Below, one piece after another: positions 1-64,000 of a stretch of DNA of 64,000 nucleotides. Origin of the DNA: Hyphomicrobium sp. (lineage in GTDB: Bacteria; Pseudomonadota; Alphaproteobacteria; Rhizobiales; Hyphomicrobiaceae). Each line of letters starts with the position of its first letter. Positions within the stretch are counted from its first letter, which is position 1. A program made the translations under genes and the position numbers. Location of the stretch: the NCBI RefSeq assembly GCF_041659645.1, contig NZ_JBAZXX010000001.1:131066-195065 (forward strand), written 5' to 3'. A model generated the notes under the pieces. The model worked only from the letters and a program-made list of their open reading frames with translations. It was not told the DNA's origin and did no database searches.

Positions 1-183
1 GATTGGCGGCTTGTTCGGAATAGGGAAACGGGATGCGTCCTGTCATGCTCGCGACATCCCAATCCCCCGCCAGCGCGGCAATGCGGGCGGCATCGTCGTG
101 GAGGACAGTCCTGAGGTTGAGGCGGGCGGTATTCATGGCGTCCGTGATAGGGAAGTGCGAATTTACGATATGTGTGGGGATCT

Positions 184-216
184 CAAAAGGCAAAAGGGGA
201 CGGCAGAGCCATCCCC
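184..216 (-). terminator. Rho-independent terminator after rplU-rpmA
   Basis: Minus strand reads GGGGATGGC-TCT-GCCGTCCCC followed by TTTTGCCTTTTG, just downstream of the rpmA stop. Confidence 0.8.
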
Positions 217-252
217 GTAGTCTTTGCAACCTGGCTTTGGATCTGGGCGGAT

Positions 253-525
253 TTATTCCGCCGCGATCGCCTTTGCGGGCTTCACCGAGATATAGATGCG
301 GCCGTTGCGCTTGGTCGCAAACTCGACGGTGCCTTCCTCGACGGCGAAGATCGTATGGTCGGTTCCCATACCAACGCCAGAACCAGGATGCCACTGTGTG
401 CCGCGCTGACGGCACAGGATGTTGCCCGGGATTACGTATTCGCCGCCGTAGCGTTTGATGCCAAGGCGTTTGCTTTCTGAATCGCGGCCGTTGCGTGTCG
501 AACCGCCTGCTTTCTTTTGTGCCAT
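253..525 (-). CDS. rpmA: 50S ribosomal protein L27
   Basis: [17 protein letters not shown]-terminus and [10 protein letters not shown] motif; follows rplU. Confidence 0.99.
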
Positions 526-555
526 TTCAAAATCCTCGAATGGAGCGGCGGTTCG

Positions 556-870
556 TTATGCGCCTGCGATGTCGGTGATACGCACGACGGAAAGGTCCTG
601 ACGGTGGCCCTTCTTGCGGCGGGAGTTCTTACGGCGGCGCTTCTTGAAGGCGATCAGCTTCGGTCCGCGCGACTGCTTGACGAGTTCGGCGATAACCTTG
701 GCGCCGGAAACGATCGGCGCACCGATGGTGACGTCGGCACCCGAGCCGACCATCAGGACCTGATCGAACTCAACCGTGGCGCCAGCGTCGCCGGGCACCC
801 GCTCAATCGTCACGAGGTCGTCTTTGGAAACGCGGTATTGCTTGCCGCCTGTCTTGATGACAGCGTACAT
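556..870 (-). CDS. rplU: 50S ribosomal protein L21
   Basis: [14 protein letters not shown] ... KKGHRQ signature. Confidence 0.99.
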
Positions 871-1157
871 GGCTCTTCTTCCTTTCGGCCTTTTAGGCCT
901 GTTTCCGCGCCCTATGGCGTCACCGAAAACGGTGAACTTTCAAAAGGTTGCCAGACAATGCCAGCAAGGAGCCTCGGGCAGCGCGTTCAACGCGGGCAGT
1001 TTTACCTGCCCACGGGTGGCGGGCTTTATTGTCGAACTGAGGCCCATTGTCAATTGCGGTGCGGCGTTTCGGCCTTGCGCGTTGCCTTTCGTCGGGCATC
1101 GCAAATGCGGTCCGGCGGGCCCACGTTAAGCGCGATGTCGGGGGTCGAGCAGGGGTA

Positions 1158-2201
1158 ATGATGGCGGTTTCTGCTTCGGCTCCCGGAATTATGGCACAAA
1201 GAGACGCGCTTCCGGCAATTCCGGTGATCGAGACCGGACCAGACTTTCCGCTGGCGACGCTCCGGGCTTGCGGAGACAGAATCCACACGCTGCTCGACGT
1301 CGCGACGTTGCATTATCCGCGGCGGCTTCTTGAGGGCCTCGACAAGGTTTCCCGGGCGTGGCTCGTGCGCTCGAACAACGGATATCTGCCCGAGATTGAC
1401 GCGATCGCGGATGTGCTCGGCCGGCCCGGAGCATATTTCTTTTCGATCAATTATGAGTGGGGCTGCACCTGCCGGGCAGCGCCGTCGCCGGACGGCGGGT
1501 CCGCGCGCCTCATTCGAGTGCTCGACTGGAAGACACCCGGCCTCGGCGCCAATTTCGTATGCGCCAAGGTCGATGGAGCGACCGCCGGGCGTTTCGCGGT
1601 GCTGACCTGGCCGGGCTACACGGGCGTTTTGCAGGTGATGGCACCAGGACGGTTTTCGGCGGCGCTCAATCAAGCGCCGATGCGCGATCCGACGGGTCTT
1701 TTCTATGTCGATTGGGCCGTCAATCGCCGCCGTGTCTGGACGATGCCTTATCCAACGCCCGCGCATCTCTTACGTCGCGTCGCCGAGGAGGCACGGAATT
1801 TCGACGAGGCTTGCCGCACACTGACCGACGAGCGGATTTCGACGCCCGGCATCTTCACACTGGCAGGCATCGCACCCGACGAAACGATCGTCATTGAGCG
1901 CACGGAGCATGAGGCGCGCGTCCGTCGCGGCGAGACTGCCATTGCGGCCAACCATTGGGGCGAACCCGGTTGGAGAGGAAAAGCGCGGGGCGATAGCAGC
2001 TCTGAGAGATCGCGGGCGATTGGAAATATCACGCCGAGCTTCGAACAAGACTTCGCGTGGCTTGCGCCGCCGGTGCTGAACGATAAAACGCGGCTTGCCA
2101 TGGTCGCCGACGCCAAGGCGGGCCGTCTCATCGCGCGGGGATACGAAGCGGATGGGCCTGCAACGCAGTCTCTCGATCTCGAATGGCGCAGCGGAGTTTG
2201 A
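1158..2201 (+). CDS. Ntn-hydrolase (peptidase C45 / acid ceramidase-like)
   Basis: NYEWG|CT autoprocessing-type site, RVLDW and ALNQAP motifs; start chosen at ATG 1158 (1191 also possible). Confidence 0.75.
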   Translation: MMAVSASAPGIMAQRDALPAIPVIETGPDFPLATLRACGDRIHTLLDVATLHYPRRLLEGLDKVSRAWLVRSNNGYLPEIDAIADVLGRPGAYFFSINYEWGCTCRAAPSPDGGSARLIRVLDWKTPGLGANFVCAKVDGATAGRFAVLTWPGYTGVLQVMAPGRFSAALNQAPMRDPTGLFYVDWAVNRRRVWTMPYPTPAHLLRRVAEEARNFDEACRTLTDERISTPGIFTLAGIAPDETIVIERTEHEARVRRGETAIAANHWGEPGWRGKARGDSSSERSRAIGNITPSFEQDFAWLAPPVLNDKTRLAMVADAKAGRLIARGYEADGPATQSLDLEWRSGV

Positions 2202-2499
2202 GCCCGTCGCAGCGATGACCCGATCTAATCGTCGGTAGGCCGTTCCCGCTGACCGTTCACGCCCTTATCAATCGCGCCTCGCGACGGTATTCGGTGAGAT
2301 CCGGAGTTCGTAAAGGGATGCTTGCAAGCGCTTCCGGCATGTCCTAAGAGGGCCGCTTGCCGATCACGGAACGCAGCAATCGGAAGACCACTTCGGTCGC
2401 TGTGCCGTGGGGTTTGCAGGCTCGATAGTCAGCCGCTGGTCCGAGGGGCATACCCCTTTGGTGCCGCAAAGCTGACAATTCACTGCAGATCAAAGGCTT

Positions 2500-2589
2500 G
2501 GAGAGGTGGCAGAGTGGTCGATCGCGCCGCACTCGAAATGCGGAGTACTCGCAAGGGTACCGGGGGTTCGAATCCCTCCCTCTCCGCCA
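2500..2589 (+). tRNA. tRNA-Ser (anticodon CGA)
   Basis: GGAGAGG acceptor stem, anticodon arm CCGCA-CTCGAAA-TGCGG, long variable arm, GGTTCGAATCC T-loop, encoded CCA. Confidence 0.98.
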
Positions 2590-2752
2590 TATGACACAAA
2601 GTAGGCAAAGCTTTAACCAGCTACCCAAAACATGAAGCCGGCGACCGGCGCATGCGGTCTGTCGTATTTGATCGGCGCGGTCTGGTTCAGGTGGTTCGCG
2701 ATGGCTATCGTGGTGTACCGACGCTGTTGCCACTGGCCCCGGTCATGTGCGC

Positions 2753-5113
2753 TCACGGTGCACGATCGCCTTTTGGCACCATCTGCCTCAACGAGCTCAG
2801 GAATTGCGCAACATCAGGCCGTTCCGGTTCCAGGGAACGGAGCAGCTCGACAGTTTGAAGCGCCGATTCATAGTCGCCCGTCTCTATATCGTACGACGCA
2901 AGTGCGTATAGGATATCACGGTCGTAAGGATGCCGGGAAAGGGCGGCTTTCAAAGTTCTCATCGCATCAACCCGCTTTCCGGTATCGTGCAACGCGACGG
3001 CGAGAACGTAGCTGAAACGGGGATCGTCCGGCGAATCCGCCGCCGCCTTTGCGAGAAGCGATATGGCTCCATCCGCGTGTTTCTGACGAACGAGGCTAAG
3101 GCCGAGTGCATGTTCGACCGGGCCAGAATTCGGGTTGGCCGCGAGAGTTCGTCTTAATATTGCTTCAGCAGAGCTCTCATCGCCGTTCATTCTCACTAGA
3201 TCGGAAAGCGAAATGGCGGCCGCGACGAAAGTAGGATCGATCGCAATCGCCTGCTCCAAAGCTTGGCGAGCGTCATTCAGTTGGCCTCGATCCCGATAAA
3301 GAGAGCCGAGATTGGTCAAGGATTCCGGTCGTTCGGCATTGAAGAGTTGCGCATCAACGTACTCCGCCAGTGCCCGATCAAAGGCCTTGCGGTCATCTGG
3401 CGACAACCCCGCCTCCGGCGCCCCTGCAAGTGCCCGGGCGGCGTCGATGCGCACGAGCGCGGACGCATCAGCTAGAAGCGGAATGAGCAGTGTTCTCCGT
3501 GTCGTGGCGTCGGCCCCGGCGATAATGGCGACGGCCGCGCTCCGGACGGCCGCATCGTCGATCTTCAGAGATTTAGCCGCCAGATCCAGCACGTGAGGCG
3601 ACTGAAAACGAGCGAGCCGGGTCAGAGCGCTCGCCTTGGCGATTCCAGAACTGCTCGCAGCCAGGGCGATGTGCTCCAATGCCTCTTGGGCGCCTGGCGC
3701 ACCAAGATCGCCGAGACTGAAAGCCTCGGCAAAGTCCTGGGCCCCGGGATTCAGCGAGTGGTACCAGCTCTCGACAGCTTCCTTTGCCCACTTCGCGGAC
3801 TTGTCCGTATGGCATCGGTTGCAGGCATTGGGGGTCCCAAGAACTATCGAAGGGTCGGGTCGAGGAATTCGAAGCGAGTGATCATGGCGTGCATCGACGC
3901 CCAGGTATGTCGTGGTCGGCATATGACACGAGACACACTTCGAGCTGTCGGAACCGATGGGGTGATGATGATGCATCGTCGTGTCGAACCGCTCAGCAGC
4001 ATGGCATTGAGTGCAAACAGTATTGCCAGCGAAGCGGAGCTTGCCGGAATGGGTATTGTGGCAGTCGGAGCACGTCACACCCGCGGCGTACATACGGCTC
4101 TGCAAGAACGATCCGTATGTATAGACTTCGTCGCGTTGCTGCCCGTCTGGATAGTAGGCATCAGCGTCCAACGTCGTTGGCCGGAATGCATCGAACAATC
4201 GATTAACGCTTTTAGGATCCGAAGAGAACTGTTGTCGCCGGGCATGACAGCCGGCGCAGGCTTTGATTTCCTTATCTGTTATTCGCGGCGTTGAACGTTC
4301 GGCCTGTCCATTCGCCGCCATGGGCCAGCTCGCGCCTTTTCGATCGTCGAGGCTGAACGCAAAGCCGGCATGATCATATGTCAGCGTCCCGTTGGATTTC
4401 GCCCATTCCATGTGCTTCGATGCCGGGCCGTGACAGGCTTCGCAGCCGACACTGATCTCGGACCACGCCGTCTTGAAGGTCGCAGTCGACCGATCGTAGT
4501 TCTTCTGCAGGTTGGTCGAGTGGCACCAGGCGCATTGATAATTCCAATTTTGATCGATGCCCGTCCAGTGCAACGGATCTCCGGAAACGAGCTTACGGTT
4601 GGGATAGAGAGAATACCAACGCTGGCCTCCGGCTTCCTTCGGACGCGCATCCCAAGCGATCCCGAGAGCTTGCAACCGTCCGCCGGAAAGTTCGATTAGA
4701 TATTGCTGCAATGGCGCGACACCGAAGGTATATCGCACCTCAAAGTCCGCGATCTTGCCGTCCGGCCCGTCGGTCCTGACCCAGAATTTTCCATTCTTTT
4801 TAAACAACGTGCTTTCGACGCCGTCTTTGCTGAAGGTCGCCCCGTCGAAATTGCCGAGGACGCTCTTTTCGGTGGCCTCCTGCATAGCGGCTTTATGCTG
4901 AGAAGCATTCCAGTCCGCGTTTTCGGCAGCATGGCAACCGGAACACTGCTCAGAACCTACGAAATGAGCCTCCGTGCCAGTCTTCTCGGAAAGCTCCCTA
5001 CCTTCAGCATTCGCGCGAAAAAAATTGGACTCCGCTCCCCCGAGTAAAGGTGCGAACGCGCATGTGACTGCAAGGATGGTAGCTCGGAAAATAGTAGGCG
5101 GCGCACGAGCCAT
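2753..5113 (-). CDS. Periplasmic octaheme cytochrome c with HEAT/TPR C-terminus
   Basis: Signal peptide; eight CXXCH motifs (CSGCH, CAWCH, CEACH, CAGCH, CSDCH, CTQCH, CVSCH, CNRCH); helical repeats in the C-terminal half. Confidence 0.9.
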   Translation of the reverse strand: MARAPPTIFRATILAVTCAFAPLLGGAESNFFRANAEGRELSEKTGTEAHFVGSEQCSGCHAAENADWNASQHKAAMQEATEKSVLGNFDGATFSKDGVESTLFKKNGKFWVRTDGPDGKIADFEVRYTFGVAPLQQYLIELSGGRLQALGIAWDARPKEAGGQRWYSLYPNRKLVSGDPLHWTGIDQNWNYQCAWCHSTNLQKNYDRSTATFKTAWSEISVGCEACHGPASKHMEWAKSNGTLTYDHAGFAFSLDDRKGASWPMAANGQAERSTPRITDKEIKACAGCHARRQQFSSDPKSVNRLFDAFRPTTLDADAYYPDGQQRDEVYTYGSFLQSRMYAAGVTCSDCHNTHSGKLRFAGNTVCTQCHAAERFDTTMHHHHPIGSDSSKCVSCHMPTTTYLGVDARHDHSLRIPRPDPSIVLGTPNACNRCHTDKSAKWAKEAVESWYHSLNPGAQDFAEAFSLGDLGAPGAQEALEHIALAASSSGIAKASALTRLARFQSPHVLDLAAKSLKIDDAAVRSAAVAIIAGADATTRRTLLIPLLADASALVRIDAARALAGAPEAGLSPDDRKAFDRALAEYVDAQLFNAERPESLTNLGSLYRDRGQLNDARQALEQAIAIDPTFVAAAISLSDLVRMNGDESSAEAILRRTLAANPNSGPVEHALGLSLVRQKHADGAISLLAKAAADSPDDPRFSYVLAVALHDTGKRVDAMRTLKAALSRHPYDRDILYALASYDIETGDYESALQTVELLRSLEPERPDVAQFLSSLRQMVPKGDRAP

Positions 5114-5344
5114 TGTAATTCGATCCTTGGAGAGGATGTGAGCCGATCCGGCGCTTAATTTACCATGTTACTCAATGTAAATAATACTGAATTTCCGGAT
5201 CCTGATTAAGCCGTGCCGGAATGCAAGGAACCTCTGACTTAGATCAAATCCACTGTATGCGGAGGATGTGTCTCTCTCCCGCCACCGTCAAGAATGCCGA
5301 TCTGTGTTAGGAATCGAGTGAAGCGCTCGGCGGTGAGACCATCA

Positions 5345-6214
5345 ATGAAAAACCATCTCAAGCGGACGTCTCGTCTTGTTTCCTTGCTCTTTTGTTTGCA
5401 TTCAGGGGCTGCTCTGAGCGCCGATCTCGGCGCTGCCGAACCATCGCGGGCCGCAGTGCCCGCCAGCAGTTGGTCTTTGATCTTCACGACCTACGGCTGG
5501 ATCCCCTGGATGTCGGGCAACATGACCGTTAAAGGTCGCCCCCTAGACGTTAATGTCGATCCTTCGCAGGTTTTCGGCCATCTCGATTGGTCCACCCTTC
5601 CCGCTTGGATGAGCTATGCCGAGGCTCGCCGCGGGCCAGTAGGCCTTTTCAATGATGTCGTTTACGCAAGCCTCGACGGCTCAAAGGGTTTTGCGAAAGC
5701 GCTTCCGGGCGGAGATCTCCAGGCGAACGTCTCGGTCAATTACACCCAGGCGATCGTGGAGTTTGGCGGGGCTTACGAGGTTTGGGGCGGACACAATCCG
5801 GTGCTGTCGGGTTCGACGGCTATCGACCTTATCGCGGGCGGACGTTACTGGCATCAGGACACAGACGTAGCCGGCACGCTTGCCTTCGATCCTTTTGTCA
5901 AAGAGACGGTGCGATCCGGTTCAGTCGATTGGGTTGATCCGTTCATCGGCTTGAGATTGCGCAATCAGCTTGGAGCCGGTGAGGAACTCATGGTCCGCGC
6001 TGACTTCGGCGGCTTCGGGGTAGGCAGCGACTCCTCGTGGCAGGTTTTGGCCACCTACAATTGGCAGATGTGCGTTCTCTACGGCCATGTCCTAGATGGA
6101 TACGTCGGCTATCGAGCGCTGTCGGTCGATTACTCGCAAGGTTCGGGTGCGACGCGATATGAATACGATGTTTTGCAGCAAGGTCCTGTGGTGGGATCGA
6201 CACTGCATTTCTGA
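5345..6214 (+). CDS. Putative outer-membrane beta-barrel protein
   Basis: Signal peptide, alternating beta-strand pattern, WVDPFIG motif, C-terminal Phe. Confidence 0.75.
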   Translation: MKNHLKRTSRLVSLLFCLHSGAALSADLGAAEPSRAAVPASSWSLIFTTYGWIPWMSGNMTVKGRPLDVNVDPSQVFGHLDWSTLPAWMSYAEARRGPVGLFNDVVYASLDGSKGFAKALPGGDLQANVSVNYTQAIVEFGGAYEVWGGHNPVLSGSTAIDLIAGGRYWHQDTDVAGTLAFDPFVKETVRSGSVDWVDPFIGLRLRNQLGAGEELMVRADFGGFGVGSDSSWQVLATYNWQMCVLYGHVLDGYVGYRALSVDYSQGSGATRYEYDVLQQGPVVGSTLHF

Positions 6215-6530
6215 TTCAGTCGCGGCGTCCTGTGGAAAGGCAGTCGCCCGCTTATGTTTTTGCGGCATCAGGCCGGGGGGAGACCTGATGCCGCCTCGTC
6301 GGGCGATTGCCTCGGATGCGTCCAAAGCTACTTGCTCGGTTCACGGGGGTGATGCGAGCAAACCCGATGGTATCGCCAGCGAGGGACGACTGGCGATACC
6401 CCGCTTATCAGCGACACCCCCAATATGGTTGAATTGATGAAGGTCAAAGGAAGCGGAAAAAATATATTTTCTTCGTTAGACATCATGTCGAGTTCAGTCG
6501 CTAATAAGAAATAAGCCGTCGACGGATCAT

Positions 6531-6544
6531 TTGATGCAAATCAA
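6531..6544. promoter_or_regulatory. FNR/FixK-type binding site
   Basis: Perfect TTGAT-GCAA-ATCAA palindrome in the intergenic region about 180 bp upstream of the arylsulfatase. Confidence 0.75.
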
Positions 6545-6725
6545 ATCTCCGTCGCAAAGCAGCAACGAATACGTTTGACTGCCTTCCGGGTGCGGATCAT
6601 CGTGCTGTCAATTTGGTCTTTCCTCTTGTCGATCGCCGGTCGTGCGCATCGATAAATCTCGGCGAAAATCTCTTCTAGCGTTATCTCCACATGCGGGAAG
6701 CGCGCGTTGGTCAGGAGTTTTCCTC

Positions 6726-9224
6726 ATGAAGAAGATCGCCATCGCATCGCTCTCTATTGCAGCTCTGACATTAATTGCCTTTCCCGCTGATGCTCAGGAA
6801 ATAGCAGGCACGCTCGGATCGCCCGGCGCCACATCCACGATTGACGGACGACAACTTCCGCCTCCTGATCCAAACTTCGGTGGCGTGATCAAGGATGACG
6901 CCCTGCAATCGAAACCGTGGTGGGCGCCTCGGGTCGTGCCACCTCCAAGCGCGCCGAACGTACTTCTCATCATCACAGACGATGCCGGATTTGGCGTGCC
7001 AAGCACATTCGGGGGCGTGATTCCGACACCCACCATGGACCTCATCGCGCAGGAAGGACTGCGTTACAACCGGGTCTTCTCTACTGCACTATGTTCGCCG
7101 ACCCGCGCAGCGCTCATCACTGGGCGTAATCATCACTCGGCCGGTTTCGGCGTGGTCTCCGAGCAATCAACGGGCTTCCCTGGCTACAACAGCATCATCG
7201 GCAAGGACAAAGCCACGATCGGCCGCATCTTGCTCGACAATGGTTACTCCACAGCTTGGTTCGGAAAGGATCATAATACACCGGCGTTTGCAGCTAGTCA
7301 GGCTGGACCATTCGACCAGTGGCCGACCGGTATGGGCTTTGAATATTTCTACGGCTTCGTCGGTGGTGACGCCAATCAGTGGCAGCCGAACCTTTTCCGC
7401 AACACGACGCAGATATATCCCTTTGCGGGCAAGCCGGGATGGAATCTCGTCACCGGAATGGCCGATGACGCCATCGATTATATGACGCGAATACACCAGA
7501 CGGATCCGTCGAAGCCAATCTTCATCAAGTATGCGCCGGGTGCCACTCATGCACCGCATCATCCGACCCAAGAGTGGGTCGACAAGATCCACGCAATGCA
7601 TCTCTTCGACGATGGCTATAACAAGTTACGCGAGCGGATATTCGAAAACCAAAAGCGCCTCGGCGTTATCCCGCAGGATTCGAAGCTCACGCCTTGGCCC
7701 GATGGCGTCCTGAAGCCGTGGGACCAGCTTAGCGACATCGAGAAGAAGCTCTTCATCCGCCAAGTCGAGGTCTTCGCCGCCTATGCAGCTTACGACGACC
7801 ATGAGATTGGCCGCGTGATCCAATCCTTCGAGGATCTCGGCAAGCTTGACAATACGCTGATTATTTACATCAACGGCGATAATGGCACCAGCGCCGAGGG
7901 CGGACCGTTAGGCACTCCCAACGAGGTGGCGTGGTTCAATGGCGTCAATAAGATCCCGGCCGAAGAGCAGATGAAGTTCTATGACGTCTGGGGCACCGAG
8001 CAAACGTACAACCACATGTCAGCCGGTTGGTCGTGGGCCTTCGACACCCCGTTCGACTGGTTTAAACAGAATGCTTCCAGGCTCGGCGGCATCAACCAGA
8101 ACATGGTGGTCTCATGGCCGGCCCGCATCAAGGACAAGGGCGCACTGCGCGAGCAATTTGTCCACGTCATCGACGTTGTGCCCACAATTTTGGAGGCCGC
8201 CGGGATTCCTGCACCGGAGATCGTCGACGGCATCAAGCAGGCGCCGATCGAGGGCACGAGCTTCGCCTATACATTCGATGCGAAGAACGCGAACGAGCCG
8301 TCGCATCACAAGCTGCAGTACTTTGAGATGATGGGCCAGTGGGCGCTTTACGACGACGGCTGGCTGCTGAGCACCAAGGTGAACCGCGCTCCCTGGGAGG
8401 CCTTCGGGCCGGCGAACCCGGATCCCCTGAACAATCAAGTGTTCCAGCTCTACGACTTGCACAAGGACTTCAGCCAAGCCAAGGACATTGCCGCGACAAA
8501 TCCGGAAAAAGTCGCAGAGATGCGCAAAGAATTCGTCGCGGAGGCGAAGAAATATCAGGTCTTCCCGATGGACGCGTCGGTGGCGGCACGCATTGTTGCG
8601 CCGCGCCCCAACATCACAGCGGGGCGCACGGAATTCGTCTACACACGGCCGATGACCGGCCTGCCGCAAGGGGACTCGCCGGTGCTGCTAAATACCTCCT
8701 ACACGCTCACCGCCGACATTGATGTGCCGGAAGGTGGCACGGAGGGCATGATCCTGACTTCCGGCGGTCGCTTTGGCGGTTACGGCTTCTATCTACTTAA
8801 AGGCAAGCCAGTATTTCTCTGGAACATGGTCGATCTTGAGCGCATCAAGTGGGAAGGCGCTGACGCACTTGCTCCCGGAAGACACAAGATTGAATTTGAC
8901 TTCAAGTATGACGGACTTGGCGCTGGCACGCTGGCCTTCAACAACTTTAGCGGTGTCGGACGGTCCGGCACCGGCACACTCAAAGTGGACGGTAATGTCG
9001 TCGCCTCCAAGACCATGCCAAAAACACTGCCAATGATCCTGCAGTGGGACGAGAGCTTCGACGTAGGCTCCGACACTCTGACTGGTGTCAACGACGCCGA
9101 CTACACGCCGCCATTTCCACTGACGGCAAAACTTAACAAGCTCACGATCAAATTAGATCGTCCGCAATTGTCGGCAGAAGATATCATGAAGCTCGAGGCC
9201 GGTATGAAGGCATCGGCGGATTAG
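6726..9224 (+). CDS. Arylsulfatase (Cys-type, formylglycine-dependent)
   Basis: IITDDAG, LCSPTRAALITGR (CXPXR), GKDH and GDNG motifs; CAGGAG RBS before ATG 6726; signal peptide. Confidence 0.95.
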   Translation: MKKIAIASLSIAALTLIAFPADAQEIAGTLGSPGATSTIDGRQLPPPDPNFGGVIKDDALQSKPWWAPRVVPPPSAPNVLLIITDDAGFGVPSTFGGVIPTPTMDLIAQEGLRYNRVFSTALCSPTRAALITGRNHHSAGFGVVSEQSTGFPGYNSIIGKDKATIGRILLDNGYSTAWFGKDHNTPAFAASQAGPFDQWPTGMGFEYFYGFVGGDANQWQPNLFRNTTQIYPFAGKPGWNLVTGMADDAIDYMTRIHQTDPSKPIFIKYAPGATHAPHHPTQEWVDKIHAMHLFDDGYNKLRERIFENQKRLGVIPQDSKLTPWPDGVLKPWDQLSDIEKKLFIRQVEVFAAYAAYDDHEIGRVIQSFEDLGKLDNTLIIYINGDNGTSAEGGPLGTPNEVAWFNGVNKIPAEEQMKFYDVWGTEQTYNHMSAGWSWAFDTPFDWFKQNASRLGGINQNMVVSWPARIKDKGALREQFVHVIDVVPTILEAAGIPAPEIVDGIKQAPIEGTSFAYTFDAKNANEPSHHKLQYFEMMGQWALYDDGWLLSTKVNRAPWEAFGPANPDPLNNQVFQLYDLHKDFSQAKDIAATNPEKVAEMRKEFVAEAKKYQVFPMDASVAARIVAPRPNITAGRTEFVYTRPMTGLPQGDSPVLLNTSYTLTADIDVPEGGTEGMILTSGGRFGGYGFYLLKGKPVFLWNMVDLERIKWEGADALAPGRHKIEFDFKYDGLGAGTLAFNNFSGVGRSGTGTLKVDGNVVASKTMPKTLPMILQWDESFDVGSDTLTGVNDADYTPPFPLTAKLNKLTIKLDRPQLSAEDIMKLEAGMKASAD

Positions 9225-9664
9225 CGAAACTCGGAAAATTCTGCATAGCGACATCTGATCGCTGTGGTCAGTTGGCCGATGTCCGGTTCGGGGCGACGCT
9301 GACGTCTAAGCCTCGCGCCTCGCAACACGCTTGGGTAGCACGTCGATGTCCGCCAACTCGGCACAGCGCCCTTTGGCTCAGAGCATATCGTTCAATGTGC
9401 GCTTATTGGAAGGGACAGCAACAATCTTGACGCTTGGTCCGGATAAAAGCGTGCAATGCAGAAACACTTTTGACTGTTGGTTCAACCGTAAGTGCAGTCA
9501 TAGAGGCGAAACGTCAGTGTACTGACTTTATTACGTGGCGGCAGTAGCGACATTTTCATTCGTCAGCGAACCGTGTTCAGGCGGGTCGGCCGTCACCCCA
9601 CATTCAACCCAACGCCTTCACCCAGACGAACCGAGTAGCTCGCCTTCATCGCGCATCTTCTGCC

Positions 9665-9957
9665 TCAACCGGCCCGCATGAACCCATGTTCAACCGCGCC
9701 AGTCACCGGTAAGTCGGGACGTTGGAACTTCACGCCTAAAACGTTGTCACGTCGATAGACGACCTTGCAGCGAGATGAACCTGTCGAGATTCAATGTGCA
9801 AAATGCATTTCTCTGGGATAGCCGCAGGCCCGGCAATGAAGAGCTTGGCTCCCGTTGCGGAGATATCCGTCACGATGCACTCTGAATATTTAGCCTTTTC
9901 ACTGGTAGCGATTAAACCCTTCAAGAATGACGTATACCGCATTGTTCGACGACGCAT
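9665..9957 (-). pseudogene. PilZ-domain protein, frameshifted
   Basis: RRRTMR (RxxxR) and DISATGAKL motifs; the canonical end RCKVVYRRDNVLGVKF continues in another frame from about 9772 to a TGA at 9665. Confidence 0.75.
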
Positions 9958-10095
9958 GTTTGGCTCCCTTTATTTGACCCAAGCCGTACGCTTCGATCGT
10001 AGGTCGCGGGGATGATGCTTCGATAGCCACGCACATGCCACCTCTCTTCGGTGCCCCTCTATCGGAAAAAGCTTACGCTTGCTTCCGTTGCGAAG

Positions 10096-10121
10096 AACGA
10101 TAGCGGTGTTGACTTGGTTCC
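10096..10121 (-). promoter_or_regulatory. sigma-EcfG-type promoter (GGAAC-N17-CGTT) facing the PilZ gene
   Basis: Exact motif on the minus strand. Confidence 0.65.
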
Positions 10122-10152
10122 GCTAGTCGGGCCGTTTAAGCTTTTTTGCCAA

Positions 10153-10178
10153 GGAACTGCCCGTGATCAGTCGACGTT
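10153..10178 (+). promoter_or_regulatory. sigma-EcfG-type promoter (GGAAC-N17-CGTT)
   Basis: Exact motif 33 nt upstream of ATG 10212. Confidence 0.75.
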
Positions 10179-10211
10179 CAGTCTCTACCGTCACCGCACG
10201 GAGTATAGGCC

Positions 10212-10721
10212 ATGAGTTATGTTGAACAGAGCCTTGGCGACAACGAAACGGTCCATTCCATAGCTGCGTACCCTACTGGCCGTTTCGCTCTTGCGTGGAT
10301 GGTGTTGATCGCCGGATTGGTAGGAGGTCTCGCCGCTACGTTATACGAGCATACTCTTATAGGCGGGCTCTTCGCGTTGTGTGCGGTCGCGGCGTTCTGT
10401 TGGATACTCTACAGGCCCTGGACCACAGAGATCGCGGTTACAAATTTACGCCTCATCTATAAGCGCGGCTTCTTTCAACGCCGTGCAAACGATCTCCAGC
10501 TTTCTTCGATTGAAGAAGTTCGCCTGCGCCAAAGTTTTTGGGGTAGAATTTTCAATTTCGGGCATGTGGAGTTATACGGAACTGGCGTCGCCGACCTAAA
10601 GCTTCCTGCGATTAATGATCCCGTCGCTTTTCAAAAATCCATCCAAGAAGCGCTGGGCGCAGACAAGCAAGAGGCTGAACTTCCTGGTCAACTCGTTATG
10701 CCAAGCGCCAAAGCGTCCTGA
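10212..10721 (+). CDS. Membrane protein with bacterial PH domain (bPH_2-like)
   Basis: Two TM segments, TEIAVTNLRLIYKRG and IEEVRLRQSFWGRIFNFG motifs; GGAG RBS. Confidence 0.85.
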   Translation: MSYVEQSLGDNETVHSIAAYPTGRFALAWMVLIAGLVGGLAATLYEHTLIGGLFALCAVAAFCWILYRPWTTEIAVTNLRLIYKRGFFQRRANDLQLSSIEEVRLRQSFWGRIFNFGHVELYGTGVADLKLPAINDPVAFQKSIQEALGADKQEAELPGQLVMPSAKAS

Positions 10722-10786
10722 CTGTACGGCAATCAAAAATCTGCATACCTATATTCGCTCAAGCATCTGAGCGGATATGTCGACAC

Positions 10787-11455
10787 ACGTGCGGTAAGTT
10801 CACACAACACTCTTCATGGCGAGACGTTCACGCGTTCTCTCAGCCACTCGTGCTGACAGGTGGGCCGGACGAGCTTACCGTCTCAACCCCGATGCGCTTC
10901 GCCAACATCATTCGGCTGAACGAAGCGGGCCAACGTGAAGTCGTCTCCATGCGTTGGGGCTTCGCTGGCAAAGGAGACGCCAATTCCATTCGACCGAAGC
11001 ACATGCACGCGCGGTCTGAAACAATCGATCGCCTGCCGACGTTCGCCAATGCCTTCACGCAGGGTCGCGGTATACTTGTAGTCCACACATTCAATGAGGG
11101 CGAAGAGTTATCTAACGGCAAGACCAAGCAATGGATGATCACGCCAAACGACGAGAAGCCGATTGCGATTGCGGTGATTTGCGAAAAGTGGACGAACGGC
11201 GCTGAAACACTGGACACGTTCATTCAGGTGACGACGCTAGCCAATGCTCTGATTTCAACGATCACCGACAGAATGCCTGCGATACTTCAACCGGAAGATT
11301 GGGCGACGTGGCTTGGCGAAAGGGAAGGTGGTTCTGCGGACGTGAAGACAGTTCTTCGGACATACGAGGATGGCGGCGGCTGGACGATGACCGAACAGGC
11401 GCCCACGAGGAGGTCGAAAGCCCAAAAGCCCGATCCACAGCCGGGTTTGTTTTAG
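10787..11455 (+). CDS. SRAP (SOS response-associated peptidase, HMCES/YedK) family; ACG in the start-codon position
   Basis: In frame ACG-TGC-GGT-AAG-TTC-ACA-CAA = (M)CGKFTQ; MRWGF, FNEG and DRMPAIL motifs; may be a pseudogene. Confidence 0.8.
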   Translation, partial: TCGKFTQHSSWRDVHAFSQPLVLTGGPDELTVSTPMRFANIIRLNEAGQREVVSMRWGFAGKGDANSIRPKHMHARSETIDRLPTFANAFTQGRGILVVHTFNEGEELSNGKTKQWMITPNDEKPIAIAVICEKWTNGAETLDTFIQVTTLANALISTITDRMPAILQPEDWATWLGEREGGSADVKTVLRTYEDGGGWTMTEQAPTRRSKAQKPDPQPGLF

Positions 11456-11512
11456 TCGGACAAAAGATGGCGGTTGCTCAGCAATTATCGAAGCAACCGC
11501 CAAGCATGGCTA

Positions 11513-11770
11513 TTAGAAGCCTATCCAGACACCGCGACGCCAGTATCCGCGACCTTCATGCTCGCGCCAACGGTAACGATGTGCCTCCGCTTCACGCCAG
11601 CGCCAATCGTCGGGATACACCGTAACGCCAAATTCTGGACGATAGACGTGGCGCTCACGAACGTGCCAGCAATCGCCGTCTTCGTTGCAAACGATTTCGG
11701 CTGAAGCGGTAGTAGCGGTAAGCGCAAGGACGCTAGCCGCAGCCAGCGCGCACTTCACAAGAAGCTTCAT
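11513..11770 (-). CDS. Small secreted Cys/Trp/Arg-rich protein
   Basis: Signal peptide ending ASA; CNEDGDCWH motif; GAGAG RBS; upstream EcfG motif. Confidence 0.8.
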   Translation of the reverse strand: MKLLVKCALAAASVLALTATTASAEIVCNEDGDCWHVRERHVYRPEFGVTVYPDDWRWREAEAHRYRWREHEGRGYWRRGVWIGF

Positions 11771-11840
11771 ATCCGTCTCTCCTCGGATGTTTCGTGTTCG
11801 GCGCGTAGCTGCGATGCGCTAAGCCTCGAACCGCCATTTC

Positions 11841-11866
11841 AACGGAGCAAAGAGACGTTCAGTTCC
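11841..11866 (-). promoter_or_regulatory. sigma-EcfG-type promoter (GGAAC-N17-CGTT)
   Basis: Exact motif about 70 nt upstream of the 11770 start. Confidence 0.75.
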
Positions 11867-11909
11867 GCTAAATCGGTGTCTGAATATTCATTCAGCCTTG
11901 GAGCGAAGT

Positions 11910-12095
11910 ATGCCCATTGACCAGACACGGATATTCGCAATCATCCGCGAAATCGAGCAGACACCGCACGACGAGTTGAAAGACATGGACCGCGAGCTTT
12001 TGCTGTCGATTAGACAAACGCTCCAAGAGCACAAAAGGGAAGTCGATAAAGTGCTGTTGCGTCTGGCGTTCGTGGACGAGCAGCAGTTGAACTAG
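11910..12095 (+). CDS. Small helical protein, unknown family (copy A)
   Basis: GGAG RBS; homologous to ORFs at 17734, 31885, 33426 and 33639. Confidence 0.75.
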   Translation: MPIDQTRIFAIIREIEQTPHDELKDMDRELLLSIRQTLQEHKREVDKVLLRLAFVDEQQLN

Positions 12096-12226
12096 AACGT
12101 TCCGCTTTTCGGCCGCCAGATAATCACGCCAATTGCAGCGACCACGATAATCCAGAGAACGGATTCTTTTCCACTTGGTTCGAGACCGCCATAGTCGGGG
12201 GATTTCTCGTAGCCGGATGACATGAG

Positions 12227-12571
12227 TCATTTGCTTTGCGATTTTCGATACGCATCGATCATCTCTTTCGTCACGTCCGCCGCCGAGCAGTAAACGGTCC
12301 AGCCTCCGGCCCTATCGTGTGCGCTGCGCTTACCGCATCTATGACCGGCTCTATCTGTATCGCTCGGGCACCCGCATGGCCCTGGACCGCCGGCTCGATA
12401 GGCAGCGATGGATGCCGCAATGATAGCTGTCACGATAGCCGCGTCAGTGAGAATTTCTTCGGTGCGATCTGAAGGATGTGCTGGTGGCGGCGCAAGGCTA
12501 TCCGCGTATGCGGGGAGGCATAACAGAATAGTACACGCGAGCCCGGCAACACTTGAAAATCGGAAGAACAC
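12227..12571 (-). CDS. Small secreted Cys-rich hypothetical protein
   Basis: Signal peptide; CGCP...RCGKRSA...YC pattern. Confidence 0.7.
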   Translation of the reverse strand: MFFRFSSVAGLACTILLCLPAYADSLAPPPAHPSDRTEEILTDAAIVTAIIAASIAAYRAGGPGPCGCPSDTDRAGHRCGKRSAHDRAGGWTVYCSAADVTKEMIDAYRKSQSK

Positions 12572-12666
12572 GCAACCCCCATCGTCCGAGCGAGCGTTCG
12601 CCTCATCTTCGGTATAAGGTTCAAGTTGCGCGAGAATTTGCGGCCTGTCTAGTCCTGCGTTCTCGC

Positions 12667-12810
12667 ACCATCCTTCGGCTGGAAGATTGGGCGACGTGGC
12701 TTCGAGAAGCGAACACTTCCGTGGCCGACGTGCAGGCGGTTCTTCGCACGTATTACGACGGCGGCAAGTGGACGGTGACTGATCGAACGCCCACGAGAAA
12801 GCCCGCGACC
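12667..12810 (+). pseudogene. SRAP C-terminal fragment
   Basis: ILRLEDWATWL...DVQAVLRTYYDGGKW matches the C-terminus of the 10787 copy. Confidence 0.8.
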
Positions 12811-13068
12811 TACCTCACAAAGGGGATACGGAGCCTGATTATTCGACCCGCCACCACGCCAGATACCCAGGATGCAATGCCGAAACAGACATATCAGGCG
12901 GGTTCGGCGCGTCAGCGTCGTCCAGATAGATTTTCCAGGTGCAGCTCCAATTGAAAGCCGCCCCAACTTATTCTCCCGGCCCGGTTTAAACGCGTCTCGC
13001 GCCCCGGCTCAACTCACAAACGATGTCAGAGCCTTGCCCGATGTCGCCGAGCCCCTAGATTTCCGGTC

Positions 13069-13728
13069 ATGTGCAACTTGTATTCGCAGACCCGGAATGT
13101 CGAAGCCATCCGGCGGCTGTTCAAGGTCAGCCACAACCGCACGATATCAATTGAACCGCAGCCCGCGATCTTCCCCGGCTGGAATGGCAGCGTTGTCCGT
13201 AAGGCCGAGGACGGCGAGCGTGAGCTTGTGACGATGTCATGGGGCTTCGTGCTGTTGCAGCCCGGCAAGGCCCCGCGCCGCGTCACCAACGTCAGGGACG
13301 ACAAGATTCTGACCTCGCGCTTCTGGAAGCCGAGCTTCGAGGCCCGGCGGTGTCTCGTGCCCGCGTCGAGCTATTGCGAGCCGGATAGCGGCAAGCCAGC
13401 CCAATGGCACTGGTTCGCCCTCGATGGCGACGATGACCGGCGGCTATTCGCGTTCCCGGGCATCTGGCAGCCCTGGAACGGTCCGGTGAAGAAAGATGGC
13501 CCTAACGTCGAGCTGGACGTCTACAGCTTCATGACGACGGTGCCGAACGCACTCACGGACTCGATCAATCACGAGCGGATGCCGGTGCTGTTATCTGAGG
13601 AAGCCGACTTCGAGACGTGGCTGTCAGGATCACCGGCTAATGCCTTCGCGCTCGCCAGGAGCTTTGACCCTGCGCAGATGCGGATAGTGCAAAGCGGCTT
13701 AGAAAAGAAAGACCTGTTGGCCGCCTGA
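13069..13728 (+). CDS. SRAP family protein (intact)
   Basis: MCNLY N-terminus (Cys2), WGF, SYCEP Glu and HERMP His. Confidence 0.95.
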   Translation: MCNLYSQTRNVEAIRRLFKVSHNRTISIEPQPAIFPGWNGSVVRKAEDGERELVTMSWGFVLLQPGKAPRRVTNVRDDKILTSRFWKPSFEARRCLVPASSYCEPDSGKPAQWHWFALDGDDDRRLFAFPGIWQPWNGPVKKDGPNVELDVYSFMTTVPNALTDSINHERMPVLLSEEADFETWLSGSPANAFALARSFDPAQMRIVQSGLEKKDLLAA

Positions 13729-13813
13729 TTTCTGGTCGGCGCGGCGACAGCCGCGAAAGTACGGTCATGCTGCGGTGCCGTAATGGGCCTTCGATGATCG
13801 CGGCGTGCCTTCG

Positions 13814-15043
13814 TCAGCGGTCACACGAATATGCTTGGGAGCAACGGACGTAGTCGCCCTTGATTGCAAAATTTGGAGTACTGAACTGCAGTGCGTTCGT
13901 GCCGATGGACTTTAACTGTACGTGCTGCTTCTCCGGCTCGTAGTCCTTAGTTCTACAAGCCATATCCAATTCCATCGGGGCACCGACTTTATCGACGGTT
14001 TCTGTCGTGCAACGGAAAGCCTCATAGAGCAAATCGACCTCATTCCCGCAAATTCCGATCATCTCCGATTGACGCCGCGTCACGTTATCCAAACCCTCGG
14101 CGGTCTCGATCTTACAAGCTTCCGCGGTATGCGCCCAAGTGCCGATCAAATTTGCAAAGGGCACGCTGTTTGCTGAATTGTCTTCCAGTCCGTCCTTTGA
14201 ATGGTCTTTGCCTGTTGCATCGAGCAACGTGAATTTTCGCGATACGAGAACGTTTCCGTTCACAACCAAATCCAACTGCCACTCGCCCAAATGATCCATT
14301 GTTTGCGGCCCGTTGAATTCGGAAAAAAGAATGCGCGTTCCAGAATCCGAGCGGCGGTAAATCCATGGCGACTTAATGTCTTCGTAGCCGGTGCCTCCTT
14401 CGGCCACTTCGAAAGGCCGCTCGGTCGCGTAATTGACGATGAGCGATTCATTGCGGCGAAGAGGCGGAATTAGAAGCTCATAGCCGACGATGAGCCCATC
14501 CTCTTTCACCACTTTGTCTACCGGCACCATCCGGTAATTCATGTGATAGCTGCGAACTTTCGCGTTCTCGGAGTCTTTGGTTTTTATTCCTTCGAAGTTT
14601 TTGCTCGTTGGCAAAAAACGCCCGAAATTTGTGACAACAAGATCAACGAGCCTGCCGCTTTCAGTTCGCACCGAAAATGTTCGAGGTAGCGTATCCGAGG
14701 GAACGTCGCTATCTACTCGTTCGATACCTTCGGATTCCTCAGGGCCAGCTTCATTGCAAGTCCATTCCGAAAGCAGGACATAGACGTCTTTTTGCGCTAT
14801 CCCGCCTCGGGTTCCGTGCAAATTGCCTTTGGCAAACGCCCCGGTGGCGGAGTTCACTTTCTGCGTCACATAAAAAGACCAGCCCGTTCCAATGTGGCTG
14901 TCGCCGGTCCATTGCGGATCGATTGCCATGGGGGATGGCGCGCTGAGTATTCTCGCGTTGCTGTCTTTCGGAAGGCAAAGAGAACCGGCAGAGCAAGTGC
15001 CATACGTCCCAATGAGCGCCAGGATAGTAAGAGCGGCTTTCAC
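13814..15043 (-). CDS. Secreted hypothetical protein
   Basis: Long ORF; signal peptide from GTG 15043 (VKAALTILALIGTYGTCSA); no family recognised. Confidence 0.65.
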   Translation of the reverse strand: MKAALTILALIGTYGTCSAGSLCLPKDSNARILSAPSPMAIDPQWTGDSHIGTGWSFYVTQKVNSATGAFAKGNLHGTRGGIAQKDVYVLLSEWTCNEAGPEESEGIERVDSDVPSDTLPRTFSVRTESGRLVDLVVTNFGRFLPTSKNFEGIKTKDSENAKVRSYHMNYRMVPVDKVVKEDGLIVGYELLIPPLRRNESLIVNYATERPFEVAEGGTGYEDIKSPWIYRRSDSGTRILFSEFNGPQTMDHLGEWQLDLVVNGNVLVSRKFTLLDATGKDHSKDGLEDNSANSVPFANLIGTWAHTAEACKIETAEGLDNVTRRQSEMIGICGNEVDLLYEAFRCTTETVDKVGAPMELDMACRTKDYEPEKQHVQLKSIGTNALQFSTPNFAIKGDYVRCSQAYSCDR

Positions 15044-15624
15044 GACACCCCCTATAATTCTCCATCTGAACTTGTCCAACTTTGCACAGACACGTTTCGC
15101 GCGTGCAATGGGGCGGATCATATGATTTGAAGAAAGATGAATTCTGATCGCTGTTCTTAAGCCAATCAGATCACCCGCACTGACACCTCAGCGTGCCACC
15201 TTCTAGACATGGCTGTTCGGCACACCGGCTGAGCAAGGTTCAGCAGTTTAGGCGGGGCAGTTGCTTATCATTGGCACGGCCGATGCGTTGACACACTATG
15301 GACCATCTGCGAAACGCCTTTCCCTTTAAGTATTCCAAGCGCCTAAACGTCGTTTTGGCGATGGTTGCGATGGTTCTGATCGCGCCGATTGCCGTGCTTC
15401 CTGTGCCGCTGTTTCGAGATCTATTTACCGAGCTTCTCAAAATCGTACGGTCTGGCGGAAACTTACCGTCCTAATCCGAAGGGGAGAGTGGTTGTCGCGC
15501 GATATTTTCGAACCTCAGTCGACGATTTCATCGCCGAGATTGCTAATCGCATTCGCGCGGCACTCTGACGGGAACGAGGTACGTAGATTCGACCTTGTTC
15601 GAAAGCTCTCTGACGACGTTACAC

Positions 15625-15698
15625 GCGCGGGCTTCGACTCCGCACGGATACGTATCGTGCAAAGCAGATTTGAGAAGAAAGATTTGCGGGCTACCTAA
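15625..15698 (+). pseudogene. SRAP extreme C-terminal remnant
   Basis: RAGFDSARIRIVQSRFEKKDLRAT* versus ARSFDPAQMRIVQSGLEKKDLLAA* of the 13069 gene; DNA is also similar. Confidence 0.65.
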
Positions 15699-15754
15699 GC
15701 TGTAGCGCACGCGATGATCTAACAGGAGCTATTTGCGCACTAGAACGATTGGGA

Positions 15755-16429
15755 TCAGAATTTATAACTGACACCAGCGCGCACACCTTGTTCGATGACA
15801 TCGGTGGGATAATTCCAGCCGCTATCCGTCTTCGGATTATCGGTGAAGCGGCCAAAGTCCGTGTAGCGATATTCCACGCGTGTCGTCCAGTGAGGCGACC
15901 AAGCGTATTCGACACCACCGCCCGCGGTCCAGCCAGCCTGAATGTTCGTCGAATTATCGTGGGTTGAACCTTCGTCGTAAGTCGATTGAATGTCGCCAAT
16001 CGCCAAACCGCCGGTGCCATAAATCAAGGCCCGTCCCATCGAGTAGCCGATGCGAGCCCGTAGAGATCCCTGGACGTTGATGTTGGTCTCGATGATACCA
16101 GCGAATTCAGAATCTATCTTGCCGCTAAAATTTGCGGCTTCGATGTCGCCTTCAAATCCTAAGATGATCGAGTTGAAAACATAATTGTAACCGGCATGCA
16201 CACCTCCGATTGCGCCATCGGGACCGGATGATCCTCGCCAATCAGAATTCCCACCAGATTTGCTAACGTCATGGCTGTGAACTTCGCCCCACGAATAACC
16301 GGCTTGCGCACCGACGTAAGCGCCCGCCCACGAAAATGGCGAACTAGCATCGTAGTCATCCGCAGAGCCCGCAAAAGCGGGAGTTCCTATGCACATGCCG
16401 ACTACTGCGATCCAGGTGCTGATTCTCAT
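15755..16429 (-). CDS. Outer-membrane protein, Omp25/RopB-like 8-stranded barrel
   Basis: WAGAYVGAQAGY, GWTAGGGVEY and RVEYRYTDFG motifs; terminal YKF. Confidence 0.9.
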   Translation of the reverse strand: MRISTWIAVVGMCIGTPAFAGSADDYDASSPFSWAGAYVGAQAGYSWGEVHSHDVSKSGGNSDWRGSSGPDGAIGGVHAGYNYVFNSIILGFEGDIEAANFSGKIDSEFAGIIETNINVQGSLRARIGYSMGRALIYGTGGLAIGDIQSTYDEGSTHDNSTNIQAGWTAGGGVEYAWSPHWTTRVEYRYTDFGRFTDNPKTDSGWNYPTDVIEQGVRAGVSYKF

Positions 16430-16524
16430 TGGACGACCTCTTTGATGGTGAGGGTGGATCCCACCATTCGTCATGGGCGTCTAGATCGATCCAGCAACAG
16501 TCCGCAGAATTAGCGGTATACGTC

Positions 16525-16710
16525 CTAAATTTCTACGATTTCGCGAAAGGGGACTGTCAGATCGAAACACAGATCTCTGAATGGATGGGCGAGTTTGTGC
16601 AACGCGTCACGATCAAGGGCAGTGGCGACGTTTTCTATGTCCTGGATCAGCCGGGCGCCGTGCTTTGCAGCACGCTTTCGAGGATTTGTTGATTTCCGAG
16701 GTTTCGCCAT
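16525..16710 (-). CDS. Small hypothetical protein
   Basis: Plausible ORF with basic N-terminus, divergent from 16919. Confidence 0.4.
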   Translation of the reverse strand: MAKPRKSTNPRKRAAKHGARLIQDIENVATALDRDALHKLAHPFRDLCFDLTVPFREIVEI

Positions 16711-16918
16711 CTCCGGCCCCTGCGGCGTAATTCGCGATGCAATGGCTGTATTTTATAGCTGAGTCTGTGAATGTCGATCTCCTGGTAAAATAGGAAATCT
16801 AGGCCCGAGGTCTTAAGTGTGAGCGCACTTGCTTCGGGAGCAAGGGGGCGGAAGTTGGGGTAATGACTAAAATCACTGTCGCCGAACTCCGTGCTATGAT
16901 TGGCGCAAAGCAGGAGGA

Positions 16919-17134
16919 ATGGACGTGCCACTAATCAGTCGACTGAAGGAGCGAAGGGAAAAGCTCCAAGCGCAGCTGGACCGATGGATCGCCCGAGGTT
17001 TCCGGGGAGGCGGCAAAGGCACATCGAACGATGCAACTTCGAAAGAAACAGCTGACAAGGTTTCGGAGATCGCTGATCTCAGCCGCACCATCGCCGAGCA
17101 GGAGACGAAGAAAAAAGATGTCGAAGGTCCTTAA
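16919..17134 (+). CDS. Small coiled-coil hypothetical protein
   Basis: Strong GGAGG RBS; charged helical composition. Confidence 0.6.
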   Translation: MDVPLISRLKERREKLQAQLDRWIARGFRGGGKGTSNDATSKETADKVSEIADLSRTIAEQETKKKDVEGP

Positions 17135-17167
17135 GGGTGAAAAGCCCCCCGCCGACGTCATCCACTT

Positions 17168-17428
17168 CGCCGACTGCTCTACGTCGCGATGACGAGGGCC
17201 AAGGACGACTTGCATCTGATCGTGCCGCAGCGCTTCTTTACGCACGGACAGTCTGCAAAAGGCGATCGACACGTTTATGCGTCGAGGACAAGGTCTATTC
17301 CAAACGCGTTGATCGACCACTTTGAAAGTGCCGCTTGGCCGATAGCAGCTGGTGGCAATTCCACAGCGAGGGCGGGAAGTTTTTCTCGGATCGATGTGGC
17401 GACCAAGATGAAACAGAGATGGGAGTAG
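17168..17428 (+). pseudogene. UvrD/Rep helicase C-terminal fragment
   Basis: In frame RRLLYVAMTRAKDDLHL (helicase motif VI); rest of the gene absent. Confidence 0.85.
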
Positions 17429-17733
17429 TGGAGATCATGATTGGCGAGAATGGTGATCGGATTGTCAGGGCCAATTGACGGATCTTCGCTCGATTCCATT
17501 CCGGATTTGATTAATTTTGGGCTGCGTCGAGATGCAAGCCAGCCACAATTATTGTCATATCATCCGTAGACGTATTGTCTGAATCTGATTCATGTTTTTT
17601 GTCGGTAAGCGAAGGCGTTCGCTCTCCCCGGCACCTTGATGGATGATAGAAACGTGACGCTTTTCCCGACCCAAAGGAAATCGCGTTGAAATTTTGATGA
17701 CATTGTTCCACTCAACAATATTGGTGAGCTCTC

Positions 17734-18042
17734 ATGTCAGAAAATCATTTCGCCACTTCGCACGCGCAATCTGATGATCTTGAATCGATGATGGAAGAAG
17801 CGCGACTGGTCGATTGTCTTTTGTCGGGCGATCAGACGTTACAGCCGGTATCGACTGCTCTAAGCTCTGACCCGGCGATCCTGCTCATATTGTGCCGTGC
17901 GCTCGAGAAAGAAGCCCAAAATAAACTTGATACGTTTAAACGCGAGCATCTGCTCACGATCCACAAATGCCTGGCGGGACTCAAGGAAGATATCGAACGC
18001 CGTCTGGTTGGTTGTTTCGAACCCTCGTTAGCATCGACCTAA
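17734..18042 (+). CDS. Small helical protein family member with N-terminal extension (copy E)
   Basis: LCRALE..L...REHLL.I...L..LK..IE..L matches copies A-D. Confidence 0.6.
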   Translation: MSENHFATSHAQSDDLESMMEEARLVDCLLSGDQTLQPVSTALSSDPAILLILCRALEKEAQNKLDTFKREHLLTIHKCLAGLKEDIERRLVGCFEPSLAST

Positions 18043-18269
18043 TGATGCCGCGCGGGAGCGGCGCGCGCAATCTGTGCTCCTAAAACTGGTCGGACTGGCA
18101 CCCGCTAGCCCTCAGGAGCTTCCTCTTTTCTGAAATAGCTGAAGCACTCTTACGAACGCGTGGGGCCAAATCATTCGTGACGAACGACCTCGTCAATACG
18201 TCCAATGGGTAGCTGACGGTACGACGGGCCTCGAGACGAACGTCAACAGCCGTTGCGAGCCGGAAGGCT

Positions 18270-18794
18270 CTACGGATTGGCGGAGGCTGCTGTCCAAGTT
18301 CGATAATCCGCGTCAGACACTTTCGGTATCGCCTTCACGAACGCGGCAAGGTGCCAAAGCTGATCGTCGGTGAGTCCGGCCTTCCCGAAGCTCGGCATGC
18401 CGGTCATCCGAATTCCGTTTTTGATGACCCAGAAGATTCCCGCAGCACTCCGCTCGTTGGCGACATCCTTCAGGTCGGGGGGATCGGGATTTAGGCCTTC
18501 GGAGAATTTCGACCATTTTACTCCTGGGCCGCCGTGACAGTGCACACAGCCGGCGTTTGCAAAGTCACGTGCCCCTTGCTGAATGACCGTCTGATCGTCG
18601 AGCGGGAAAGGGGCGTTGCCGCCTTCATCTTCGTGCCGCGCGATAGAGGCGTTACGCGTGCGAATGAGCGCCCATTTGACAGGAACCGGATCGCCCACTG
18701 CCGCGGCGACGTCGTAGAAACCGGCGAAAAAATATACTCCGGCAAACACTGCAAGGATAATTGCCAACGCGCCAACAGCAGCAAGGAGTCGCAT
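18270..18794 (-). CDS. Membrane-anchored monoheme cytochrome c
   Basis: CVHCH, IKNGIRMTGMP, N-terminal TM segment, GGAGG RBS. Confidence 0.9.
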   Translation of the reverse strand: MRLLAAVGALAIILAVFAGVYFFAGFYDVAAAVGDPVPVKWALIRTRNASIARHEDEGGNAPFPLDDQTVIQQGARDFANAGCVHCHGGPGVKWSKFSEGLNPDPPDLKDVANERSAAGIFWVIKNGIRMTGMPSFGKAGLTDDQLWHLAAFVKAIPKVSDADYRTWTAASANP

Positions 18795-18950
18795 GCTCGC
18801 CTCCGAGGTATCCGCTCACCATGCCCGGAAAGTACTCCCGAAGCTCAACCGCAGCAATGCTGTTGCAACCCTGGCCATACCTCGAACACGGCGGAGTCAA
18901 AAGCGCGCCCATGGTCGGTGCAATGATGCTCGCGTGTGTGAGCGAGTGCC

Positions 18951-19665
18951 ATGCGTATCGACTGGAACGAAGAAATCTGCGGCCTACCATTGTTGCGCGT
19001 GCGACATCTGCTTCGGCGCGCGGGTCCGGCTCAGTTCAACATTGGGTTTGTGATTGATGTTCTCGGGATCAAGCCCAAAAGCGCCGACGACCTGGTTGCC
19101 GAGCTCATGCGGCGAGGTTGGCTGGAGAAGGCCAAGCCAATAACGCCCCGCCGCCGCGGGAAGAAAAATAGATTATTTTGAAACAACGGTCGTAGGAAAC
19201 GCCTTTGCGATATCGAGAGCGGTTCGACGAATTTCCGGGCCGAAGGCGCAGTTAATTCTCAAAGGCTTCTTGGACAGGGTCAAAGCTGTGAACGCCGACG
19301 ACGACTTTGGCTGGTATGTCGTCGAGGTACGACTCTTCGGAAGCTATCTCGATCCATCCTTTTCTGACCTGGGTGATATCGATCTCGGAATCGAACTCGC
19401 TCGTCGCCCGATAATTGGACGTGATGTCATTGCTCACAACAAGGAGCGCGTGAAGCTATCCGGTCGAACCTCTCTGACCTTTTTCCAGGAGCTAGGCTTT
19501 GCGGAGCTTGAGGTGCGGCGGATTCTAAAGGCGAGAAGCCCCTATATCTCAACGCACAGGTTGGACGACATCGAAGACATCAAGGCCAAAAACCAGCAGC
19601 TATATCGGGCACCAAAGAAGGAAGCGAAGCCTAGAGAGCACCGGCAGCTTCGGTCGAGGACGTAG
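18951..19665 (+). pseudogene. Nucleotidyltransferase-domain (MNT-like) protein with N-terminal winged-helix-like region, frameshifted
   Basis: LFGSYL..GDIDLG motif; the downstream frame is open from 19144 and overlaps the upstream ORF that stops at 19181. Confidence 0.7.
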
Positions 19666-19703
19666 CTTTTCGCCACTCCGATAGGGCTGTTGGCGTGATC
19701 CGA

Positions 19704-20045
19704 TCAATTCGCAAATCGCATGGCGCGGATTTTAGCCCATGCCATCGCGTTCGCTTCGTACTCGGCCATGCCCTCGTCGATATAGAGTTTGCGGAGCTCT
19801 TGAAATAGTTTCTTCCGGGTTTGGACTTTCACGCGCTCATTGAGTCGCGCGGAATAGGGAACGATGAGGCCCATTGGTCGCTCGTCTGAGAGACGCACGC
19901 ACAGATGCCAACTGCTCTGAGAATACCAGATTCCGTCCCGGCGGATTCGAAATTGGTTCCGGATCAACCATCGGAATTGGCCCAGTCTGGGGGGACTGGT
20001 TGGTTGCGACGGTAAATGTTCTGACTGCGCTAGTAAGCTATTCAA
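19704..20045 (-). CDS. Hypothetical protein
   Basis: ORF only; C-terminal half looks helical. Confidence 0.3.
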   Translation of the reverse strand: MNSLLAQSEHLPSQPTSPPRLGQFRWLIRNQFRIRRDGIWYSQSSWHLCVRLSDERPMGLIVPYSARLNERVKVQTRKKLFQELRKLYIDEGMAEYEANAMAWAKIRAMRFAN

Positions 20046-20380
20046 TCATCATCACACATGAATACGGCGCGAAAAGTCAGAATCTTGCGGGATACCAGGC
20101 CGGCGTGTGCTCGGAACCAGCCGGGTTTTTGGCAACCTGGCGGCTCGATCGGCGCTTTTTGCCTGTAATGAATAACGTTATCCGCGCCCGGAAGTGGCCG
20201 GGCTGGCGGTCAGCTGTAGCGCGGTTTCGATCGTCGTGCGTTTTCGACGAGGCGCGTTCGGAAGAGGCCAAGTGAATTTGATCTGCGATCATCGGAAGCG
20301 TCGCGACATATTCCCATTGTCAAAGGGCCAGTATAGTGACCGCATCGTAAAAGCGCACAGCGCGACAGCGGAAAGAAGTT

Positions 20381-20989
20381 TTGGAAGTGAGAAGGTCGTC
20401 AAAGATTAGTTTTTTCAGTCGTTGCAGTCTCATCCTCTTCGCCTTGTGTTGTACGCTACACGCCAACGCGCTCCAACCATCGAACGCGGCGAATATTGAG
20501 CCTGGACAACCCACAGCTGCAAAGAAGAAACCCAAGAGCCTAAAGAAGGACAAGGCGGCTCATACGGAAGCTCCAGCCTCCTCGAGGGCCACGACGATTC
20601 CTGATGACTACAAACTCAACATGCTCATTCGTACGACCATTATTGCTGTGAGTCAGGCGAACAAAACCGGCAACTATTCGGTGCTGCGAGATCTGGGTTC
20701 GCCGAATTTTCAAATCGCCAACAGCGAAGCAAAACTCACGGACGCGTTTGCTGAACAACGCAACGCTCACATTGATTTGTCGCCGGTATTATTTTTCCAA
20801 CCAAAGCTTATCCGCAAACCGGAAATTGATGGCGCTGGTATGCTGCGTCTCACTGGCTTTGTCGCGACCCAACCGAACCAAGTAAATTTCGATCTTGCGT
20901 TTGAGCATTTTCAGGGCGAGTGGCGCTTTTTTGGATTGAGTGTCGGCACGCAGCACGCCACCCCGCCATCAGTGTCTGCTCAGCGTTGA
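20381..20989 (+). CDS. Exported hypothetical protein upstream of the adhesin
   Basis: Signal peptide; ANKTGNYSVLRDLGSPNFQ and DLSPVL motifs. Confidence 0.75.
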   Translation: MEVRRSSKISFFSRCSLILFALCCTLHANALQPSNAANIEPGQPTAAKKKPKSLKKDKAAHTEAPASSRATTIPDDYKLNMLIRTTIIAVSQANKTGNYSVLRDLGSPNFQIANSEAKLTDAFAEQRNAHIDLSPVLFFQPKLIRKPEIDGAGMLRLTGFVATQPNQVNFDLAFEHFQGEWRFFGLSVGTQHATPPSVSAQR

Positions 20990-21125
20990 CTTCCCGTCTG
21001 TAGCAAGTTGGACACGTGAAAAGTTCTTCCTCTGCAGTCATGCTAGCGTCGTCCCGCTTTCACAGAAGTCCTACCAAAGTAGATTTTGGGGGCCATTCCC
21101 GTCGTGTTGCGTAAGAGGGTGTCTG

Positions 21126-23579
21126 ATGTCGCGTCGTAAGCCGGGGCCTGACTTTTGTTGTCCTAAATATCGTACTTCAGCGTCGCCGCGGCGGCAGCGG
21201 AATCCAAAGCAAACGACAGTTGCGTTTGTCGCACTGTTAGCGGTCGCCGCGCAGCCCGCTTGGGCCGGTTCAAGCTCGCCGAATACGCCGCCCGCGGCGC
21301 CTGGGGCATACGTCACCAACACCGGCACGCTTTCGACCGTCGGCTCCGGCGGTTGTTCACAGCAATATAATCCGGCCATTGCAACAGATACCGATAACCA
21401 ATTGATCGCTCAGGCGACACAGCTGTCGGCTGATATCGCGGGTACGGCGGCCAAAATCACGGCCTTCACGGCAAACGGGGTTGCCGCAGACGCAAAGGCT
21501 GCTGCGGCTGCCACGAAGGCAGCCGCCGAGGCAGACGAAGCAGCCGGTCTTGCCGAAGCAGCGGTCGGCGTCGCCACACCTTTAGACGCTGGTCCTGCAG
21601 CACCCGGCCTCGCCGCTGCCGGGGTCGGAGCCGGCATCGCATCGGGAGCCGACGCGGCGATTGCGACAGCGGAGACCGCATCGAGCGTAGCCTACGCGGC
21701 GCAGGTCGCAGGTTTAGGGTTCGACGTCACCAAAAACACCGCGGCGGGCGTGGCATTGGGATACTCCAACGACGCGCAAAATCTCAGGAACTACGTCGCT
21801 GGCGCCCATCTCCCAAATTGCAATCAATCGTACAACGGCACCATCAGCGTCAATGTCCCCAATGGGCAGCCCGCCCTCTTGGCGACTGGGGACGCGTACA
21901 TCGACGGAAATCTTAATACTACGGGAGACGCTAACGTCGGCGGCAACATCACCGCCAGCCAGCTCAAAGCGACCCAGGGAATTTCGGCGGACGGTGGCGC
22001 AATTACCATCGGCAATCCGGACCTCACCACCTACCAGAGCGGCGTCACGATTGGCGGCGGTGCGCTCGCCGGTGCTGGTACAGGCGGTGCGCAAGCTTTC
22101 ACGGGCGATGTTTCTGCCATTGCGATAGGCAACGGCGCCAGCGCGGCTATGGCGAACGGAACAGCGCTTGGTAATGGCGCTGACGCGTCGGATGTCGGCG
22201 GCACAGCACTCGGCGCGGGGGCGAGCAGTTCGACCGGTATCGCAGCTGGCTTCAATGCGATGACGACAACTGGTGTTTCGATTGGCAATGGCGCCGGCGT
22301 CGCTGGCGATGCGGGCGTCGCGGTTGGCACGGATGCACGCGGCAAAGACATCACGGATACGGCGGTCGGTAATAATTCGAGGGTGAATGCAGCGAGCGGC
22401 ACGGCCTTTGGCGCCAACACCAACATCACCTCGAACTCGGATAATGCCGTTGCAATCGGTGAAGGCACGACGATCGGCGGCGCCAATGCCGTTGGTTCCG
22501 ATAATGTCACCGCCGTTGGTCAGGGCATCGCAATTCTCGATGACATCAACAACGCTGTCGCCTTCGGTCAGGGTGCGAACGTTGCCGCCGACGGCGGTGT
22601 CGCAATCGGTCAAGCGGCGGCCGCGAACAATATTGACTCGATTGCTATCGGCCAGGGCGTCGCGACAAACGGCGCTGCAGCTGTCGGCGTAGGTCTCGGG
22701 GCCAACGCCGCCGCGGATCAGAGCGTCGCCGTCGGCAACAGTGCCAACGCTGTCGGATTTCAATCCGTCGCCGTGGGCACAACTGCAGTCGCCGGAAATA
22801 CCGGCGCGGTTGCGGTCGGGTCCGATACCAACGGTGACGGGCTCGGCGCTGTGGCTCTAGCGGTCGGATCTGTTGCTGTCGGCGACGCGGCTTCGGTCAG
22901 CACCAATGCCATTGCCGTTGGAACGAGCGCCTTCGCCGCCGGCGCCGGCGCTATCGCTATTGGCGAAGAAACAACCGCAATTAACGCCGTTGCCATAGGC
23001 AGCAGCGCTCATGCTGCCAACGGCGGTGCAGCCTACGGCAATGGGGCAACGGCAACCGGGGTCAATTCGACTGCGGTCGGAGCCAATGCGTCGGCGACGC
23101 CTGACGGGTCGGCGGCTTTCGGTACCGGCGCAGTTGCCTCACTCAATAATCAGCAGGTGTTTGGCACGTCGTCCAACACTTATACGATGCCCGGCATCAC
23201 GTCGAACACAAGTGTCGAAAGGCAAAGCGGCCCGCTTCAGCTCGTTACCTCGGACGCTAACGGCGACCTAGCGTCCGACCACGGTGCAACCTTCAGGACG
23301 ATCGCACACCTGCAGGCCGGTATCGCGGTATCGCTCGCCGCGGAAGCGCCGCCGCTTACGTCATCGCAACAATTTGCCATGCGACTTGGCTGGGGCGATT
23401 TCGAAGGGAACGCCAATGCCGTCGCGTGGAGTGCAATAGGTGTCATCTGTCGCGGCTGCATCACCGCGGGCGATCGGATCACAGTTGACGGCTCCGTCGG
23501 CGCGGGATTTTCCGAATACAAGACTTACTATGCCAGCAACGTCGTCGGCGGCCGCGCTGGCATATCTTGGGGTTGGTGA
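21126..23579 (+). CDS. YadA-like trimeric autotransporter adhesin
   Basis: Signal ending QPAWA; many AxAxGxxA Hep/Hag head repeats; C-terminal beta anchor ending in W; start uncertain. Confidence 0.9.
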   Translation: MSRRKPGPDFCCPKYRTSASPRRQRNPKQTTVAFVALLAVAAQPAWAGSSSPNTPPAAPGAYVTNTGTLSTVGSGGCSQQYNPAIATDTDNQLIAQATQLSADIAGTAAKITAFTANGVAADAKAAAAATKAAAEADEAAGLAEAAVGVATPLDAGPAAPGLAAAGVGAGIASGADAAIATAETASSVAYAAQVAGLGFDVTKNTAAGVALGYSNDAQNLRNYVAGAHLPNCNQSYNGTISVNVPNGQPALLATGDAYIDGNLNTTGDANVGGNITASQLKATQGISADGGAITIGNPDLTTYQSGVTIGGGALAGAGTGGAQAFTGDVSAIAIGNGASAAMANGTALGNGADASDVGGTALGAGASSSTGIAAGFNAMTTTGVSIGNGAGVAGDAGVAVGTDARGKDITDTAVGNNSRVNAASGTAFGANTNITSNSDNAVAIGEGTTIGGANAVGSDNVTAVGQGIAILDDINNAVAFGQGANVAADGGVAIGQAAAANNIDSIAIGQGVATNGAAAVGVGLGANAAADQSVAVGNSANAVGFQSVAVGTTAVAGNTGAVAVGSDTNGDGLGAVALAVGSVAVGDAASVSTNAIAVGTSAFAAGAGAIAIGEETTAINAVAIGSSAHAANGGAAYGNGATATGVNSTAVGANASATPDGSAAFGTGAVASLNNQQVFGTSSNTYTMPGITSNTSVERQSGPLQLVTSDANGDLASDHGATFRTIAHLQAGIAVSLAAEAPPLTSSQQFAMRLGWGDFEGNANAVAWSAIGVICRGCITAGDRITVDGSVGAGFSEYKTYYASNVVGGRAGISWGW

Positions 23580-23621
23580 GAATGATGGCGTGCGTCCACG
23601 TCCAAACGATAGGAGCCAGAA

Positions 23622-23939
23622 ATGTTGCGTAAGCTCGAAATGATTTTGATTGCTTATCTATCCATAAGCGCGTCCGGCACTGCATTTGCGGGAGGGACCA
23701 ATACGACGGTAGCTGCCCTTACTACAATGCAACAGGACACGAAAACGCATGCGGGAACGCCCCCGAACGAGGCAACGAGCATTCCGTCACATGTCGGAGC
23801 CGTCGTTTTCTCTGGAGGTGCCTTGTCTGCTTTGGGGCCCATCAATTCCGCGTTAGGAGGCGCAGCTATCGCTGCTGCGGCGAGTCTTAAACCTTCATCT
23901 AATTTGCAGGCTAGAGCACCGATCGCTAATTCGAATTGA
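23622..23939 (+). CDS. Small exported hypothetical protein
   Basis: AGGAG RBS and signal peptide; directly downstream of the adhesin. Confidence 0.5.
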   Translation: MLRKLEMILIAYLSISASGTAFAGGTNTTVAALTTMQQDTKTHAGTPPNEATSIPSHVGAVVFSGGALSALGPINSALGGAAIAAAASLKPSSNLQARAPIANSN

Positions 23940-24159
23940 TTCTAATTCGTGTTCCCTCTCACTCTAGTGGACTGCAAGCCGTCGGGCAGAATCAAACATA
24001 TGACGGTATGCGTTCTGACAACGCGGACAACCCATTGAAACGTCATCACCGGAACGTCTCGCGAACAGTCAGAACCCACCGTCCAATCGTTATCGCGCTG
24101 CTGACCGCGGTGAAACAGATCCTTTGGATCGTCGCCGCCTTAAGGGCTATTCGGAAGAA

Positions 24160-24244
24160 CCGGGATGCGGACGATCTCCAGCGGGATATCCTCGGGTGAA
24201 ACAACGAAATCGATGCAACCACAAGCGATCGCACTATCCGGCAT
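24160..24244 (-). pseudogene. CheB methylesterase C-terminal remnant
   Basis: MPDSAIACGCIDFVVSPEDI. Confidence 0.65.
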
Positions 24245-24342
24245 ATACCTAAGACGCGGCGTGCCTCCTGGTGGACGCCCACCTGGATGAGCGGACTGGA
24301 GTTGCTGTCGAGGCTCCATCACACGGGCCGCCGGCTCCCTCA

Positions 24343-24498
24343 ATGACGATGACGGGTGGTAGTGACGTCCAGATTGCGGCCCAAGCCATGCAAGCAGGAG
24401 CTTCGGATTTCGTCGAGAAGCCGATCGGCCGGCATAATCTGTTGAACAGCATCGCGCACGGGCTCGAGCTATCACTAACCTGCGACAGCATATGGTAA
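24343..24498 (+). pseudogene. FixJ-like receiver-domain remnant
   Basis: TGGSDVQIAAQAMQAGASDFVEKP. Confidence 0.7.
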
Positions 24499-24693
24499 GC
24501 TCGAGCTTAGGTGTGCGACGGCCACGCTGAGGCGGCTGGGGGTTGCGCTTTGAATGTTCAATAGGGCGGTACGCTCCTAAGAGCGGCGCAGCTACCGGTC
24601 CGCTACAACTCCCTTTGAGCCAGTTGGGCTGAACCCTCTCCTGACTGTGGGATTGGACGGCGAGACTGATCTGCGGGAGCCGACGGACGATTA

Positions 24694-25530
24694 TTAAGCC
24701 GTTTGTCCGAGTTTTACGTCGGCAAAGAATGAGACGGCGGAATGGCTAGCTTCTTTAGCGTCATACATCGCCATATCGGCGCTTTGCAGCAATTCAGTTG
24801 AAGTTGAACCATCAAGGGGGGCTGAAGCAACTCCGATGGCTACTCCAATGAAGTGGAGACGTGAATCTATTTCGATGCCGTCAGATAATGCTTGGACAAA
24901 GCGGAGCGCTACACTCTGCTCCTGCTTACGTGAGGGGAGGGAAGGAGCAAGAACTGCAAACTCATCTCCACCGAGCCGGGCAACCAAATCCTCAGACCGA
25001 GCGGCGGCTTTGAACCGAAGAGCGACGACCTTAAGCACTTCGTCACCACACGCATGACCGAACTGGTCATTGATTGCTTTGAATCCATTGAGATCGAGCA
25101 AGTAGACCGTCGGGTGTGCGCTTCGATCCAGAGACACTTGCAGACAGCGAAGGAATTCTCGCCGATTGGGTAATCCCGTCAGCGCATCCGCCATCGCGAG
25201 CGAGCGCTGCTCCTGCAATTCAGATTCCGCGAGCACCCGTTTCGTGCGATCCTGCCGTTCTTCAAGAAGGCGTCGCCAAATGAATATGGTCGCGCATAGC
25301 GCGAACAGTAAGCCAAGCGCAAACAGTTCTTCGCTGCATATCGTACGCTCGCGAGGGGTAATATCGCTCCATAGCTCTTCCAGATCGTAGGCTAGGGCAA
25401 GTGTGACCCCGATCGCCATAGTGGTGATCGTCAGCGATAAATCAAATGCGCTCGTGAGAGGATGACGCTTTATCGTCTGAACGAAAGTAGCGAATTTTAC
25501 CACGGGAAACCTCAGGAAATAGCTCGGCAT
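24694..25530 (-). CDS. Membrane diguanylate cyclase
   Basis: Two TM segments, DLNGFKAINDQFGH, RSED I-site five residues before GGDEF. Confidence 0.92.
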   Translation of the reverse strand: MPSYFLRFPVVKFATFVQTIKRHPLTSAFDLSLTITTMAIGVTLALAYDLEELWSDITPRERTICSEELFALGLLFALCATIFIWRRLLEERQDRTKRVLAESELQEQRSLAMADALTGLPNRREFLRCLQVSLDRSAHPTVYLLDLNGFKAINDQFGHACGDEVLKVVALRFKAAARSEDLVARLGGDEFAVLAPSLPSRKQEQSVALRFVQALSDGIEIDSRLHFIGVAIGVASAPLDGSTSTELLQSADMAMYDAKEASHSAVSFFADVKLGQTA

Positions 25531-25743
25531 GGTAGTAAGGGATGGTTGAGATCTCCGTAAAAGCGATTGTCAAATTGTAGTATCCGCTGCGGATGTCTCC
25601 GTGGAACCGCCGCGCCGGATCTTGCCCCGATTCCATTGGAAACCACGTCGGATCTATGGGTGATGGCCGCCCCGGATCGCTCAAAAACAAACTTGTGCCG
25701 CATATACAAGTCATTACTCCCCAAAAATCATGGAGCATTGGTT

Positions 25744-26274
25744 TTGAAGCACCGTATCCACGTATGCGGCCTGCGTAACGTCTCGAAAACTTCTGAAGCG
25801 ATTGGCGCCGGTCATCTGGTGAGCGCTATCGAAGCCCACTCATTCCCAAAAACGCCTCGGAACATCCTGCGCGGCCGCCATCTCAGACTTGATATGGACG
25901 ACATCGCACAAGCGCAGCCCGACATGGTGCTGCCGTCGGAGAGGCATGTTCTCGACCTGCTGGACTTCGTCCAAAGCTGGGATCAGAAGTCTCCGTTGCT
26001 CGTTCACTGCTTCGCCGGAATGAGCCGCTCCACGGCCTGCGCCTATATCGCAATATGTGCGCTCAACCCCCAGGCCGACGAAGAACGGATTGGGCAATCG
26101 ATGCGCAGATTGTCAGCGACGGCCACTCCCAACCGCAGGCTTGTAGCGCTTGCAGATGATATCCTCGGACGCGACGGGCGAATGATCGCCGCGGTTAGCG
26201 ACATGCACGCGTGCTTCAACGATGTGGCTACGCCTTTCAGTGTGGGCCCGAGCGACTTCCTGGAAACCGCTTAA
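25744..26274 (+). CDS. Protein-tyrosine phosphatase-like protein
   Basis: HCFAGMSRS (CX5R); GGAG RBS 8 nt before TTG 25744. Confidence 0.88.
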   Translation: MKHRIHVCGLRNVSKTSEAIGAGHLVSAIEAHSFPKTPRNILRGRHLRLDMDDIAQAQPDMVLPSERHVLDLLDFVQSWDQKSPLLVHCFAGMSRSTACAYIAICALNPQADEERIGQSMRRLSATATPNRRLVALADDILGRDGRMIAAVSDMHACFNDVATPFSVGPSDFLETA

Positions 26275-26608
26275 CTGAGCCGCTGGCTCGACCGCGAACG
26301 TTCTAGTCGGCATAGTCATTGTGTCTAACGAGAGCTGGTGTGTCGGGGGGCAGTCGGGACCAAGGAATCCGGCGCACGTAACACAACATGGGGCGCTCGC
26401 CCTGGACGTTTGCCTTATCTCGGCAACGGATGCACGCGTTCCTTCGATCTAATGATAAGAGGTTGCGACAAAGCGGACTTGGTTCCCGGTGGTTCCGTTC
26501 GCGGACTATAGTACTGTCTTCCACGCCTCGACTTTTGGGCCGCAGGGTGTGCAACTACACGGTGCCCAGGGGCTCGGGATGGAGACGGCGCCATTTCGTC
26601 GTTTTTGC

Positions 26609-26633
26609 GGAACTCTCTGAGACGGGCGGCGTT
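26609..26633 (+). promoter_or_regulatory. sigma-EcfG-type promoter (GGAAC-N16-CGTT)
   Basis: Exact motif 27 nt upstream of ATG 26661. Confidence 0.75.
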
Positions 26634-26660
26634 AGTGGGCTTTCAAACAATGGGCTTTCG

Positions 26661-27506
26661 ATGGAAATCAACGTAGGTTGTACGCTGCGCTATCAGATGG
26701 CATCGGCGACCGGATTCGTGTTTCAGATAGAGGCCGCGAAGGCGGACAGCCAGTTCGTCAAGAGCGAGCTGCTTACTATCCCGGCAGGTCCAGATCCTTC
26801 GGGGTATACGTCGTTCGTGGATGCCATCACATCAACACGTAAGGTGCGTGCGATGCTCGGACCTGGCGTGGCCGAGATCAACTATCGCGCCACCGTCGAT
26901 GTCGACACCACGGGATTCGATCCCAACAGCGTCTATGAATTTGATTTCGTGAACCTGCCGATGGACTCTCTCGAATACGTCGCGCCGAGCCGATATTGCC
27001 CATCGGATACTTTTACGCAGTTTGCGAATGAGGTGTTTGGCGGCATCCAGCGTGGGCACGTTCGGATACAGGCCATCAGCGATTGGGTATATTCTCACAT
27101 AGGCTATCAGAGTGGCGCTACGGGGCCGTCCTCTACCGCGGTGGATGTGTTTCATAGCGGCCAAGGGGTGTGTCGTGATTTCGCTCACCTCGGTATTTCT
27201 TTATGCCGGGCGCTCGGTATCCCGGCGCGTTATGCAAGCGTTTATGCCGACGGACTCGTGCCGCAGGACTTCCATGCGGTCTTCCAAGCCTATCTCAATG
27301 GGCCGACGGGCGGCAGATGGTTTACGTTCGATCCGACGCGCATGAGTTCATCGGATTTCGTTGTTCGAATCGCTGCCGGCAGGGATGCGGCCGACGTGGC
27401 CTTCGCGTGGCCGCAGGGCGAAGTTGCGTTTGAGGCGCCACAGGTGTTCGTCGAGGCTATGGGCCGTCAGGATCGGACGCGCAGCTCACTCGCCATCGGA
27501 AATTAG
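26661..27506 (+). CDS. Transglutaminase-like protein
   Basis: GVCRDFAHL, DFHA and FDPT triad motifs. Confidence 0.92.
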   Translation: MEINVGCTLRYQMASATGFVFQIEAAKADSQFVKSELLTIPAGPDPSGYTSFVDAITSTRKVRAMLGPGVAEINYRATVDVDTTGFDPNSVYEFDFVNLPMDSLEYVAPSRYCPSDTFTQFANEVFGGIQRGHVRIQAISDWVYSHIGYQSGATGPSSTAVDVFHSGQGVCRDFAHLGISLCRALGIPARYASVYADGLVPQDFHAVFQAYLNGPTGGRWFTFDPTRMSSSDFVVRIAAGRDAADVAFAWPQGEVAFEAPQVFVEAMGRQDRTRSSLAIGN

Positions 27507-27624
27507 CGGCGGCATTTCGTTGATGCTATGCGGGAAAGAACTCGCGTTCGATTGACGATAAACATTCATTACTTTTGAGCATATTTGCCGACGGGAGCGC
27601 GAGAAAACCGCCCCTAAGAGGCTC

Positions 27625-27651
27625 GGCCTCCGGCATTTTCGCTCGGAGGCC
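27625..27651. terminator. Hairpin between convergent genes (possible bidirectional terminator)
   Basis: GGCCTCCG-N11-CGGAGGCC. Confidence 0.45.
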
Positions 27652-27744
27652 TAGCTGCAAATTGATAGGTGCTGAAATACCGATCGCCGTGCGCGCCGAA
27701 CCTTGTCCCAGACTTAGCCGACGCTTTTCGAAGCGGAAACGCGC

Positions 27745-27885
27745 TTAGTCCAATGACGGCTTCGGATCGTCGATCGGAATCGGAGGGGGCTGCGGTGGGT
27801 CTTTGGGTTCGGGAGGTAACGGCGGGAGCTGTCCCGGTTCCTGTGTGGGATGGGGAATCGTCGGTGGATCGTCCTCATTGCCCAT
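27745..27885 (-). CDS. Small proline-rich peptide
   Basis: MGNEDDPPTIPHPTQEPGQLPPLPPEPKDPPQPPP; directly downstream of 27897. Confidence 0.45.
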   Translation of the reverse strand: MGNEDDPPTIPHPTQEPGQLPPLPPEPKDPPQPPPIPIDDPKPSLD

Positions 27886-27896
27886 CTGGAAATCTT

Positions 27897-28175
27897 TCAT
27901 GCACGACGCCAGAGAATGATGGTCACGAAGGCTCCCGCGATGGCGGCGACGTAAAGAAGTAACGTCGGTAAGAGTTCGAGAATGACGCCGATATGGAAAC
28001 CCATGAAGGAGCCGGCGATGCCGACCAAGGCAAACGTGATATCGCCAGCGCCGGTTGCTCCGGCAATTTGACGACCGAGCCAGCTTCGGCCCGCGCGGTT
28101 GAGGAAAAGGCCGACGATAATCCCGATCAGTACGAGGAGGATGAATGTGACGATGGCAGTCGTAAGAATGGGCAT
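27897..28175 (-). CDS. GlsB/YeaQ/YmgE-like stress membrane protein
   Basis: Three hydrophobic segments, GIAGSFMG motif; upstream near-consensus EcfG motif. Confidence 0.75.
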   Translation of the reverse strand: MPILTTAIVTFILLVLIGIIVGLFLNRAGRSWLGRQIAGATGAGDITFALVGIAGSFMGFHIGVILELLPTLLLYVAAIAGAFVTIILWRRA

Positions 28176-28211
28176 GGTGCGATCCTTTTGAGTATCTCTC
28201 CGGCCGAATAC

Positions 28212-28237
28212 AACGCTGCGGAGCCAACGATGGTTCG
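28212..28237 (-). promoter_or_regulatory. Near-consensus sigma-EcfG promoter (CGAAC-N17-CGTT)
   Basis: One mismatch; 36 nt upstream of the 28175 start. Confidence 0.55.
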
Positions 28238-28340
28238 GTGGGCTGGGATTTTCTTCGGGCGAGAGCCGTCAGCGCGAGGTTAGACGGAGCGTCGGCGGGT
28301 TCGATTGCTCGGCAAAATTCAGCTGGGTCGAGTGGGTGCA

Positions 28341-28366
28341 GGAACATCCGCGCCAGTTCCGGCGTT
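28341..28366 (+). promoter_or_regulatory. sigma-EcfG-type promoter (GGAAC-N17-CGTT)
   Basis: Exact motif 30 nt upstream of ATG 28397. Confidence 0.75.
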
Positions 28367-28396
28367 TCCGGACGCAACACAGCGAGGAGCACGACA

Positions 28397-28525
28397 ATGG
28401 ACGGAAAATCATTCCTTATCGGGGCGCTGATCGTAGCGCTTCTGGCCGGGGGCTACTTTTACTACGACAGCACGCGTTCGCAGGTGAAGATCAATGCCGA
28501 TGGGGTGAAGGTGCAGGCCGAGTAG
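28397..28525 (+). CDS. 42-aa single-pass membrane protein
   Basis: GAGGAG RBS; MDGKSFLIGALIVALLAGGYFYY; EcfG promoter. Confidence 0.75.
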   Translation: MDGKSFLIGALIVALLAGGYFYYDSTRSQVKINADGVKVQAE

Positions 28526-29019
28526 CGAGTGTGCCGACCATCGGCTTGTCGACGACGGGAGATACAATCTTTCGATAAGGGTGCGCGAGGGGGAGCTGGA
28601 TGGGGTCTGCTCGGCAATGACGAATGCCAGGTGATCGCAAGAACGGCTTCCCCGCGCTCGAATTAGTGCCACTCGTTTGAAGCGTTGGCTTTCGCCTGGC
28701 GGTTGGAATATGAGCGTGGGGATGCCATTATGGGAGATGAGTTCTTCATAGACGAGACGGTCTTCCGGGGGAATATTTTGTGCTTGAACGCATTCTATTT
28801 GTAGCAGACGGGGCGGGCTTTGTCTTACAAGCGCGATATTGCGTCCCGAAATCGGTTCTTCGTCGTACTGCGATACCATCGATTTCCCGGCCGTTGGTTT
28901 CCCATCATCGGCGCCGATCCAACGTCGCCTGATTGCAATTGCGGGCGGGCAATATTCATTGGGCCGACGTCGGGCGATGAGGTCGGTCTCCAATTGCTCA
29001 GAACATCACATGAGACGAC

Positions 29020-30108
29020 ATGCACATCCTTTGCTTTATGCCCCGCAACATGAGATTTGGTCCGTCGAATGCGACGTCGATCGATCTTTGTGTGCATGAC
29101 CTCATCCTCGCGAGCCGCTATCGTGAGGAGACAAGGATCCTCTGCTGCGAAAACGAGACGTTGTTTCCAGGCTTGCACATATCGACGTATCCGCCCTCGA
29201 TAGACCGCCGTAAGGCAAAAAAAATAAAGTTCGCGTTGGCGCAAGCGCGGTCGAATTCAGCCGACGTGATCGTCGTGCAGCAACATCTTCCAACGGCTGC
29301 AGGCGTGGCGCGACGAAGCCCGATGCCGGTCATCCTGCATAAACACAACATGACGAAGCCGATACCGCCCACGGGATTTTTCAATCGCGTAAGGCGTAGC
29401 TGGCGTATTCGTCAGCATAATGCATTGGCGGGGATCATGTTCGTGAGCGAAGCCTGCCGAGACGAATTTCGCGCCGATTGGCCTGAAATTTCGACGCCGA
29501 TGGCCGTCGTCTACAACGGGTTGGACTTCGATCAGTGGCAACCCGCGGAACATCCCCGAAACGAGATTATTTGCGTCGGGCGAGCGGCGCCAGAGAAGGG
29601 CATCAAAGACGCGGCAGAGGCTATCGTTCGTGTCCTTGCAGCCGAGCCTCTGTGGTCGGCACGGTTCATATTGAGCGAATCCCAGCGGTTTCCGGACTAT
29701 TTGCAGAGTGTCATCGAGACGCTGAAGCCGGTTGCGGATCGAACGACCGTGGAACTCAACCAAACTTTGCCTGTTGTGAGACAACGGCTGCAAGAAGCGG
29801 CAATCGCGATCGTACCTTCCAGATGGGAGGAGCCCTTCGGCCGGACCGCTCTTGAGGCTCACGCGGCCGGGTGTGCGGTCATCAGTTCCGGCACCGGCGG
29901 GTTGCGGGAAGTCAGCGGCGACTACGCGCTGTTCCTGCCGAAGGATTTCACCGCGAAGGACATTGCCGATCGGCTGGAGCAACTTGTAAGCGATGAGGCA
30001 AAGAGAACTCGCTTGGCGAGTGAGGGCCGCGACTATTGCCTACAGAAGTTCGCTTTGAAGGCAGTTTCTGAAAGTGCGGACCGATTTTATCAACGAATAA
30101 AAGCCTAA
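29020..30108 (+). CDS. Glycosyltransferase family 4
   Basis: GRAAPEKG and EEPFGRTALEA (EX7E) motifs. Confidence 0.92.
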   Translation: MHILCFMPRNMRFGPSNATSIDLCVHDLILASRYREETRILCCENETLFPGLHISTYPPSIDRRKAKKIKFALAQARSNSADVIVVQQHLPTAAGVARRSPMPVILHKHNMTKPIPPTGFFNRVRRSWRIRQHNALAGIMFVSEACRDEFRADWPEISTPMAVVYNGLDFDQWQPAEHPRNEIICVGRAAPEKGIKDAAEAIVRVLAAEPLWSARFILSESQRFPDYLQSVIETLKPVADRTTVELNQTLPVVRQRLQEAAIAIVPSRWEEPFGRTALEAHAAGCAVISSGTGGLREVSGDYALFLPKDFTAKDIADRLEQLVSDEAKRTRLASEGRDYCLQKFALKAVSESADRFYQRIKA

Positions 30109-30743
30109 TACGAATGTCCGAGGGCCTTGCGTTTCAATTTTGGCGGAGATTGCAGGCTCTCGAAGCCGTTCCCTTGCCCCGGGAGTGTCCTCAAAGCTAC
30201 ATTTCTTGGGCTTCATCGAAGTAGTGCCCGGGAAACCAAACTCTTCAAGCAAGCGAGCTGTCGTCGTGACGCACCGGGCGGCCCCGGTACGAGGACGACT
30301 ATGCCTAGTCATTTTGATCGATTTGCACTGGAGGTTTCTGCCGCTACCAGTCGCTAAAAAAGGCATTAGCATCGTCGCGTCGTGATAGCCATCAAGCGAC
30401 AGATCTTGGCGCCACTGAAGTGCATCGCCTGTCGATACGTGCCGCTGGAAAATCGGGAAAAAAATCGCCAAGAGCAGGTGCTGCTCGTAACGTCATGGGA
30501 ACCGAAACATTCGAGGATCGCGAAAGGTTGGCCGTGGAATAAAGTGAGGAATTCAAAATCTGCGCGCGCGAAGCGAGGTCACGGACCAGGTATTATCGGA
30601 TAATTAATTGCGTGTCGGGTGGGAACAGTTGGTCTAAAAAAAATTTTCATCGCCCGTGGTTCGAGGGGCTCTCGCACGGCACTCTCATAGATTATACAAC
30701 GTAAATTCACGAGCGCGGATCGGTCAATAAGGCATGAGCTTCT

Positions 30744-31181
30744 ATGGTTGGGGGAATGTTGAACTATCACGCTGCCGAAGCGATCATAAGTTCAATGCAC
30801 TTAGCGTGGAGCGACAGTGATCTCTCAAGTCTTCTAGAGAATTTTGCAGACGACATTGTTTATAGGCCCAATTTACGGGATGCGTTTGGGCACACCAGAA
30901 TCTACCGCGGTCGGCGGGAACTCGAACGCCTTTTCCGGTACAAATCTGAAATGCTGACGTCGACAACGACGGTCGAGCAGTTCGCTTACGCGTCGGGGAT
31001 AGCGCGCACCAAGATAGCGTTCATCCAGGGCCATCATCGGACCGGCCTGACTTACGTCGGCACCTATCGGCAAATCGTGATGTTCCGGGGGCTGAAGATC
31101 GCGTTGCTTGAAGAGCTTCACGACGCCGAAAAGCTTCGCGCGTTCTGGAATTTGGTAACGGCTGAGGAAGGCGAACGGTGA
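30744..31181 (+). CDS. SnoaL/NTF2-like protein
   Basis: AW...DL..LL..FADDIVY and GTYRQ..F...KI..L.E.HDA pattern; paralog at 33842. Confidence 0.8.
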   Translation: MVGGMLNYHAAEAIISSMHLAWSDSDLSSLLENFADDIVYRPNLRDAFGHTRIYRGRRELERLFRYKSEMLTSTTTVEQFAYASGIARTKIAFIQGHHRTGLTYVGTYRQIVMFRGLKIALLEELHDAEKLRAFWNLVTAEEGER

Positions 31182-31335
31182 TGTTGGGGGGCAATCGTCC
31201 AGGGGTAACGCTCGCACTCAAAGAACTCGAGCGAACTGTACGATCGCACAGCGACGTGGTTGCATATTGAGCGGCGCTCGAGGGCATCGCCGGGTCGAAT
31301 TACGTTCAGACTTAGTTATCGGCACACAGCGAGAC

Positions 31336-31697
31336 TTAATCTCTAGCCAGACGAGTAGCTATGACGCTGTTCACGACGATCGACACATCATCAGGATTGA
31401 ACGGCTTGGCTAGGATCGGCGTATGCGGATAAAGCGCGCTTATTTGGTCCGCACCAGCGCCGTTGCAGAATGCGAACGGGATACCCTTTTTTTTTGAGTG
31501 TGCGTGCAATCGTTTGAGCGTCGCTATCCTCAAGAACGTAATCCATTAGAGCGACGTCGATCTTTTGGTGATCCAGGACGTCGAGTGCTTTCGGCCGCAG
31601 AAATATCAAGTGACTGCTCCGCGGCTTCGGCCAGTGCGTTGTTCAATGCACGCGAGCGCAAAATTCTATCGTCAAAGCTGTAGCCATCGATTCGCAT
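31336..31697 (-). pseudogene. Single-domain response regulator, frameshifted
   Basis: IDVALMD, GIPFAF and LAKPF motifs in different frames; frame change at an A9 run (31487-31495); degenerate 5' end. Confidence 0.75.
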
Positions 31698-31884
31698 AAA
31701 AATTTCTCAAATGCTCAAAAAAAGACAGTTGAAGAAGATATGCCGTATGCGTCATATTTACTGAAGATTGCTATGCTAATGCGACGAACGACATGTGACA
31801 GAGATTGATATTCCAAAAGCGATTTGAGCTTAGCACGGAAGTTAGAGCTTGCCGACGTGAATGGGTTTCGTAATCGGGTGCATA

Positions 31885-32064
31885 ATGCCAACGACGAATA
31901 GCATCACTCTGCTCAATATCTGCCGGGCAATTGAACAAACACCAGATGAAGGGCTTATGGCGATCGAGCGTGACGCCCTGGTCGCGACACGAAAAGCCTT
32001 GCGAGCCCTCAGGCAAGAAGTGGATCGAGCATTGTTGCGATTGGCAATTTTGGACGAGCAATGA
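31885..32064 (+). CDS. Small helical protein family (copy C)
   Basis: ICRAIEQTP..L...ERDAL...L..LRQEVDRALLRLA; homologous to copy A. Confidence 0.7.
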   Translation: MPTTNSITLLNICRAIEQTPDEGLMAIERDALVATRKALRALRQEVDRALLRLAILDEQ

Positions 32065-32374
32065 CCGAGTCATCGACTTGCGTCCCGCGCCTGCTCATTA
32101 CGGTTTATCGCCATATCTTGCACGGTATTTTTTAGCTGCGGTTTGGAGGGATGGTCTTGCCCTGCGTGAAGGATTTAGGGCACCCCCGCGAGGGCACGTG
32201 GAGTAATGTCTTGGCAATGAGGGAATTGACTGGTCTTGCCGCGCAGGAGATAGGTAGATCTCAAAAGTGCAGTTGAAACCGCACTCCTACAAATTCGCAC
32301 CGAGGAATGATGGTCGACTGAGACATCGCGTAACGTCGCGACTGCTGGCCACTGGTCTCATTTCGCGCTCGCGT

Positions 32375-32863
32375 CTTTGGCAGGCAGGGTGGTGGTAATC
32401 CCGTTCAGCCAAACCACATGCACGTTCGGTCTGAAACAATCGACCGACGACCGACGTTCGACAATGCCTTCGCTCACGGTCGCGTCATTCTCGTCGTCCA
32501 CACGTTCAACGAAGGCGAAGAGTTGCCGAACGGCAAGACGAAGCAATGGGTCATCACGACGGACAGCCGATTGCGATAGACGTGATTTGCGAGGAGTAGC
32601 CGAACGGCCCTGATACACTGGACACGTTCATTCAGGTGACGACGCCAGCCAACGCCCTGATTTCGAAAATTACCGACAGAATGCCGGCCACACTTCAGTC
32701 GGACGATTGGGCGACCTGGCTTGGCGAGGAGCAAGGTTCACTGGCTGACGTAAAGGCGGTGTTTCAGACATTCGAGGATGGCGGTAACTGGACGATGGAG
32801 GAGCAGCCGCGCACGCGAAATGCCAACGCGAAGAAGTATGAAGGGCAACCGGGACTTTTCTAA
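32375..32863 (+). pseudogene. SRAP pseudogene (5'-truncated, frameshift, TAG at 32597)
   Basis: Colinear DNA similarity to 10950-11455, ending QPGLF*. Confidence 0.88.
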
Positions 32864-32942
32864 CACACGATCAATCGGAAACCCAAGGGCACCGCACTGG
32901 CAAAGGAGAGCGATGCCCACTACATTTGAAATGTTGACGAAC

Positions 32943-33260
32943 TCAGATTGCGAAATCTTCCAATTTCGCACCCTTCTTCAACCGAATAACGAGCCACGTC
33001 GGCTTACGACCGCGACCAGTCCATGTCGACGACTTGTCTTCAGGGTTTGCGTATTTCGCAATTCCGACAGGCTTCTTGGCACCTTTCGAAGAGCCAAACA
33101 ATTCCGCCAATGAAAAGCCGGATGTTGCCGCCAAAGCGGCGAGCTTCTTTTTAATTTCAGAACGTTCACGGGACCGCGCTTCGATAATAGCGAATTGAAG
33201 TTTGCCCTCCAGGCTAACAAGTTCCTTGAGGCTCAAACTTTTGACGTTGATGGCGGCCAT
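32943..33260 (-). CDS. hns: H-NS family nucleoid-associated protein
   Basis: KYANP and TWTGRGRKPTW DNA-binding motif; GGAG RBS. Confidence 0.93.
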   Translation of the reverse strand: MAAINVKSLSLKELVSLEGKLQFAIIEARSRERSEIKKKLAALAATSGFSLAELFGSSKGAKKPVGIAKYANPEDKSSTWTGRGRKPTWLVIRLKKGAKLEDFAI

Positions 33261-33425
33261 TCATAGCTCCAATTGATATTCGAATTGCAAGGGGAGGCAC
33301 ACAAACACTGAAATTAATTACGATGTCAACAACCGCACTTGGCAATTTTATATTTGTTGCAGTGCGGCGATATTTTGCCCGATATGTCGATGTAGTTATG
33401 TAGGCGATCGATATTGAGAGTACGA

Positions 33426-33608
33426 ATGACCGCTAAAGCCTCCCTATTCAAAGACTTCTGTCGAGCGTTGGATGACGCGCATGGCGACGTCTTGGCGACT
33501 TCCGACAGGGAATGTCTGCTCTCCCTACACAGAGCATTAACGGGACTAAAAGGCGCCGTTGAAACTGCTCTTCTGCAAATCGGTTCGGATGATCGCCTGG
33601 CTAACTAG
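33426..33608 (+). CDS. Small helical protein family (copy D)
   Basis: FCRALD...L...DRECLLSL...L..LK..VE.AL. Confidence 0.7.
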   Translation: MTAKASLFKDFCRALDDAHGDVLATSDRECLLSLHRALTGLKGAVETALLQIGSDDRLAN

Positions 33609-33638
33609 CGTCGAGAGATTGTTCGAAGAGCATCACTC

Positions 33639-33823
33639 ATGCCGTTAGACCCAACACGCATTATTTCCATTATCCGCGAACTTGAACAGACTTCGCCGGA
33701 AGCGTTGCAGAAAATGGACCGCGAGCTTTTGCTGTCGATTAGACAGACGCTTCGAGAGCACCAGCGGGAAGTCGAAATATGCTTTTGCGACGGGCGTTCG
33801 TGGACGAGCAGCAATTGAATTAG
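33639..33823 (+). pseudogene. Small helical protein family (copy B), 1-nt deletion
   Basis: Close to copy A (shared ATGGACCGCGAGCTTTTGCTGTCGATTAGACA); one base missing near 33777 relative to A. Confidence 0.8.
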
Positions 33824-33841
33824 CCGAGCTTGACCTTCGAG

Positions 33842-34324
33842 ATGAGCAACGCTGGACACTACCCCTTAGGACAGCGAAAACTCAATTTGGACACCCGCAA
33901 AAAAGCCATCGTCGAGGCTGGTCACGCAGCGTGGAACAATCGAAACCTAGATGGCATGTTCGATTACTATCCCGAAGAGCTTGTCTACACAAGTAATGCT
34001 GGAGGCCCTAATGGCGAGCCGCTGACGGCTGTCGGCAAGGCCGGATTACGCGCAATGCTGGCGCCGGTTTTGCCCGTATTGGAGAGCGCCACGTCTGTTG
34101 AGCATTTCTAATTCGAATATGATGTTGCACGAGCTCGTGTGGCGACGTGCGCTGTGCATAAAGCGACGGGGCTCCAGCTTATCGGCAGTTACAGGCAAAT
34201 CATGCACTTCGAAGGTTTCAAGATTTGTCGGCTGCAAGAATTTCACGATGCTGCGATGCTTAACGCTTTTTGGCAGATGGTGGCGGCCGGAACCTCCCGA
34301 CCGGTACCCTGGATTAGCGAGTAA
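33842..34324 (+). pseudogene. SnoaL/NTF2-like protein with in-frame TAA at 34109-34111
   Basis: Same frame continues after the stop (FEYDVARARV...GSYRQ...EFHDA...AFW), matching 30744. Confidence 0.8.
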
Positions 34325-34359
34325 TCTAAGACCGCCGTCGTCTTCCAATTCGTGCCGAA

Positions 34360-34950
34360 CTACACCGGTTTTTTGATCGGGTGGCGTTGCTGCCCCTGTG
34401 TCTCGCGGCGGCCGATCTCCTGCTTGAGATCCGCCAAATCAATGAATTGGTCAGCCTGCCGGCGGAGTTCATCGGCGACCATTGGGGGCTGGGTTTGAAG
34501 GGTCGAGACCACGCTCACGCGCTTGCCCATCGTTTGAAGCGCCGAGACAAGACTGCGAAAGTCGCCATCTCCTGAAAATATAACCAAATGATCCACATTG
34601 TTGGCAAGCCGCATGGCGTCGACCGCCAGCTCCATATCCATGTTGCCCTTGAACTTGCGACGACCAGAGGCATCTAGGAATTCCTTCACGGGTTTTGTGA
34701 CCATCGTGAAGCCGTTGTAATCCAGCCAGTCGACGAGCGGGCGGACCGATGAAAATTCCTGATCGTCAGCCAAGGCCGTGTAGTAGCTCGCTCGAATCAA
34801 CCGCGTTTTTTCACGGAAGAAATGCAGCAATCGCTTGTAGTCGATATCGATCCCGAGAGATTTAGAGGTTGCATAAAGGTTGGCGCCGTCAATGAAAAGC
34901 GCCAGGCGTTCGTTCGGATGAAAGTCCCACAATACAGCCGTTTTGGTCAT
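34360..34950 (-). CDS. NYN-domain (LabA/DUF88) protein
   Basis: FIDGANLY, KGNMDMELAVD, SGDGDF and LRRQADQF motifs. Confidence 0.93.
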   Translation of the reverse strand: MTKTAVLWDFHPNERLALFIDGANLYATSKSLGIDIDYKRLLHFFREKTRLIRASYYTALADDQEFSSVRPLVDWLDYNGFTMVTKPVKEFLDASGRRKFKGNMDMELAVDAMRLANNVDHLVIFSGDGDFRSLVSALQTMGKRVSVVSTLQTQPPMVADELRRQADQFIDLADLKQEIGRRETQGQQRHPIKKPV

Positions 34951-35366
34951 GTCTCGCCTTAAAAAGCTCGAAAAAAGTCGTCGTTGCAAGCGCCGGCCGC
35001 GAAGCAATTCGTTCAGAACGGATAAAAGAAATCCGCCGCGGTCGATTGGCCGATACCGAACCAATGACCGGTCGTTGGTGAGTATCAGAGGGCGACCCGG
35101 GCGTCGTCTCTCGGAATATTGCGCATTCTGTCGGGCTTCCGCGGGCCGGGGGCCTCGCAGGCTCGCGCGAGACTTCGGCTCCGCCGCCGCGATGTGGATC
35201 ATTTGCTCCGGGCTGCGCGTTACGCTGAAGGCAACCGGCACGTCATTGCATCCATGGTCGCAAGCGCAGCCCATGGACCGTGTGACGTAGAGGATTTGAG
35301 GATTGATACCTATAGGCCGAGATTGAAGCGGAGTTTAGCTATTCACAACACATCATCAAAATCGGC

Positions 35367-35789
35367 GTGTCCTTTGTACCCCGTTTTCGCGTGTTCACTC
35401 CCGACGGCGATCACGCAGCGTTCGTGCAATTGAAACCGGGCATCGAGGATCGGCTTCGGCAACTCGATGTTTTGCGAAAATTCATGATCTACAAGGCTGC
35501 GGCCGGCTTCGTCATGGTCACCGAGCTTGGGTCGCCAGCCAGCATATTCGTCGTCGCCGTCACGCGCGCCCGGACGCTTGGCGCAATCCGGGGTATCCGG
35601 CGCAAACCTGTTCGCTTCGGAAAGATTGAATGGCTCCCGGCTGAACTAATTGACGATTCCATCGCAGCCTTGCTGCCGCCGAAGATCGTCGCGGTTTCCA
35701 AAGACGACCTCGCTTTTATGAAAGAGGTCGACGAGACAGGCTCGATTGAGGGGATCAAGTGGCAGCGACTGACAAAGTCTCTGCGCTAG
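35367..35789 (+). CDS. Hypothetical protein
   Basis: Globular-looking ORF divergent from the NYN gene. Confidence 0.55.
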   Translation: MSFVPRFRVFTPDGDHAAFVQLKPGIEDRLRQLDVLRKFMIYKAAAGFVMVTELGSPASIFVVAVTRARTLGAIRGIRRKPVRFGKIEWLPAELIDDSIAALLPPKIVAVSKDDLAFMKEVDETGSIEGIKWQRLTKSLR

Positions 35790-35899
35790 CATTTCTGACT
35801 CACGTTCATCGCAAATTTTGGGAATATTGCATTCCCGCAACTATGTCCTCCGTCTGTGCTCCTGTAGGCGTTTGCAATTGAATATTCGGGGTACCCCAA

Positions 35900-37198
35900 G
35901 TGATCGATGCGATCAGTGAAATTCCGAAGATTCTAAAAAAATTCCGCAAGCGCGTTCGAACGAAAGCGCGCGAGCTTTACGCAAAATCCAAACGTTACTG
36001 GACCGCCGCGACCGTCGTAGTGGTCACAGGAAGCAGCGGGAAAACCACGACTGTTGCTTTGTTGAAGCATATTCTTTCCGGCGAAGCGCAAGTCCTGTCG
36101 CAGGCATTGAGCAATGGCTACACGCAGGCCGTCAGAGCGCTGTCGGCGCTGGAGCCAAGCGATCGGTACGCTGTGATTGAGCAGGGCACCGAAGCACCGG
36201 GTCAACTGGCGCGCGCGGCTAATCTTCTGAGGCCCGACGTGGCCATCGTCACCCTTGTCGCCATGGAGCATTACGCGTCGTTTCGCTCGATCGATGCCGT
36301 AGCGAAAGAAAAAGCGGCCTTCGTTGAGAAGTTGCCTAACGACGGACTGGCGATTCTGAATTTCGACGATCCGAGGACGCGAGCGATGTCAGGATTAACT
36401 CGCGCGCGCTCAGTGTCCTTTGGGACCACTGGCGGCGAGTACAAGGTCACCAACATATCCGAATGCTCAGACGCCTATTTATCGTTCACGCTGACGAGCG
36501 CCGATCTCAGCTTGCCGGTGCGAACGAAGCTTCTTGGAAAATACAATTGGCTATCTGTCGCCGCGGCCGCCACCTGTGCACTGGAACTTGGCGTCTCTCC
36601 GCAAAACATTGCCGCTCGAATCGCATCGTTTGCCCCGATCCGCGGACGTATGAGCATGCATAGGCTCGATGGCGGGATCAGGATGATCCTCGATACGGCA
36701 AAGGCGCCCTTCCATAGCATTTATCTTCCCTTGGAAACTTTGAGTACGATTAGGGCATCCAGGAAGCGATTTGTTATGGGACAAATCAGCGACTACTCGG
36801 GCAACGCAACGAGGAAGTACAAGGACACTTACGCTGCGGCTGCCCAGGTAGCTGACGAGGTTTGCTTCGTGGGCCCATGGAGTCACAAGGCGCGTGCGCC
36901 AGCCGAGGACGTCGAAAGCGGAAAATTTCGAGCCTTCTCGACTGTGCAAGCTTTGTCCTCTTACCTAAGGGAAACGGCAGTGGACGGCGAGGTCGTTGTC
37001 GTGAAGTCGTCTCGGAATCTGCACCTTGAACGCTTACTGCTCGACAGGACCGAAGGCGTTCGCTGTTGGGCGAATGAATGCGGAAGCAAGCTTTCATGCT
37101 CGACTTGCGGCCTCTACGGGACTGCATTCTACGAACACAACGGTCGAAACGAACATCGCGGGCGTGTCGCTCAACCACGATCCGAAGTTATTGATTGA
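35900..37198 (+). CDS. MurF-like Mur ligase lacking the N-terminal domain, with Cys-rich tail
   Basis: TGSSGKTTT P-loop, EQG, LNFDD, GRM and KSSR motifs; C-terminal CX4CX5CX2C. Confidence 0.85.
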   Translation: MIDAISEIPKILKKFRKRVRTKARELYAKSKRYWTAATVVVVTGSSGKTTTVALLKHILSGEAQVLSQALSNGYTQAVRALSALEPSDRYAVIEQGTEAPGQLARAANLLRPDVAIVTLVAMEHYASFRSIDAVAKEKAAFVEKLPNDGLAILNFDDPRTRAMSGLTRARSVSFGTTGGEYKVTNISECSDAYLSFTLTSADLSLPVRTKLLGKYNWLSVAAAATCALELGVSPQNIAARIASFAPIRGRMSMHRLDGGIRMILDTAKAPFHSIYLPLETLSTIRASRKRFVMGQISDYSGNATRKYKDTYAAAAQVADEVCFVGPWSHKARAPAEDVESGKFRAFSTVQALSSYLRETAVDGEVVVVKSSRNLHLERLLLDRTEGVRCWANECGSKLSCSTCGLYGTAFYEHNGRNEHRGRVAQPRSEVID

Positions 37199-37371
37199 AG
37201 GCCCATTAAATGGAGTCGCGATCCGCATCGCATTTAGACAACCCACGTCGGCGAACGCAAGTACGTCATTGCACGGAGTAACGGCTTTAGATTGTTTGCC
37301 CATCAATGCCGAGACGGGCGGTTCCAATCGGGAAAACCAATAGTGTGACCGCATCCAATCGGGGGTTGCAA

Positions 37372-37953
37372 ATGACGATAGCGGAACCTCGTTACGCGCA
37401 AAGCATTGCGATAAGAACCCCTGAATATTCAGATCTTAGCGCAATTTTCCGTTGTTTGCGATTTTACAATGTGCACGTTTTGTGGGGCGACAAGCAACGC
37501 GTGGATGTCGACTTCGACGGCGAACATATTCTGACGGTCCGCAATACGATTTCCCACATCGACCTGACCGATAAATGCTGGGTCGCTGACGATGGGAACG
37601 AGATTTTGGGTTTCTGCTGTTGGGACTGGCGCGACAGATCAAAGCTGTCGGCGAAAACTATTCTGATATCAGTAACCGACACCGGTCGAACGCGAGGAGT
37701 GGGTAAACTATTGCAACAGCGGCGGCAGGATCAAATGCGAGAGCATGGCGCGAGAGACGTTCACACATGGAGCGACGACCCTCGCGCGGTTAAATGGTAT
37801 CAAAGGACATTTGGCTATGAAATCGTCGGACAAGAGCCCATTCGGCACTCTCTGCACCGGTTTCATTTTGACGGCCAGGGCGACGTCTGGGCCGTTCATC
37901 GCGGCTTTGAGGACCAAGACACGCTGACCCATCTACGCCTTGTATTCACATAG
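37372..37953 (+). CDS. GNAT family acetyltransferase
   Basis: RTRGVGKLL acetyl-CoA motif and WYQRTFGY. Confidence 0.8.
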   Translation: MTIAEPRYAQSIAIRTPEYSDLSAIFRCLRFYNVHVLWGDKQRVDVDFDGEHILTVRNTISHIDLTDKCWVADDGNEILGFCCWDWRDRSKLSAKTILISVTDTGRTRGVGKLLQQRRQDQMREHGARDVHTWSDDPRAVKWYQRTFGYEIVGQEPIRHSLHRFHFDGQGDVWAVHRGFEDQDTLTHLRLVFT

Positions 37954-37960
37954 GTAGCCA

Positions 37961-38848
37961 ATGTTTCGGCGGCTTGGCGATTGGCTCAATCGAATCTACT
38001 TGGTCCGAGAGCGGTATCGCAGGAAGTTTGGACGCTATCCGAGACTCTTTCGGCCGGCATCGTTCGGCGAGAAAATGCAGTGGCGCAAACTATTCGATAC
38101 CAACGAGCTCTTCACCCTATTCTCAGACAAGTTTCAAGTCCGGTCCTTCATCGAGGAGCGCGGGTTTGGTGCCCACTTAGTTCCCGTATTGTGGCTCGGC
38201 GACGATCTTGAAAAACTGGATTTAACGACGATGGGTCTGCCTTTTGTAATTAAAAGCACCCACGGCTGGAAGCAGACCATTATCGTCGACCAACCGGGCT
38301 ATGATGCCGACGCGATCAAGACCGAGATAAGCGGCTGGTTGCGACACTGTCACGGCTCTCTCAGCATCGAGCCCGGCTATCTCAAGGTTCCTCGTCGGAT
38401 CATTGTTGAAAGACTTTTGACCGTCGAAGATGGCCGGCCGCCGATTGAGTATAAGCTTTTCGTCTTCGACGGTGTTGTGCGGGTGATTAATAGTATCGTC
38501 ACAGAGAAGGACCGAAAGTCTCGCTCCTCCTTCCATCGCAAGAATTGGGAGCGGTTGCCATGGTTGGGTCGTCGAACTCCGCTTCAGGATGATCCTCCGC
38601 CGCCTCGAGATCTGCAAGCTATGATTGACCTCGCGGAGGGACTTGGCCGCGATTTAGATCATGTGCGGGTTGATCTGTATGCCTGTCGTGGAGAGATATT
38701 TGTTGGAGAGATAACGATCTATTCTTGGGGCGGTTGGAATAATTTGAAACCCGAGACGGCCGACGTTGAACTGGGCTCCTACTGGACAGTCAAATCGCCA
38801 GCGGCACGAGCGTGGCGAGCGATTGCTTTTTCGACTTGGGGTTGCTGA
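37961..38848 (+). CDS. TupA-like ATP-grasp protein
   Basis: FGEKMQW, DKFQVR, FVIKSTHG, RIIVE, EYKLFVFDG and VRVDLY...GEIT motifs. Confidence 0.92.
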   Translation: MFRRLGDWLNRIYLVRERYRRKFGRYPRLFRPASFGEKMQWRKLFDTNELFTLFSDKFQVRSFIEERGFGAHLVPVLWLGDDLEKLDLTTMGLPFVIKSTHGWKQTIIVDQPGYDADAIKTEISGWLRHCHGSLSIEPGYLKVPRRIIVERLLTVEDGRPPIEYKLFVFDGVVRVINSIVTEKDRKSRSSFHRKNWERLPWLGRRTPLQDDPPPPRDLQAMIDLAEGLGRDLDHVRVDLYACRGEIFVGEITIYSWGGWNNLKPETADVELGSYWTVKSPAARAWRAIAFSTWGC

Positions 38849-38869
38849 GTTATGTTCGAAGAGACTGAT

Positions 38870-39175
38870 CCGCTGCCTGGTGTCGGCTTCGAGCTATTGT
38901 GACCCTGGCGGCGGCTTGGCAGTCTTGGGAAAACGGCTTTGTCGAGAGCTTCAACTCACGGCTCAGATCATCGAGAGCTGGCGCCGACATTACAATGCCG
39001 TGCGACCACACACCTCGCTCGGCCAATAAGTCGCCGGCCCCGGAAGTCTTGTTCCCGTACTGGGCTGCTTGGGCTCAATAGCGGGCCGCGCCCGCTCCAT
39101 CGTCCATGCCGTCTCTAGGGAAGGGACGCGCCATAAATTAACATTGGACTTGGGCCACTCGGTGGGAGCCTATCA
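38870..39175 (+). mobile_element. IS3-family remnant (orfB 3' part plus right end)
   Basis: SWENGFVESFNSRL and ESWRRHYNAVRPHTSLG; terminus ...GGCCACTCGGTGGGAGCCTATCA. Confidence 0.85.
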
Positions 39176-39311
39176 GCGACGGCCCACACTTCCTTTTTAA
39201 ATCGCCGTTAGGCTCAAAGCTGCAATTCGCTTGCTCTTGGCGGGCGAACGGAGATTGTAGTTTTCGAAAGGTGATATTAATAGCGCGGCCGCGATCGACT
39301 GGATTAATTTA

Positions 39312-39965
39312 TCACACTTTTTTCGCCGCCATCAGGGCCTCTGCCAAGTGTAAATCGCCTTCGGTGGTGATTTTAATGTTGGTCGGACTTCCGTTGACGA
39401 ACTTTGTGTGTACTCCGCCGCGCTTCAGAATATCGAGAAGGCTGGGATCGGAGCTTCCCTTGGATGGGGGAGTGCAGGCATATCCAGCAAGAACAGCATC
39501 ACGGGAAAAAATAACGGGCTTTTGCCCAATCAGGACGTCCCCCGGAGCATGAAGTAAAACGCCGGCCTGATCATACAGAAATTCGGAATTGGCTAAGCCG
39601 GGAGCAGCGGCGCCGCTCCTCCGTGCCTCACCAATCAACCGTTCGACAAGATCGAGGCTCGCAAATGGGTGTACCACATCATGAAGCAGCAACCACGGTG
39701 CTGTGGCCTCGGCGATTAGCCGACGGGTAGTTTCACTCCTGCTGGAGGCACCGCAGATAATCGTGACGCCTTCGCCACCGACAAGATCCGTCGCCCTTTT
39801 GATGTCGGATGTCGGCACAGCGACGATCGTGGACTTCGAGATCTTCTTCGCTAGACGTACCGCATGTTCCAAAAGTGTGCGGTCACCCAGACGCACAAAG
39901 GCCTTCGGACCTCGCCCCAGACGCACACCGCTTCCTGCGGCTTGAACGAGGACCTGAACGTCCAT
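39312..39965 (-). CDS. IspD/TarI-like cytidylyltransferase
   Basis: AAGSGVRLG.GPKAF, LLHDVVHP and NIKITTEGDL motifs; start overlaps upstream stop (TAATG). Confidence 0.88.
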   Translation of the reverse strand: MDVQVLVQAAGSGVRLGRGPKAFVRLGDRTLLEHAVRLAKKISKSTIVAVPTSDIKRATDLVGGEGVTIICGASSRSETTRRLIAEATAPWLLLHDVVHPFASLDLVERLIGEARRSGAAAPGLANSEFLYDQAGVLLHAPGDVLIGQKPVIFSRDAVLAGYACTPPSKGSSDPSLLDILKRGGVHTKFVNGSPTNIKITTEGDLHLAEALMAAKKV

Positions 39966-41368
39966 TATCTGTAAGCGGCCGCGGCTGCCGTCGTTCCCCA
40001 AATCCGACGAGTTATGTCGTCGCGGCGCGAACGGGAAGTTTCTCTCGTCGGCAAATGCGGTTTCATCTCAGCCGATCCGAAGAAGCTATCGTATCCGTGC
40101 CGGTTAATTCGGTCGCACGTTTTGAGATCGAGAACTGCCAACGCTTCATCGGGATTTCTGCGCGCAATTACATAAGCATTCTTAGCCGCGACATGATCCT
40201 TCAGCGCCCCACGCAGGTTAGTGAATGTATCCTGCAATGCATTGTTGCTCTGCCACATGTGCCGAATGGTATCGTAATGCGGATGCGGCTTCTGCTGTAG
40301 TTCCTGTAGGCGGAGCCTACCGTCATCAGTCAGTTCGAAATGATTCAGCAGGTTGCTGTGGTTACCCGGATCGAGTTTGTAGGCATAGAGTTCGAGACCG
40401 CGCGAGCTGACCAATAGAGCGTGTGACCGATCTATGGCAGCAAAACACTTTCGCACGTCGAGTTCCGCCGAATCGGGTTGGTTTGCGGTGAAGTTCTGCG
40501 AAAAGGCGACATATCGCATTTGCGTGCCCGTCAGGCTCTTCCCGGCGGGATACCGCGTTTCGATTCCAGAAAGACCAAGAAGGTCGAGGCAGGTTGGCGC
40601 AAGATCGACGGTGCTCGCCAGCCTGTTGTCGGCGCCAATTGGCACGTCCGAATCGCAGATCACTAGTGGCGCATGCACCAAAGGGGTAAATGGTTCCAGG
40701 CCATGCAGCAAGCCGTTCTTGAAACCATGTGTCCAGTGATCGTCGCCATGATCGCCATAGACGATGATAGTTGTTTCTTCTAGGAGACCCCGGCGGCGAA
40801 GGATGTCGAGCACCATACCCAGAAGAGTGTCGGTGACAGCGCACGCGCCACCTATAAGGTCCTCAAGGCACGAGGCATACGGCGCGAGCGCAAGGTCGGT
40901 TGCGATATGGGGCACGAGATTCCACATATAGATGGCGAATGGTGTCCCCTCTACGCGCTGATCGAATTGCGCCAGGAGATCACTAAAATCGTTTGTGCTC
41001 CAGACGGGAGGCACGCTGGCAGAAAGCAGCGGAAGCATCGCCTTGGAAATTGCGCTAGCGCACAAGAAGGAGGTTTTGTATCCCGTCTCCGCCAACGCGA
41101 GAAACAGGCTCTTCGTGTCGCCCGCAGGGCGCGAAACACCCGATGCAGCGTCGAGTTCGCCATCGTTGCCGTGCATAAAGGCCGAAATGGCCATCTGCGT
41201 CGAGGTCGCCGACGAGAAATACGATCGGTAGACGCGGGATGTTTCCATCAGACGGTGCAAGTGCGGAAACGCTTCAGGAAAGGCTGACAGCCTCTGCCAA
41301 GCAACACTTTCGAGATGAAAGACCAGAAGGTTTTTCCGCCGTGTGGCGGATGGGCGAAGGGACATCAT
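39965..41368 (-). CDS. Alkaline-phosphatase-superfamily (sulfatase/LtaS-like) protein
   Basis: VFHLES, SSATSTQMA (Thr where sulfatases have Cys), GDHG, HAPL and TVDLAPT motifs. Confidence 0.8.
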   Translation of the reverse strand: MMSLRPSATRRKNLLVFHLESVAWQRLSAFPEAFPHLHRLMETSRVYRSYFSSATSTQMAISAFMHGNDGELDAASGVSRPAGDTKSLFLALAETGYKTSFLCASAISKAMLPLLSASVPPVWSTNDFSDLLAQFDQRVEGTPFAIYMWNLVPHIATDLALAPYASCLEDLIGGACAVTDTLLGMVLDILRRRGLLEETTIIVYGDHGDDHWTHGFKNGLLHGLEPFTPLVHAPLVICDSDVPIGADNRLASTVDLAPTCLDLLGLSGIETRYPAGKSLTGTQMRYVAFSQNFTANQPDSAELDVRKCFAAIDRSHALLVSSRGLELYAYKLDPGNHSNLLNHFELTDDGRLRLQELQQKPHPHYDTIRHMWQSNNALQDTFTNLRGALKDHVAAKNAYVIARRNPDEALAVLDLKTCDRINRHGYDSFFGSAEMKPHLPTRETSRSRRDDITRRIWGTTAAAAAYR

Positions 41369-42258
41369 GAACTTCGGTGCCTCCGGTCGGCAAATATCGC
41401 GTTGAAATCGAAGCCGAGGAGTTCCGGAATCTCTGGCTCCGATTTTTTCGCTGGTTCCACTGGCTTTTGCAGTCTGGCTGGCTTTCGCCAGCCAAAAAAT
41501 GACCGCCCACGTGACGGAATCGGGTTCTCAAAGGCTCCAATTCCCTCAGCCAGATCGATATATCCTCTGCCCATCGAGATTCTTTTGAGCTTTAGTCCTG
41601 CTTCGTCGATGAGATGGCGGTATCCTACGGCCTGGTCGCGGCTGTCGGGATCGACCATGGAAAATTTCTCGAAGCGCGCAACCCGATCCTGCCGTTCAAT
41701 CATCCGCAAATGATAAAGATTGGCGCGCATGTTAGCGCGGGACTCGTGTTGCAATTCCTGCGGAAACCAAGGTTGATGCATCCCCGGGCTGCGCAGCGTG
41801 ATCGTGGGGGGCAAACGGAACATGCGGGCACTCCAGCGCGGCTGACACAGCCCGTCGGCGCGATAATGATTCCGCGAATTCCAGAGATTGACTAGTTGCA
41901 AAAGACGAACAGGCTCGCCGCGCTCATCGCCCATGCGAGCCTCGACCCGCAATCGTCGCAGAAACCTTTCCTCGAACCTCTCATCGGCATCGGCGCACAG
42001 AATCCAATCTGCTCCCAGTCGCGCTGCCTCGGTCAAGAGGCGATGGCGATTTGAGACTTCATGGGCATGGGCCGGGCTCAACCGGTGCTCGCGCAGCACC
42101 GATATAACTTTGGGCTCCGAGCGAAGGATGTCCGCTGTGGCGTCACTCGAACAGTCGTCCAGCGCGATTATAGCATTCACATACGGCGCAAGATGAAACA
42201 GAAAGCCCGGCAGATAGCGCTCTTCGTTCCGGACGGAGATCACACCAAAGATGTTCAT
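41365..42258 (-). CDS. Glycosyltransferase family 2
   Basis: VRNEERYL, DDCSSD and WILCADADE motifs; ATGA overlap with the next gene. Confidence 0.88.
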   Translation of the reverse strand: MNIFGVISVRNEERYLPGFLFHLAPYVNAIIALDDCSSDATADILRSEPKVISVLREHRLSPAHAHEVSNRHRLLTEAARLGADWILCADADERFEERFLRRLRVEARMGDERGEPVRLLQLVNLWNSRNHYRADGLCQPRWSARMFRLPPTITLRSPGMHQPWFPQELQHESRANMRANLYHLRMIERQDRVARFEKFSMVDPDSRDQAVGYRHLIDEAGLKLKRISMGRGYIDLAEGIGAFENPIPSRGRSFFGWRKPARLQKPVEPAKKSEPEIPELLGFDFNAIFADRRHRSS

Positions 42259-42796
42259 GAAAGGCTAAGAGGCCTTGATTGAGCAACAGCCTTCGACGCG
42301 GCTGAAATAGTCCAGGATATTCTTTCACATAACCTATTGGCGTTGACGGCCACTAGTGTCGGCGCGCGTCTGTCCGCTGTTTTCCACGTGAATGTTGTCT
42401 CCCGACATGCCGTAAGACCCACTTCGACTAGTGGTTGAATTGGCCCCAAATCGTCACCTGCGGTTCCCGCACCGAAGCCTGATGCCATTTCTTGCCGCTT
42501 TCTCCGCGTTACGCGCCGCCGGCGTTTTTATCCTCACCGCCACCTCAATGACTTACTCGACTAAGCCATTGAGGTGGCGACTTAACGGTGTCGGCTTTGA
42601 CCAACTCCGATTTCCCTAACCCGACTGATTTCTCGTAGCCATTATCTTTCTAGCGGCGCTGACGGTCTTCCTCTGCCACAAGTTCATTTAGTGGCGATTT
42701 CTGAAGACTGACCGGAATTAGACAGCAGCCTCGGTCGCTGCAGCCGCGCCCATTGCGGTGAAGTGAGGGGAATTTCCGGCTGTAAACGATTTACTC

Positions 42797-42976
42797 ATGT
42801 CAAACTCCGCGATTGAGCTTTATCGCGGATGCGGTTTTCGCGAATGCGGCCGATATCAGCTGTCGCGATTTTCTCGGGATGGCCGATCCGATGAAGTGCT
42901 GATGGAGCTGATGCGCTCCGATTATTCACCGGTCAACGATATCGAGCAGGAGCGCGCGCTCAACGCAAGCAAATAG
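42797..42976 (+). pseudogene. RimL/PseH-type GNAT C-terminal remnant
   Basis: NSAIELYRGCGFRECG...DG...DEVLMELMRSDY; 3' part repeated at 50870. Confidence 0.6.
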
Positions 42977-43109
42977 GTGCTCCCGCAGAAAAAAGTATCT
43001 TTGTTTTTTTGAAGTTTGTTCGTATACGCCAGCTCACAACAGCATAAGCCGGGAGCTGATCGTGGCTGCGTTGTCGCAACGACGACAAACCGATAGGATA
43101 GTATTGTAC

Positions 43110-43480
43110 CGTCGGACTCCGGTGCAGAGTGTCATGCGATGATCTGGCGGAGCAAGCAGAAGATTTCTCAGTTCAGCAGTTTGTCTCTGAGCCGGGCGTT
43201 AAAGGTCTTGAGCTACCCGTTTCCCAAGGACTGCTTGGCGCTATATCCGCCGTCATCGCGCCGACGACTGCGATCCATTTCTGCGCGGCTTCGGCGATAA
43301 GCTCCGATCCATTGCCTGAACGAATATGTCCCAATCGCTGCGCTCGTCGAGCAGCTCGCAGTATGTCGATGACATCCATCGAATTGAGTTACACCGTGCT
43401 CTGATCGCCAGGCTTTCATGCATAAACTCATCGACGACGTTGAGCATGCGCGAGCGGGCCTGCACGAACATCATCGTTCG
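43110..43480 (-). mobile_element. IS3-family orfB remnant
   Basis: MLNVVDEF, IRSGNGSE and degenerate SPWENG..TFNARLRD. Confidence 0.85.
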
Positions 43481-43641
43481 GTAGTCAAAGGTTTTTGTAA
43501 CGTGGTGGAGTGACCGCTACTCATACTGCCCTCGATGTGGCAAGACGTTCGCCAAAAAGCTGTGGATCTCGCGCTGATTACTGGCTTTTTGCCTATGCCA
43601 ATTTGCCTATTGACTGCCATCCTTCGAAGAAGGGTGGGCCG

Positions 43642-44775
43642 ATGAGCAGGCAAATATTCATACACATTGGTGGCGAGAAAACCGGCACAACGACGCTCCA
43701 GCGTTTCCTTACTCGGAACACGTCGGAGCTGAAGAAGGCTGGCTTCTTCTATCCTTGCGAAGCTCATAATATTTGTTTTGAAAGCATTGCGCATTTTCCA
43801 ATTGCCGCATCTTTGGTTGGCCAAAGAGTTGAGTTTGTAAGTGAGAAAAGGCAGCGCACGCTTCCGCTTGTTCTTGGCGCGCTCACGCGTCTAGTAGAAT
43901 CGACGGACGCACCAGTTATTCTATCGTGCGAGCATTTCTCTTCTCGGCTCACTCAAGCCGATCAACTCACGATGCTGCGCGCTGCCTTGCGGACTGACGA
44001 TATCAAAATTATCTACTACATCCGTGAGCCGTCCGATCTCTCACTCGCCGCGTGGTCAACGGGCGTCCGTTGCGGCAGAACAAAGGCGTTCAACGCCAGC
44101 GATGTTACGCCTGAAAATCGGTACTTCAACCATCTCGAGCCTCTCAAGTTATGGGGTTCCATATTTGGCGACTCCAACATTATCGTGCGGGAATACAACC
44201 GCTCGCGCCTTATTGGCGGCGATATCCGCAAGGATTTCTGTGAACTGTTGGAGATTGAGCTGCCGCGCGCACAATTTGAGAACGATGAAAACCAGTCATT
44301 TGATTCTCAGCGTCTGCAAGTTCTCAGCTACGTCAATTGCGGGCTATCCCAATTTCATGAATCTGAAAATGGATGGCGGCGGGCACAAAAATTAAGAGAG
44401 ATCATTTCGACCCACATTCCCTGCGGCGAGTCCTTGAATGGCTCGATGAGTGAACAAGAAAGAACCGACATAAAATTGCGCTTCAGCGAAATTAATCGAG
44501 AGATTAGTGAGCGATACTTTGATGGTCGCCTTTCACACGACTGGTTTCCGGATCGTAACGCGGAGGATCCAGGAATTGGCAGTCATTCTCAATCTCTCGA
44601 CGACATAACGTCCATTCTTAGAGAAACCGTTATTCGTATCGCCGACACGTGTAGCGATTACGAAATGAGACTTCGGGAGGTGCGGCCCAAAAGAAGAAGG
44701 AAGCTTCATAAGCTTTTAAAGCGGCTCAGACGGAGATTTTTTCAAAGTGATTCTAGAGCTACCGCGCAGCCGTAA
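43642..44775 (+). CDS. P-loop sulfotransferase-like protein
   Basis: IHIGGEKTGTTTLQ, ILSCEHFS and IIYYIREP motifs; basic C-terminal tail. Confidence 0.75.
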   Translation: MSRQIFIHIGGEKTGTTTLQRFLTRNTSELKKAGFFYPCEAHNICFESIAHFPIAASLVGQRVEFVSEKRQRTLPLVLGALTRLVESTDAPVILSCEHFSSRLTQADQLTMLRAALRTDDIKIIYYIREPSDLSLAAWSTGVRCGRTKAFNASDVTPENRYFNHLEPLKLWGSIFGDSNIIVREYNRSRLIGGDIRKDFCELLEIELPRAQFENDENQSFDSQRLQVLSYVNCGLSQFHESENGWRRAQKLREIISTHIPCGESLNGSMSEQERTDIKLRFSEINREISERYFDGRLSHDWFPDRNAEDPGIGSHSQSLDDITSILRETVIRIADTCSDYEMRLREVRPKRRRKLHKLLKRLRRRFFQSDSRATAQP

Positions 44776-44889
44776 GACCGGAATCGTGGACGCTATTTGG
44801 CCTTTGCGCCATACGCTTGAATCAAATCGGGCTGCGGATTGATTCACACCACATCCTATTTCGCGTCGGAACCTGCTCTGCCCTGAGTT

Positions 44890-45420
44890 TACGCCGAACT
44901 CTGATCGCCAGGCTCTCGTGCGTAAACTCATCGACGACGTTGAGCATGCGGTATTTCCTCCCCTCGTGTGTCCGATCTTCGACGAAGTCGTAAGACCACA
45001 CATGGTTCCGGTATTCCGGGCGTAGCCGAATGCACGAGCCGTCCGCCAGCCACAGACGTCCGCGTTTGGGTTGCTTGTAGGGAACTTTCAGCCCCTCCCG
45101 CCGCAAGGTGCGCTCGACCCGCTTGTCGTTGATGAGCCAACCGGCATGGCGCAGCAGAGCGGCGATCTTGCGATAGCCGTAACGCCCACACTGACGAGCC
45201 AGTTCGATGATATCAGCGGTGAGCCGCTCTTCGTCGTCACGCCCCGTGGGCGCCTTGCGGTGCGTCGACCGATGCTGTCCGAGCGCCGCGCAGGTACGAC
45301 ACTCGGAGACGTGAAGTTCACGTCGAACATGGTCAATACAAACGCGGCGGCGCGCGGGGCTTAGAAGTTTCCCTTGGCAGCCTCCGCCAGGATCAGTTTA
45401 TCAAGCGTCAGATCGGACCC
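44890..45420 (-). mobile_element. IS3-family (IS407-group-like) internal fragment, orfA end and orfB start
   Basis: LDKLILAEAAKGNF* with GGGAAAC slip site; YGYRKI..LL; WSYDFVEDRT. Confidence 0.9.
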
Positions 45421-45519
45421 GACGCGAAGGGACAGAGCAACGCTTACTCGGCCTGTCGGCACGAAGGAGCGCAAGAAGCGCAGCCGCCCGTCTTCAGAGA
45501 AGCAGCAGAAAGCCACCAA

Positions 45520-46596
45520 ATGATGTGGATGACCGATGCCGAACCCGTAGACCCCGACAGCACGGCGACGGATATTGGACACCTCAACGCAGGACGGATA
45601 GCCGTCTCTCAGCTTGCCGTAGGTACCGCGGCGGACCCTTTTTTGAAGCGTGCGCCATCGCTCAGGAGTTTGGAATTGCGGAGCCATCTTTTGATAGCCG
45701 GAACTGGACGTGCCGGTACGAGCTTGCTGGTACGCATTTTCGATGCTTGCGGGTTTGAAACGGAATTGGCGCGACACCCCGGAGGGACGTTTTGGGACGA
45801 AGATGCTAACGCCGGCCTCGAAAGCCTACCTCTCGCCGGTGACGATCAGCCGTATGTAGTGAAGTCTCCGTGGAGCTATCAATTCATCGAAGAGATGTTG
45901 AACTGCCCCGATATACAATTAGATGCTGTTTTGGTTCCGATAAGAAATCTTGCCGATGCTGCTGCGAGTCGAATAGTTCTGGAGTTACAACACCGCTATA
46001 GGCGTGGATCTCCCGATTCTTTTTTGGAACATCCGTGGAAAGATTGGGGGGCAGTTCCGGGCGGAGTGGTGCACTCCTTGGAACCGCTGGATCAAGCGCG
46101 GATATTGGCTCACTCATTGTACACCTTGATTGAGCCCTTGGCCCGACGTGAAGTTCCAATTAAATTTCTCTCTTTTCCTCGGTTCGTCTCCGATCCGGAA
46201 TATCTCTATCGCGCGCTTGGTGAGATTGTCCAATCCAAGCTCACTCAAGCCGAGTTTTGTCGTTGTGTTGAGACGGTCGTCAACCGCAAACTTGTCCGGA
46301 TAGGCTCCGCGGAAAAAATACTATTAGGAGAACTAAGCGAGACTCCGCCACCATCCCCCTGTGAGGCGACCGTACTGCCAGATTTTGAAACGCTGGATCG
46401 AACGGCGCTCAGGCGCGAGGTGCAAAGACTAAATAGCAAACTTCTGGAAGTAAGCGAGAAGTGCAAAAAACTCGAGGTACGGTGCCAGCGACTGGACGCT
46501 AAGGCGCGCCGCCGAACCATTGCAGGCCGCTTTTGCCAAGCCAGGGACTATCTCTTAGGCAATTTGCCAACTAGACGGGTCTTGCGAACTGCTTAG
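45520..46596 (+). CDS. P-loop sulfotransferase-like protein with C-terminal coiled coil
   Basis: LIAGTGRAGTS, VVKSPW and VPIRNL..AAASR motifs. Confidence 0.7.
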   Translation: MMWMTDAEPVDPDSTATDIGHLNAGRIAVSQLAVGTAADPFLKRAPSLRSLELRSHLLIAGTGRAGTSLLVRIFDACGFETELARHPGGTFWDEDANAGLESLPLAGDDQPYVVKSPWSYQFIEEMLNCPDIQLDAVLVPIRNLADAAASRIVLELQHRYRRGSPDSFLEHPWKDWGAVPGGVVHSLEPLDQARILAHSLYTLIEPLARREVPIKFLSFPRFVSDPEYLYRALGEIVQSKLTQAEFCRCVETVVNRKLVRIGSAEKILLGELSETPPPSPCEATVLPDFETLDRTALRREVQRLNSKLLEVSEKCKKLEVRCQRLDAKARRRTIAGRFCQARDYLLGNLPTRRVLRTA

Positions 46597-46629
46597 CTAG
46601 CGTCAGGTTGACTCTGCTGGAGTATTGCC

Positions 46630-46966
46630 AATCGGCTCTGATCGGCCTCCACCAGGATCAGTTTATCAAGCGTCGAGTCAGACACCGCTTCGCGAAGACG
46701 CCGGTTCTCAAGCTCCAGGTCCTTCATGCGCTTCACCTGATCGGTCTGCAGACCTCCGAACTTGCGCCGCCAGCGGTAGTACGTCACCTGCGTCACGCCG
46801 AGCGTCCGCACGACATTCGGAATCTTGCTGCCTTGCGCGATGAGCACATCTGCCCGACGCAGCTTCGAGACGATCTTTCCGGCTCGTAATTTCTCTTCGC
46901 CGTATCCGTCCCCCTCGGGGGAAAATCCATACTTCGAGACGGACTAAATTCAGTGGGGGAGGATCA
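46630..46966 (-). mobile_element. IS3-family left end plus orfA remnant
   Basis: Left end TGATCCTCCCCC...; VTQVTYYRWRRKFGG and KRMKDLELEN.RL. Confidence 0.9.
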
Positions 46967-47382
46967 ACTCTCAGGATGGATGGCGGCGCGCTCAAAAATT
47001 GAGAGAGCTTATTTCCGCACATATTCCCTGCGGCGCGTCCTTGAATGTCTCAATAAGTGGACAAGAAAGAGCCGATATAGAATTACGCTTCAGCGAAATT
47101 AATCGAGAAATTAATGGGCGATACTTTAATGGTTGCCTTTCACAGTACTGGTTTCCGGATTGCAACGTGCAGGATTTAGGAATTGGCAGTCAGTGTCAAT
47201 CTCTCGACGATATTACGTCCACTCTGAGAGAAACCGTTATTCGGATTGCCGACACTTGTAGTGATTATGAAATGGGAGTTCGGGAGGCGCGGCCCAAAAG
47301 GAGAAGGAAGCTCGGTAATCTTTTTAAGAAACTCAGTCGGAAATTTTTTCAAAATGAAACTAGGGCTTCTGCGCGCCAGTGA
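46967..47382 (+). pseudogene. 3' third of a paralog of the 43642 gene, truncated by the IS end
   Basis: Colinear with 44361-44775 (GWRRAQKLRE...RPKRRRKL); similarity begins immediately after the IS terminus. Confidence 0.88.
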
Positions 47383-47589
47383 AGCTGGCATTATAGATGC
47401 TATTTGACTTTGGCGGATTGATTCACGCCACGTAGCGCGGTGTCCTTACGATCATTCGATACGTGCTCCAGAACATTGATCGCCGTCACGACGTCGACCG
47501 CCTGCCTCGATCTTCAAGTTTGTCAAAGATGAAATGAAGTGGACCGCCCGCTCATCGGATCTAAGTCAATCGCGGGCGCTATCAAGTAA

Positions 47590-48765
47590 TTATTTTCGCC
47601 GAACGTTTTCGAAGAGGTCGATAATTTTCTTGGTCCCAGAGGGTTGAGAAAAACGGTCCATAAAGGCGTCGTATCCATTAGCAGAAATTCGCTGCCAAAC
47701 GTTGTTGTCGTAATAGGCGTCCATGATTAGGTTAGAAATTTGATCCGGAGTGTCGGCGACGAGCACATCACTCCCATGCGTTAAGCCCATCCCTTCCGCC
47801 GCAATTGAGGTCGCAATGACCGGAACACCATAGCTAAGGCTACTGACAATCTTTCCCTTAACACCTCCGCCGTAGCGCAACGGCGCGACGGTTAGCCGAC
47901 TTGCAGCAAACAGCGGTGCTAAATCTCGCACGTATCCTTTCGCGATAATCCGTTCAGAGTTTAATTGCGTGATGCTATTTGGCATGTGAGAGCCAGCTAT
48001 AATGAAGCGGTCTTGAAAGCCGTGCCTGAGAAGCTTGGGCCATATCTCACCAACAAACCACTCTACGGCATCAATGTTTGGTGAATGGAGAAATCCTCCT
48101 ATAAACAGCAGATCTCGCCTGATCGGATCGGGCGCCAAGGCTCGCCTGTAGAGCCGACAAATTTTTCGCAATCCAATCCGGTTTTCGTATTGACGGTTCC
48201 AAGGTATATGAGGCGTTTCTCGCAGAATTGGGATGTGATGAACATTAGCTCCCGGCACGAGTTGATGTACTAACTCTTCCTCTGATGCACTCACAACGAT
48301 TGCCGCGTCTGCTCTCTGCATCAAATCTAGTTCTGCTACCCGCGTTTGCGTGGCTGCTTTCGCCAGGTCTTGATTACCGGTCAGTTCCGCTTGTCGTTGC
48401 ATGCGAAGAAAATGAAGGTCAACCGCGTGGAAAATGATTTTCGCATTTGGCGCGGCTCGCCTCGCTTTGTCGAACAACGGCGCTGCCGTCGGAGCCCTGT
48501 ACAGCAATATAATATCTGACTTAGGTCCGATCTTGCGGAAAACCCGGTCCATCGACTTCCATAGTGGTGCAGATAAGGTCCGGATCCCGAGTTTCCTGAG
48601 CGCCTGCGTGTACGGGGATCGTGCTTTCAAATCGTTGGGAGCGAAAGTTATTTTATATCCTGCTCGGGATAATATTTGCAGATAAGAGAAGGTGCTCGCT
48701 GACCCACTATCTAAATCGGGAGTCGGCGTGCTGTGGTCCACGACAAGAACGCGCCCTCGTTTCAT
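47590..48765 (-). CDS. Glycosyltransferase family 4-like
   Basis: PTPDLDSGS, FIGGFLHSPNIDAV and PLRYGGGVKGK motifs. Confidence 0.9.
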   Translation of the reverse strand: MKRGRVLVVDHSTPTPDLDSGSASTFSYLQILSRAGYKITFAPNDLKARSPYTQALRKLGIRTLSAPLWKSMDRVFRKIGPKSDIILLYRAPTAAPLFDKARRAAPNAKIIFHAVDLHFLRMQRQAELTGNQDLAKAATQTRVAELDLMQRADAAIVVSASEEELVHQLVPGANVHHIPILRETPHIPWNRQYENRIGLRKICRLYRRALAPDPIRRDLLFIGGFLHSPNIDAVEWFVGEIWPKLLRHGFQDRFIIAGSHMPNSITQLNSERIIAKGYVRDLAPLFAASRLTVAPLRYGGGVKGKIVSSLSYGVPVIATSIAAEGMGLTHGSDVLVADTPDQISNLIMDAYYDNNVWQRISANGYDAFMDRFSQPSGTKKIIDLFENVRRK

Positions 48766-50093
48766 TCAAATCGATCAATTCTAAAGGTCGGCACAAATGC
48801 CTTGATACGACTTTGCAATTGAGAAATTGCCTTTGCGACGACCACCAAATCCCAATCTTCAGACAAAGAAATTTCGCTAAGAAGCCGATGAGCGAGATCT
48901 GCCGGAAGCTGACTTTTGACCGTAGAAAGATCGACTCCATGGTCGCAGATAAAATCTGGATCGTAGATGTGGAGGTTATAGCCTCGATCCAACAGCTCGT
49001 TTGCGAGCTTCACGAGCGGGCTGTTTCGCACGTCGTCCGTGGCGGGTTTAAAACTCAAACCTACGAGTAGTACGCGAGAGCCCGGCTTCACTCTCGCTTC
49101 AATCTCCTCGATCAGAAAGAACAGGTGCGAGTCATTGCTGCGCAGGATGCTGCTCATAAGAGGAGCGGAAACTCCTGTCGCTTCCATGCGTAAGGCTAGC
49201 GCGCGCACGTCCTTCGGAAGACAAGGGCCTCCGAACGCCATCCCGGGGCGAAGGTATGCAGCAGAAATATTCAACTTTTGGTCGGCAAGAAAGATGTCGA
49301 AAATTTGGCTTGGCGTCGCCTTTGCACGAACGGCGAAACGCGCAATTTCGTTGGCGAAAGCAACCTTTAGAGCGTGAAAACTGTTGTCCGCGAACTTCGC
49401 AAGCTCGGCCACCTCGAAGCTGGTCAGGAATTTTTCGACGTCAAAGTTTTCGAACAGACGAAGTAAGAGCTTTCCGCATCCCGGCCGACGTTCGCCGATT
49501 ACGATGCGAGATGCATCGTAGTGATCTGCCACTGCGCTACCCTCGCGACTGAATTCTGGCAGATAAGCGACGTCATACCGACCACCTGGAGCTTCGTCCG
49601 CTGATGAAATCAAAGCCGGCATCACGACATCGCTCATGGACCCCGGGAGCATCGTGCTCCTTACAACCAATAAAAGCGGTTCAAGATCACCACGTCGCAA
49701 ATGAATTGTTTCACCTAACGCTCTGACCGCTGTAACTACCTCTGATAAGTCTAGGTCCCCATGCTGCAGCCCGCGCGTACCGACGCAGAGGAATACCAAA
49801 TCGGAATTGACTATTTCGCCAGTTTCATTTGTGACGGAAAACCGACCGTCAGCATGGCCCTGGCCGATGAGAGCGTCGACGTGCGGTTCTCGAAAAGACG
49901 GTTTGCCGACGCCCGCATTGACCAGAATTCGGTCGTCGCATTCAACTCCGATGACATGGTGACCGTCGCGAAGCATCGCAGCAGCAGTTACTGTGCCAAC
50001 GTGCCCGAGGCCTATGACCGCAATTTTCAGTTTCGAATTGCCGTGAAGCAGTTCGCTGGCCTCAAGATATTTTTGTGGTTGGTGAAGGTTCAA
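48762..50093 (-). CDS. UDP-glucose/GDP-mannose dehydrogenase family protein
   Basis: GLGHVG, RSTMLPG, PEFSREG, FGGPCLPKD and DVRNSP motifs. Confidence 0.95.
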   Translation of the reverse strand: MNLHQPQKYLEASELLHGNSKLKIAVIGLGHVGTVTAAAMLRDGHHVIGVECDDRILVNAGVGKPSFREPHVDALIGQGHADGRFSVTNETGEIVNSDLVFLCVGTRGLQHGDLDLSEVVTAVRALGETIHLRRGDLEPLLLVVRSTMLPGSMSDVVMPALISSADEAPGGRYDVAYLPEFSREGSAVADHYDASRIVIGERRPGCGKLLLRLFENFDVEKFLTSFEVAELAKFADNSFHALKVAFANEIARFAVRAKATPSQIFDIFLADQKLNISAAYLRPGMAFGGPCLPKDVRALALRMEATGVSAPLMSSILRSNDSHLFFLIEEIEARVKPGSRVLLVGLSFKPATDDVRNSPLVKLANELLDRGYNLHIYDPDFICDHGVDLSTVKSQLPADLAHRLLSEISLSEDWDLVVVAKAISQLQSRIKAFVPTFRIDRFE

Positions 50094-50444
50094 GGTCTGC
50101 TCCTGGGCCGCCGCCTAATGTCATCCCAAAGGATTCCAGCGGGATCAGCAACCGTCGGTTTTATCAACTTTGTTGATAGGTTGTGGAGAACATTCCTGAA
50201 CGGAGGATTTTCGGTTTCTACTTCGCATTCTTGCTCGGCGTTGAAGTTGTGAGATCTAAAGTTCTCAAGCTGCTGAGGCGCCCCCCGTTAGTGCGGTGCG
50301 TCGGTCACCCACTTCCCATTGACTCCAGTGCAATGAGTTCCCGTTGAGGGAAACACCGTTGTGGCAGTCGATGCCAATGCGGCCGGAGGCGCCGAGTCGC
50401 ACTGAAAGCCGCGACTGCAAAGCGAGTGGTAAGCAATCCCCCTG

Positions 50445-50869
50445 TAAGAATGTAACGCGAGAAGTTGTTGAGAATGGTTGAGAGATAGAACCAGCCCCAA
50501 CCGATGACCTTGAGATAGGTGAAGTCGGTCTGCCAGAGTTGATTGATCGCAGTCGTCTTGTTCTTGAACTCATCTGCGGCCGTGATGACGATGAATGCCG
50601 GGCTGATGATGAGGTCGTGGGTCTTGAGGAGGCGATAAAGAGAAGCTTCCGAGAGGAAGTAGCGCTCGTATCGGCGAACCGGGTCGCCCGTTCACGCGGC
50701 GACAAAGTGGGCTCATCGAGCTCCATGTCGATGATGCCCCGGCGAACTTCATCAGGAATGCGGTTCCATATTCCCGACGGCTTCGACGGCTTGTCTTGCG
50801 AGGCTTCAACGCCGCCCGATGGATAGCGATCATACCAGCGATAGAACGAGCCCGGCAGAATGCCGGGTT
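50445..50869 (-). mobile_element. IS481-family transposase remnant
   Basis: SFYRWYDRY, WNRIPDEVR, SPRE, QLWQTDFTYLKVIGWGWFYL. Confidence 0.85.
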
Positions 50870-50981
50870 GCGATTTTCTCGGGATGGCCGATCCGATGAG
50901 GTGCCGATGGTGCTGATACTCTCCGATTATTCACCGATCAATGACATCGAGAGGGAACCCGTGCTCGACGCCGGCAGATAG
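50870..50981 (+). repeat. Second copy of the GNAT-remnant repeat (first at 42865-42976)
   Basis: Shared GCGATTTTCTCGGGATGGCCGATCCGATGA...CTCCGATTATTCACCG. Confidence 0.85.
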
Positions 50982-51184
50982 ACGCCCGAAGGAAACAACA
51001 TCTTTGATTTCAATAAAAAATTCAGATTAAATGACCGATGCCCCCGGTCGAACTCGGGAGCGGCGCTAGTACCCGAATTATCACATGACGGACGCACCAA
51101 AGATGGGGTGAGGTCCGGGGCGGACAAGAGACACCGAAGCCCAGGCTTCAGAAAAGTACCAGAAAAGAGGGGCAACTTGCAAAC

Positions 51185-51835
51185 ATGAGTCTGTGGTCCG
51201 AATTTCTGACGAACGAGCAGCGCGTCATCCATAAATGGAAGCACTATTTTCCGATCTACGAGCGACACTTCAGCCGGTTCGTCAACGCCGACGTAGTGTT
51301 CATAGAGATCGGTTGCGGTCAAGGTGGGTCGCTACAGATGTGGAAGCGCTACCTCGGGCCACACGCAAGGGTTGTTGGGCTGGATATTGATCCGCGCTGC
51401 ATCGAGTTTGCGGATGACCAGATAAATATCCGTATCGGCGACCAGTCGGACACTAAATTTCTCGCCGAGGTCGTCAGTGAATTCGGACCACCGGACGTCG
51501 TGCTTGATGACGGCAGCCACATCATGCGCGACGTCAAAGCGTCGTTTGAAGCTCTTTATCCGATGGTGGACCGCAACGGTGTATATTTGGTCGAAGATTT
51601 ACACACCGCATATTGGAACGAATATGAGGGCGGTTTATGCCGTTCGGATACATTCATAGAGAAATGCAAGACACTTATCGATGACCTTAACGCCGATCAT
51701 ACGCGGGACGCTCTGAAGCCGACAGATTTCACGAGGTCAACGCTCTCGATGCACTTCTATGACAGCGTCGTTGTCTTCGAAAAAGGACGACATACGGCAA
51801 AGTTTGCTCCGCAAATTGGACGTGCCTCCCTCTGA
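51185..51835 (+). CDS. Class I SAM-dependent (sugar O-) methyltransferase
   Basis: HKWKHY, EIGCGQGGS, GDQSD, LDDGSH and YLVEDLHT motifs. Confidence 0.9.
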   Translation: MSLWSEFLTNEQRVIHKWKHYFPIYERHFSRFVNADVVFIEIGCGQGGSLQMWKRYLGPHARVVGLDIDPRCIEFADDQINIRIGDQSDTKFLAEVVSEFGPPDVVLDDGSHIMRDVKASFEALYPMVDRNGVYLVEDLHTAYWNEYEGGLCRSDTFIEKCKTLIDDLNADHTRDALKPTDFTRSTLSMHFYDSVVVFEKGRHTAKFAPQIGRASL

Positions 51836-52147
51836 ATTTCAAACTAAGACATTATCAAAATGTGGAAATAGAAACGATACCGCAATGTCATCTTTGAAAA
51901 AACGGAATATGAGTGGCTCGGATAGGGGCAGCGGGCCAGCGTCCCCCTAATCCAATTCCAGCCATGACTGATCGTCTTCTATTGGTGGCCTCCGCAAGAC
52001 GAGCTTGTCGAGTGTCAGATTGGGTACCACTTTGGGCAAGCGCTGGTTCTCAGGCTCAAGATTATTCATCCGTTTGACACCTTTGTCTGCTGTGCGGAGA
52101 ATACTGTAGGAGAGCAGCATAACCCATAACCGCGATTGCCGGCCCCC

Positions 52148-54214
52148 TTAACTTTCGCGTACTCTGCGTTGAGCGCAAAACGCAAAAGATGGCCCATTCG
52201 GGTGGTTCGGGTGATCCAACGTAATGTCGATTTGATTTAAGCCTAGCTCCCTCGCAGCATTCAAGATGGTGTCTTTTGTCAACCAAATCGCATACGGTTC
52301 GCTACCACCGCAAAATCCGTTCCATTGCAATGCGTCCCGATAGTAGCGCTTAGCGCCGATGCCTTCTTTCCCAAGAGAAGAAATTACTTCGTAGTCTTTA
52401 AAGTAACCTAACTGTCCCGAGGCGCGGATTGCGTCTTCATCATAGTAATGAGTCCACACATACAGCTTATCCGTAACTTTGCTAATCTTTGAAAGTAGCC
52501 CAATCGGATCGGTCATATGATAAAGGACGCCGCTGGCTATGACGGCGTCGAATTTTGTATCTACCGTGTCGAGAAACAAGCTAAAATCGCCTAGCTTGAA
52601 TTGGACGCGGTCGAGATTGAAGATCTCCTTGATACATAGACATTTTAAAAAACCGAGAGTGTTGGCTTCGACCGCAACTACTGATCGTGCGCCCGCTTTC
52701 TGAAGCATATAAGAATGCGCTCCTTCCAGAGGTCCGAGCTCTAATAGGCTTTTGTCTACGAAGCCGCCCAATATCTCTTCGGCCCAGCGAATCCGTCCAT
52801 CTTCAAAAAGATTTGCAAATCCTGGTTTAGCAACAAGTGTTGAGTCCGTCGGCATCGCCGATGACCAATCGTCGTTAAACATATCAATAACGTTCTGCGC
52901 CGAAGGCGCAGACTTGACATAGCCGCCAGAGAAGTTTTTCTTCGTGTGCGGCAATGTTTGAGGAGCGCTATTTGTTTGAGGCTCAATCAGGCCAGTTACA
53001 TCATTGGCCAATACTGGCATTGTTAATGCATCGCATGGTTGCGCAGCGTAGCGCTTTAATCTTTCCCAGCGGAAAATTCTTTTTAACTTCCGCTTCGAGC
53101 CCCGAATGCCCGGAATGTAATTTAGTATATTTTCGCGCTTAGAAGAGACGATTACTTTCGATTCTTGCGATTTCATCGGCGCGCCCATGTTTTGCGGGGA
53201 TTTCTGGTAGGTTTCCGATTCGAGAAGCGATTTCTTCATTCGCTCCCAGCTCTCAATAATGGAATTCTTATCGTCGCTGGGCACCATATGAACGTAGAAT
53301 TCCAATTCGTTCCGCGGCGTTTCGATGTAATGAGCGCAGGCAAAAGTTAGCAAATCTAACTCCGCCATCTCTTTGCATAGTTCGGCGAATGTTATCGGCG
53401 TGAAAATCCAACAGTGAGAATCGTGATATGTTCCATTTACGATAGAGTCTTTTGCCGCCTCAATACCGAGCTTTGTTGAGCTATGTGGCCGCAAATTTTG
53501 GATATCGAGAGTGCCGTTCCAAGCGGCAGCGCAATCAACCACACGAATGTAGGTGCAATGTTCAATAATCATGCGCGGAGTCGGGGCTCGCGCCCGCCGA
53601 AGATAGGCATCCAGCACGTCATGAATTCGCGTTTCAAACCGCAAAAAATCGAAAGTATATCTTCGATCAGGCACCGCTAGGCGCAGCGATCCTGTGGCCT
53701 TTAGAATTGAGCGGATTTCGGCGAGCCACGTGATGAGGTCGGGGACATGTTCGATGACGTGGGACGCAACGACGTAATCGACTTTGTTGTCGATCCCTAT
53801 GCATTCGCTGAGTGTCTGTGAACCCCAAACGGCATTTATCTGTACGATATTGTCGTTGTCGACGGACGGATCGTTGGCGTATTTGGCGCGAATATCGTCA
53901 GTATCGGCATGATCGACGAAAAAAATATCGCCCTCCTCCGGCCACACCAAAGGGGATGCGAGGGCGCCAATTTCGAGACCCTTCAACTCCGATAAATCGA
54001 GGTTCGCCAAAATTTTATCCCGGCGCGTAGCCTTAGCGCCCTTAGGAAACGGCAGTTTTAAGGGAGCTGGACGCATCCGCAAATTCAATGCGCGCCTATC
54101 ACTCACCCCGAACATTGCATAGTGCGCAGCTCCCGAAGCCAATGCGCCCGAACTAACTGCAGCAGCTACATCTGGGTTTGCGGTGAGATAAGCTTCCTCA
54201 TCAAATGATGACAT
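52148..54214 (-). CDS. Tandem double methyltransferase with N-terminal FDxxxYxxxNPDV module
   Basis: Domain 1 LEIGAL...SHVIEHVPD; domain 2 LELGPLEG...SGVLYHMTDP. Confidence 0.85.
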   Translation of the reverse strand: MSSFDEEAYLTANPDVAAAVSSGALASGAAHYAMFGVSDRRALNLRMRPAPLKLPFPKGAKATRRDKILANLDLSELKGLEIGALASPLVWPEEGDIFFVDHADTDDIRAKYANDPSVDNDNIVQINAVWGSQTLSECIGIDNKVDYVVASHVIEHVPDLITWLAEIRSILKATGSLRLAVPDRRYTFDFLRFETRIHDVLDAYLRRARAPTPRMIIEHCTYIRVVDCAAAWNGTLDIQNLRPHSSTKLGIEAAKDSIVNGTYHDSHCWIFTPITFAELCKEMAELDLLTFACAHYIETPRNELEFYVHMVPSDDKNSIIESWERMKKSLLESETYQKSPQNMGAPMKSQESKVIVSSKRENILNYIPGIRGSKRKLKRIFRWERLKRYAAQPCDALTMPVLANDVTGLIEPQTNSAPQTLPHTKKNFSGGYVKSAPSAQNVIDMFNDDWSSAMPTDSTLVAKPGFANLFEDGRIRWAEEILGGFVDKSLLELGPLEGAHSYMLQKAGARSVVAVEANTLGFLKCLCIKEIFNLDRVQFKLGDFSLFLDTVDTKFDAVIASGVLYHMTDPIGLLSKISKVTDKLYVWTHYYDEDAIRASGQLGYFKDYEVISSLGKEGIGAKRYYRDALQWNGFCGGSEPYAIWLTKDTILNAARELGLNQIDITLDHPNHPNGPSFAFCAQRRVRES

Positions 54215-54321
54215 ATCGATGCACCTATATGTTGTGCGGACCCAGTTCCTGCGAACCCCCGCTAAGCCCCAACGGGGAATTGCGGATAGCTCGCTCCAGA
54301 CGTGAAGTGAAATTCTTTCCG

Positions 54322-57237
54322 TTAACTCGTCGACTCGTCTTCCTTCAAATAGCGGGACCAGGGTTTGAGCCGGCGTGAATAACGCGCCTTTTCGTAATTC
54401 GAAGAATTCAGAGCGAGGTTCAGGTTGTAAAACGGGTCATTTGCGAATACATCGGGCCATTTCTTCCGCATGAATTCACAATCCCGACGAAAACGCTCGC
54501 GTTTTTCCGGCGTCGACTCGGCGCCTCGAGTTACGGACTCGTGATGAATCAATTCAGCGAAGGGTGTCCAAACGTTTCGATAGCCCCGTTCCTGGACTTT
54601 CAGACAGAAATCAACATCATTGAATGCTACGGGAAGTTCTTGCTCGTCCAATCCTCCAACTTCCTCATAAATGGATTTTCGAACAACGAGACAGGCTCCC
54701 GTGACCGCAGAAACAGCACGCGTCAGCACGGCTTGCCCCATATATCCGAGCTCCCTTTTCGGAGCGAAATGAAAGGCATGTCCAGCGAAGTCGCCAAGGC
54801 CGATCACAACACCAGCATGCTGGATTCGACCATCTGGATATAACAGCTTCGCGCCCACCGCACCGATCTCTCTGCGTATGGCGTGGGACACCATTTCATT
54901 TAACCAATCCGCTCCGATGATCTCAATGTCGTTATTCAGCAGCGCGATAATGCTGCCTTTTGCTTCGCGAACAGCTGCGTTATTCATGGCTGAATAATTA
55001 AATAGGCCGCTGTGCCGTATAATTCTTACGCGCGAATCCCGCTTGAGTTTCTCAAAGAGAGAAATTGTCTTCTTTTCCTCGCTGTCGTGGTCAACGATGA
55101 TGACTTCGATATTAGGATAATTTGTACCATTCAGAACCCCGTCAACCGCAGTAGACAAAAGGTGATGGCAATCCTTTGTCGGAATAATAATGGAAACGAG
55201 CGGCTTTGGCGACGGAACGCGTCGAATAACGCGTGAAAAGTTTTCGGCGCCCGGCGCCGCGGTTACCCTTGCATCTTCACCCTCAATATCCAAATACTCT
55301 TGAATGGCTTTGCGTGCGGCCGTGGTACATTTTTCCAGCTGAGCTTCTGAGAAGCTCGGTGCAATGCTTCCTCGACGCCAATGGTATAAAAAGCTTGGGA
55401 TGTGGCAAATTTTTCTCGCAGTTGTTTGGGCCCATGCCCGGAGAATGAGGTCGTAATCCTGACTTCCTTCGAACCCCTTCCGGAAGCCCCCAATTTTATC
55501 CATGAGACTTCGTCGATAAACGCCTAAGTGACTCACCATGTTCTGGCCGAGTAAAAGCTCTGGGTTGAAATCCGTCTTGCAATATCCGCCGTGTATCCGG
55601 CCGTTTTCATCAATGCTGTCCTCGTCAGAATATATAATATCAACGCTCGGACTTGCATTAATTGCGACGGCTACTTCGTACAACGCGGTTTCATTTAAAA
55701 CATCGTCATGGTCCATCAGTGCGATGAATTCCCCTGATGCCAATTTCAGAGCCGAATTAGTCGCCTCGGAAATATGGCCGTTTTTCTCTCGGTGGACAAC
55801 TTTGATGCGGGAGTCCGCTTTGACAAATTCATTAAGGAGAGGAGCAATTAACGGGCTCGGGGAGGCATCGTTAGCGATGCACAATTCCCAGTTCGGATAA
55901 CACTGTCGAATCACCGAATCGATTGCTTCCCGAAGAAATGATTCTGGAGTATTGTAAACGGGCATAACAACCGAAATAAGGGGTTTTAGATCAAGATCGG
56001 CTAGATGGTTTGCAATTGCATGGCGCGCGGAAGCGGTCAGGCCGATTTCAAGTCTCGTAAATACTTCGCGCCGGTCTATCCATCCACGCCGCTCAAAATG
56101 CAGAAGCGGATTGACATTTCGCCTTTTCACATCGGGATTATTGATCATATATCCTTGAGTAGAAAAAAACGGCCCTGGATCACGGCCTTCCGTCGCACCG
56201 TACTCAATATAATGCTTGGCCGGATCCACCCTGCTGGCCGCGACGTCGGGATATGTTGTCCTATACCAATCCGGATCAAAGAAAATTGATGAATTTATTG
56301 CGTTTTCCTTAAATTGTTTAGGCAATAGTCGGGACTGAATTTTGAGTGAAAGTCTTTTCAGGTTAGGGGCACCTTTTCGAAGTTGAAAAGCTCTTCGGGA
56401 TAGTGCCCTAGTTACTTTGGCTTTCTCCTCGGTCATGCGATCGATTTGACCTAGCACGCGGTCGAGTTTCTCTCGCGTTCGCGCCAATTCGAGGTCCTGT
56501 AGCAGTAACCGGCTTTTGTATTCTTGACTTTGCCATTCCCGCGTAACTTGCGCACCTAACGTCGAAAATATCAGACGCCAATCTTCCGCGGTTTTCGCGT
56601 CGGAGGTGAATAGCGATTGCAGAGCAACAGGGGGATTTTTGGCCGCGACTATGCCGAGGCCGTATCCGTGGACGAATTCGAACGTCGCGTGATTTGCCTT
56701 AATGTCGTCGAAAAATTTCCATACGCCGAAATTTCGCTCTCGAACGTTAGTGTCGTGGAATAAAACGACTGCGTCATCAGTGAGCTTGGCGCGCCAGCTT
56801 TCGAAATCTTCTCGGACGTCCTCATAAAAGTGGCGCCCGTCAATATGCAGTAAGTCGATGCTTTTGTCAGCAAACTCCGAAAGCGCGTCGCTAAATTTTG
56901 ACCGAACTAACCTTGAGAAGTTTGTAAAAATCATATTGTGGTGTTTTACGGCCTCGAAAACTTCTTCGCCGTAGAGCGCCGAATGTTCGTCTCCCTTCCA
57001 GGTGTCAATCGCACAGCACGACGTTGGGATGTGCAGTCGCTCCACAGCTTGGCAGAAGCAGAAATACGAAAATCCGGAATGCGTCCCGAGCTCTACAAAA
57101 GTTTTTGGGCGAAGGACGTCCATTAGCCAGAAGGCAAAAGGAGCATGTTCAAACCAGGCCGACTGCACTTGGTAGTCGGGCGTCCACAGCGCAGCGCGAG
57201 TGAGCGGAATTTTCTCAGCGATCTGTTGAAATGTCAT
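54322..57237 (-). CDS. Multidomain methyltransferase / coiled coil / YPDV module / GT2-GT2 (WsaE-like)
   Basis: VELGTHSG and LHIDGRH; coiled coil; FDPDWY..YPDV; ISVVMPVYN...MDHDD; SIIIPTKD...LLNND. Confidence 0.92.
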   Translation of the reverse strand: MTFQQIAEKIPLTRAALWTPDYQVQSAWFEHAPFAFWLMDVLRPKTFVELGTHSGFSYFCFCQAVERLHIPTSCCAIDTWKGDEHSALYGEEVFEAVKHHNMIFTNFSRLVRSKFSDALSEFADKSIDLLHIDGRHFYEDVREDFESWRAKLTDDAVVLFHDTNVRERNFGVWKFFDDIKANHATFEFVHGYGLGIVAAKNPPVALQSLFTSDAKTAEDWRLIFSTLGAQVTREWQSQEYKSRLLLQDLELARTREKLDRVLGQIDRMTEEKAKVTRALSRRAFQLRKGAPNLKRLSLKIQSRLLPKQFKENAINSSIFFDPDWYRTTYPDVAASRVDPAKHYIEYGATEGRDPGPFFSTQGYMINNPDVKRRNVNPLLHFERRGWIDRREVFTRLEIGLTASARHAIANHLADLDLKPLISVVMPVYNTPESFLREAIDSVIRQCYPNWELCIANDASPSPLIAPLLNEFVKADSRIKVVHREKNGHISEATNSALKLASGEFIALMDHDDVLNETALYEVAVAINASPSVDIIYSDEDSIDENGRIHGGYCKTDFNPELLLGQNMVSHLGVYRRSLMDKIGGFRKGFEGSQDYDLILRAWAQTTARKICHIPSFLYHWRRGSIAPSFSEAQLEKCTTAARKAIQEYLDIEGEDARVTAAPGAENFSRVIRRVPSPKPLVSIIIPTKDCHHLLSTAVDGVLNGTNYPNIEVIIVDHDSEEKKTISLFEKLKRDSRVRIIRHSGLFNYSAMNNAAVREAKGSIIALLNNDIEIIGADWLNEMVSHAIRREIGAVGAKLLYPDGRIQHAGVVIGLGDFAGHAFHFAPKRELGYMGQAVLTRAVSAVTGACLVVRKSIYEEVGGLDEQELPVAFNDVDFCLKVQERGYRNVWTPFAELIHHESVTRGAESTPEKRERFRRDCEFMRKKWPDVFANDPFYNLNLALNSSNYEKARYSRRLKPWSRYLKEDESTS

Positions 57238-57265
57238 CTAACTATACCTAGCGTTGATGGCTGGC

Positions 57266-57460
57266 TTAGAAGCGGTCATCTCCGCAGCGTTGATATAGGA
57301 CCAAGTCACTGTTGGTGATGACGCGGTAGACCTCGTCTGCCGATACACAATATTCGGAAAATTTTATGACGATCCGACGAAAGGCTATTCGCCGTCCGGC
57401 TTCAAGGGGAGCATGGGCTCCGCCGATCTTGGCTTTTATAAACTCAGCGATTGAAGTCAT
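57266..57460 (-). CDS. Small hypothetical protein
   Basis: ORF immediately upstream of the large GT gene; no motif. Confidence 0.35.
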   Translation of the reverse strand: MTSIAEFIKAKIGGAHAPLEAGRRIAFRRIVIKFSEYCVSADEVYRVITNSDLVLYQRCGDDRF

Positions 57461-57929
57461 CGTACGATCGCCGTGGCTCTTGACCGTGAGATGCGTCACG
57501 GCATCAAGTCGAAAAATTCCCAGAGGATCGATTTTGAAGCGTCCATCTCACAAGCCTCGGCGACAGTGTTGCGTTTTTTCTTGTCTGGTGCCAAGGAGGG
57601 GGTAATCAGCCGCACGTGGCCGGTTCTCGGAGTTCAGTATGCTGGACACGTCGTGCGTAAAATGTTGAACGACGGCCGAGCCGATAATGCGAGCTCTGCA
57701 TATAACTATAACTTTCATCCCCACCTCTGCCTAAGTTGGGCTTCGCCGCATCTTTAGCGTGGCCTTCATGTGTTTGTTTGTGCCGGTCTAATTAGGAAGC
57801 GATCGCTTCCGGCGTCAAGTCATTGAGGCTCGCAAGAGGTCGATTATGATTGTAGTCGAACGATACGTTGGGCCGAACGGCATCGTAATATCGATGCCAG
57901 CCCCGCATACAATCTACTCATCGCGGGAC

Positions 57930-58290
57930 GAATGCATTACTTCCCCTTTTAGAAATTCACCTCCCAGCCAGGCATTGAAGCTCTCGATGTAGCCGTTTTC
58001 TATCAGGTGAGCATGGCCCGGTGGACACCTTCTTCGCACCGACCGATGCGACGCACTCTATACTGCCTCATCGGGCAACTTTCGGCGGGTCGGCTAAAGG
58101 TTTCTTACAGGCAATCTAAACGAAGGCGTCGGTGGTTCACCGGTGCTCGCGCGAAGGAGACCGCGGCCAAATGCGCAGTCGACCCGCCTATCATTGACGA
58201 GCCAACTGGCATGCCACAGCGGCGAGCTTGAGACGACGGTCCCCAAAAAATCGCTAGAAAAGGCTTGTGGCCCAAGCTGCTTTGAGCATA
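57930..58290 (-). mobile_element. Highly degraded IS3-family remnant
   Basis: ENGYIESFNAWL.GEFLKGE. Confidence 0.75.
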
Positions 58291-58485
58291 ATCCAAGTGG
58301 AAATTGAGGGATGTTTTCGGTTTCTATGCGGCTTTAACGAACGTAGGAAAATTCGCGAAGGTTCGGCTAAAGAATCTCATTTCGGAATAATGGCTAGTGG
58401 CCCCATTTGTATTGCTATTAGAAATTGACATACATTAAGGTATTTTTGAATCCAATCAGCAACTCAAGTTGCGTCGCGGAAACAT

Positions 58486-59589
58486 ATGCCTTTGCTAAAT
58501 AACATTGGCATGAGAATTTTGAGGTATATGAGTGTTAGCGCTCTCTACCGAAACGATCTTGGCTTAAACGATATTCGCAAAGCCTGCGGACGCTATGCTG
58601 AGTTTTATTTTCAATTGGTTATTAAACTTAAAGCGCTGTGGCGATATCCCCTGAGTGCAAAAAAAAGAAAACGCTATCTGATATCGCGAACTGGGGGTCC
58701 GCTTGTAATGGAGCACGGCGGTGAAGCCGCAATCGTCGTTCCATTTGATTTTTCCTCGACACTTTCGGTCGATCGAGTGGCCGTAATATTTCACTGTTTT
58801 TATGTTGATCTCGTTGATGAATTCATGCAATATTTCAAGAATATTCCTTGCGATGCGGATTTTTTTATCTCGACCGACAGCGCTGAAAAAGCCGAAGAGA
58901 TAAAACTTCGCTTTTTCGGTCAGTTTAAAGGCTCGATAGACATAAGAATTGTTCCGAACCGTGGGCGCGACGTAGCTCCGAAATTTGTGACCTTTGCGGA
59001 TGTCTACGAAAGATACAATATTTTTGTTCATCTACATACAAAGCAGTCTGCGCGTGCAGGGGCCAAGCTGGCGGGGTGGCGCGGATATTTTTTGGAAACG
59101 TTGTTGGGGTCACCAAAAATAATAATTTCGATACTTACACTATTGCAGGATCCTAAAATTGGAATCGTATTTCCCGCGACGTACAAACCGATACGCCCGT
59201 ATATGAGTTGGGGGCGTAATGCTGCTAAAATTAGGCCCATCCTCGCGCGCTTCGGATTGACCCTCAGTCTGGGGAATAATCGAATTGAATTCCCTTCTGG
59301 TTCGATGTTTTGGGGGCGGTCCAATGCAATAAAGCCAATACTTGACCTCGGGTTGACGTTTGATGATTTTGACCTCGAGGCTGGCCAAGTAGACGGCACC
59401 TTGGCGCACGCCATCGAGAGGGTAATACTATACTCCTGCGAAGTAGCAAATCTCGAATGGCGGAAGATCTCCAAGCCGTATTTGGCCGTTCCTGGAGATA
59501 CTTTAATTCGAATAACTTCTTTAGCCTCAATAAAGGAAGCACGGGAAAAAGTTTTTATTCCGGTTATACCGCAGGTGCCCGGGGACTAA
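58486..59589 (+). CDS. Rhamnan synthesis protein F (RgpF) family
   Basis: NRGRD, HLHTKQS, FPSGSMFWGR and DGTLAHAIER motifs; visibly AT-rich. Confidence 0.92.
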   Translation: MPLLNNIGMRILRYMSVSALYRNDLGLNDIRKACGRYAEFYFQLVIKLKALWRYPLSAKKRKRYLISRTGGPLVMEHGGEAAIVVPFDFSSTLSVDRVAVIFHCFYVDLVDEFMQYFKNIPCDADFFISTDSAEKAEEIKLRFFGQFKGSIDIRIVPNRGRDVAPKFVTFADVYERYNIFVHLHTKQSARAGAKLAGWRGYFLETLLGSPKIIISILTLLQDPKIGIVFPATYKPIRPYMSWGRNAAKIRPILARFGLTLSLGNNRIEFPSGSMFWGRSNAIKPILDLGLTFDDFDLEAGQVDGTLAHAIERVILYSCEVANLEWRKISKPYLAVPGDTLIRITSLASIKEAREKVFIPVIPQVPGD

Positions 59590-59998
59590 GCGATTGCCAT
59601 TATTTTTATGAAGGAACTCCATCTTACTTAAACACATCAGTCAACTTTTTGAACGGCTGCTATAGCATCTATTGATGGATAATATTCTGGATTTTTTCTT
59701 CAAGCTCGCTCGTCCAGCATTGACCGGGGAATGGCCTTCTCCCATTGGGTGGCTCTCACGTTTGAAGGTCTTTAAGCCCTTGGCCTCGATTGGACGGAGC
59801 CTATGTGTGGAGGACGAAGGAGCCAATGATCGCGTAGATAAACATGCATCCATGGTCGGCAGGTAAGACCTCGGGCGCTGGAGTTCGGTGTCGAGCGAAG
59901 CGTGAGGTAATCGGCGATATTGAGCCAGTGCTGCGCGACACAATCATCTATATTGCGTAGTCTATTTGACCGTGCGTTCAAGCCCAAGGGCGCTTGTT

Positions 59999-61660
59999 TC
60001 AGCAGCCTTCCCCTCGAAACTGGGCGTTAAAAGCGATCTCTGGTACATTCGAAGATACCTGCGAGTACGAAACGCCGAGGTGACGGCAGCCGTGTAGAAG
60101 ATCATCGTCGGCCTCTGGTGCATTAGAAATCACGAGGCTAACTCCAAACGTTCTGAGAAACTGGAGTGATCCTAATTTATTAAGGACGTCGTGGGATAAT
60201 ATCGGAATACTCGGGGAGAAATCTCCGCGCGGCGCATCCGCAAGGATTCCATGAACGAGCAAGGTGACGTCGGTACCCCCCGACGAAAGCTCGTTGGCAT
60301 TCCGAATTATGAGCGTCTTTGCATCGAGGCTGAGATGTTCGGGCATTGTTATGAGGATATGTTGAATGCTTCGCTTCGACCTTAGAATTTCACTGAGCGG
60401 ATTGCGGCGTGCAAACATTCTCGCTGCCTGTTCTCCTAGGTTCGCTGTGCACTGCGTCCAGGCGTTTTGTAGCAACAGGCGAAGCGTCGTCGCCTGGATG
60501 CCGTAGTGTTTGCGGAGAGCGTTGCTTATCCTGATGTGCTCCTCATAAAACGCTGCGCCCTTGAGAGCGGCGACGGAACTGTTCTTGCCGTGCAGCCGAA
60601 AATAAGACCGTGCACCCGGCTCGTATGCGATGCGACCTCCTCGAGCCAAATTGCTATAAAGGAACCAGTCACCGCAGATCGTATATGTGCAGAGTTCGGA
60701 TAGGAGGTCCGAGCTGATGCGCTGGCGCCGAAAAATACAGCCGCCTACATTTGCTATGACGTTTTTCGCGCCGAATGGGCCATTGAACCAGGCATAAGCA
60801 CTCGCGATTCGTGGTTCTCGCCAAAAAGTAGAGAGATCCAGGTGATCGTTCTTTTCGCGAATCGGGTTGCCGTCCGCATCGATGTAATCAACACGTCCAA
60901 ATGCCAGCATGATGCTTGGGTCGTTGAAGTATGATGCGAGTTCCTGAAGAAAATTGGAATCGCAGCTATCGTCGCTCTCGCAAATCCAGACAAGTTCGTT
61001 CTGGGCGAGATTCAGGCCTTTGTTCCATTGGCTGAAGATGCTGCCGGAGTTTGTTTCATTGAAGACAGTGGTGACGGGAAACGGCAGTGCAGATGCAATT
61101 TTCTGAATGACGTCCTTGCTATTGTCCGTTGATGCATCATCCAAGATGATCAACTCGCTGACACCGAGTTTTTGGTCGAGAATTGAGCGAACGCGCTCTT
61201 CGAGAAAGCGCGCATGGTTGTAATTGGGAATGATCGCAGAGATCGCGGGGTGGCTTGTTTTTGGCTGTTCTGCGTGTCCGTCGGTCGGGCCGACTGTTGG
61301 GCTATGGATTTGAGGATTAAGCGCCCGAAATATTGGGTCTGGCTGTGGGCGTAGAGTAATATAACTGCCGAGTTCCAACGCCTCGAGACGTTGAGCACGA
61401 TAAGCTTTTCGCTTGCGAGCGTTCAGGGGATGACGCAAGAAGGCCGACGCCTTTGCAAGCTTCTGCAAGGGCCTGAGCGTCCAAACGGGCGCGGGCAATT
61501 TGATAAGGCGTTGTATCGATGAGGTGATACGTATCACGATCGTCAACCTGCTGGTCCGCGAAAATTTTCTTTTATCGAATGTCTTGTACCCTTCCGACCA
61601 AACTTTCGGGGTGTCGCGTGAGGCTTGAGAATAGAAACCAAATTTTGAAGACACTTCCAA
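59999..61660 (-). CDS. Glycosyltransferase family 2
   Basis: IIPNYNH, ILDDASTD, WICESDD and CGDWFLY motifs; start uncertain. Confidence 0.88.
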   Translation of the reverse strand: MEVSSKFGFYSQASRDTPKVWSEGYKTFDKRKFSRTSRLTIVIRITSSIQRLIKLPAPVWTLRPLQKLAKASAFLRHPLNARKRKAYRAQRLEALELGSYITLRPQPDPIFRALNPQIHSPTVGPTDGHAEQPKTSHPAISAIIPNYNHARFLEERVRSILDQKLGVSELIILDDASTDNSKDVIQKIASALPFPVTTVFNETNSGSIFSQWNKGLNLAQNELVWICESDDSCDSNFLQELASYFNDPSIMLAFGRVDYIDADGNPIREKNDHLDLSTFWREPRIASAYAWFNGPFGAKNVIANVGGCIFRRQRISSDLLSELCTYTICGDWFLYSNLARGGRIAYEPGARSYFRLHGKNSSVAALKGAAFYEEHIRISNALRKHYGIQATTLRLLLQNAWTQCTANLGEQAARMFARRNPLSEILRSKRSIQHILITMPEHLSLDAKTLIIRNANELSSGGTDVTLLVHGILADAPRGDFSPSIPILSHDVLNKLGSLQFLRTFGVSLVISNAPEADDDLLHGCRHLGVSYSQVSSNVPEIAFNAQFRGEGC

Positions 61661-61725
61661 GAAAATCGGCCAAGAAGATCAATGGCCGCGATTGCATCGT
61701 AGGCCCACAGAAGACGCGCGATGGG

Positions 61726-62604
61726 TCAGTCGATTGTCAGGACACGCCGGACGTATTCGGCATAAGCGCTCTTGCCTAGACGGCCGAGCGACGCCGACAC
61801 TTCGGCTGGCGTTAGAAAGCCCATATGGATTGCAATTTCTTCTGGGCATGAAATTTTGAGGCCCTGGCGGCGTTCGACGGTCGCGATGTAATTGCCGGCG
61901 TCCATCAGACTTTCAAATGTTCCCGTGTCGAGCCAAGCGAAACCTCGGCCCATTCTTTCGACGTGGAGAGCGCCGAGTGAGAGATACATCTCATTCAGGG
62001 TCGTGATTTCGAGTTCACCGCGTTCTGACGGTTTCACCTGCGACGCGAGTTCGACCACCTGCTCGTCATAGAAATAGATTCCGGTCACTGCCCATCTCGA
62101 TTTGGAATTCTTCGGCTTCTCGACGATAGATTGCGCTTTTCCGGACGCATCGAACGTAACGACGCCATAACGCTCCGGATCGGCAACTTCATAGGCAAAG
62201 ATCGTTGCGCCGCGTTCGCGAGAAGCCGCATTACGCAGCATATCGACGAGGCCGTGACCATAGAAAATGTTGTCGCCGAGAACGAGAGCGCAACGATCAC
62301 TGCCGATAAAATCGCGGCCGATGATGAACGCCTGCGCTAGTCCCTCAGGTGCCGGCTGCGCGGCGTAACTCAAGCGAACCCCAAACTGCTCGCCTGACCC
62401 GAGCAGATTTTTGAACAGCGGTTGGTCGTGCGGCGTCGTTATGATGAGAATGTCGCGAATGCCCGCCAGCATGAGCGTCGACAATGGGTAATAGATCATC
62501 GGCTTGTCGTAGATGGGAAGCAATTGCTTCGAAATCGCCAGCGTCAGCGGGTAAAGCCGCGTGCCGCTGCCACCGGCCAGAATGATCCCCTTCAACGTGC
62601 TCAT
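61726..62604 (-). CDS. rmlA: Glucose-1-phosphate thymidylyltransferase
   Basis: [28 protein letters not shown] and WLDTGT; ATGA overlap with rmlD. Confidence 0.98.
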
Positions 62605-63554
62605 CTTGATTGACCGACATCCTGTTGCAGACATTGTGTTGTTTCGTCGCGAAGCGGACCGATGAGCCGATCGAGCCCGTCCGATAAGGCTTCCGACCAA
62701 GGCCGAAAGCGGATGCCGTAGACGTCCGCGAGTTTGTCGGTCGAAAGCACGGAATAGGCGGGACGAAGGGCTTTTGTCGGGTACTCGGTTGTTGCGATCG
62801 GAAGAATCGCAGCGCGTGGCCCTCCTCTCTGCGCGGCGCCGTCGATGATTGCGCTGGCGAAGGCATGCCACGTCGTCTCACCGCTGTTGACTGCGTGGAA
62901 CGTGCCGAAGATTTCTGGATCTGATGGTGACGCGCCAAGACTGCCAATGATTTGCCGAACCACCTCGGCGAGATCGGGAGCATAAGTAGGATTGCCGTGC
63001 TGATCATCGACGACGTTGATCTCAGGGCGTTCTTGGTTGAGGCGTAGAATTGTCTTCGCAAAGTTCGAACCGAACGGACTGAAGACCCAGGCCGTGCGTA
63101 GAATGATGTGCTTAGCGTTGACTGCGGCGACGAGACGTTCACCCGCGAGTTTGCTCTTGCCATATACTCCGGCGGGTGCCACCGCGTCGGTTTCGACGTA
63201 AGGCTTTCGTTTCGTTCCGTCGAAGACATAATCGGTCGAGAAATGAATGATCACTGCCCCGGCTTCGGCGGCAGCCTCGGCTGCGGCTTGTGCGCCTGTC
63301 GCATTTGTCGCGAAAGCGGCCTCGGGCTCGTCTTCGGCACGATCGACAGCCGTGTAAGCTGCAGCGTTCACGACGATGCTTGGACGGGTCGCGCGGATCG
63401 CCTGCGCCACGGAAGCCCGATTGCAAAGATCAACGTCCGGCCGACCGATTTTGACAACGTGATGCCCGGACGCACTCAACACCTCGTATAGAGAGCGGCT
63501 GACTTGGCCGTTCTGGCCGATGATCAGAACGCGTTGCTTGCGGGACGTCATCAC
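62601..63554 (-). CDS. rmlD: dTDP-4-dehydrorhamnose reductase
   Basis: [29 protein letters not shown] and RPAYSVL motifs. Confidence 0.97.
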
Positions 63555-64000
63555 TCGGAACTCTCCGAAAGTTCGGTTTCGACGAGCGCAGACTTATCAA
63601 GCAAGCCAAGTCTCGTTCCAGAATAGACGTTCTCGCGCAAAGGGCGCCACCACCAAGCGGTGTTCAAGTACCATTCCACCGTGGCTGCGATCCCAGTATC
63701 GAATGTTTTTTCAGCTCGCCAACCGAGTTCCGTCTCGATCTTGGTTGGATCGATGGCGTAGCGCCGATCGTGCCCCGGCCGATCGGCAACAAACGTGATC
63801 AGTTTTCGCCGCGCTGAATCACTCGGCACGTGAGCGTCGAGGAGATCGCAGATGCGCTCGACGACGGTGAGGTTTTCGGTCGGTGCCCGGCCGCCCACAT
63901 TGTAGGTTTCACCAATCCGTCCGCGCTCCAACACGGTCACGAGGGCCTTTACATGGTCTTCGACATATAGCCAATCGCGGACTTGCCGGCCGTCGCCGTA
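63551..64000 (-). CDS. rmlB: dTDP-glucose 4,6-dehydratase (3' part; gene runs off the window)
   Basis: RDWLYVEDH, YNVGG and DRPGHDRRYAID motifs. Confidence 0.97.
   Translation of the reverse strand, partial: YGDGRQVRDWLYVEDHVKALVTVLERGRIGETYNVGGRAPTENLTVVERICDLLDAHVPSDSARRKLITFVADRPGHDRRYAIDPTKIETELGWRAEKTFDTGIAATVEWYLNTAWWWRPLRENVYSGTRLGLLDKSALVETELSESSE

Follow-up and report, generated by a model that had tools for sequence, protein, structure and literature searches.

Three overlapping minus-strand genes of a Hyphomicrobium sp. contig form a small, horizontally mobile cassette that occurs in many bacteria with a patchy distribution, and they encode a GT-A-like protein, a soluble protein of the alkaline phosphatase superfamily (here the phosphatase-fold protein) and an IspD-like nucleotidyltransferase. 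The best reading of what this self-contained cassette does is NDP-alcohol-dependent phosphotransfer in the cytoplasm, a reading to which we give slightly less than an even chance. Gene anatomy, folds and residues, nucleotidyltransferase pairing, loss of the MEP residues and mobility were computed directly. The genes lie in the window (the whole 64,000-nucleotide stretch of DNA analysed) as follows:

41365-42258, minus strand: gene for the GT-A-fold (GT2-like) protein, 297 aa
39965-41368, minus strand: gene for the soluble alkaline-phosphatase-superfamily protein, 467 aa
39312-39965, minus strand: gene for the IspD-like nucleotidyltransferase, 217 aa

Direct reading of the sequence bore out both gene overlaps given in a preliminary description of this DNA. 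Plus-strand positions 41365-41368 read TCAT, hence ATGA on the minus strand, where the stop codon TGA of the GT-A-like gene (41367-41365) shares bases with the ATG of the phosphatase-fold gene (41368-41366), and positions 39963-39967 read CATTA, hence TAATG on the minus strand, where the TAA of the phosphatase-fold gene overlaps the ATG of the IspD-like gene (39965-39963). The locus is called an operon because of these overlaps and the conserved gene order, a scan of the locus for promoters and terminators having returned counts no higher than shuffled sequence. The family calls of that description also hold, with all Pfam scores above threshold: PF13704 (39.1 bits, cut-off 27.5) and PF00535 (24.7 bits, cut-off 23.3) for the GT-A-like protein, PF00884 (63 bits, cut-off 25) for the phosphatase-fold protein and PF01128 (90.4 bits, cut-off 27) for the IspD-like protein.

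The cassette was found in none of 80 sampled genomes of the same family (Hyphomicrobiaceae), its GC content is below that of the genome, and in Kaistia, Stella and Ancylobacter it is set among unrelated genes. Two transposase remnants in opposite orientations bracket it:

38926-39056, plus strand: 3' end of an IS3-family transposase, frameshifted, corresponding to ISMex5 CDS nt 918-1100
43144-43450, minus strand: IS3-family transposase remnant, corresponding to ISMex5 CDS nt 690-1001

The first (Pfam rve_3, 1.5e-7; tblastx to ISMex5, 3.8e-14) lies at a distance of 256 nt from the IspD-like stop codon, and the second (68-69% identical by blastn to annotated IS3/ISMex5 transposase genes, 3e-21, with a tblastx match as well) about 890 nt upstream of the GT-A-like start codon. 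The genome holds no intact copy of the element, and no long inverted repeats bound the cassette. Of the genes around it in the window, nine were sought beside the cassette in 80 loci (those for NYN, Mur ligase, GNAT and TupA ATP-grasp, the two ORFs at 43510-46596, GT4, UGDH and the ORF at 50265-50726), and none recurs, the only match being one weak GT4.

The model of the phosphatase-fold protein (pLDDT 77, pTM 0.81) has a two-subdomain alpha/beta fold that places it in the alkaline phosphatase superfamily, with VIA-align Z scores of 25-29 across residues 10-404 to S1 sulfatases, YejM/PbgA, 3lxq and LtaP/LtaS, and the best PDB match of its family profile is Listeria LtaS (3.4e-11). Its candidate active-site residues are:

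41309-41320, minus strand: Glu20, in the motif FHLE
41198-41212, minus strand: the motif S53-A54-T55-S56-T57
40748-40753, minus strand: Asp206-His207

E20, D206 (90% or more) and H207 are conserved over 20 homologues, and E20 and Asp206-His207 align with the HLES and GDH motifs of Listeria LtaS, giving the Glu plus Asp-His metal site of the LtaS/EptA type. The S53-T57 motif precedes a helix at residues 57-66, which T57 starts in the model, and aligns with LtaS and BcsG out of register by one or two residues. The sulfatase formylglycine motif (C/S-x-P-x-R) is missing, as had been noted, and the corresponding stretch reads SATSTQM. A threonine had been placed where the sulfatase motif would lie; the Ser/Thr motif of LtaS/EptA type stands, and any of several hydroxyls in S53-T57 may be the nucleophile, S56 being the sole invariant one with T55 and T57 at least 90% conserved. 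Assignment through BcsG (E20 opposite Cys243, SATS opposite S273-S276) was dropped, since the hhalign probability is only 9%.

To our knowledge, the characterised members of this fold LtaS, EptA/MCR-1 and BcsG are membrane-anchored, extracytoplasmic enzymes that use lipid donors, and we take OpgB and GacH to be phosphotransferases of the same kind. LtaS/LtaP, like the GacH-type glycerol-phosphate transferases, share with the phosphatase-fold protein the fold (Z 24.8-26.6), the Glu of HLES, the Asp-His of GDH and a Ser/Thr at the putative position of the nucleophile; in contrast to LtaS, it lacks the N-terminal multi-pass membrane domain of LtaS/EptA-type enzymes, and scores 22.6 bits on the NCBIfam LtaS equivalog against a cut-off of 970. 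Neither a signal peptide nor a TM segment was found in any form examined, and many homologues begin at the first strand (MKNLLILHLES), in agreement with the cytoplasmic location proposed earlier. EptA, MCR-1, EptC and BcsG belong to the same superfamily (Z 20-22), with Thr or Ser as nucleophile and a metal site of Glu(Cys)/Asp(Glu)-His, but these are periplasmic membrane enzymes with phosphatidylethanolamine as donor, whereas the protein here is soluble and has a larger C-terminal subdomain like that of sulfatases and LtaS. Type I (formylglycine) sulfatases such as the choline sulfatase BetC share the fold, the C-terminal subdomain and PF00884, with Z up to 29, yet differ in having C/S-x-P-x-R and Asp-Asp metal ligands, the latter replaced by Glu in the phosphatase-fold protein.

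The IspD-like protein scores below the cut-offs of both IspD and TarI, with 89.5 bits on TIGR00453 (IspD, cut-off 181.3), on which the genome's own IspDF reaches 209 bits, and 43.2 bits on the TarI model NF001183 (ribitol-5-P, cut-off 166). Set against E. coli IspD and the IspDF encoded elsewhere in the genome, the sequence retains the CTP/catalytic residues R20, K27, D106 and K213 (E. coli numbering), R15, K21 and K198 of the IspD-like protein aligning with R20, K27 and K213 and preserving the G-x-G-x-R/K27/K213 pattern, and HDVVHP (39666-39683) stands in place of HDAARP of IspD. Four positions of E. coli IspD which we take to be MEP-binding, R109, T140, R157 and T165 (residue types verified on the E. 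coli sequence), are altered to H, E, a deletion and K, the same being true of all eight cassette members compared (H, E/D, deleted, K), and the genome's own IspDF keeps all four. MEP is thus an unlikely substrate on alignment grounds, and the housekeeping ispDF that the preliminary description had wished to see elsewhere in the genome is present (472 bits on NF006899, cut-off 417).

The GT-A-like protein (model pLDDT 87) consists of a catalytic core (residues 1-230), a disordered linker (251-281) and a C-terminal helix, its top fold matches being the S-glycosyltransferases SunS and ThuS, followed by TarS, TarP and WrtF, with SpsA also matched. Fold and motifs, together with the Pfam scores above, suggest a GT2/GT-A-type glycosyltransferase:

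42151-42165, minus strand: ALDDC motif
41983-41991, minus strand: DAD/DxD motif, with D90, A91 and D92 invariant
41371-41430, minus strand: C-terminal tail, residues 277-296, IPELLGFDFNAIFADRRHRS, predicted to dock on the phosphatase-fold protein

Complex prediction of the GT-A-like and phosphatase-fold proteins gave 0.80, against 0.00 for the best of three controls, a mark that mismatched pairs reach in 2 of 110 cases and solved complexes in 58 of 80. Contacts shared between runs came to at least 29%, and partner pLDDT was at least 75. The predicted interface sets GT-A-like residues 277-296 on residues 30-35, 106-107, 126-130 and 152-181 of the phosphatase-fold protein and supports, at the level of a prediction, docking of the conserved C-terminal helix on that protein. 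A tail motif, G-x-DF-xx-IF, is present in the aligned cassette-type proteins and missing from shorter relatives (about 245-271 aa), of which the two with loci read do not adjoin a phosphatase-fold gene. Stella humosa retains just the tail, as a 79-aa ORF.

In 44 of 46 close loci, defined by 40% identity or more and a flank of 1 kb or longer, a nucleotidyltransferase gene adjoins the phosphatase-fold gene, and the partner is IspD-like in 23, NTP_transf_3 in 20 and TagD-like in one. The order GT-A-like, phosphatase-fold, IspD-like is found in all 18 alphaproteobacterial loci that include the two flanking genes, and the arrangement and overlaps of the genes persist across taxonomic orders and classes. 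In the NTP_transf_3 loci an APH-like kinase often comes next, the trio of kinase, nucleotidyltransferase and phosphatase-fold protein making up a complete LicA/LicC/LicD-like logic. A remote clade (Enterobacteriaceae, one Phycisphaerales locus and one Lachnospiraceae locus, where the TagD-like gene lies about 3 kb from the phosphatase-fold gene) has as partners a TagD-like cytidylyltransferase, a DegT aminotransferase and an ATP-grasp enzyme. An exhaustive HMM search also recovered fusions of distant relatives, Glyco_tranf_2_5 followed by a phosphatase-fold domain (P0257) and a phosphatase-fold domain followed by Glyco_tranf_2_4 (P0375), whereas a word search, which is weak evidence, returned no fused forms above 818 aa. 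The conserved pairing gives strong comparative-genomics support to the earlier suggestion of a nucleotide-activated phospho-alcohol as the compound on which the phosphatase-fold enzyme depends, and since relatives differ in their partner (IspD-like, LicC/MurU-like with a kinase, TagD-like) they probably differ in the transferred group as well.

Because the phosphatase-fold gene is genetically tied to nucleotidyltransferases, the donor is suggested to be NDP-activated and not phosphatidylglycerol or phosphatidylethanolamine; in the scheme that follows, donor and acceptor, the nature of X and the way the transfer runs are what we infer. The IspD-like enzyme would join CTP and a phosphorylated alcohol other than MEP into CDP-X, whereupon a metal-activated Ser/Thr of S53-T57 in the soluble LtaS/EptA-like enzyme would attack the distal phosphate of CDP-X, releasing CMP and leaving a covalent phospho-X enzyme that would hand phospho-X to an acceptor hydroxyl, that is, LtaS/EptA chemistry with a nucleotide donor replacing the membrane lipid. 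The GT-A-like enzyme, held to the phosphotransferase through its C-terminal helix, would glycosylate the same acceptor or the transferred group. A polyol-phosphate as that group is a guess. Of the teichoic-acid-like cytoplasmic route set out in the preliminary description, the families, the location, the LtaS/EptA-type residues and an IspD-like enzyme unlikely to use MEP stand; the surrounding glycan as its target has gained no support.

The phosphatase-fold protein might instead be a hydrolase (a phosphatase, phosphodiesterase or pyrophosphatase), which we consider somewhat unlikely. One possible role is to strip the phosphate from a phospho-alcohol that the GT-A-like enzyme has glycosylated, a step with parallels in two-step compatible-solute pathways and in Cj1435-type trimming; another is to free the substrate alcohol from a phosphodiester ahead of reactivation. 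Many superfamily members are hydrolases, fold matches include NPPs, phosphonate monoester hydrolases and sulfatases, the last as good as those to LtaS or YejM, and YejM/PbgA, among the closest folds, is not known as a transferase; adjacency to nucleotidyltransferase and glycosyltransferase genes is compatible with a trimming step before or after the nucleotidyltransferase as well as with a transferase, and does not distinguish the two. However, the set of Glu, Ser/Thr and Asp-His is that of LtaS/EptA transferases and not the Asp-Asp plus formylglycine of sulfatases, the pairing recurs with three unrelated nucleotidyltransferase families, and in the two loci read no other transferase gene was recognised beside the kinase trio, so that, if the phosphatase-fold protein were a hydrolase, the activated product of those loci would have no user. 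Taken by their Pfam names alone, the three proteins could even be a redundant MEP cytidylyltransferase, a sulfatase and a glycosyltransferase unrelated to them, the three sharing no function, which is hardly credible given the replaced MEP-binding residues, a TIGR00453 score half of the cut-off, the absent formylglycine motif, the conserved gene order and overlaps, the GT2 fusions and the predicted complex.

The remaining alternatives concern the acceptor. The cassette could decorate the rhamnose/glucuronate polysaccharide of the surrounding 47-64 kb cluster with polyol-phosphate as a teichoic-acid-like side group, since the low-GC glycan island in which it sits also encodes GT4, UDP-glucose dehydrogenase, RgpF, rmlA/rmlD and a methyltransferase-GT2-GT2 protein, and the phosphatase-fold protein has relatives that occur in fusion with GT2 domains or in glycan and flagellin-glycosylation loci. 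We judge this unlikely, as the nine flanking genes do not travel with the cassette, its surroundings in Kaistia, Stella and Ancylobacter are unrelated, IS3 remnants separate it from both neighbours and the nearest cluster glycosyltransferase is 5 kb off. Less probable again is a protein or peptide acceptor, as suspected for flagellin in enterobacterial flag-2 loci; the SunS-like GT-A enzyme, together with the phosphotransferase tethered to it, would then assemble a phospho-linked glycan on a cytoplasmic or exported protein, which we regard as quite doubtful. It draws on the best matches of the GT-A-like protein to the peptide S-glycosyltransferases SunS and ThuS (with a weak NCBIfam match), on the FliA-like sigma factor gene that the remote clade adjoins in Phytobacter, in a gene set like flag-2 variable region 1, and on the autonomy of a three-gene cassette, which suits a fixed, widely available acceptor. 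Yet the SunS/ThuS similarity is modest (TM about 0.5) with TarS, TarP and WrtF close behind, no gene for a possible substrate is conserved next to the cassette in the loci read, and no flagellar gene was seen in the window among its ORFs of at least 140 aa, not all of which carry an annotation.

Beyond this locus, we propose, with a shade less confidence than for the cassette's own function, that the 467-aa protein belongs to a widespread clade of phosphotransferases, cytoplasmic members of the alkaline phosphatase superfamily, that use nucleotide-activated phospho-alcohol or phospho-sugar donors through a covalent Ser/Thr intermediate. Equally tentative are its corollaries: that the clade would be a third, convergent solution beside TagF-like and LicD/fukutin-like enzymes, that IspD-like, LicC/MurU-like and TagD-like activating enzymes would have been recruited in different lineages, and that in Alphaproteobacteria the phosphotransferase would be tethered to a glycosyltransferase through a short docking helix. 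TarI/TarJ-TarL, LicA/LicC/LicD and ISPD-FKTN/FKRP follow the same logic of an optional kinase, a cytidylyltransferase and then a cytoplasmic phospho-alcohol transferase, but the transferases of the TarL, LicD and FKTN/FKRP types have TagF-like or LicD/fukutin folds, and here an alkaline-phosphatase-fold enzyme working by way of a covalent intermediate would fill that place. No enzyme of alkaline-phosphatase/LtaS fold is known to use a CDP-alcohol or NDP-sugar donor, which counts against the reading, and we found no paper testing one with a CDP-alcohol; the idea is anticipated by annotation only, in enterobacterial flag-2 loci, with no biochemical precedent found in the literature. De Maayer et al. 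2020 (PMC6993521) describe 'LtaS1/LtaS2' with TagD and TagB in flag-2 variable region 1 of enterobacteria, reading teichoic-acid-like chemistry from annotation only. As in the cassette, soluble LtaS-like genes there adjoin a glycerol-3-phosphate cytidylyltransferase-like gene in Gram-negatives, and our enterobacterial relatives (27-30% identity) carry the matching set of DegT, ATP-grasp, phosphatase-fold protein and TagD-like gene, a match to flag-2 made by gene content alone, with the FliA-like gene adjoining one of them. This flag-2-like clade is nevertheless remote from the cassette, its partner being TagD-like and not IspD-like, and has no GT-A-like partner with a docking tail.

If true, NDP-alcohol-dependent phosphotransfer would bring a new donor class and a new compartment to the alkaline-phosphatase/LtaS fold. 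Proteins that carry no label beyond 'sulfatase-like hydrolase/transferase', of which a 50%-identity library has 188 clusters at E 1e-30 or better, would then gain a function, and phosphodiester-linked decorations in Gram-negative glycans or glycoproteins where TagF or LicD genes are lacking would be explained, among them the teichoic-acid-like flagellin glycans suspected in Enterobacterales. Small size, defined partners and a predicted docking motif make the cassette open to direct testing in vitro.

A 134-aa upstream ORF in the Lachnospiraceae locus, considered as a hidden TagD, has no family match and resembles a small Rossmann protein, and no small conserved ORF was seen upstream of the phosphatase-fold gene in betaproteobacterial loci. 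Shorter GT-A-like relatives (245-260 aa) were uninformative as a clue to function, being paired with another GT2 and NTP_transf_5 genes. A defence-system reading was set aside, PADLOC being blank for all three proteins and giving weak generic kinase matches only for the betaproteobacterial kinase; a PDB sequence search with the kinase likewise returned only generic protein-kinase-like matches, WbdD among them. Rfam detected a distant tRNA only. The IspD-like gene has an alternative start, TTG at 40001, which would give a 37-nt overlap with the phosphatase-fold gene and is the one called in the H. facile orthologue.

Three minus-strand genes lie head to tail in the layout that the preliminary description had observed, and each product scores above threshold for its Pfam family (IspD, Sulfatase and Glyco_tranf_2_4/Glycos_transf_2, in the order listed):

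39312–39965, minus strand, IspD-like ORF (217 aa)
39965–41368, minus strand, phosphatase-fold ORF (467 aa)
41365–42258, minus strand, GT-A-like ORF (297 aa)

Direct reading of both junctions bore out the overlaps noted earlier: plus-strand TCAT at 41365–41368 is an ATGA stop/start overlap on the coding strand and plus-strand CATTA at 39963–39967 a TAATG overlap. An alternative start for the IspD-like gene, TTG at 40001, is the one called in the H. facile orthologue, and the gene overlaps its upstream neighbour with either start. A consensus scan for promoters and terminators performed no better than on shuffles. Upstream of the GT-A-like gene, a 1.25-kb gap contains a near-perfect palindrome (42538–42579, 21+21 nt, 90% complementary, no loop).

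The CxPxR motif of formylglycine sulfatases is absent from the 467-aa protein, as previously described. Structure matches of its AlphaFold model (pLDDT 77, pTM 0.81) at Z 25–29 are S1 sulfatases, YejM/PbgA, 3lxq and LtaP/LtaS; EptC, NPP, EptA, BcsG and MCR-1 follow at Z 20–22. A search for a signal peptide or transmembrane segment in this protein found neither, again in line with the earlier reading, and its first strand (MKNLLILHLES) is the very start of many homologues. Common to 20 homologues are H18, E20, S21, S56, H66, N68, E71, D73, H154, H207, D209, D210, H214, K217, H222 and E225, with T55, T57 and D206 conserved in at least 90%; within S53-A54-T55-S56-T57 the sole invariant hydroxyl is S56, and T57 is the helix start in the model. 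Listeria LtaS was the top PDB sequence match of the family profile (3.4e-11), with its HLES and GDH aligned. An hhalign alignment with E. coli BcsG was out of register and of low confidence. The conserved residues, structure matches and LtaS alignment place the predicted residue set with the Glu / Ser-Thr / Asp-His transferases, not with the formylglycine sulfatases.

Relatives of this protein form a family of stand-alone proteins (about 430–470 aa) in Alpha-, Beta- and Gammaproteobacteria, one Acidobacteriota genome and one Levyibacteriota genome bin, and every named member is annotated 'sulfatase-like hydrolase/transferase'. We mapped neighbours by tblastn in 80 genome loci, 46 of which are close loci where the phosphatase-fold gene has 1 kb or more of flank on either side, and in 44 of these 46 a nucleotidyltransferase gene lies a few hundred bases or less away. 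The partner is IspD-like in 23 (same strand in Alphaproteobacteria, convergent in some Betaproteobacteria), NTP_transf_3 in 20 (nearest solved relatives MurU and LicC), most of which then have an APH-like kinase, and TagD-like in one. The same phosphatase-fold family has thus acquired neighbours from three unrelated nucleotidyltransferase families. A variant without the GT combines the phosphatase-fold gene with NTP_transf_3 (240 aa, nearest MurU and LicC) and an APH-like kinase (379 aa) in Beta- and Gammaproteobacteria (loci L009, L010, L031, L034, L037, L045 and others), and a convergent IspD-like gene replaces the NTP_transf_3/kinase arrangement in some Burkholderiales. The variant with the kinase repeats the logic of LicA/LicC/LicD, in which the phosphatase-fold protein would stand in for LicD.

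A remote clade (27–31% identity) occurs in Citrobacter, Enterobacter, Kosakonia, Phytobacter, Buttiauxella and Mangrovibacter, where the conserved set is a DegT aminotransferase, an ATP-grasp protein (ATPgrasp_Ter), the LtaS-like phosphatase-fold protein and a TagD-like cytidylyltransferase. Loci with these four genes are:

Enterobacteriaceae: L070, L072, L073, L077, L078, L080, L081, L083, L085, L089
Phycisphaerales: L069 (one locus)
Lachnospiraceae: L087 (one locus), TagD-like gene about 3 kb off

In Phytobacter the set adjoins a FliA-like sigma factor gene. Variable region 1 of enterobacterial flag-2 loci is listed as holding 'LtaS1/LtaS2', TagD and TagB, and a teichoic-acid-like flagellin glycan was suggested for these loci from annotation (PMC6993521). 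The gene set of the remote-clade loci resembles that list, and we regard the four-gene set as a candidate pathway for amino-alcohol phosphate decoration of lateral-flagellum flagellin. The soluble LtaS-like chemistry proposed for the cassette was anticipated solely by annotation, in Enterobacterales.

The check for a housekeeping ispD or ispDF elsewhere, proposed in the preliminary description, located ispDF on another contig of the genome (NF006899, 472 bits vs. a cut-off of 417; TIGR00453, 209 bits); the third PF01128 match is GlmU. The cassette protein falls below the cut-off on both TIGR00453 (89.5 bits, cut-off 181) and the ribitol-5-P model (43 bits, cut-off 166). In an alignment that includes the IspD of E. 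coli and this genome's IspDF, each of the eight cassette members examined retains R20, K27, D106 and K213, and all eight have R109 replaced by H, T140 by E/D and T165 by K, with R157 deleted (numbering as in E. coli IspD, residue types at these positions confirmed on the E. coli sequence). These kept and replaced residues argue that the nucleotide chemistry is retained and the site for MEP, the normal IspD substrate, remodelled.

The order GT-A-like, phosphatase-fold, IspD-like holds in 18 of 18 alphaproteobacterial loci with both flanking genes. The GT-A-like protein carries a DDC motif and an invariant DAD motif, and the nearest folds to its confident model (pLDDT 87) are the SunS/ThuS peptide S-glycosyltransferases, then TarS, TarP and WrtF. 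Its predicted complex with the phosphatase-fold protein scored 0.80 (runs 0.80, 0.81 and 0.77, with at least 29% of contacts in common and partner pLDDT of at least 75; best of three controls 0.00) and so passed a mark that 58 of 80 solved complexes attained, against 2 of 110 mismatched pairs. Exactly the tail of the GT-A-like protein (residues 277–296) forms the confidently modelled interface, predicted to contact phosphatase-fold residues 30–35, 106–107, 126–130 and 152–181, which supports a model of binding through this tail. A G-x-DF-xx-I/L-F/L motif is present in aligned cassette-type GT-A-like proteins and missing from shorter relatives (245–271 aa), and the two of these whose loci were read do not adjoin a phosphatase-fold protein. 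In Stella humosa the GT-A core is lost and only the docking motif kept: a 79-aa ORF directly upstream of the phosphatase-fold gene (L005:7765–8004) ends in residues (LVGLDFGAIFAAWRAR) matching the last of the GT-A-like protein. When 1.8 billion representatives were searched exhaustively with a profile, 188 clusters reached E 1e-30 or better. They include fusions in which no transmembrane segments were found, P0257 (Glyco_tranf_2_5 with the phosphatase-fold domain) and P0375 (phosphatase-fold domain with Glyco_tranf_2_4, a Pfam family common to the cassette GT). Tail-less shorter relatives (247–258 aa) at L094 and L092 are translationally coupled to a 236-aa GT2 near NTP_transf_5 and ABC-2 transporter genes, a different, unstudied module.

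From gene context and residues, the most economical reading is a three-step scheme. The IspD-like enzyme would convert CTP and a phosphorylated non-MEP alcohol to CDP-X, a metal-activated Ser/Thr of the soluble LtaS-like enzyme would attack CDP-X, releasing CMP and passing phospho-X to an acceptor, and the tethered GT-A enzyme would glycosylate the same molecule. We know of no alkaline-phosphatase-fold enzyme that uses a donor of this type, and a literature search for one with a CDP-alcohol-type donor found none; the main rival is that the phosphatase-fold protein is a hydrolase acting in trimming or substrate release. Our strongest argument is the partner recruitment: since unrelated nucleotidyltransferases adjoin the same phosphatase-fold family, its members should handle a nucleotide-activated phospho-compound. 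Phosphotransfer by the cassette, as in the polyol-phosphate, teichoic-acid-like chemistry first suggested, is plausible and better grounded than before; the other half of that suggestion, a local glycan as target, was not supported, so that the interpretation as a whole is supported in part. Several results speak against a fixed link between cassette and local glycan, the first being that across the 80 loci no gene out of nine window flanking genes is seen again next to the cassette.

The glycan island in the window includes GT4, UDP-glucose dehydrogenase (48762–50093), methyltransferases, a methyltransferase-GT2-GT2 protein, RgpF, another GT2, rmlA and rmlD, and a plus-strand Mur-ligase-like / GNAT / TupA-like ATP-grasp operon (35900–38848), 10 kb from the UDP-glucose dehydrogenase gene, converges on the cassette. 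Amidation of glucuronate residues is the activity of TupA-like ATP-grasp domains such as C. jejuni Cj1438, and an amide-linked group may therefore be present on the local glycan. Cassette neighbours in Kaistia, Stella and Ancylobacter have no relation to glycans, those in H. facile are glycan genes different from the window's, and sampling of 80 further genomes from the same taxonomic family, two of them from the same genus, turned up no copy of the cassette. Its GC is 56.2% (genome 59.5%) and its GC3 0.57–0.62 (ispDF 0.71), and two IS3-family remnants bracket it (the first two entries below, followed by further pieces and the ORFs among them):

38926–39056, plus strand, IS3-family remnant (rve_3, 1.5e-7)
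43144–43450, minus strand, IS3-family (ISMex5-like) remnant, opposite in orientation to the 38926–39056 copy
46901–46647, 45394–44870, 43450–43400 and 43331–43144, minus strand, four pieces of a decayed ISMex5-like transposase gene, the last two making up the 43144–43450 remnant
45520–46596, plus strand, ORF between transposase pieces, no family
43510–44775, plus strand, ORF between transposase pieces, Sulfotransfer_1 slightly under the Pfam cut-off
about 51992–52078 and about 57837–58000, minus strand, further short IS3-like fragments

Given its non-recurring neighbours, patchy presence, low GC and GC3 and these flanking remnants, the cassette is an autonomous, mobile unit, and its position in the island hints at a glycan acceptor and nothing beyond that. 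The 45394–44870 piece retains 74% amino acid identity over 175 residues, and the pieces are split by two stretches of about 1.3–1.4 kb, each with a plus-strand ORF; a 66-bp repeat (43385–43450 and 44884–44950, 90% identical) lies at one junction, and both ORFs may be nested insertions, not glycan genes. Window positions 29000–64000 have 52.8% GC vs. 59.5% for the genome; with the further IS3-like fragments, this is consistent with a glycan island that is a mosaic assembled by horizontal transfer. A 145-bp stretch at 42862–43007 is repeated at about 50867–51010 with 81% identity.
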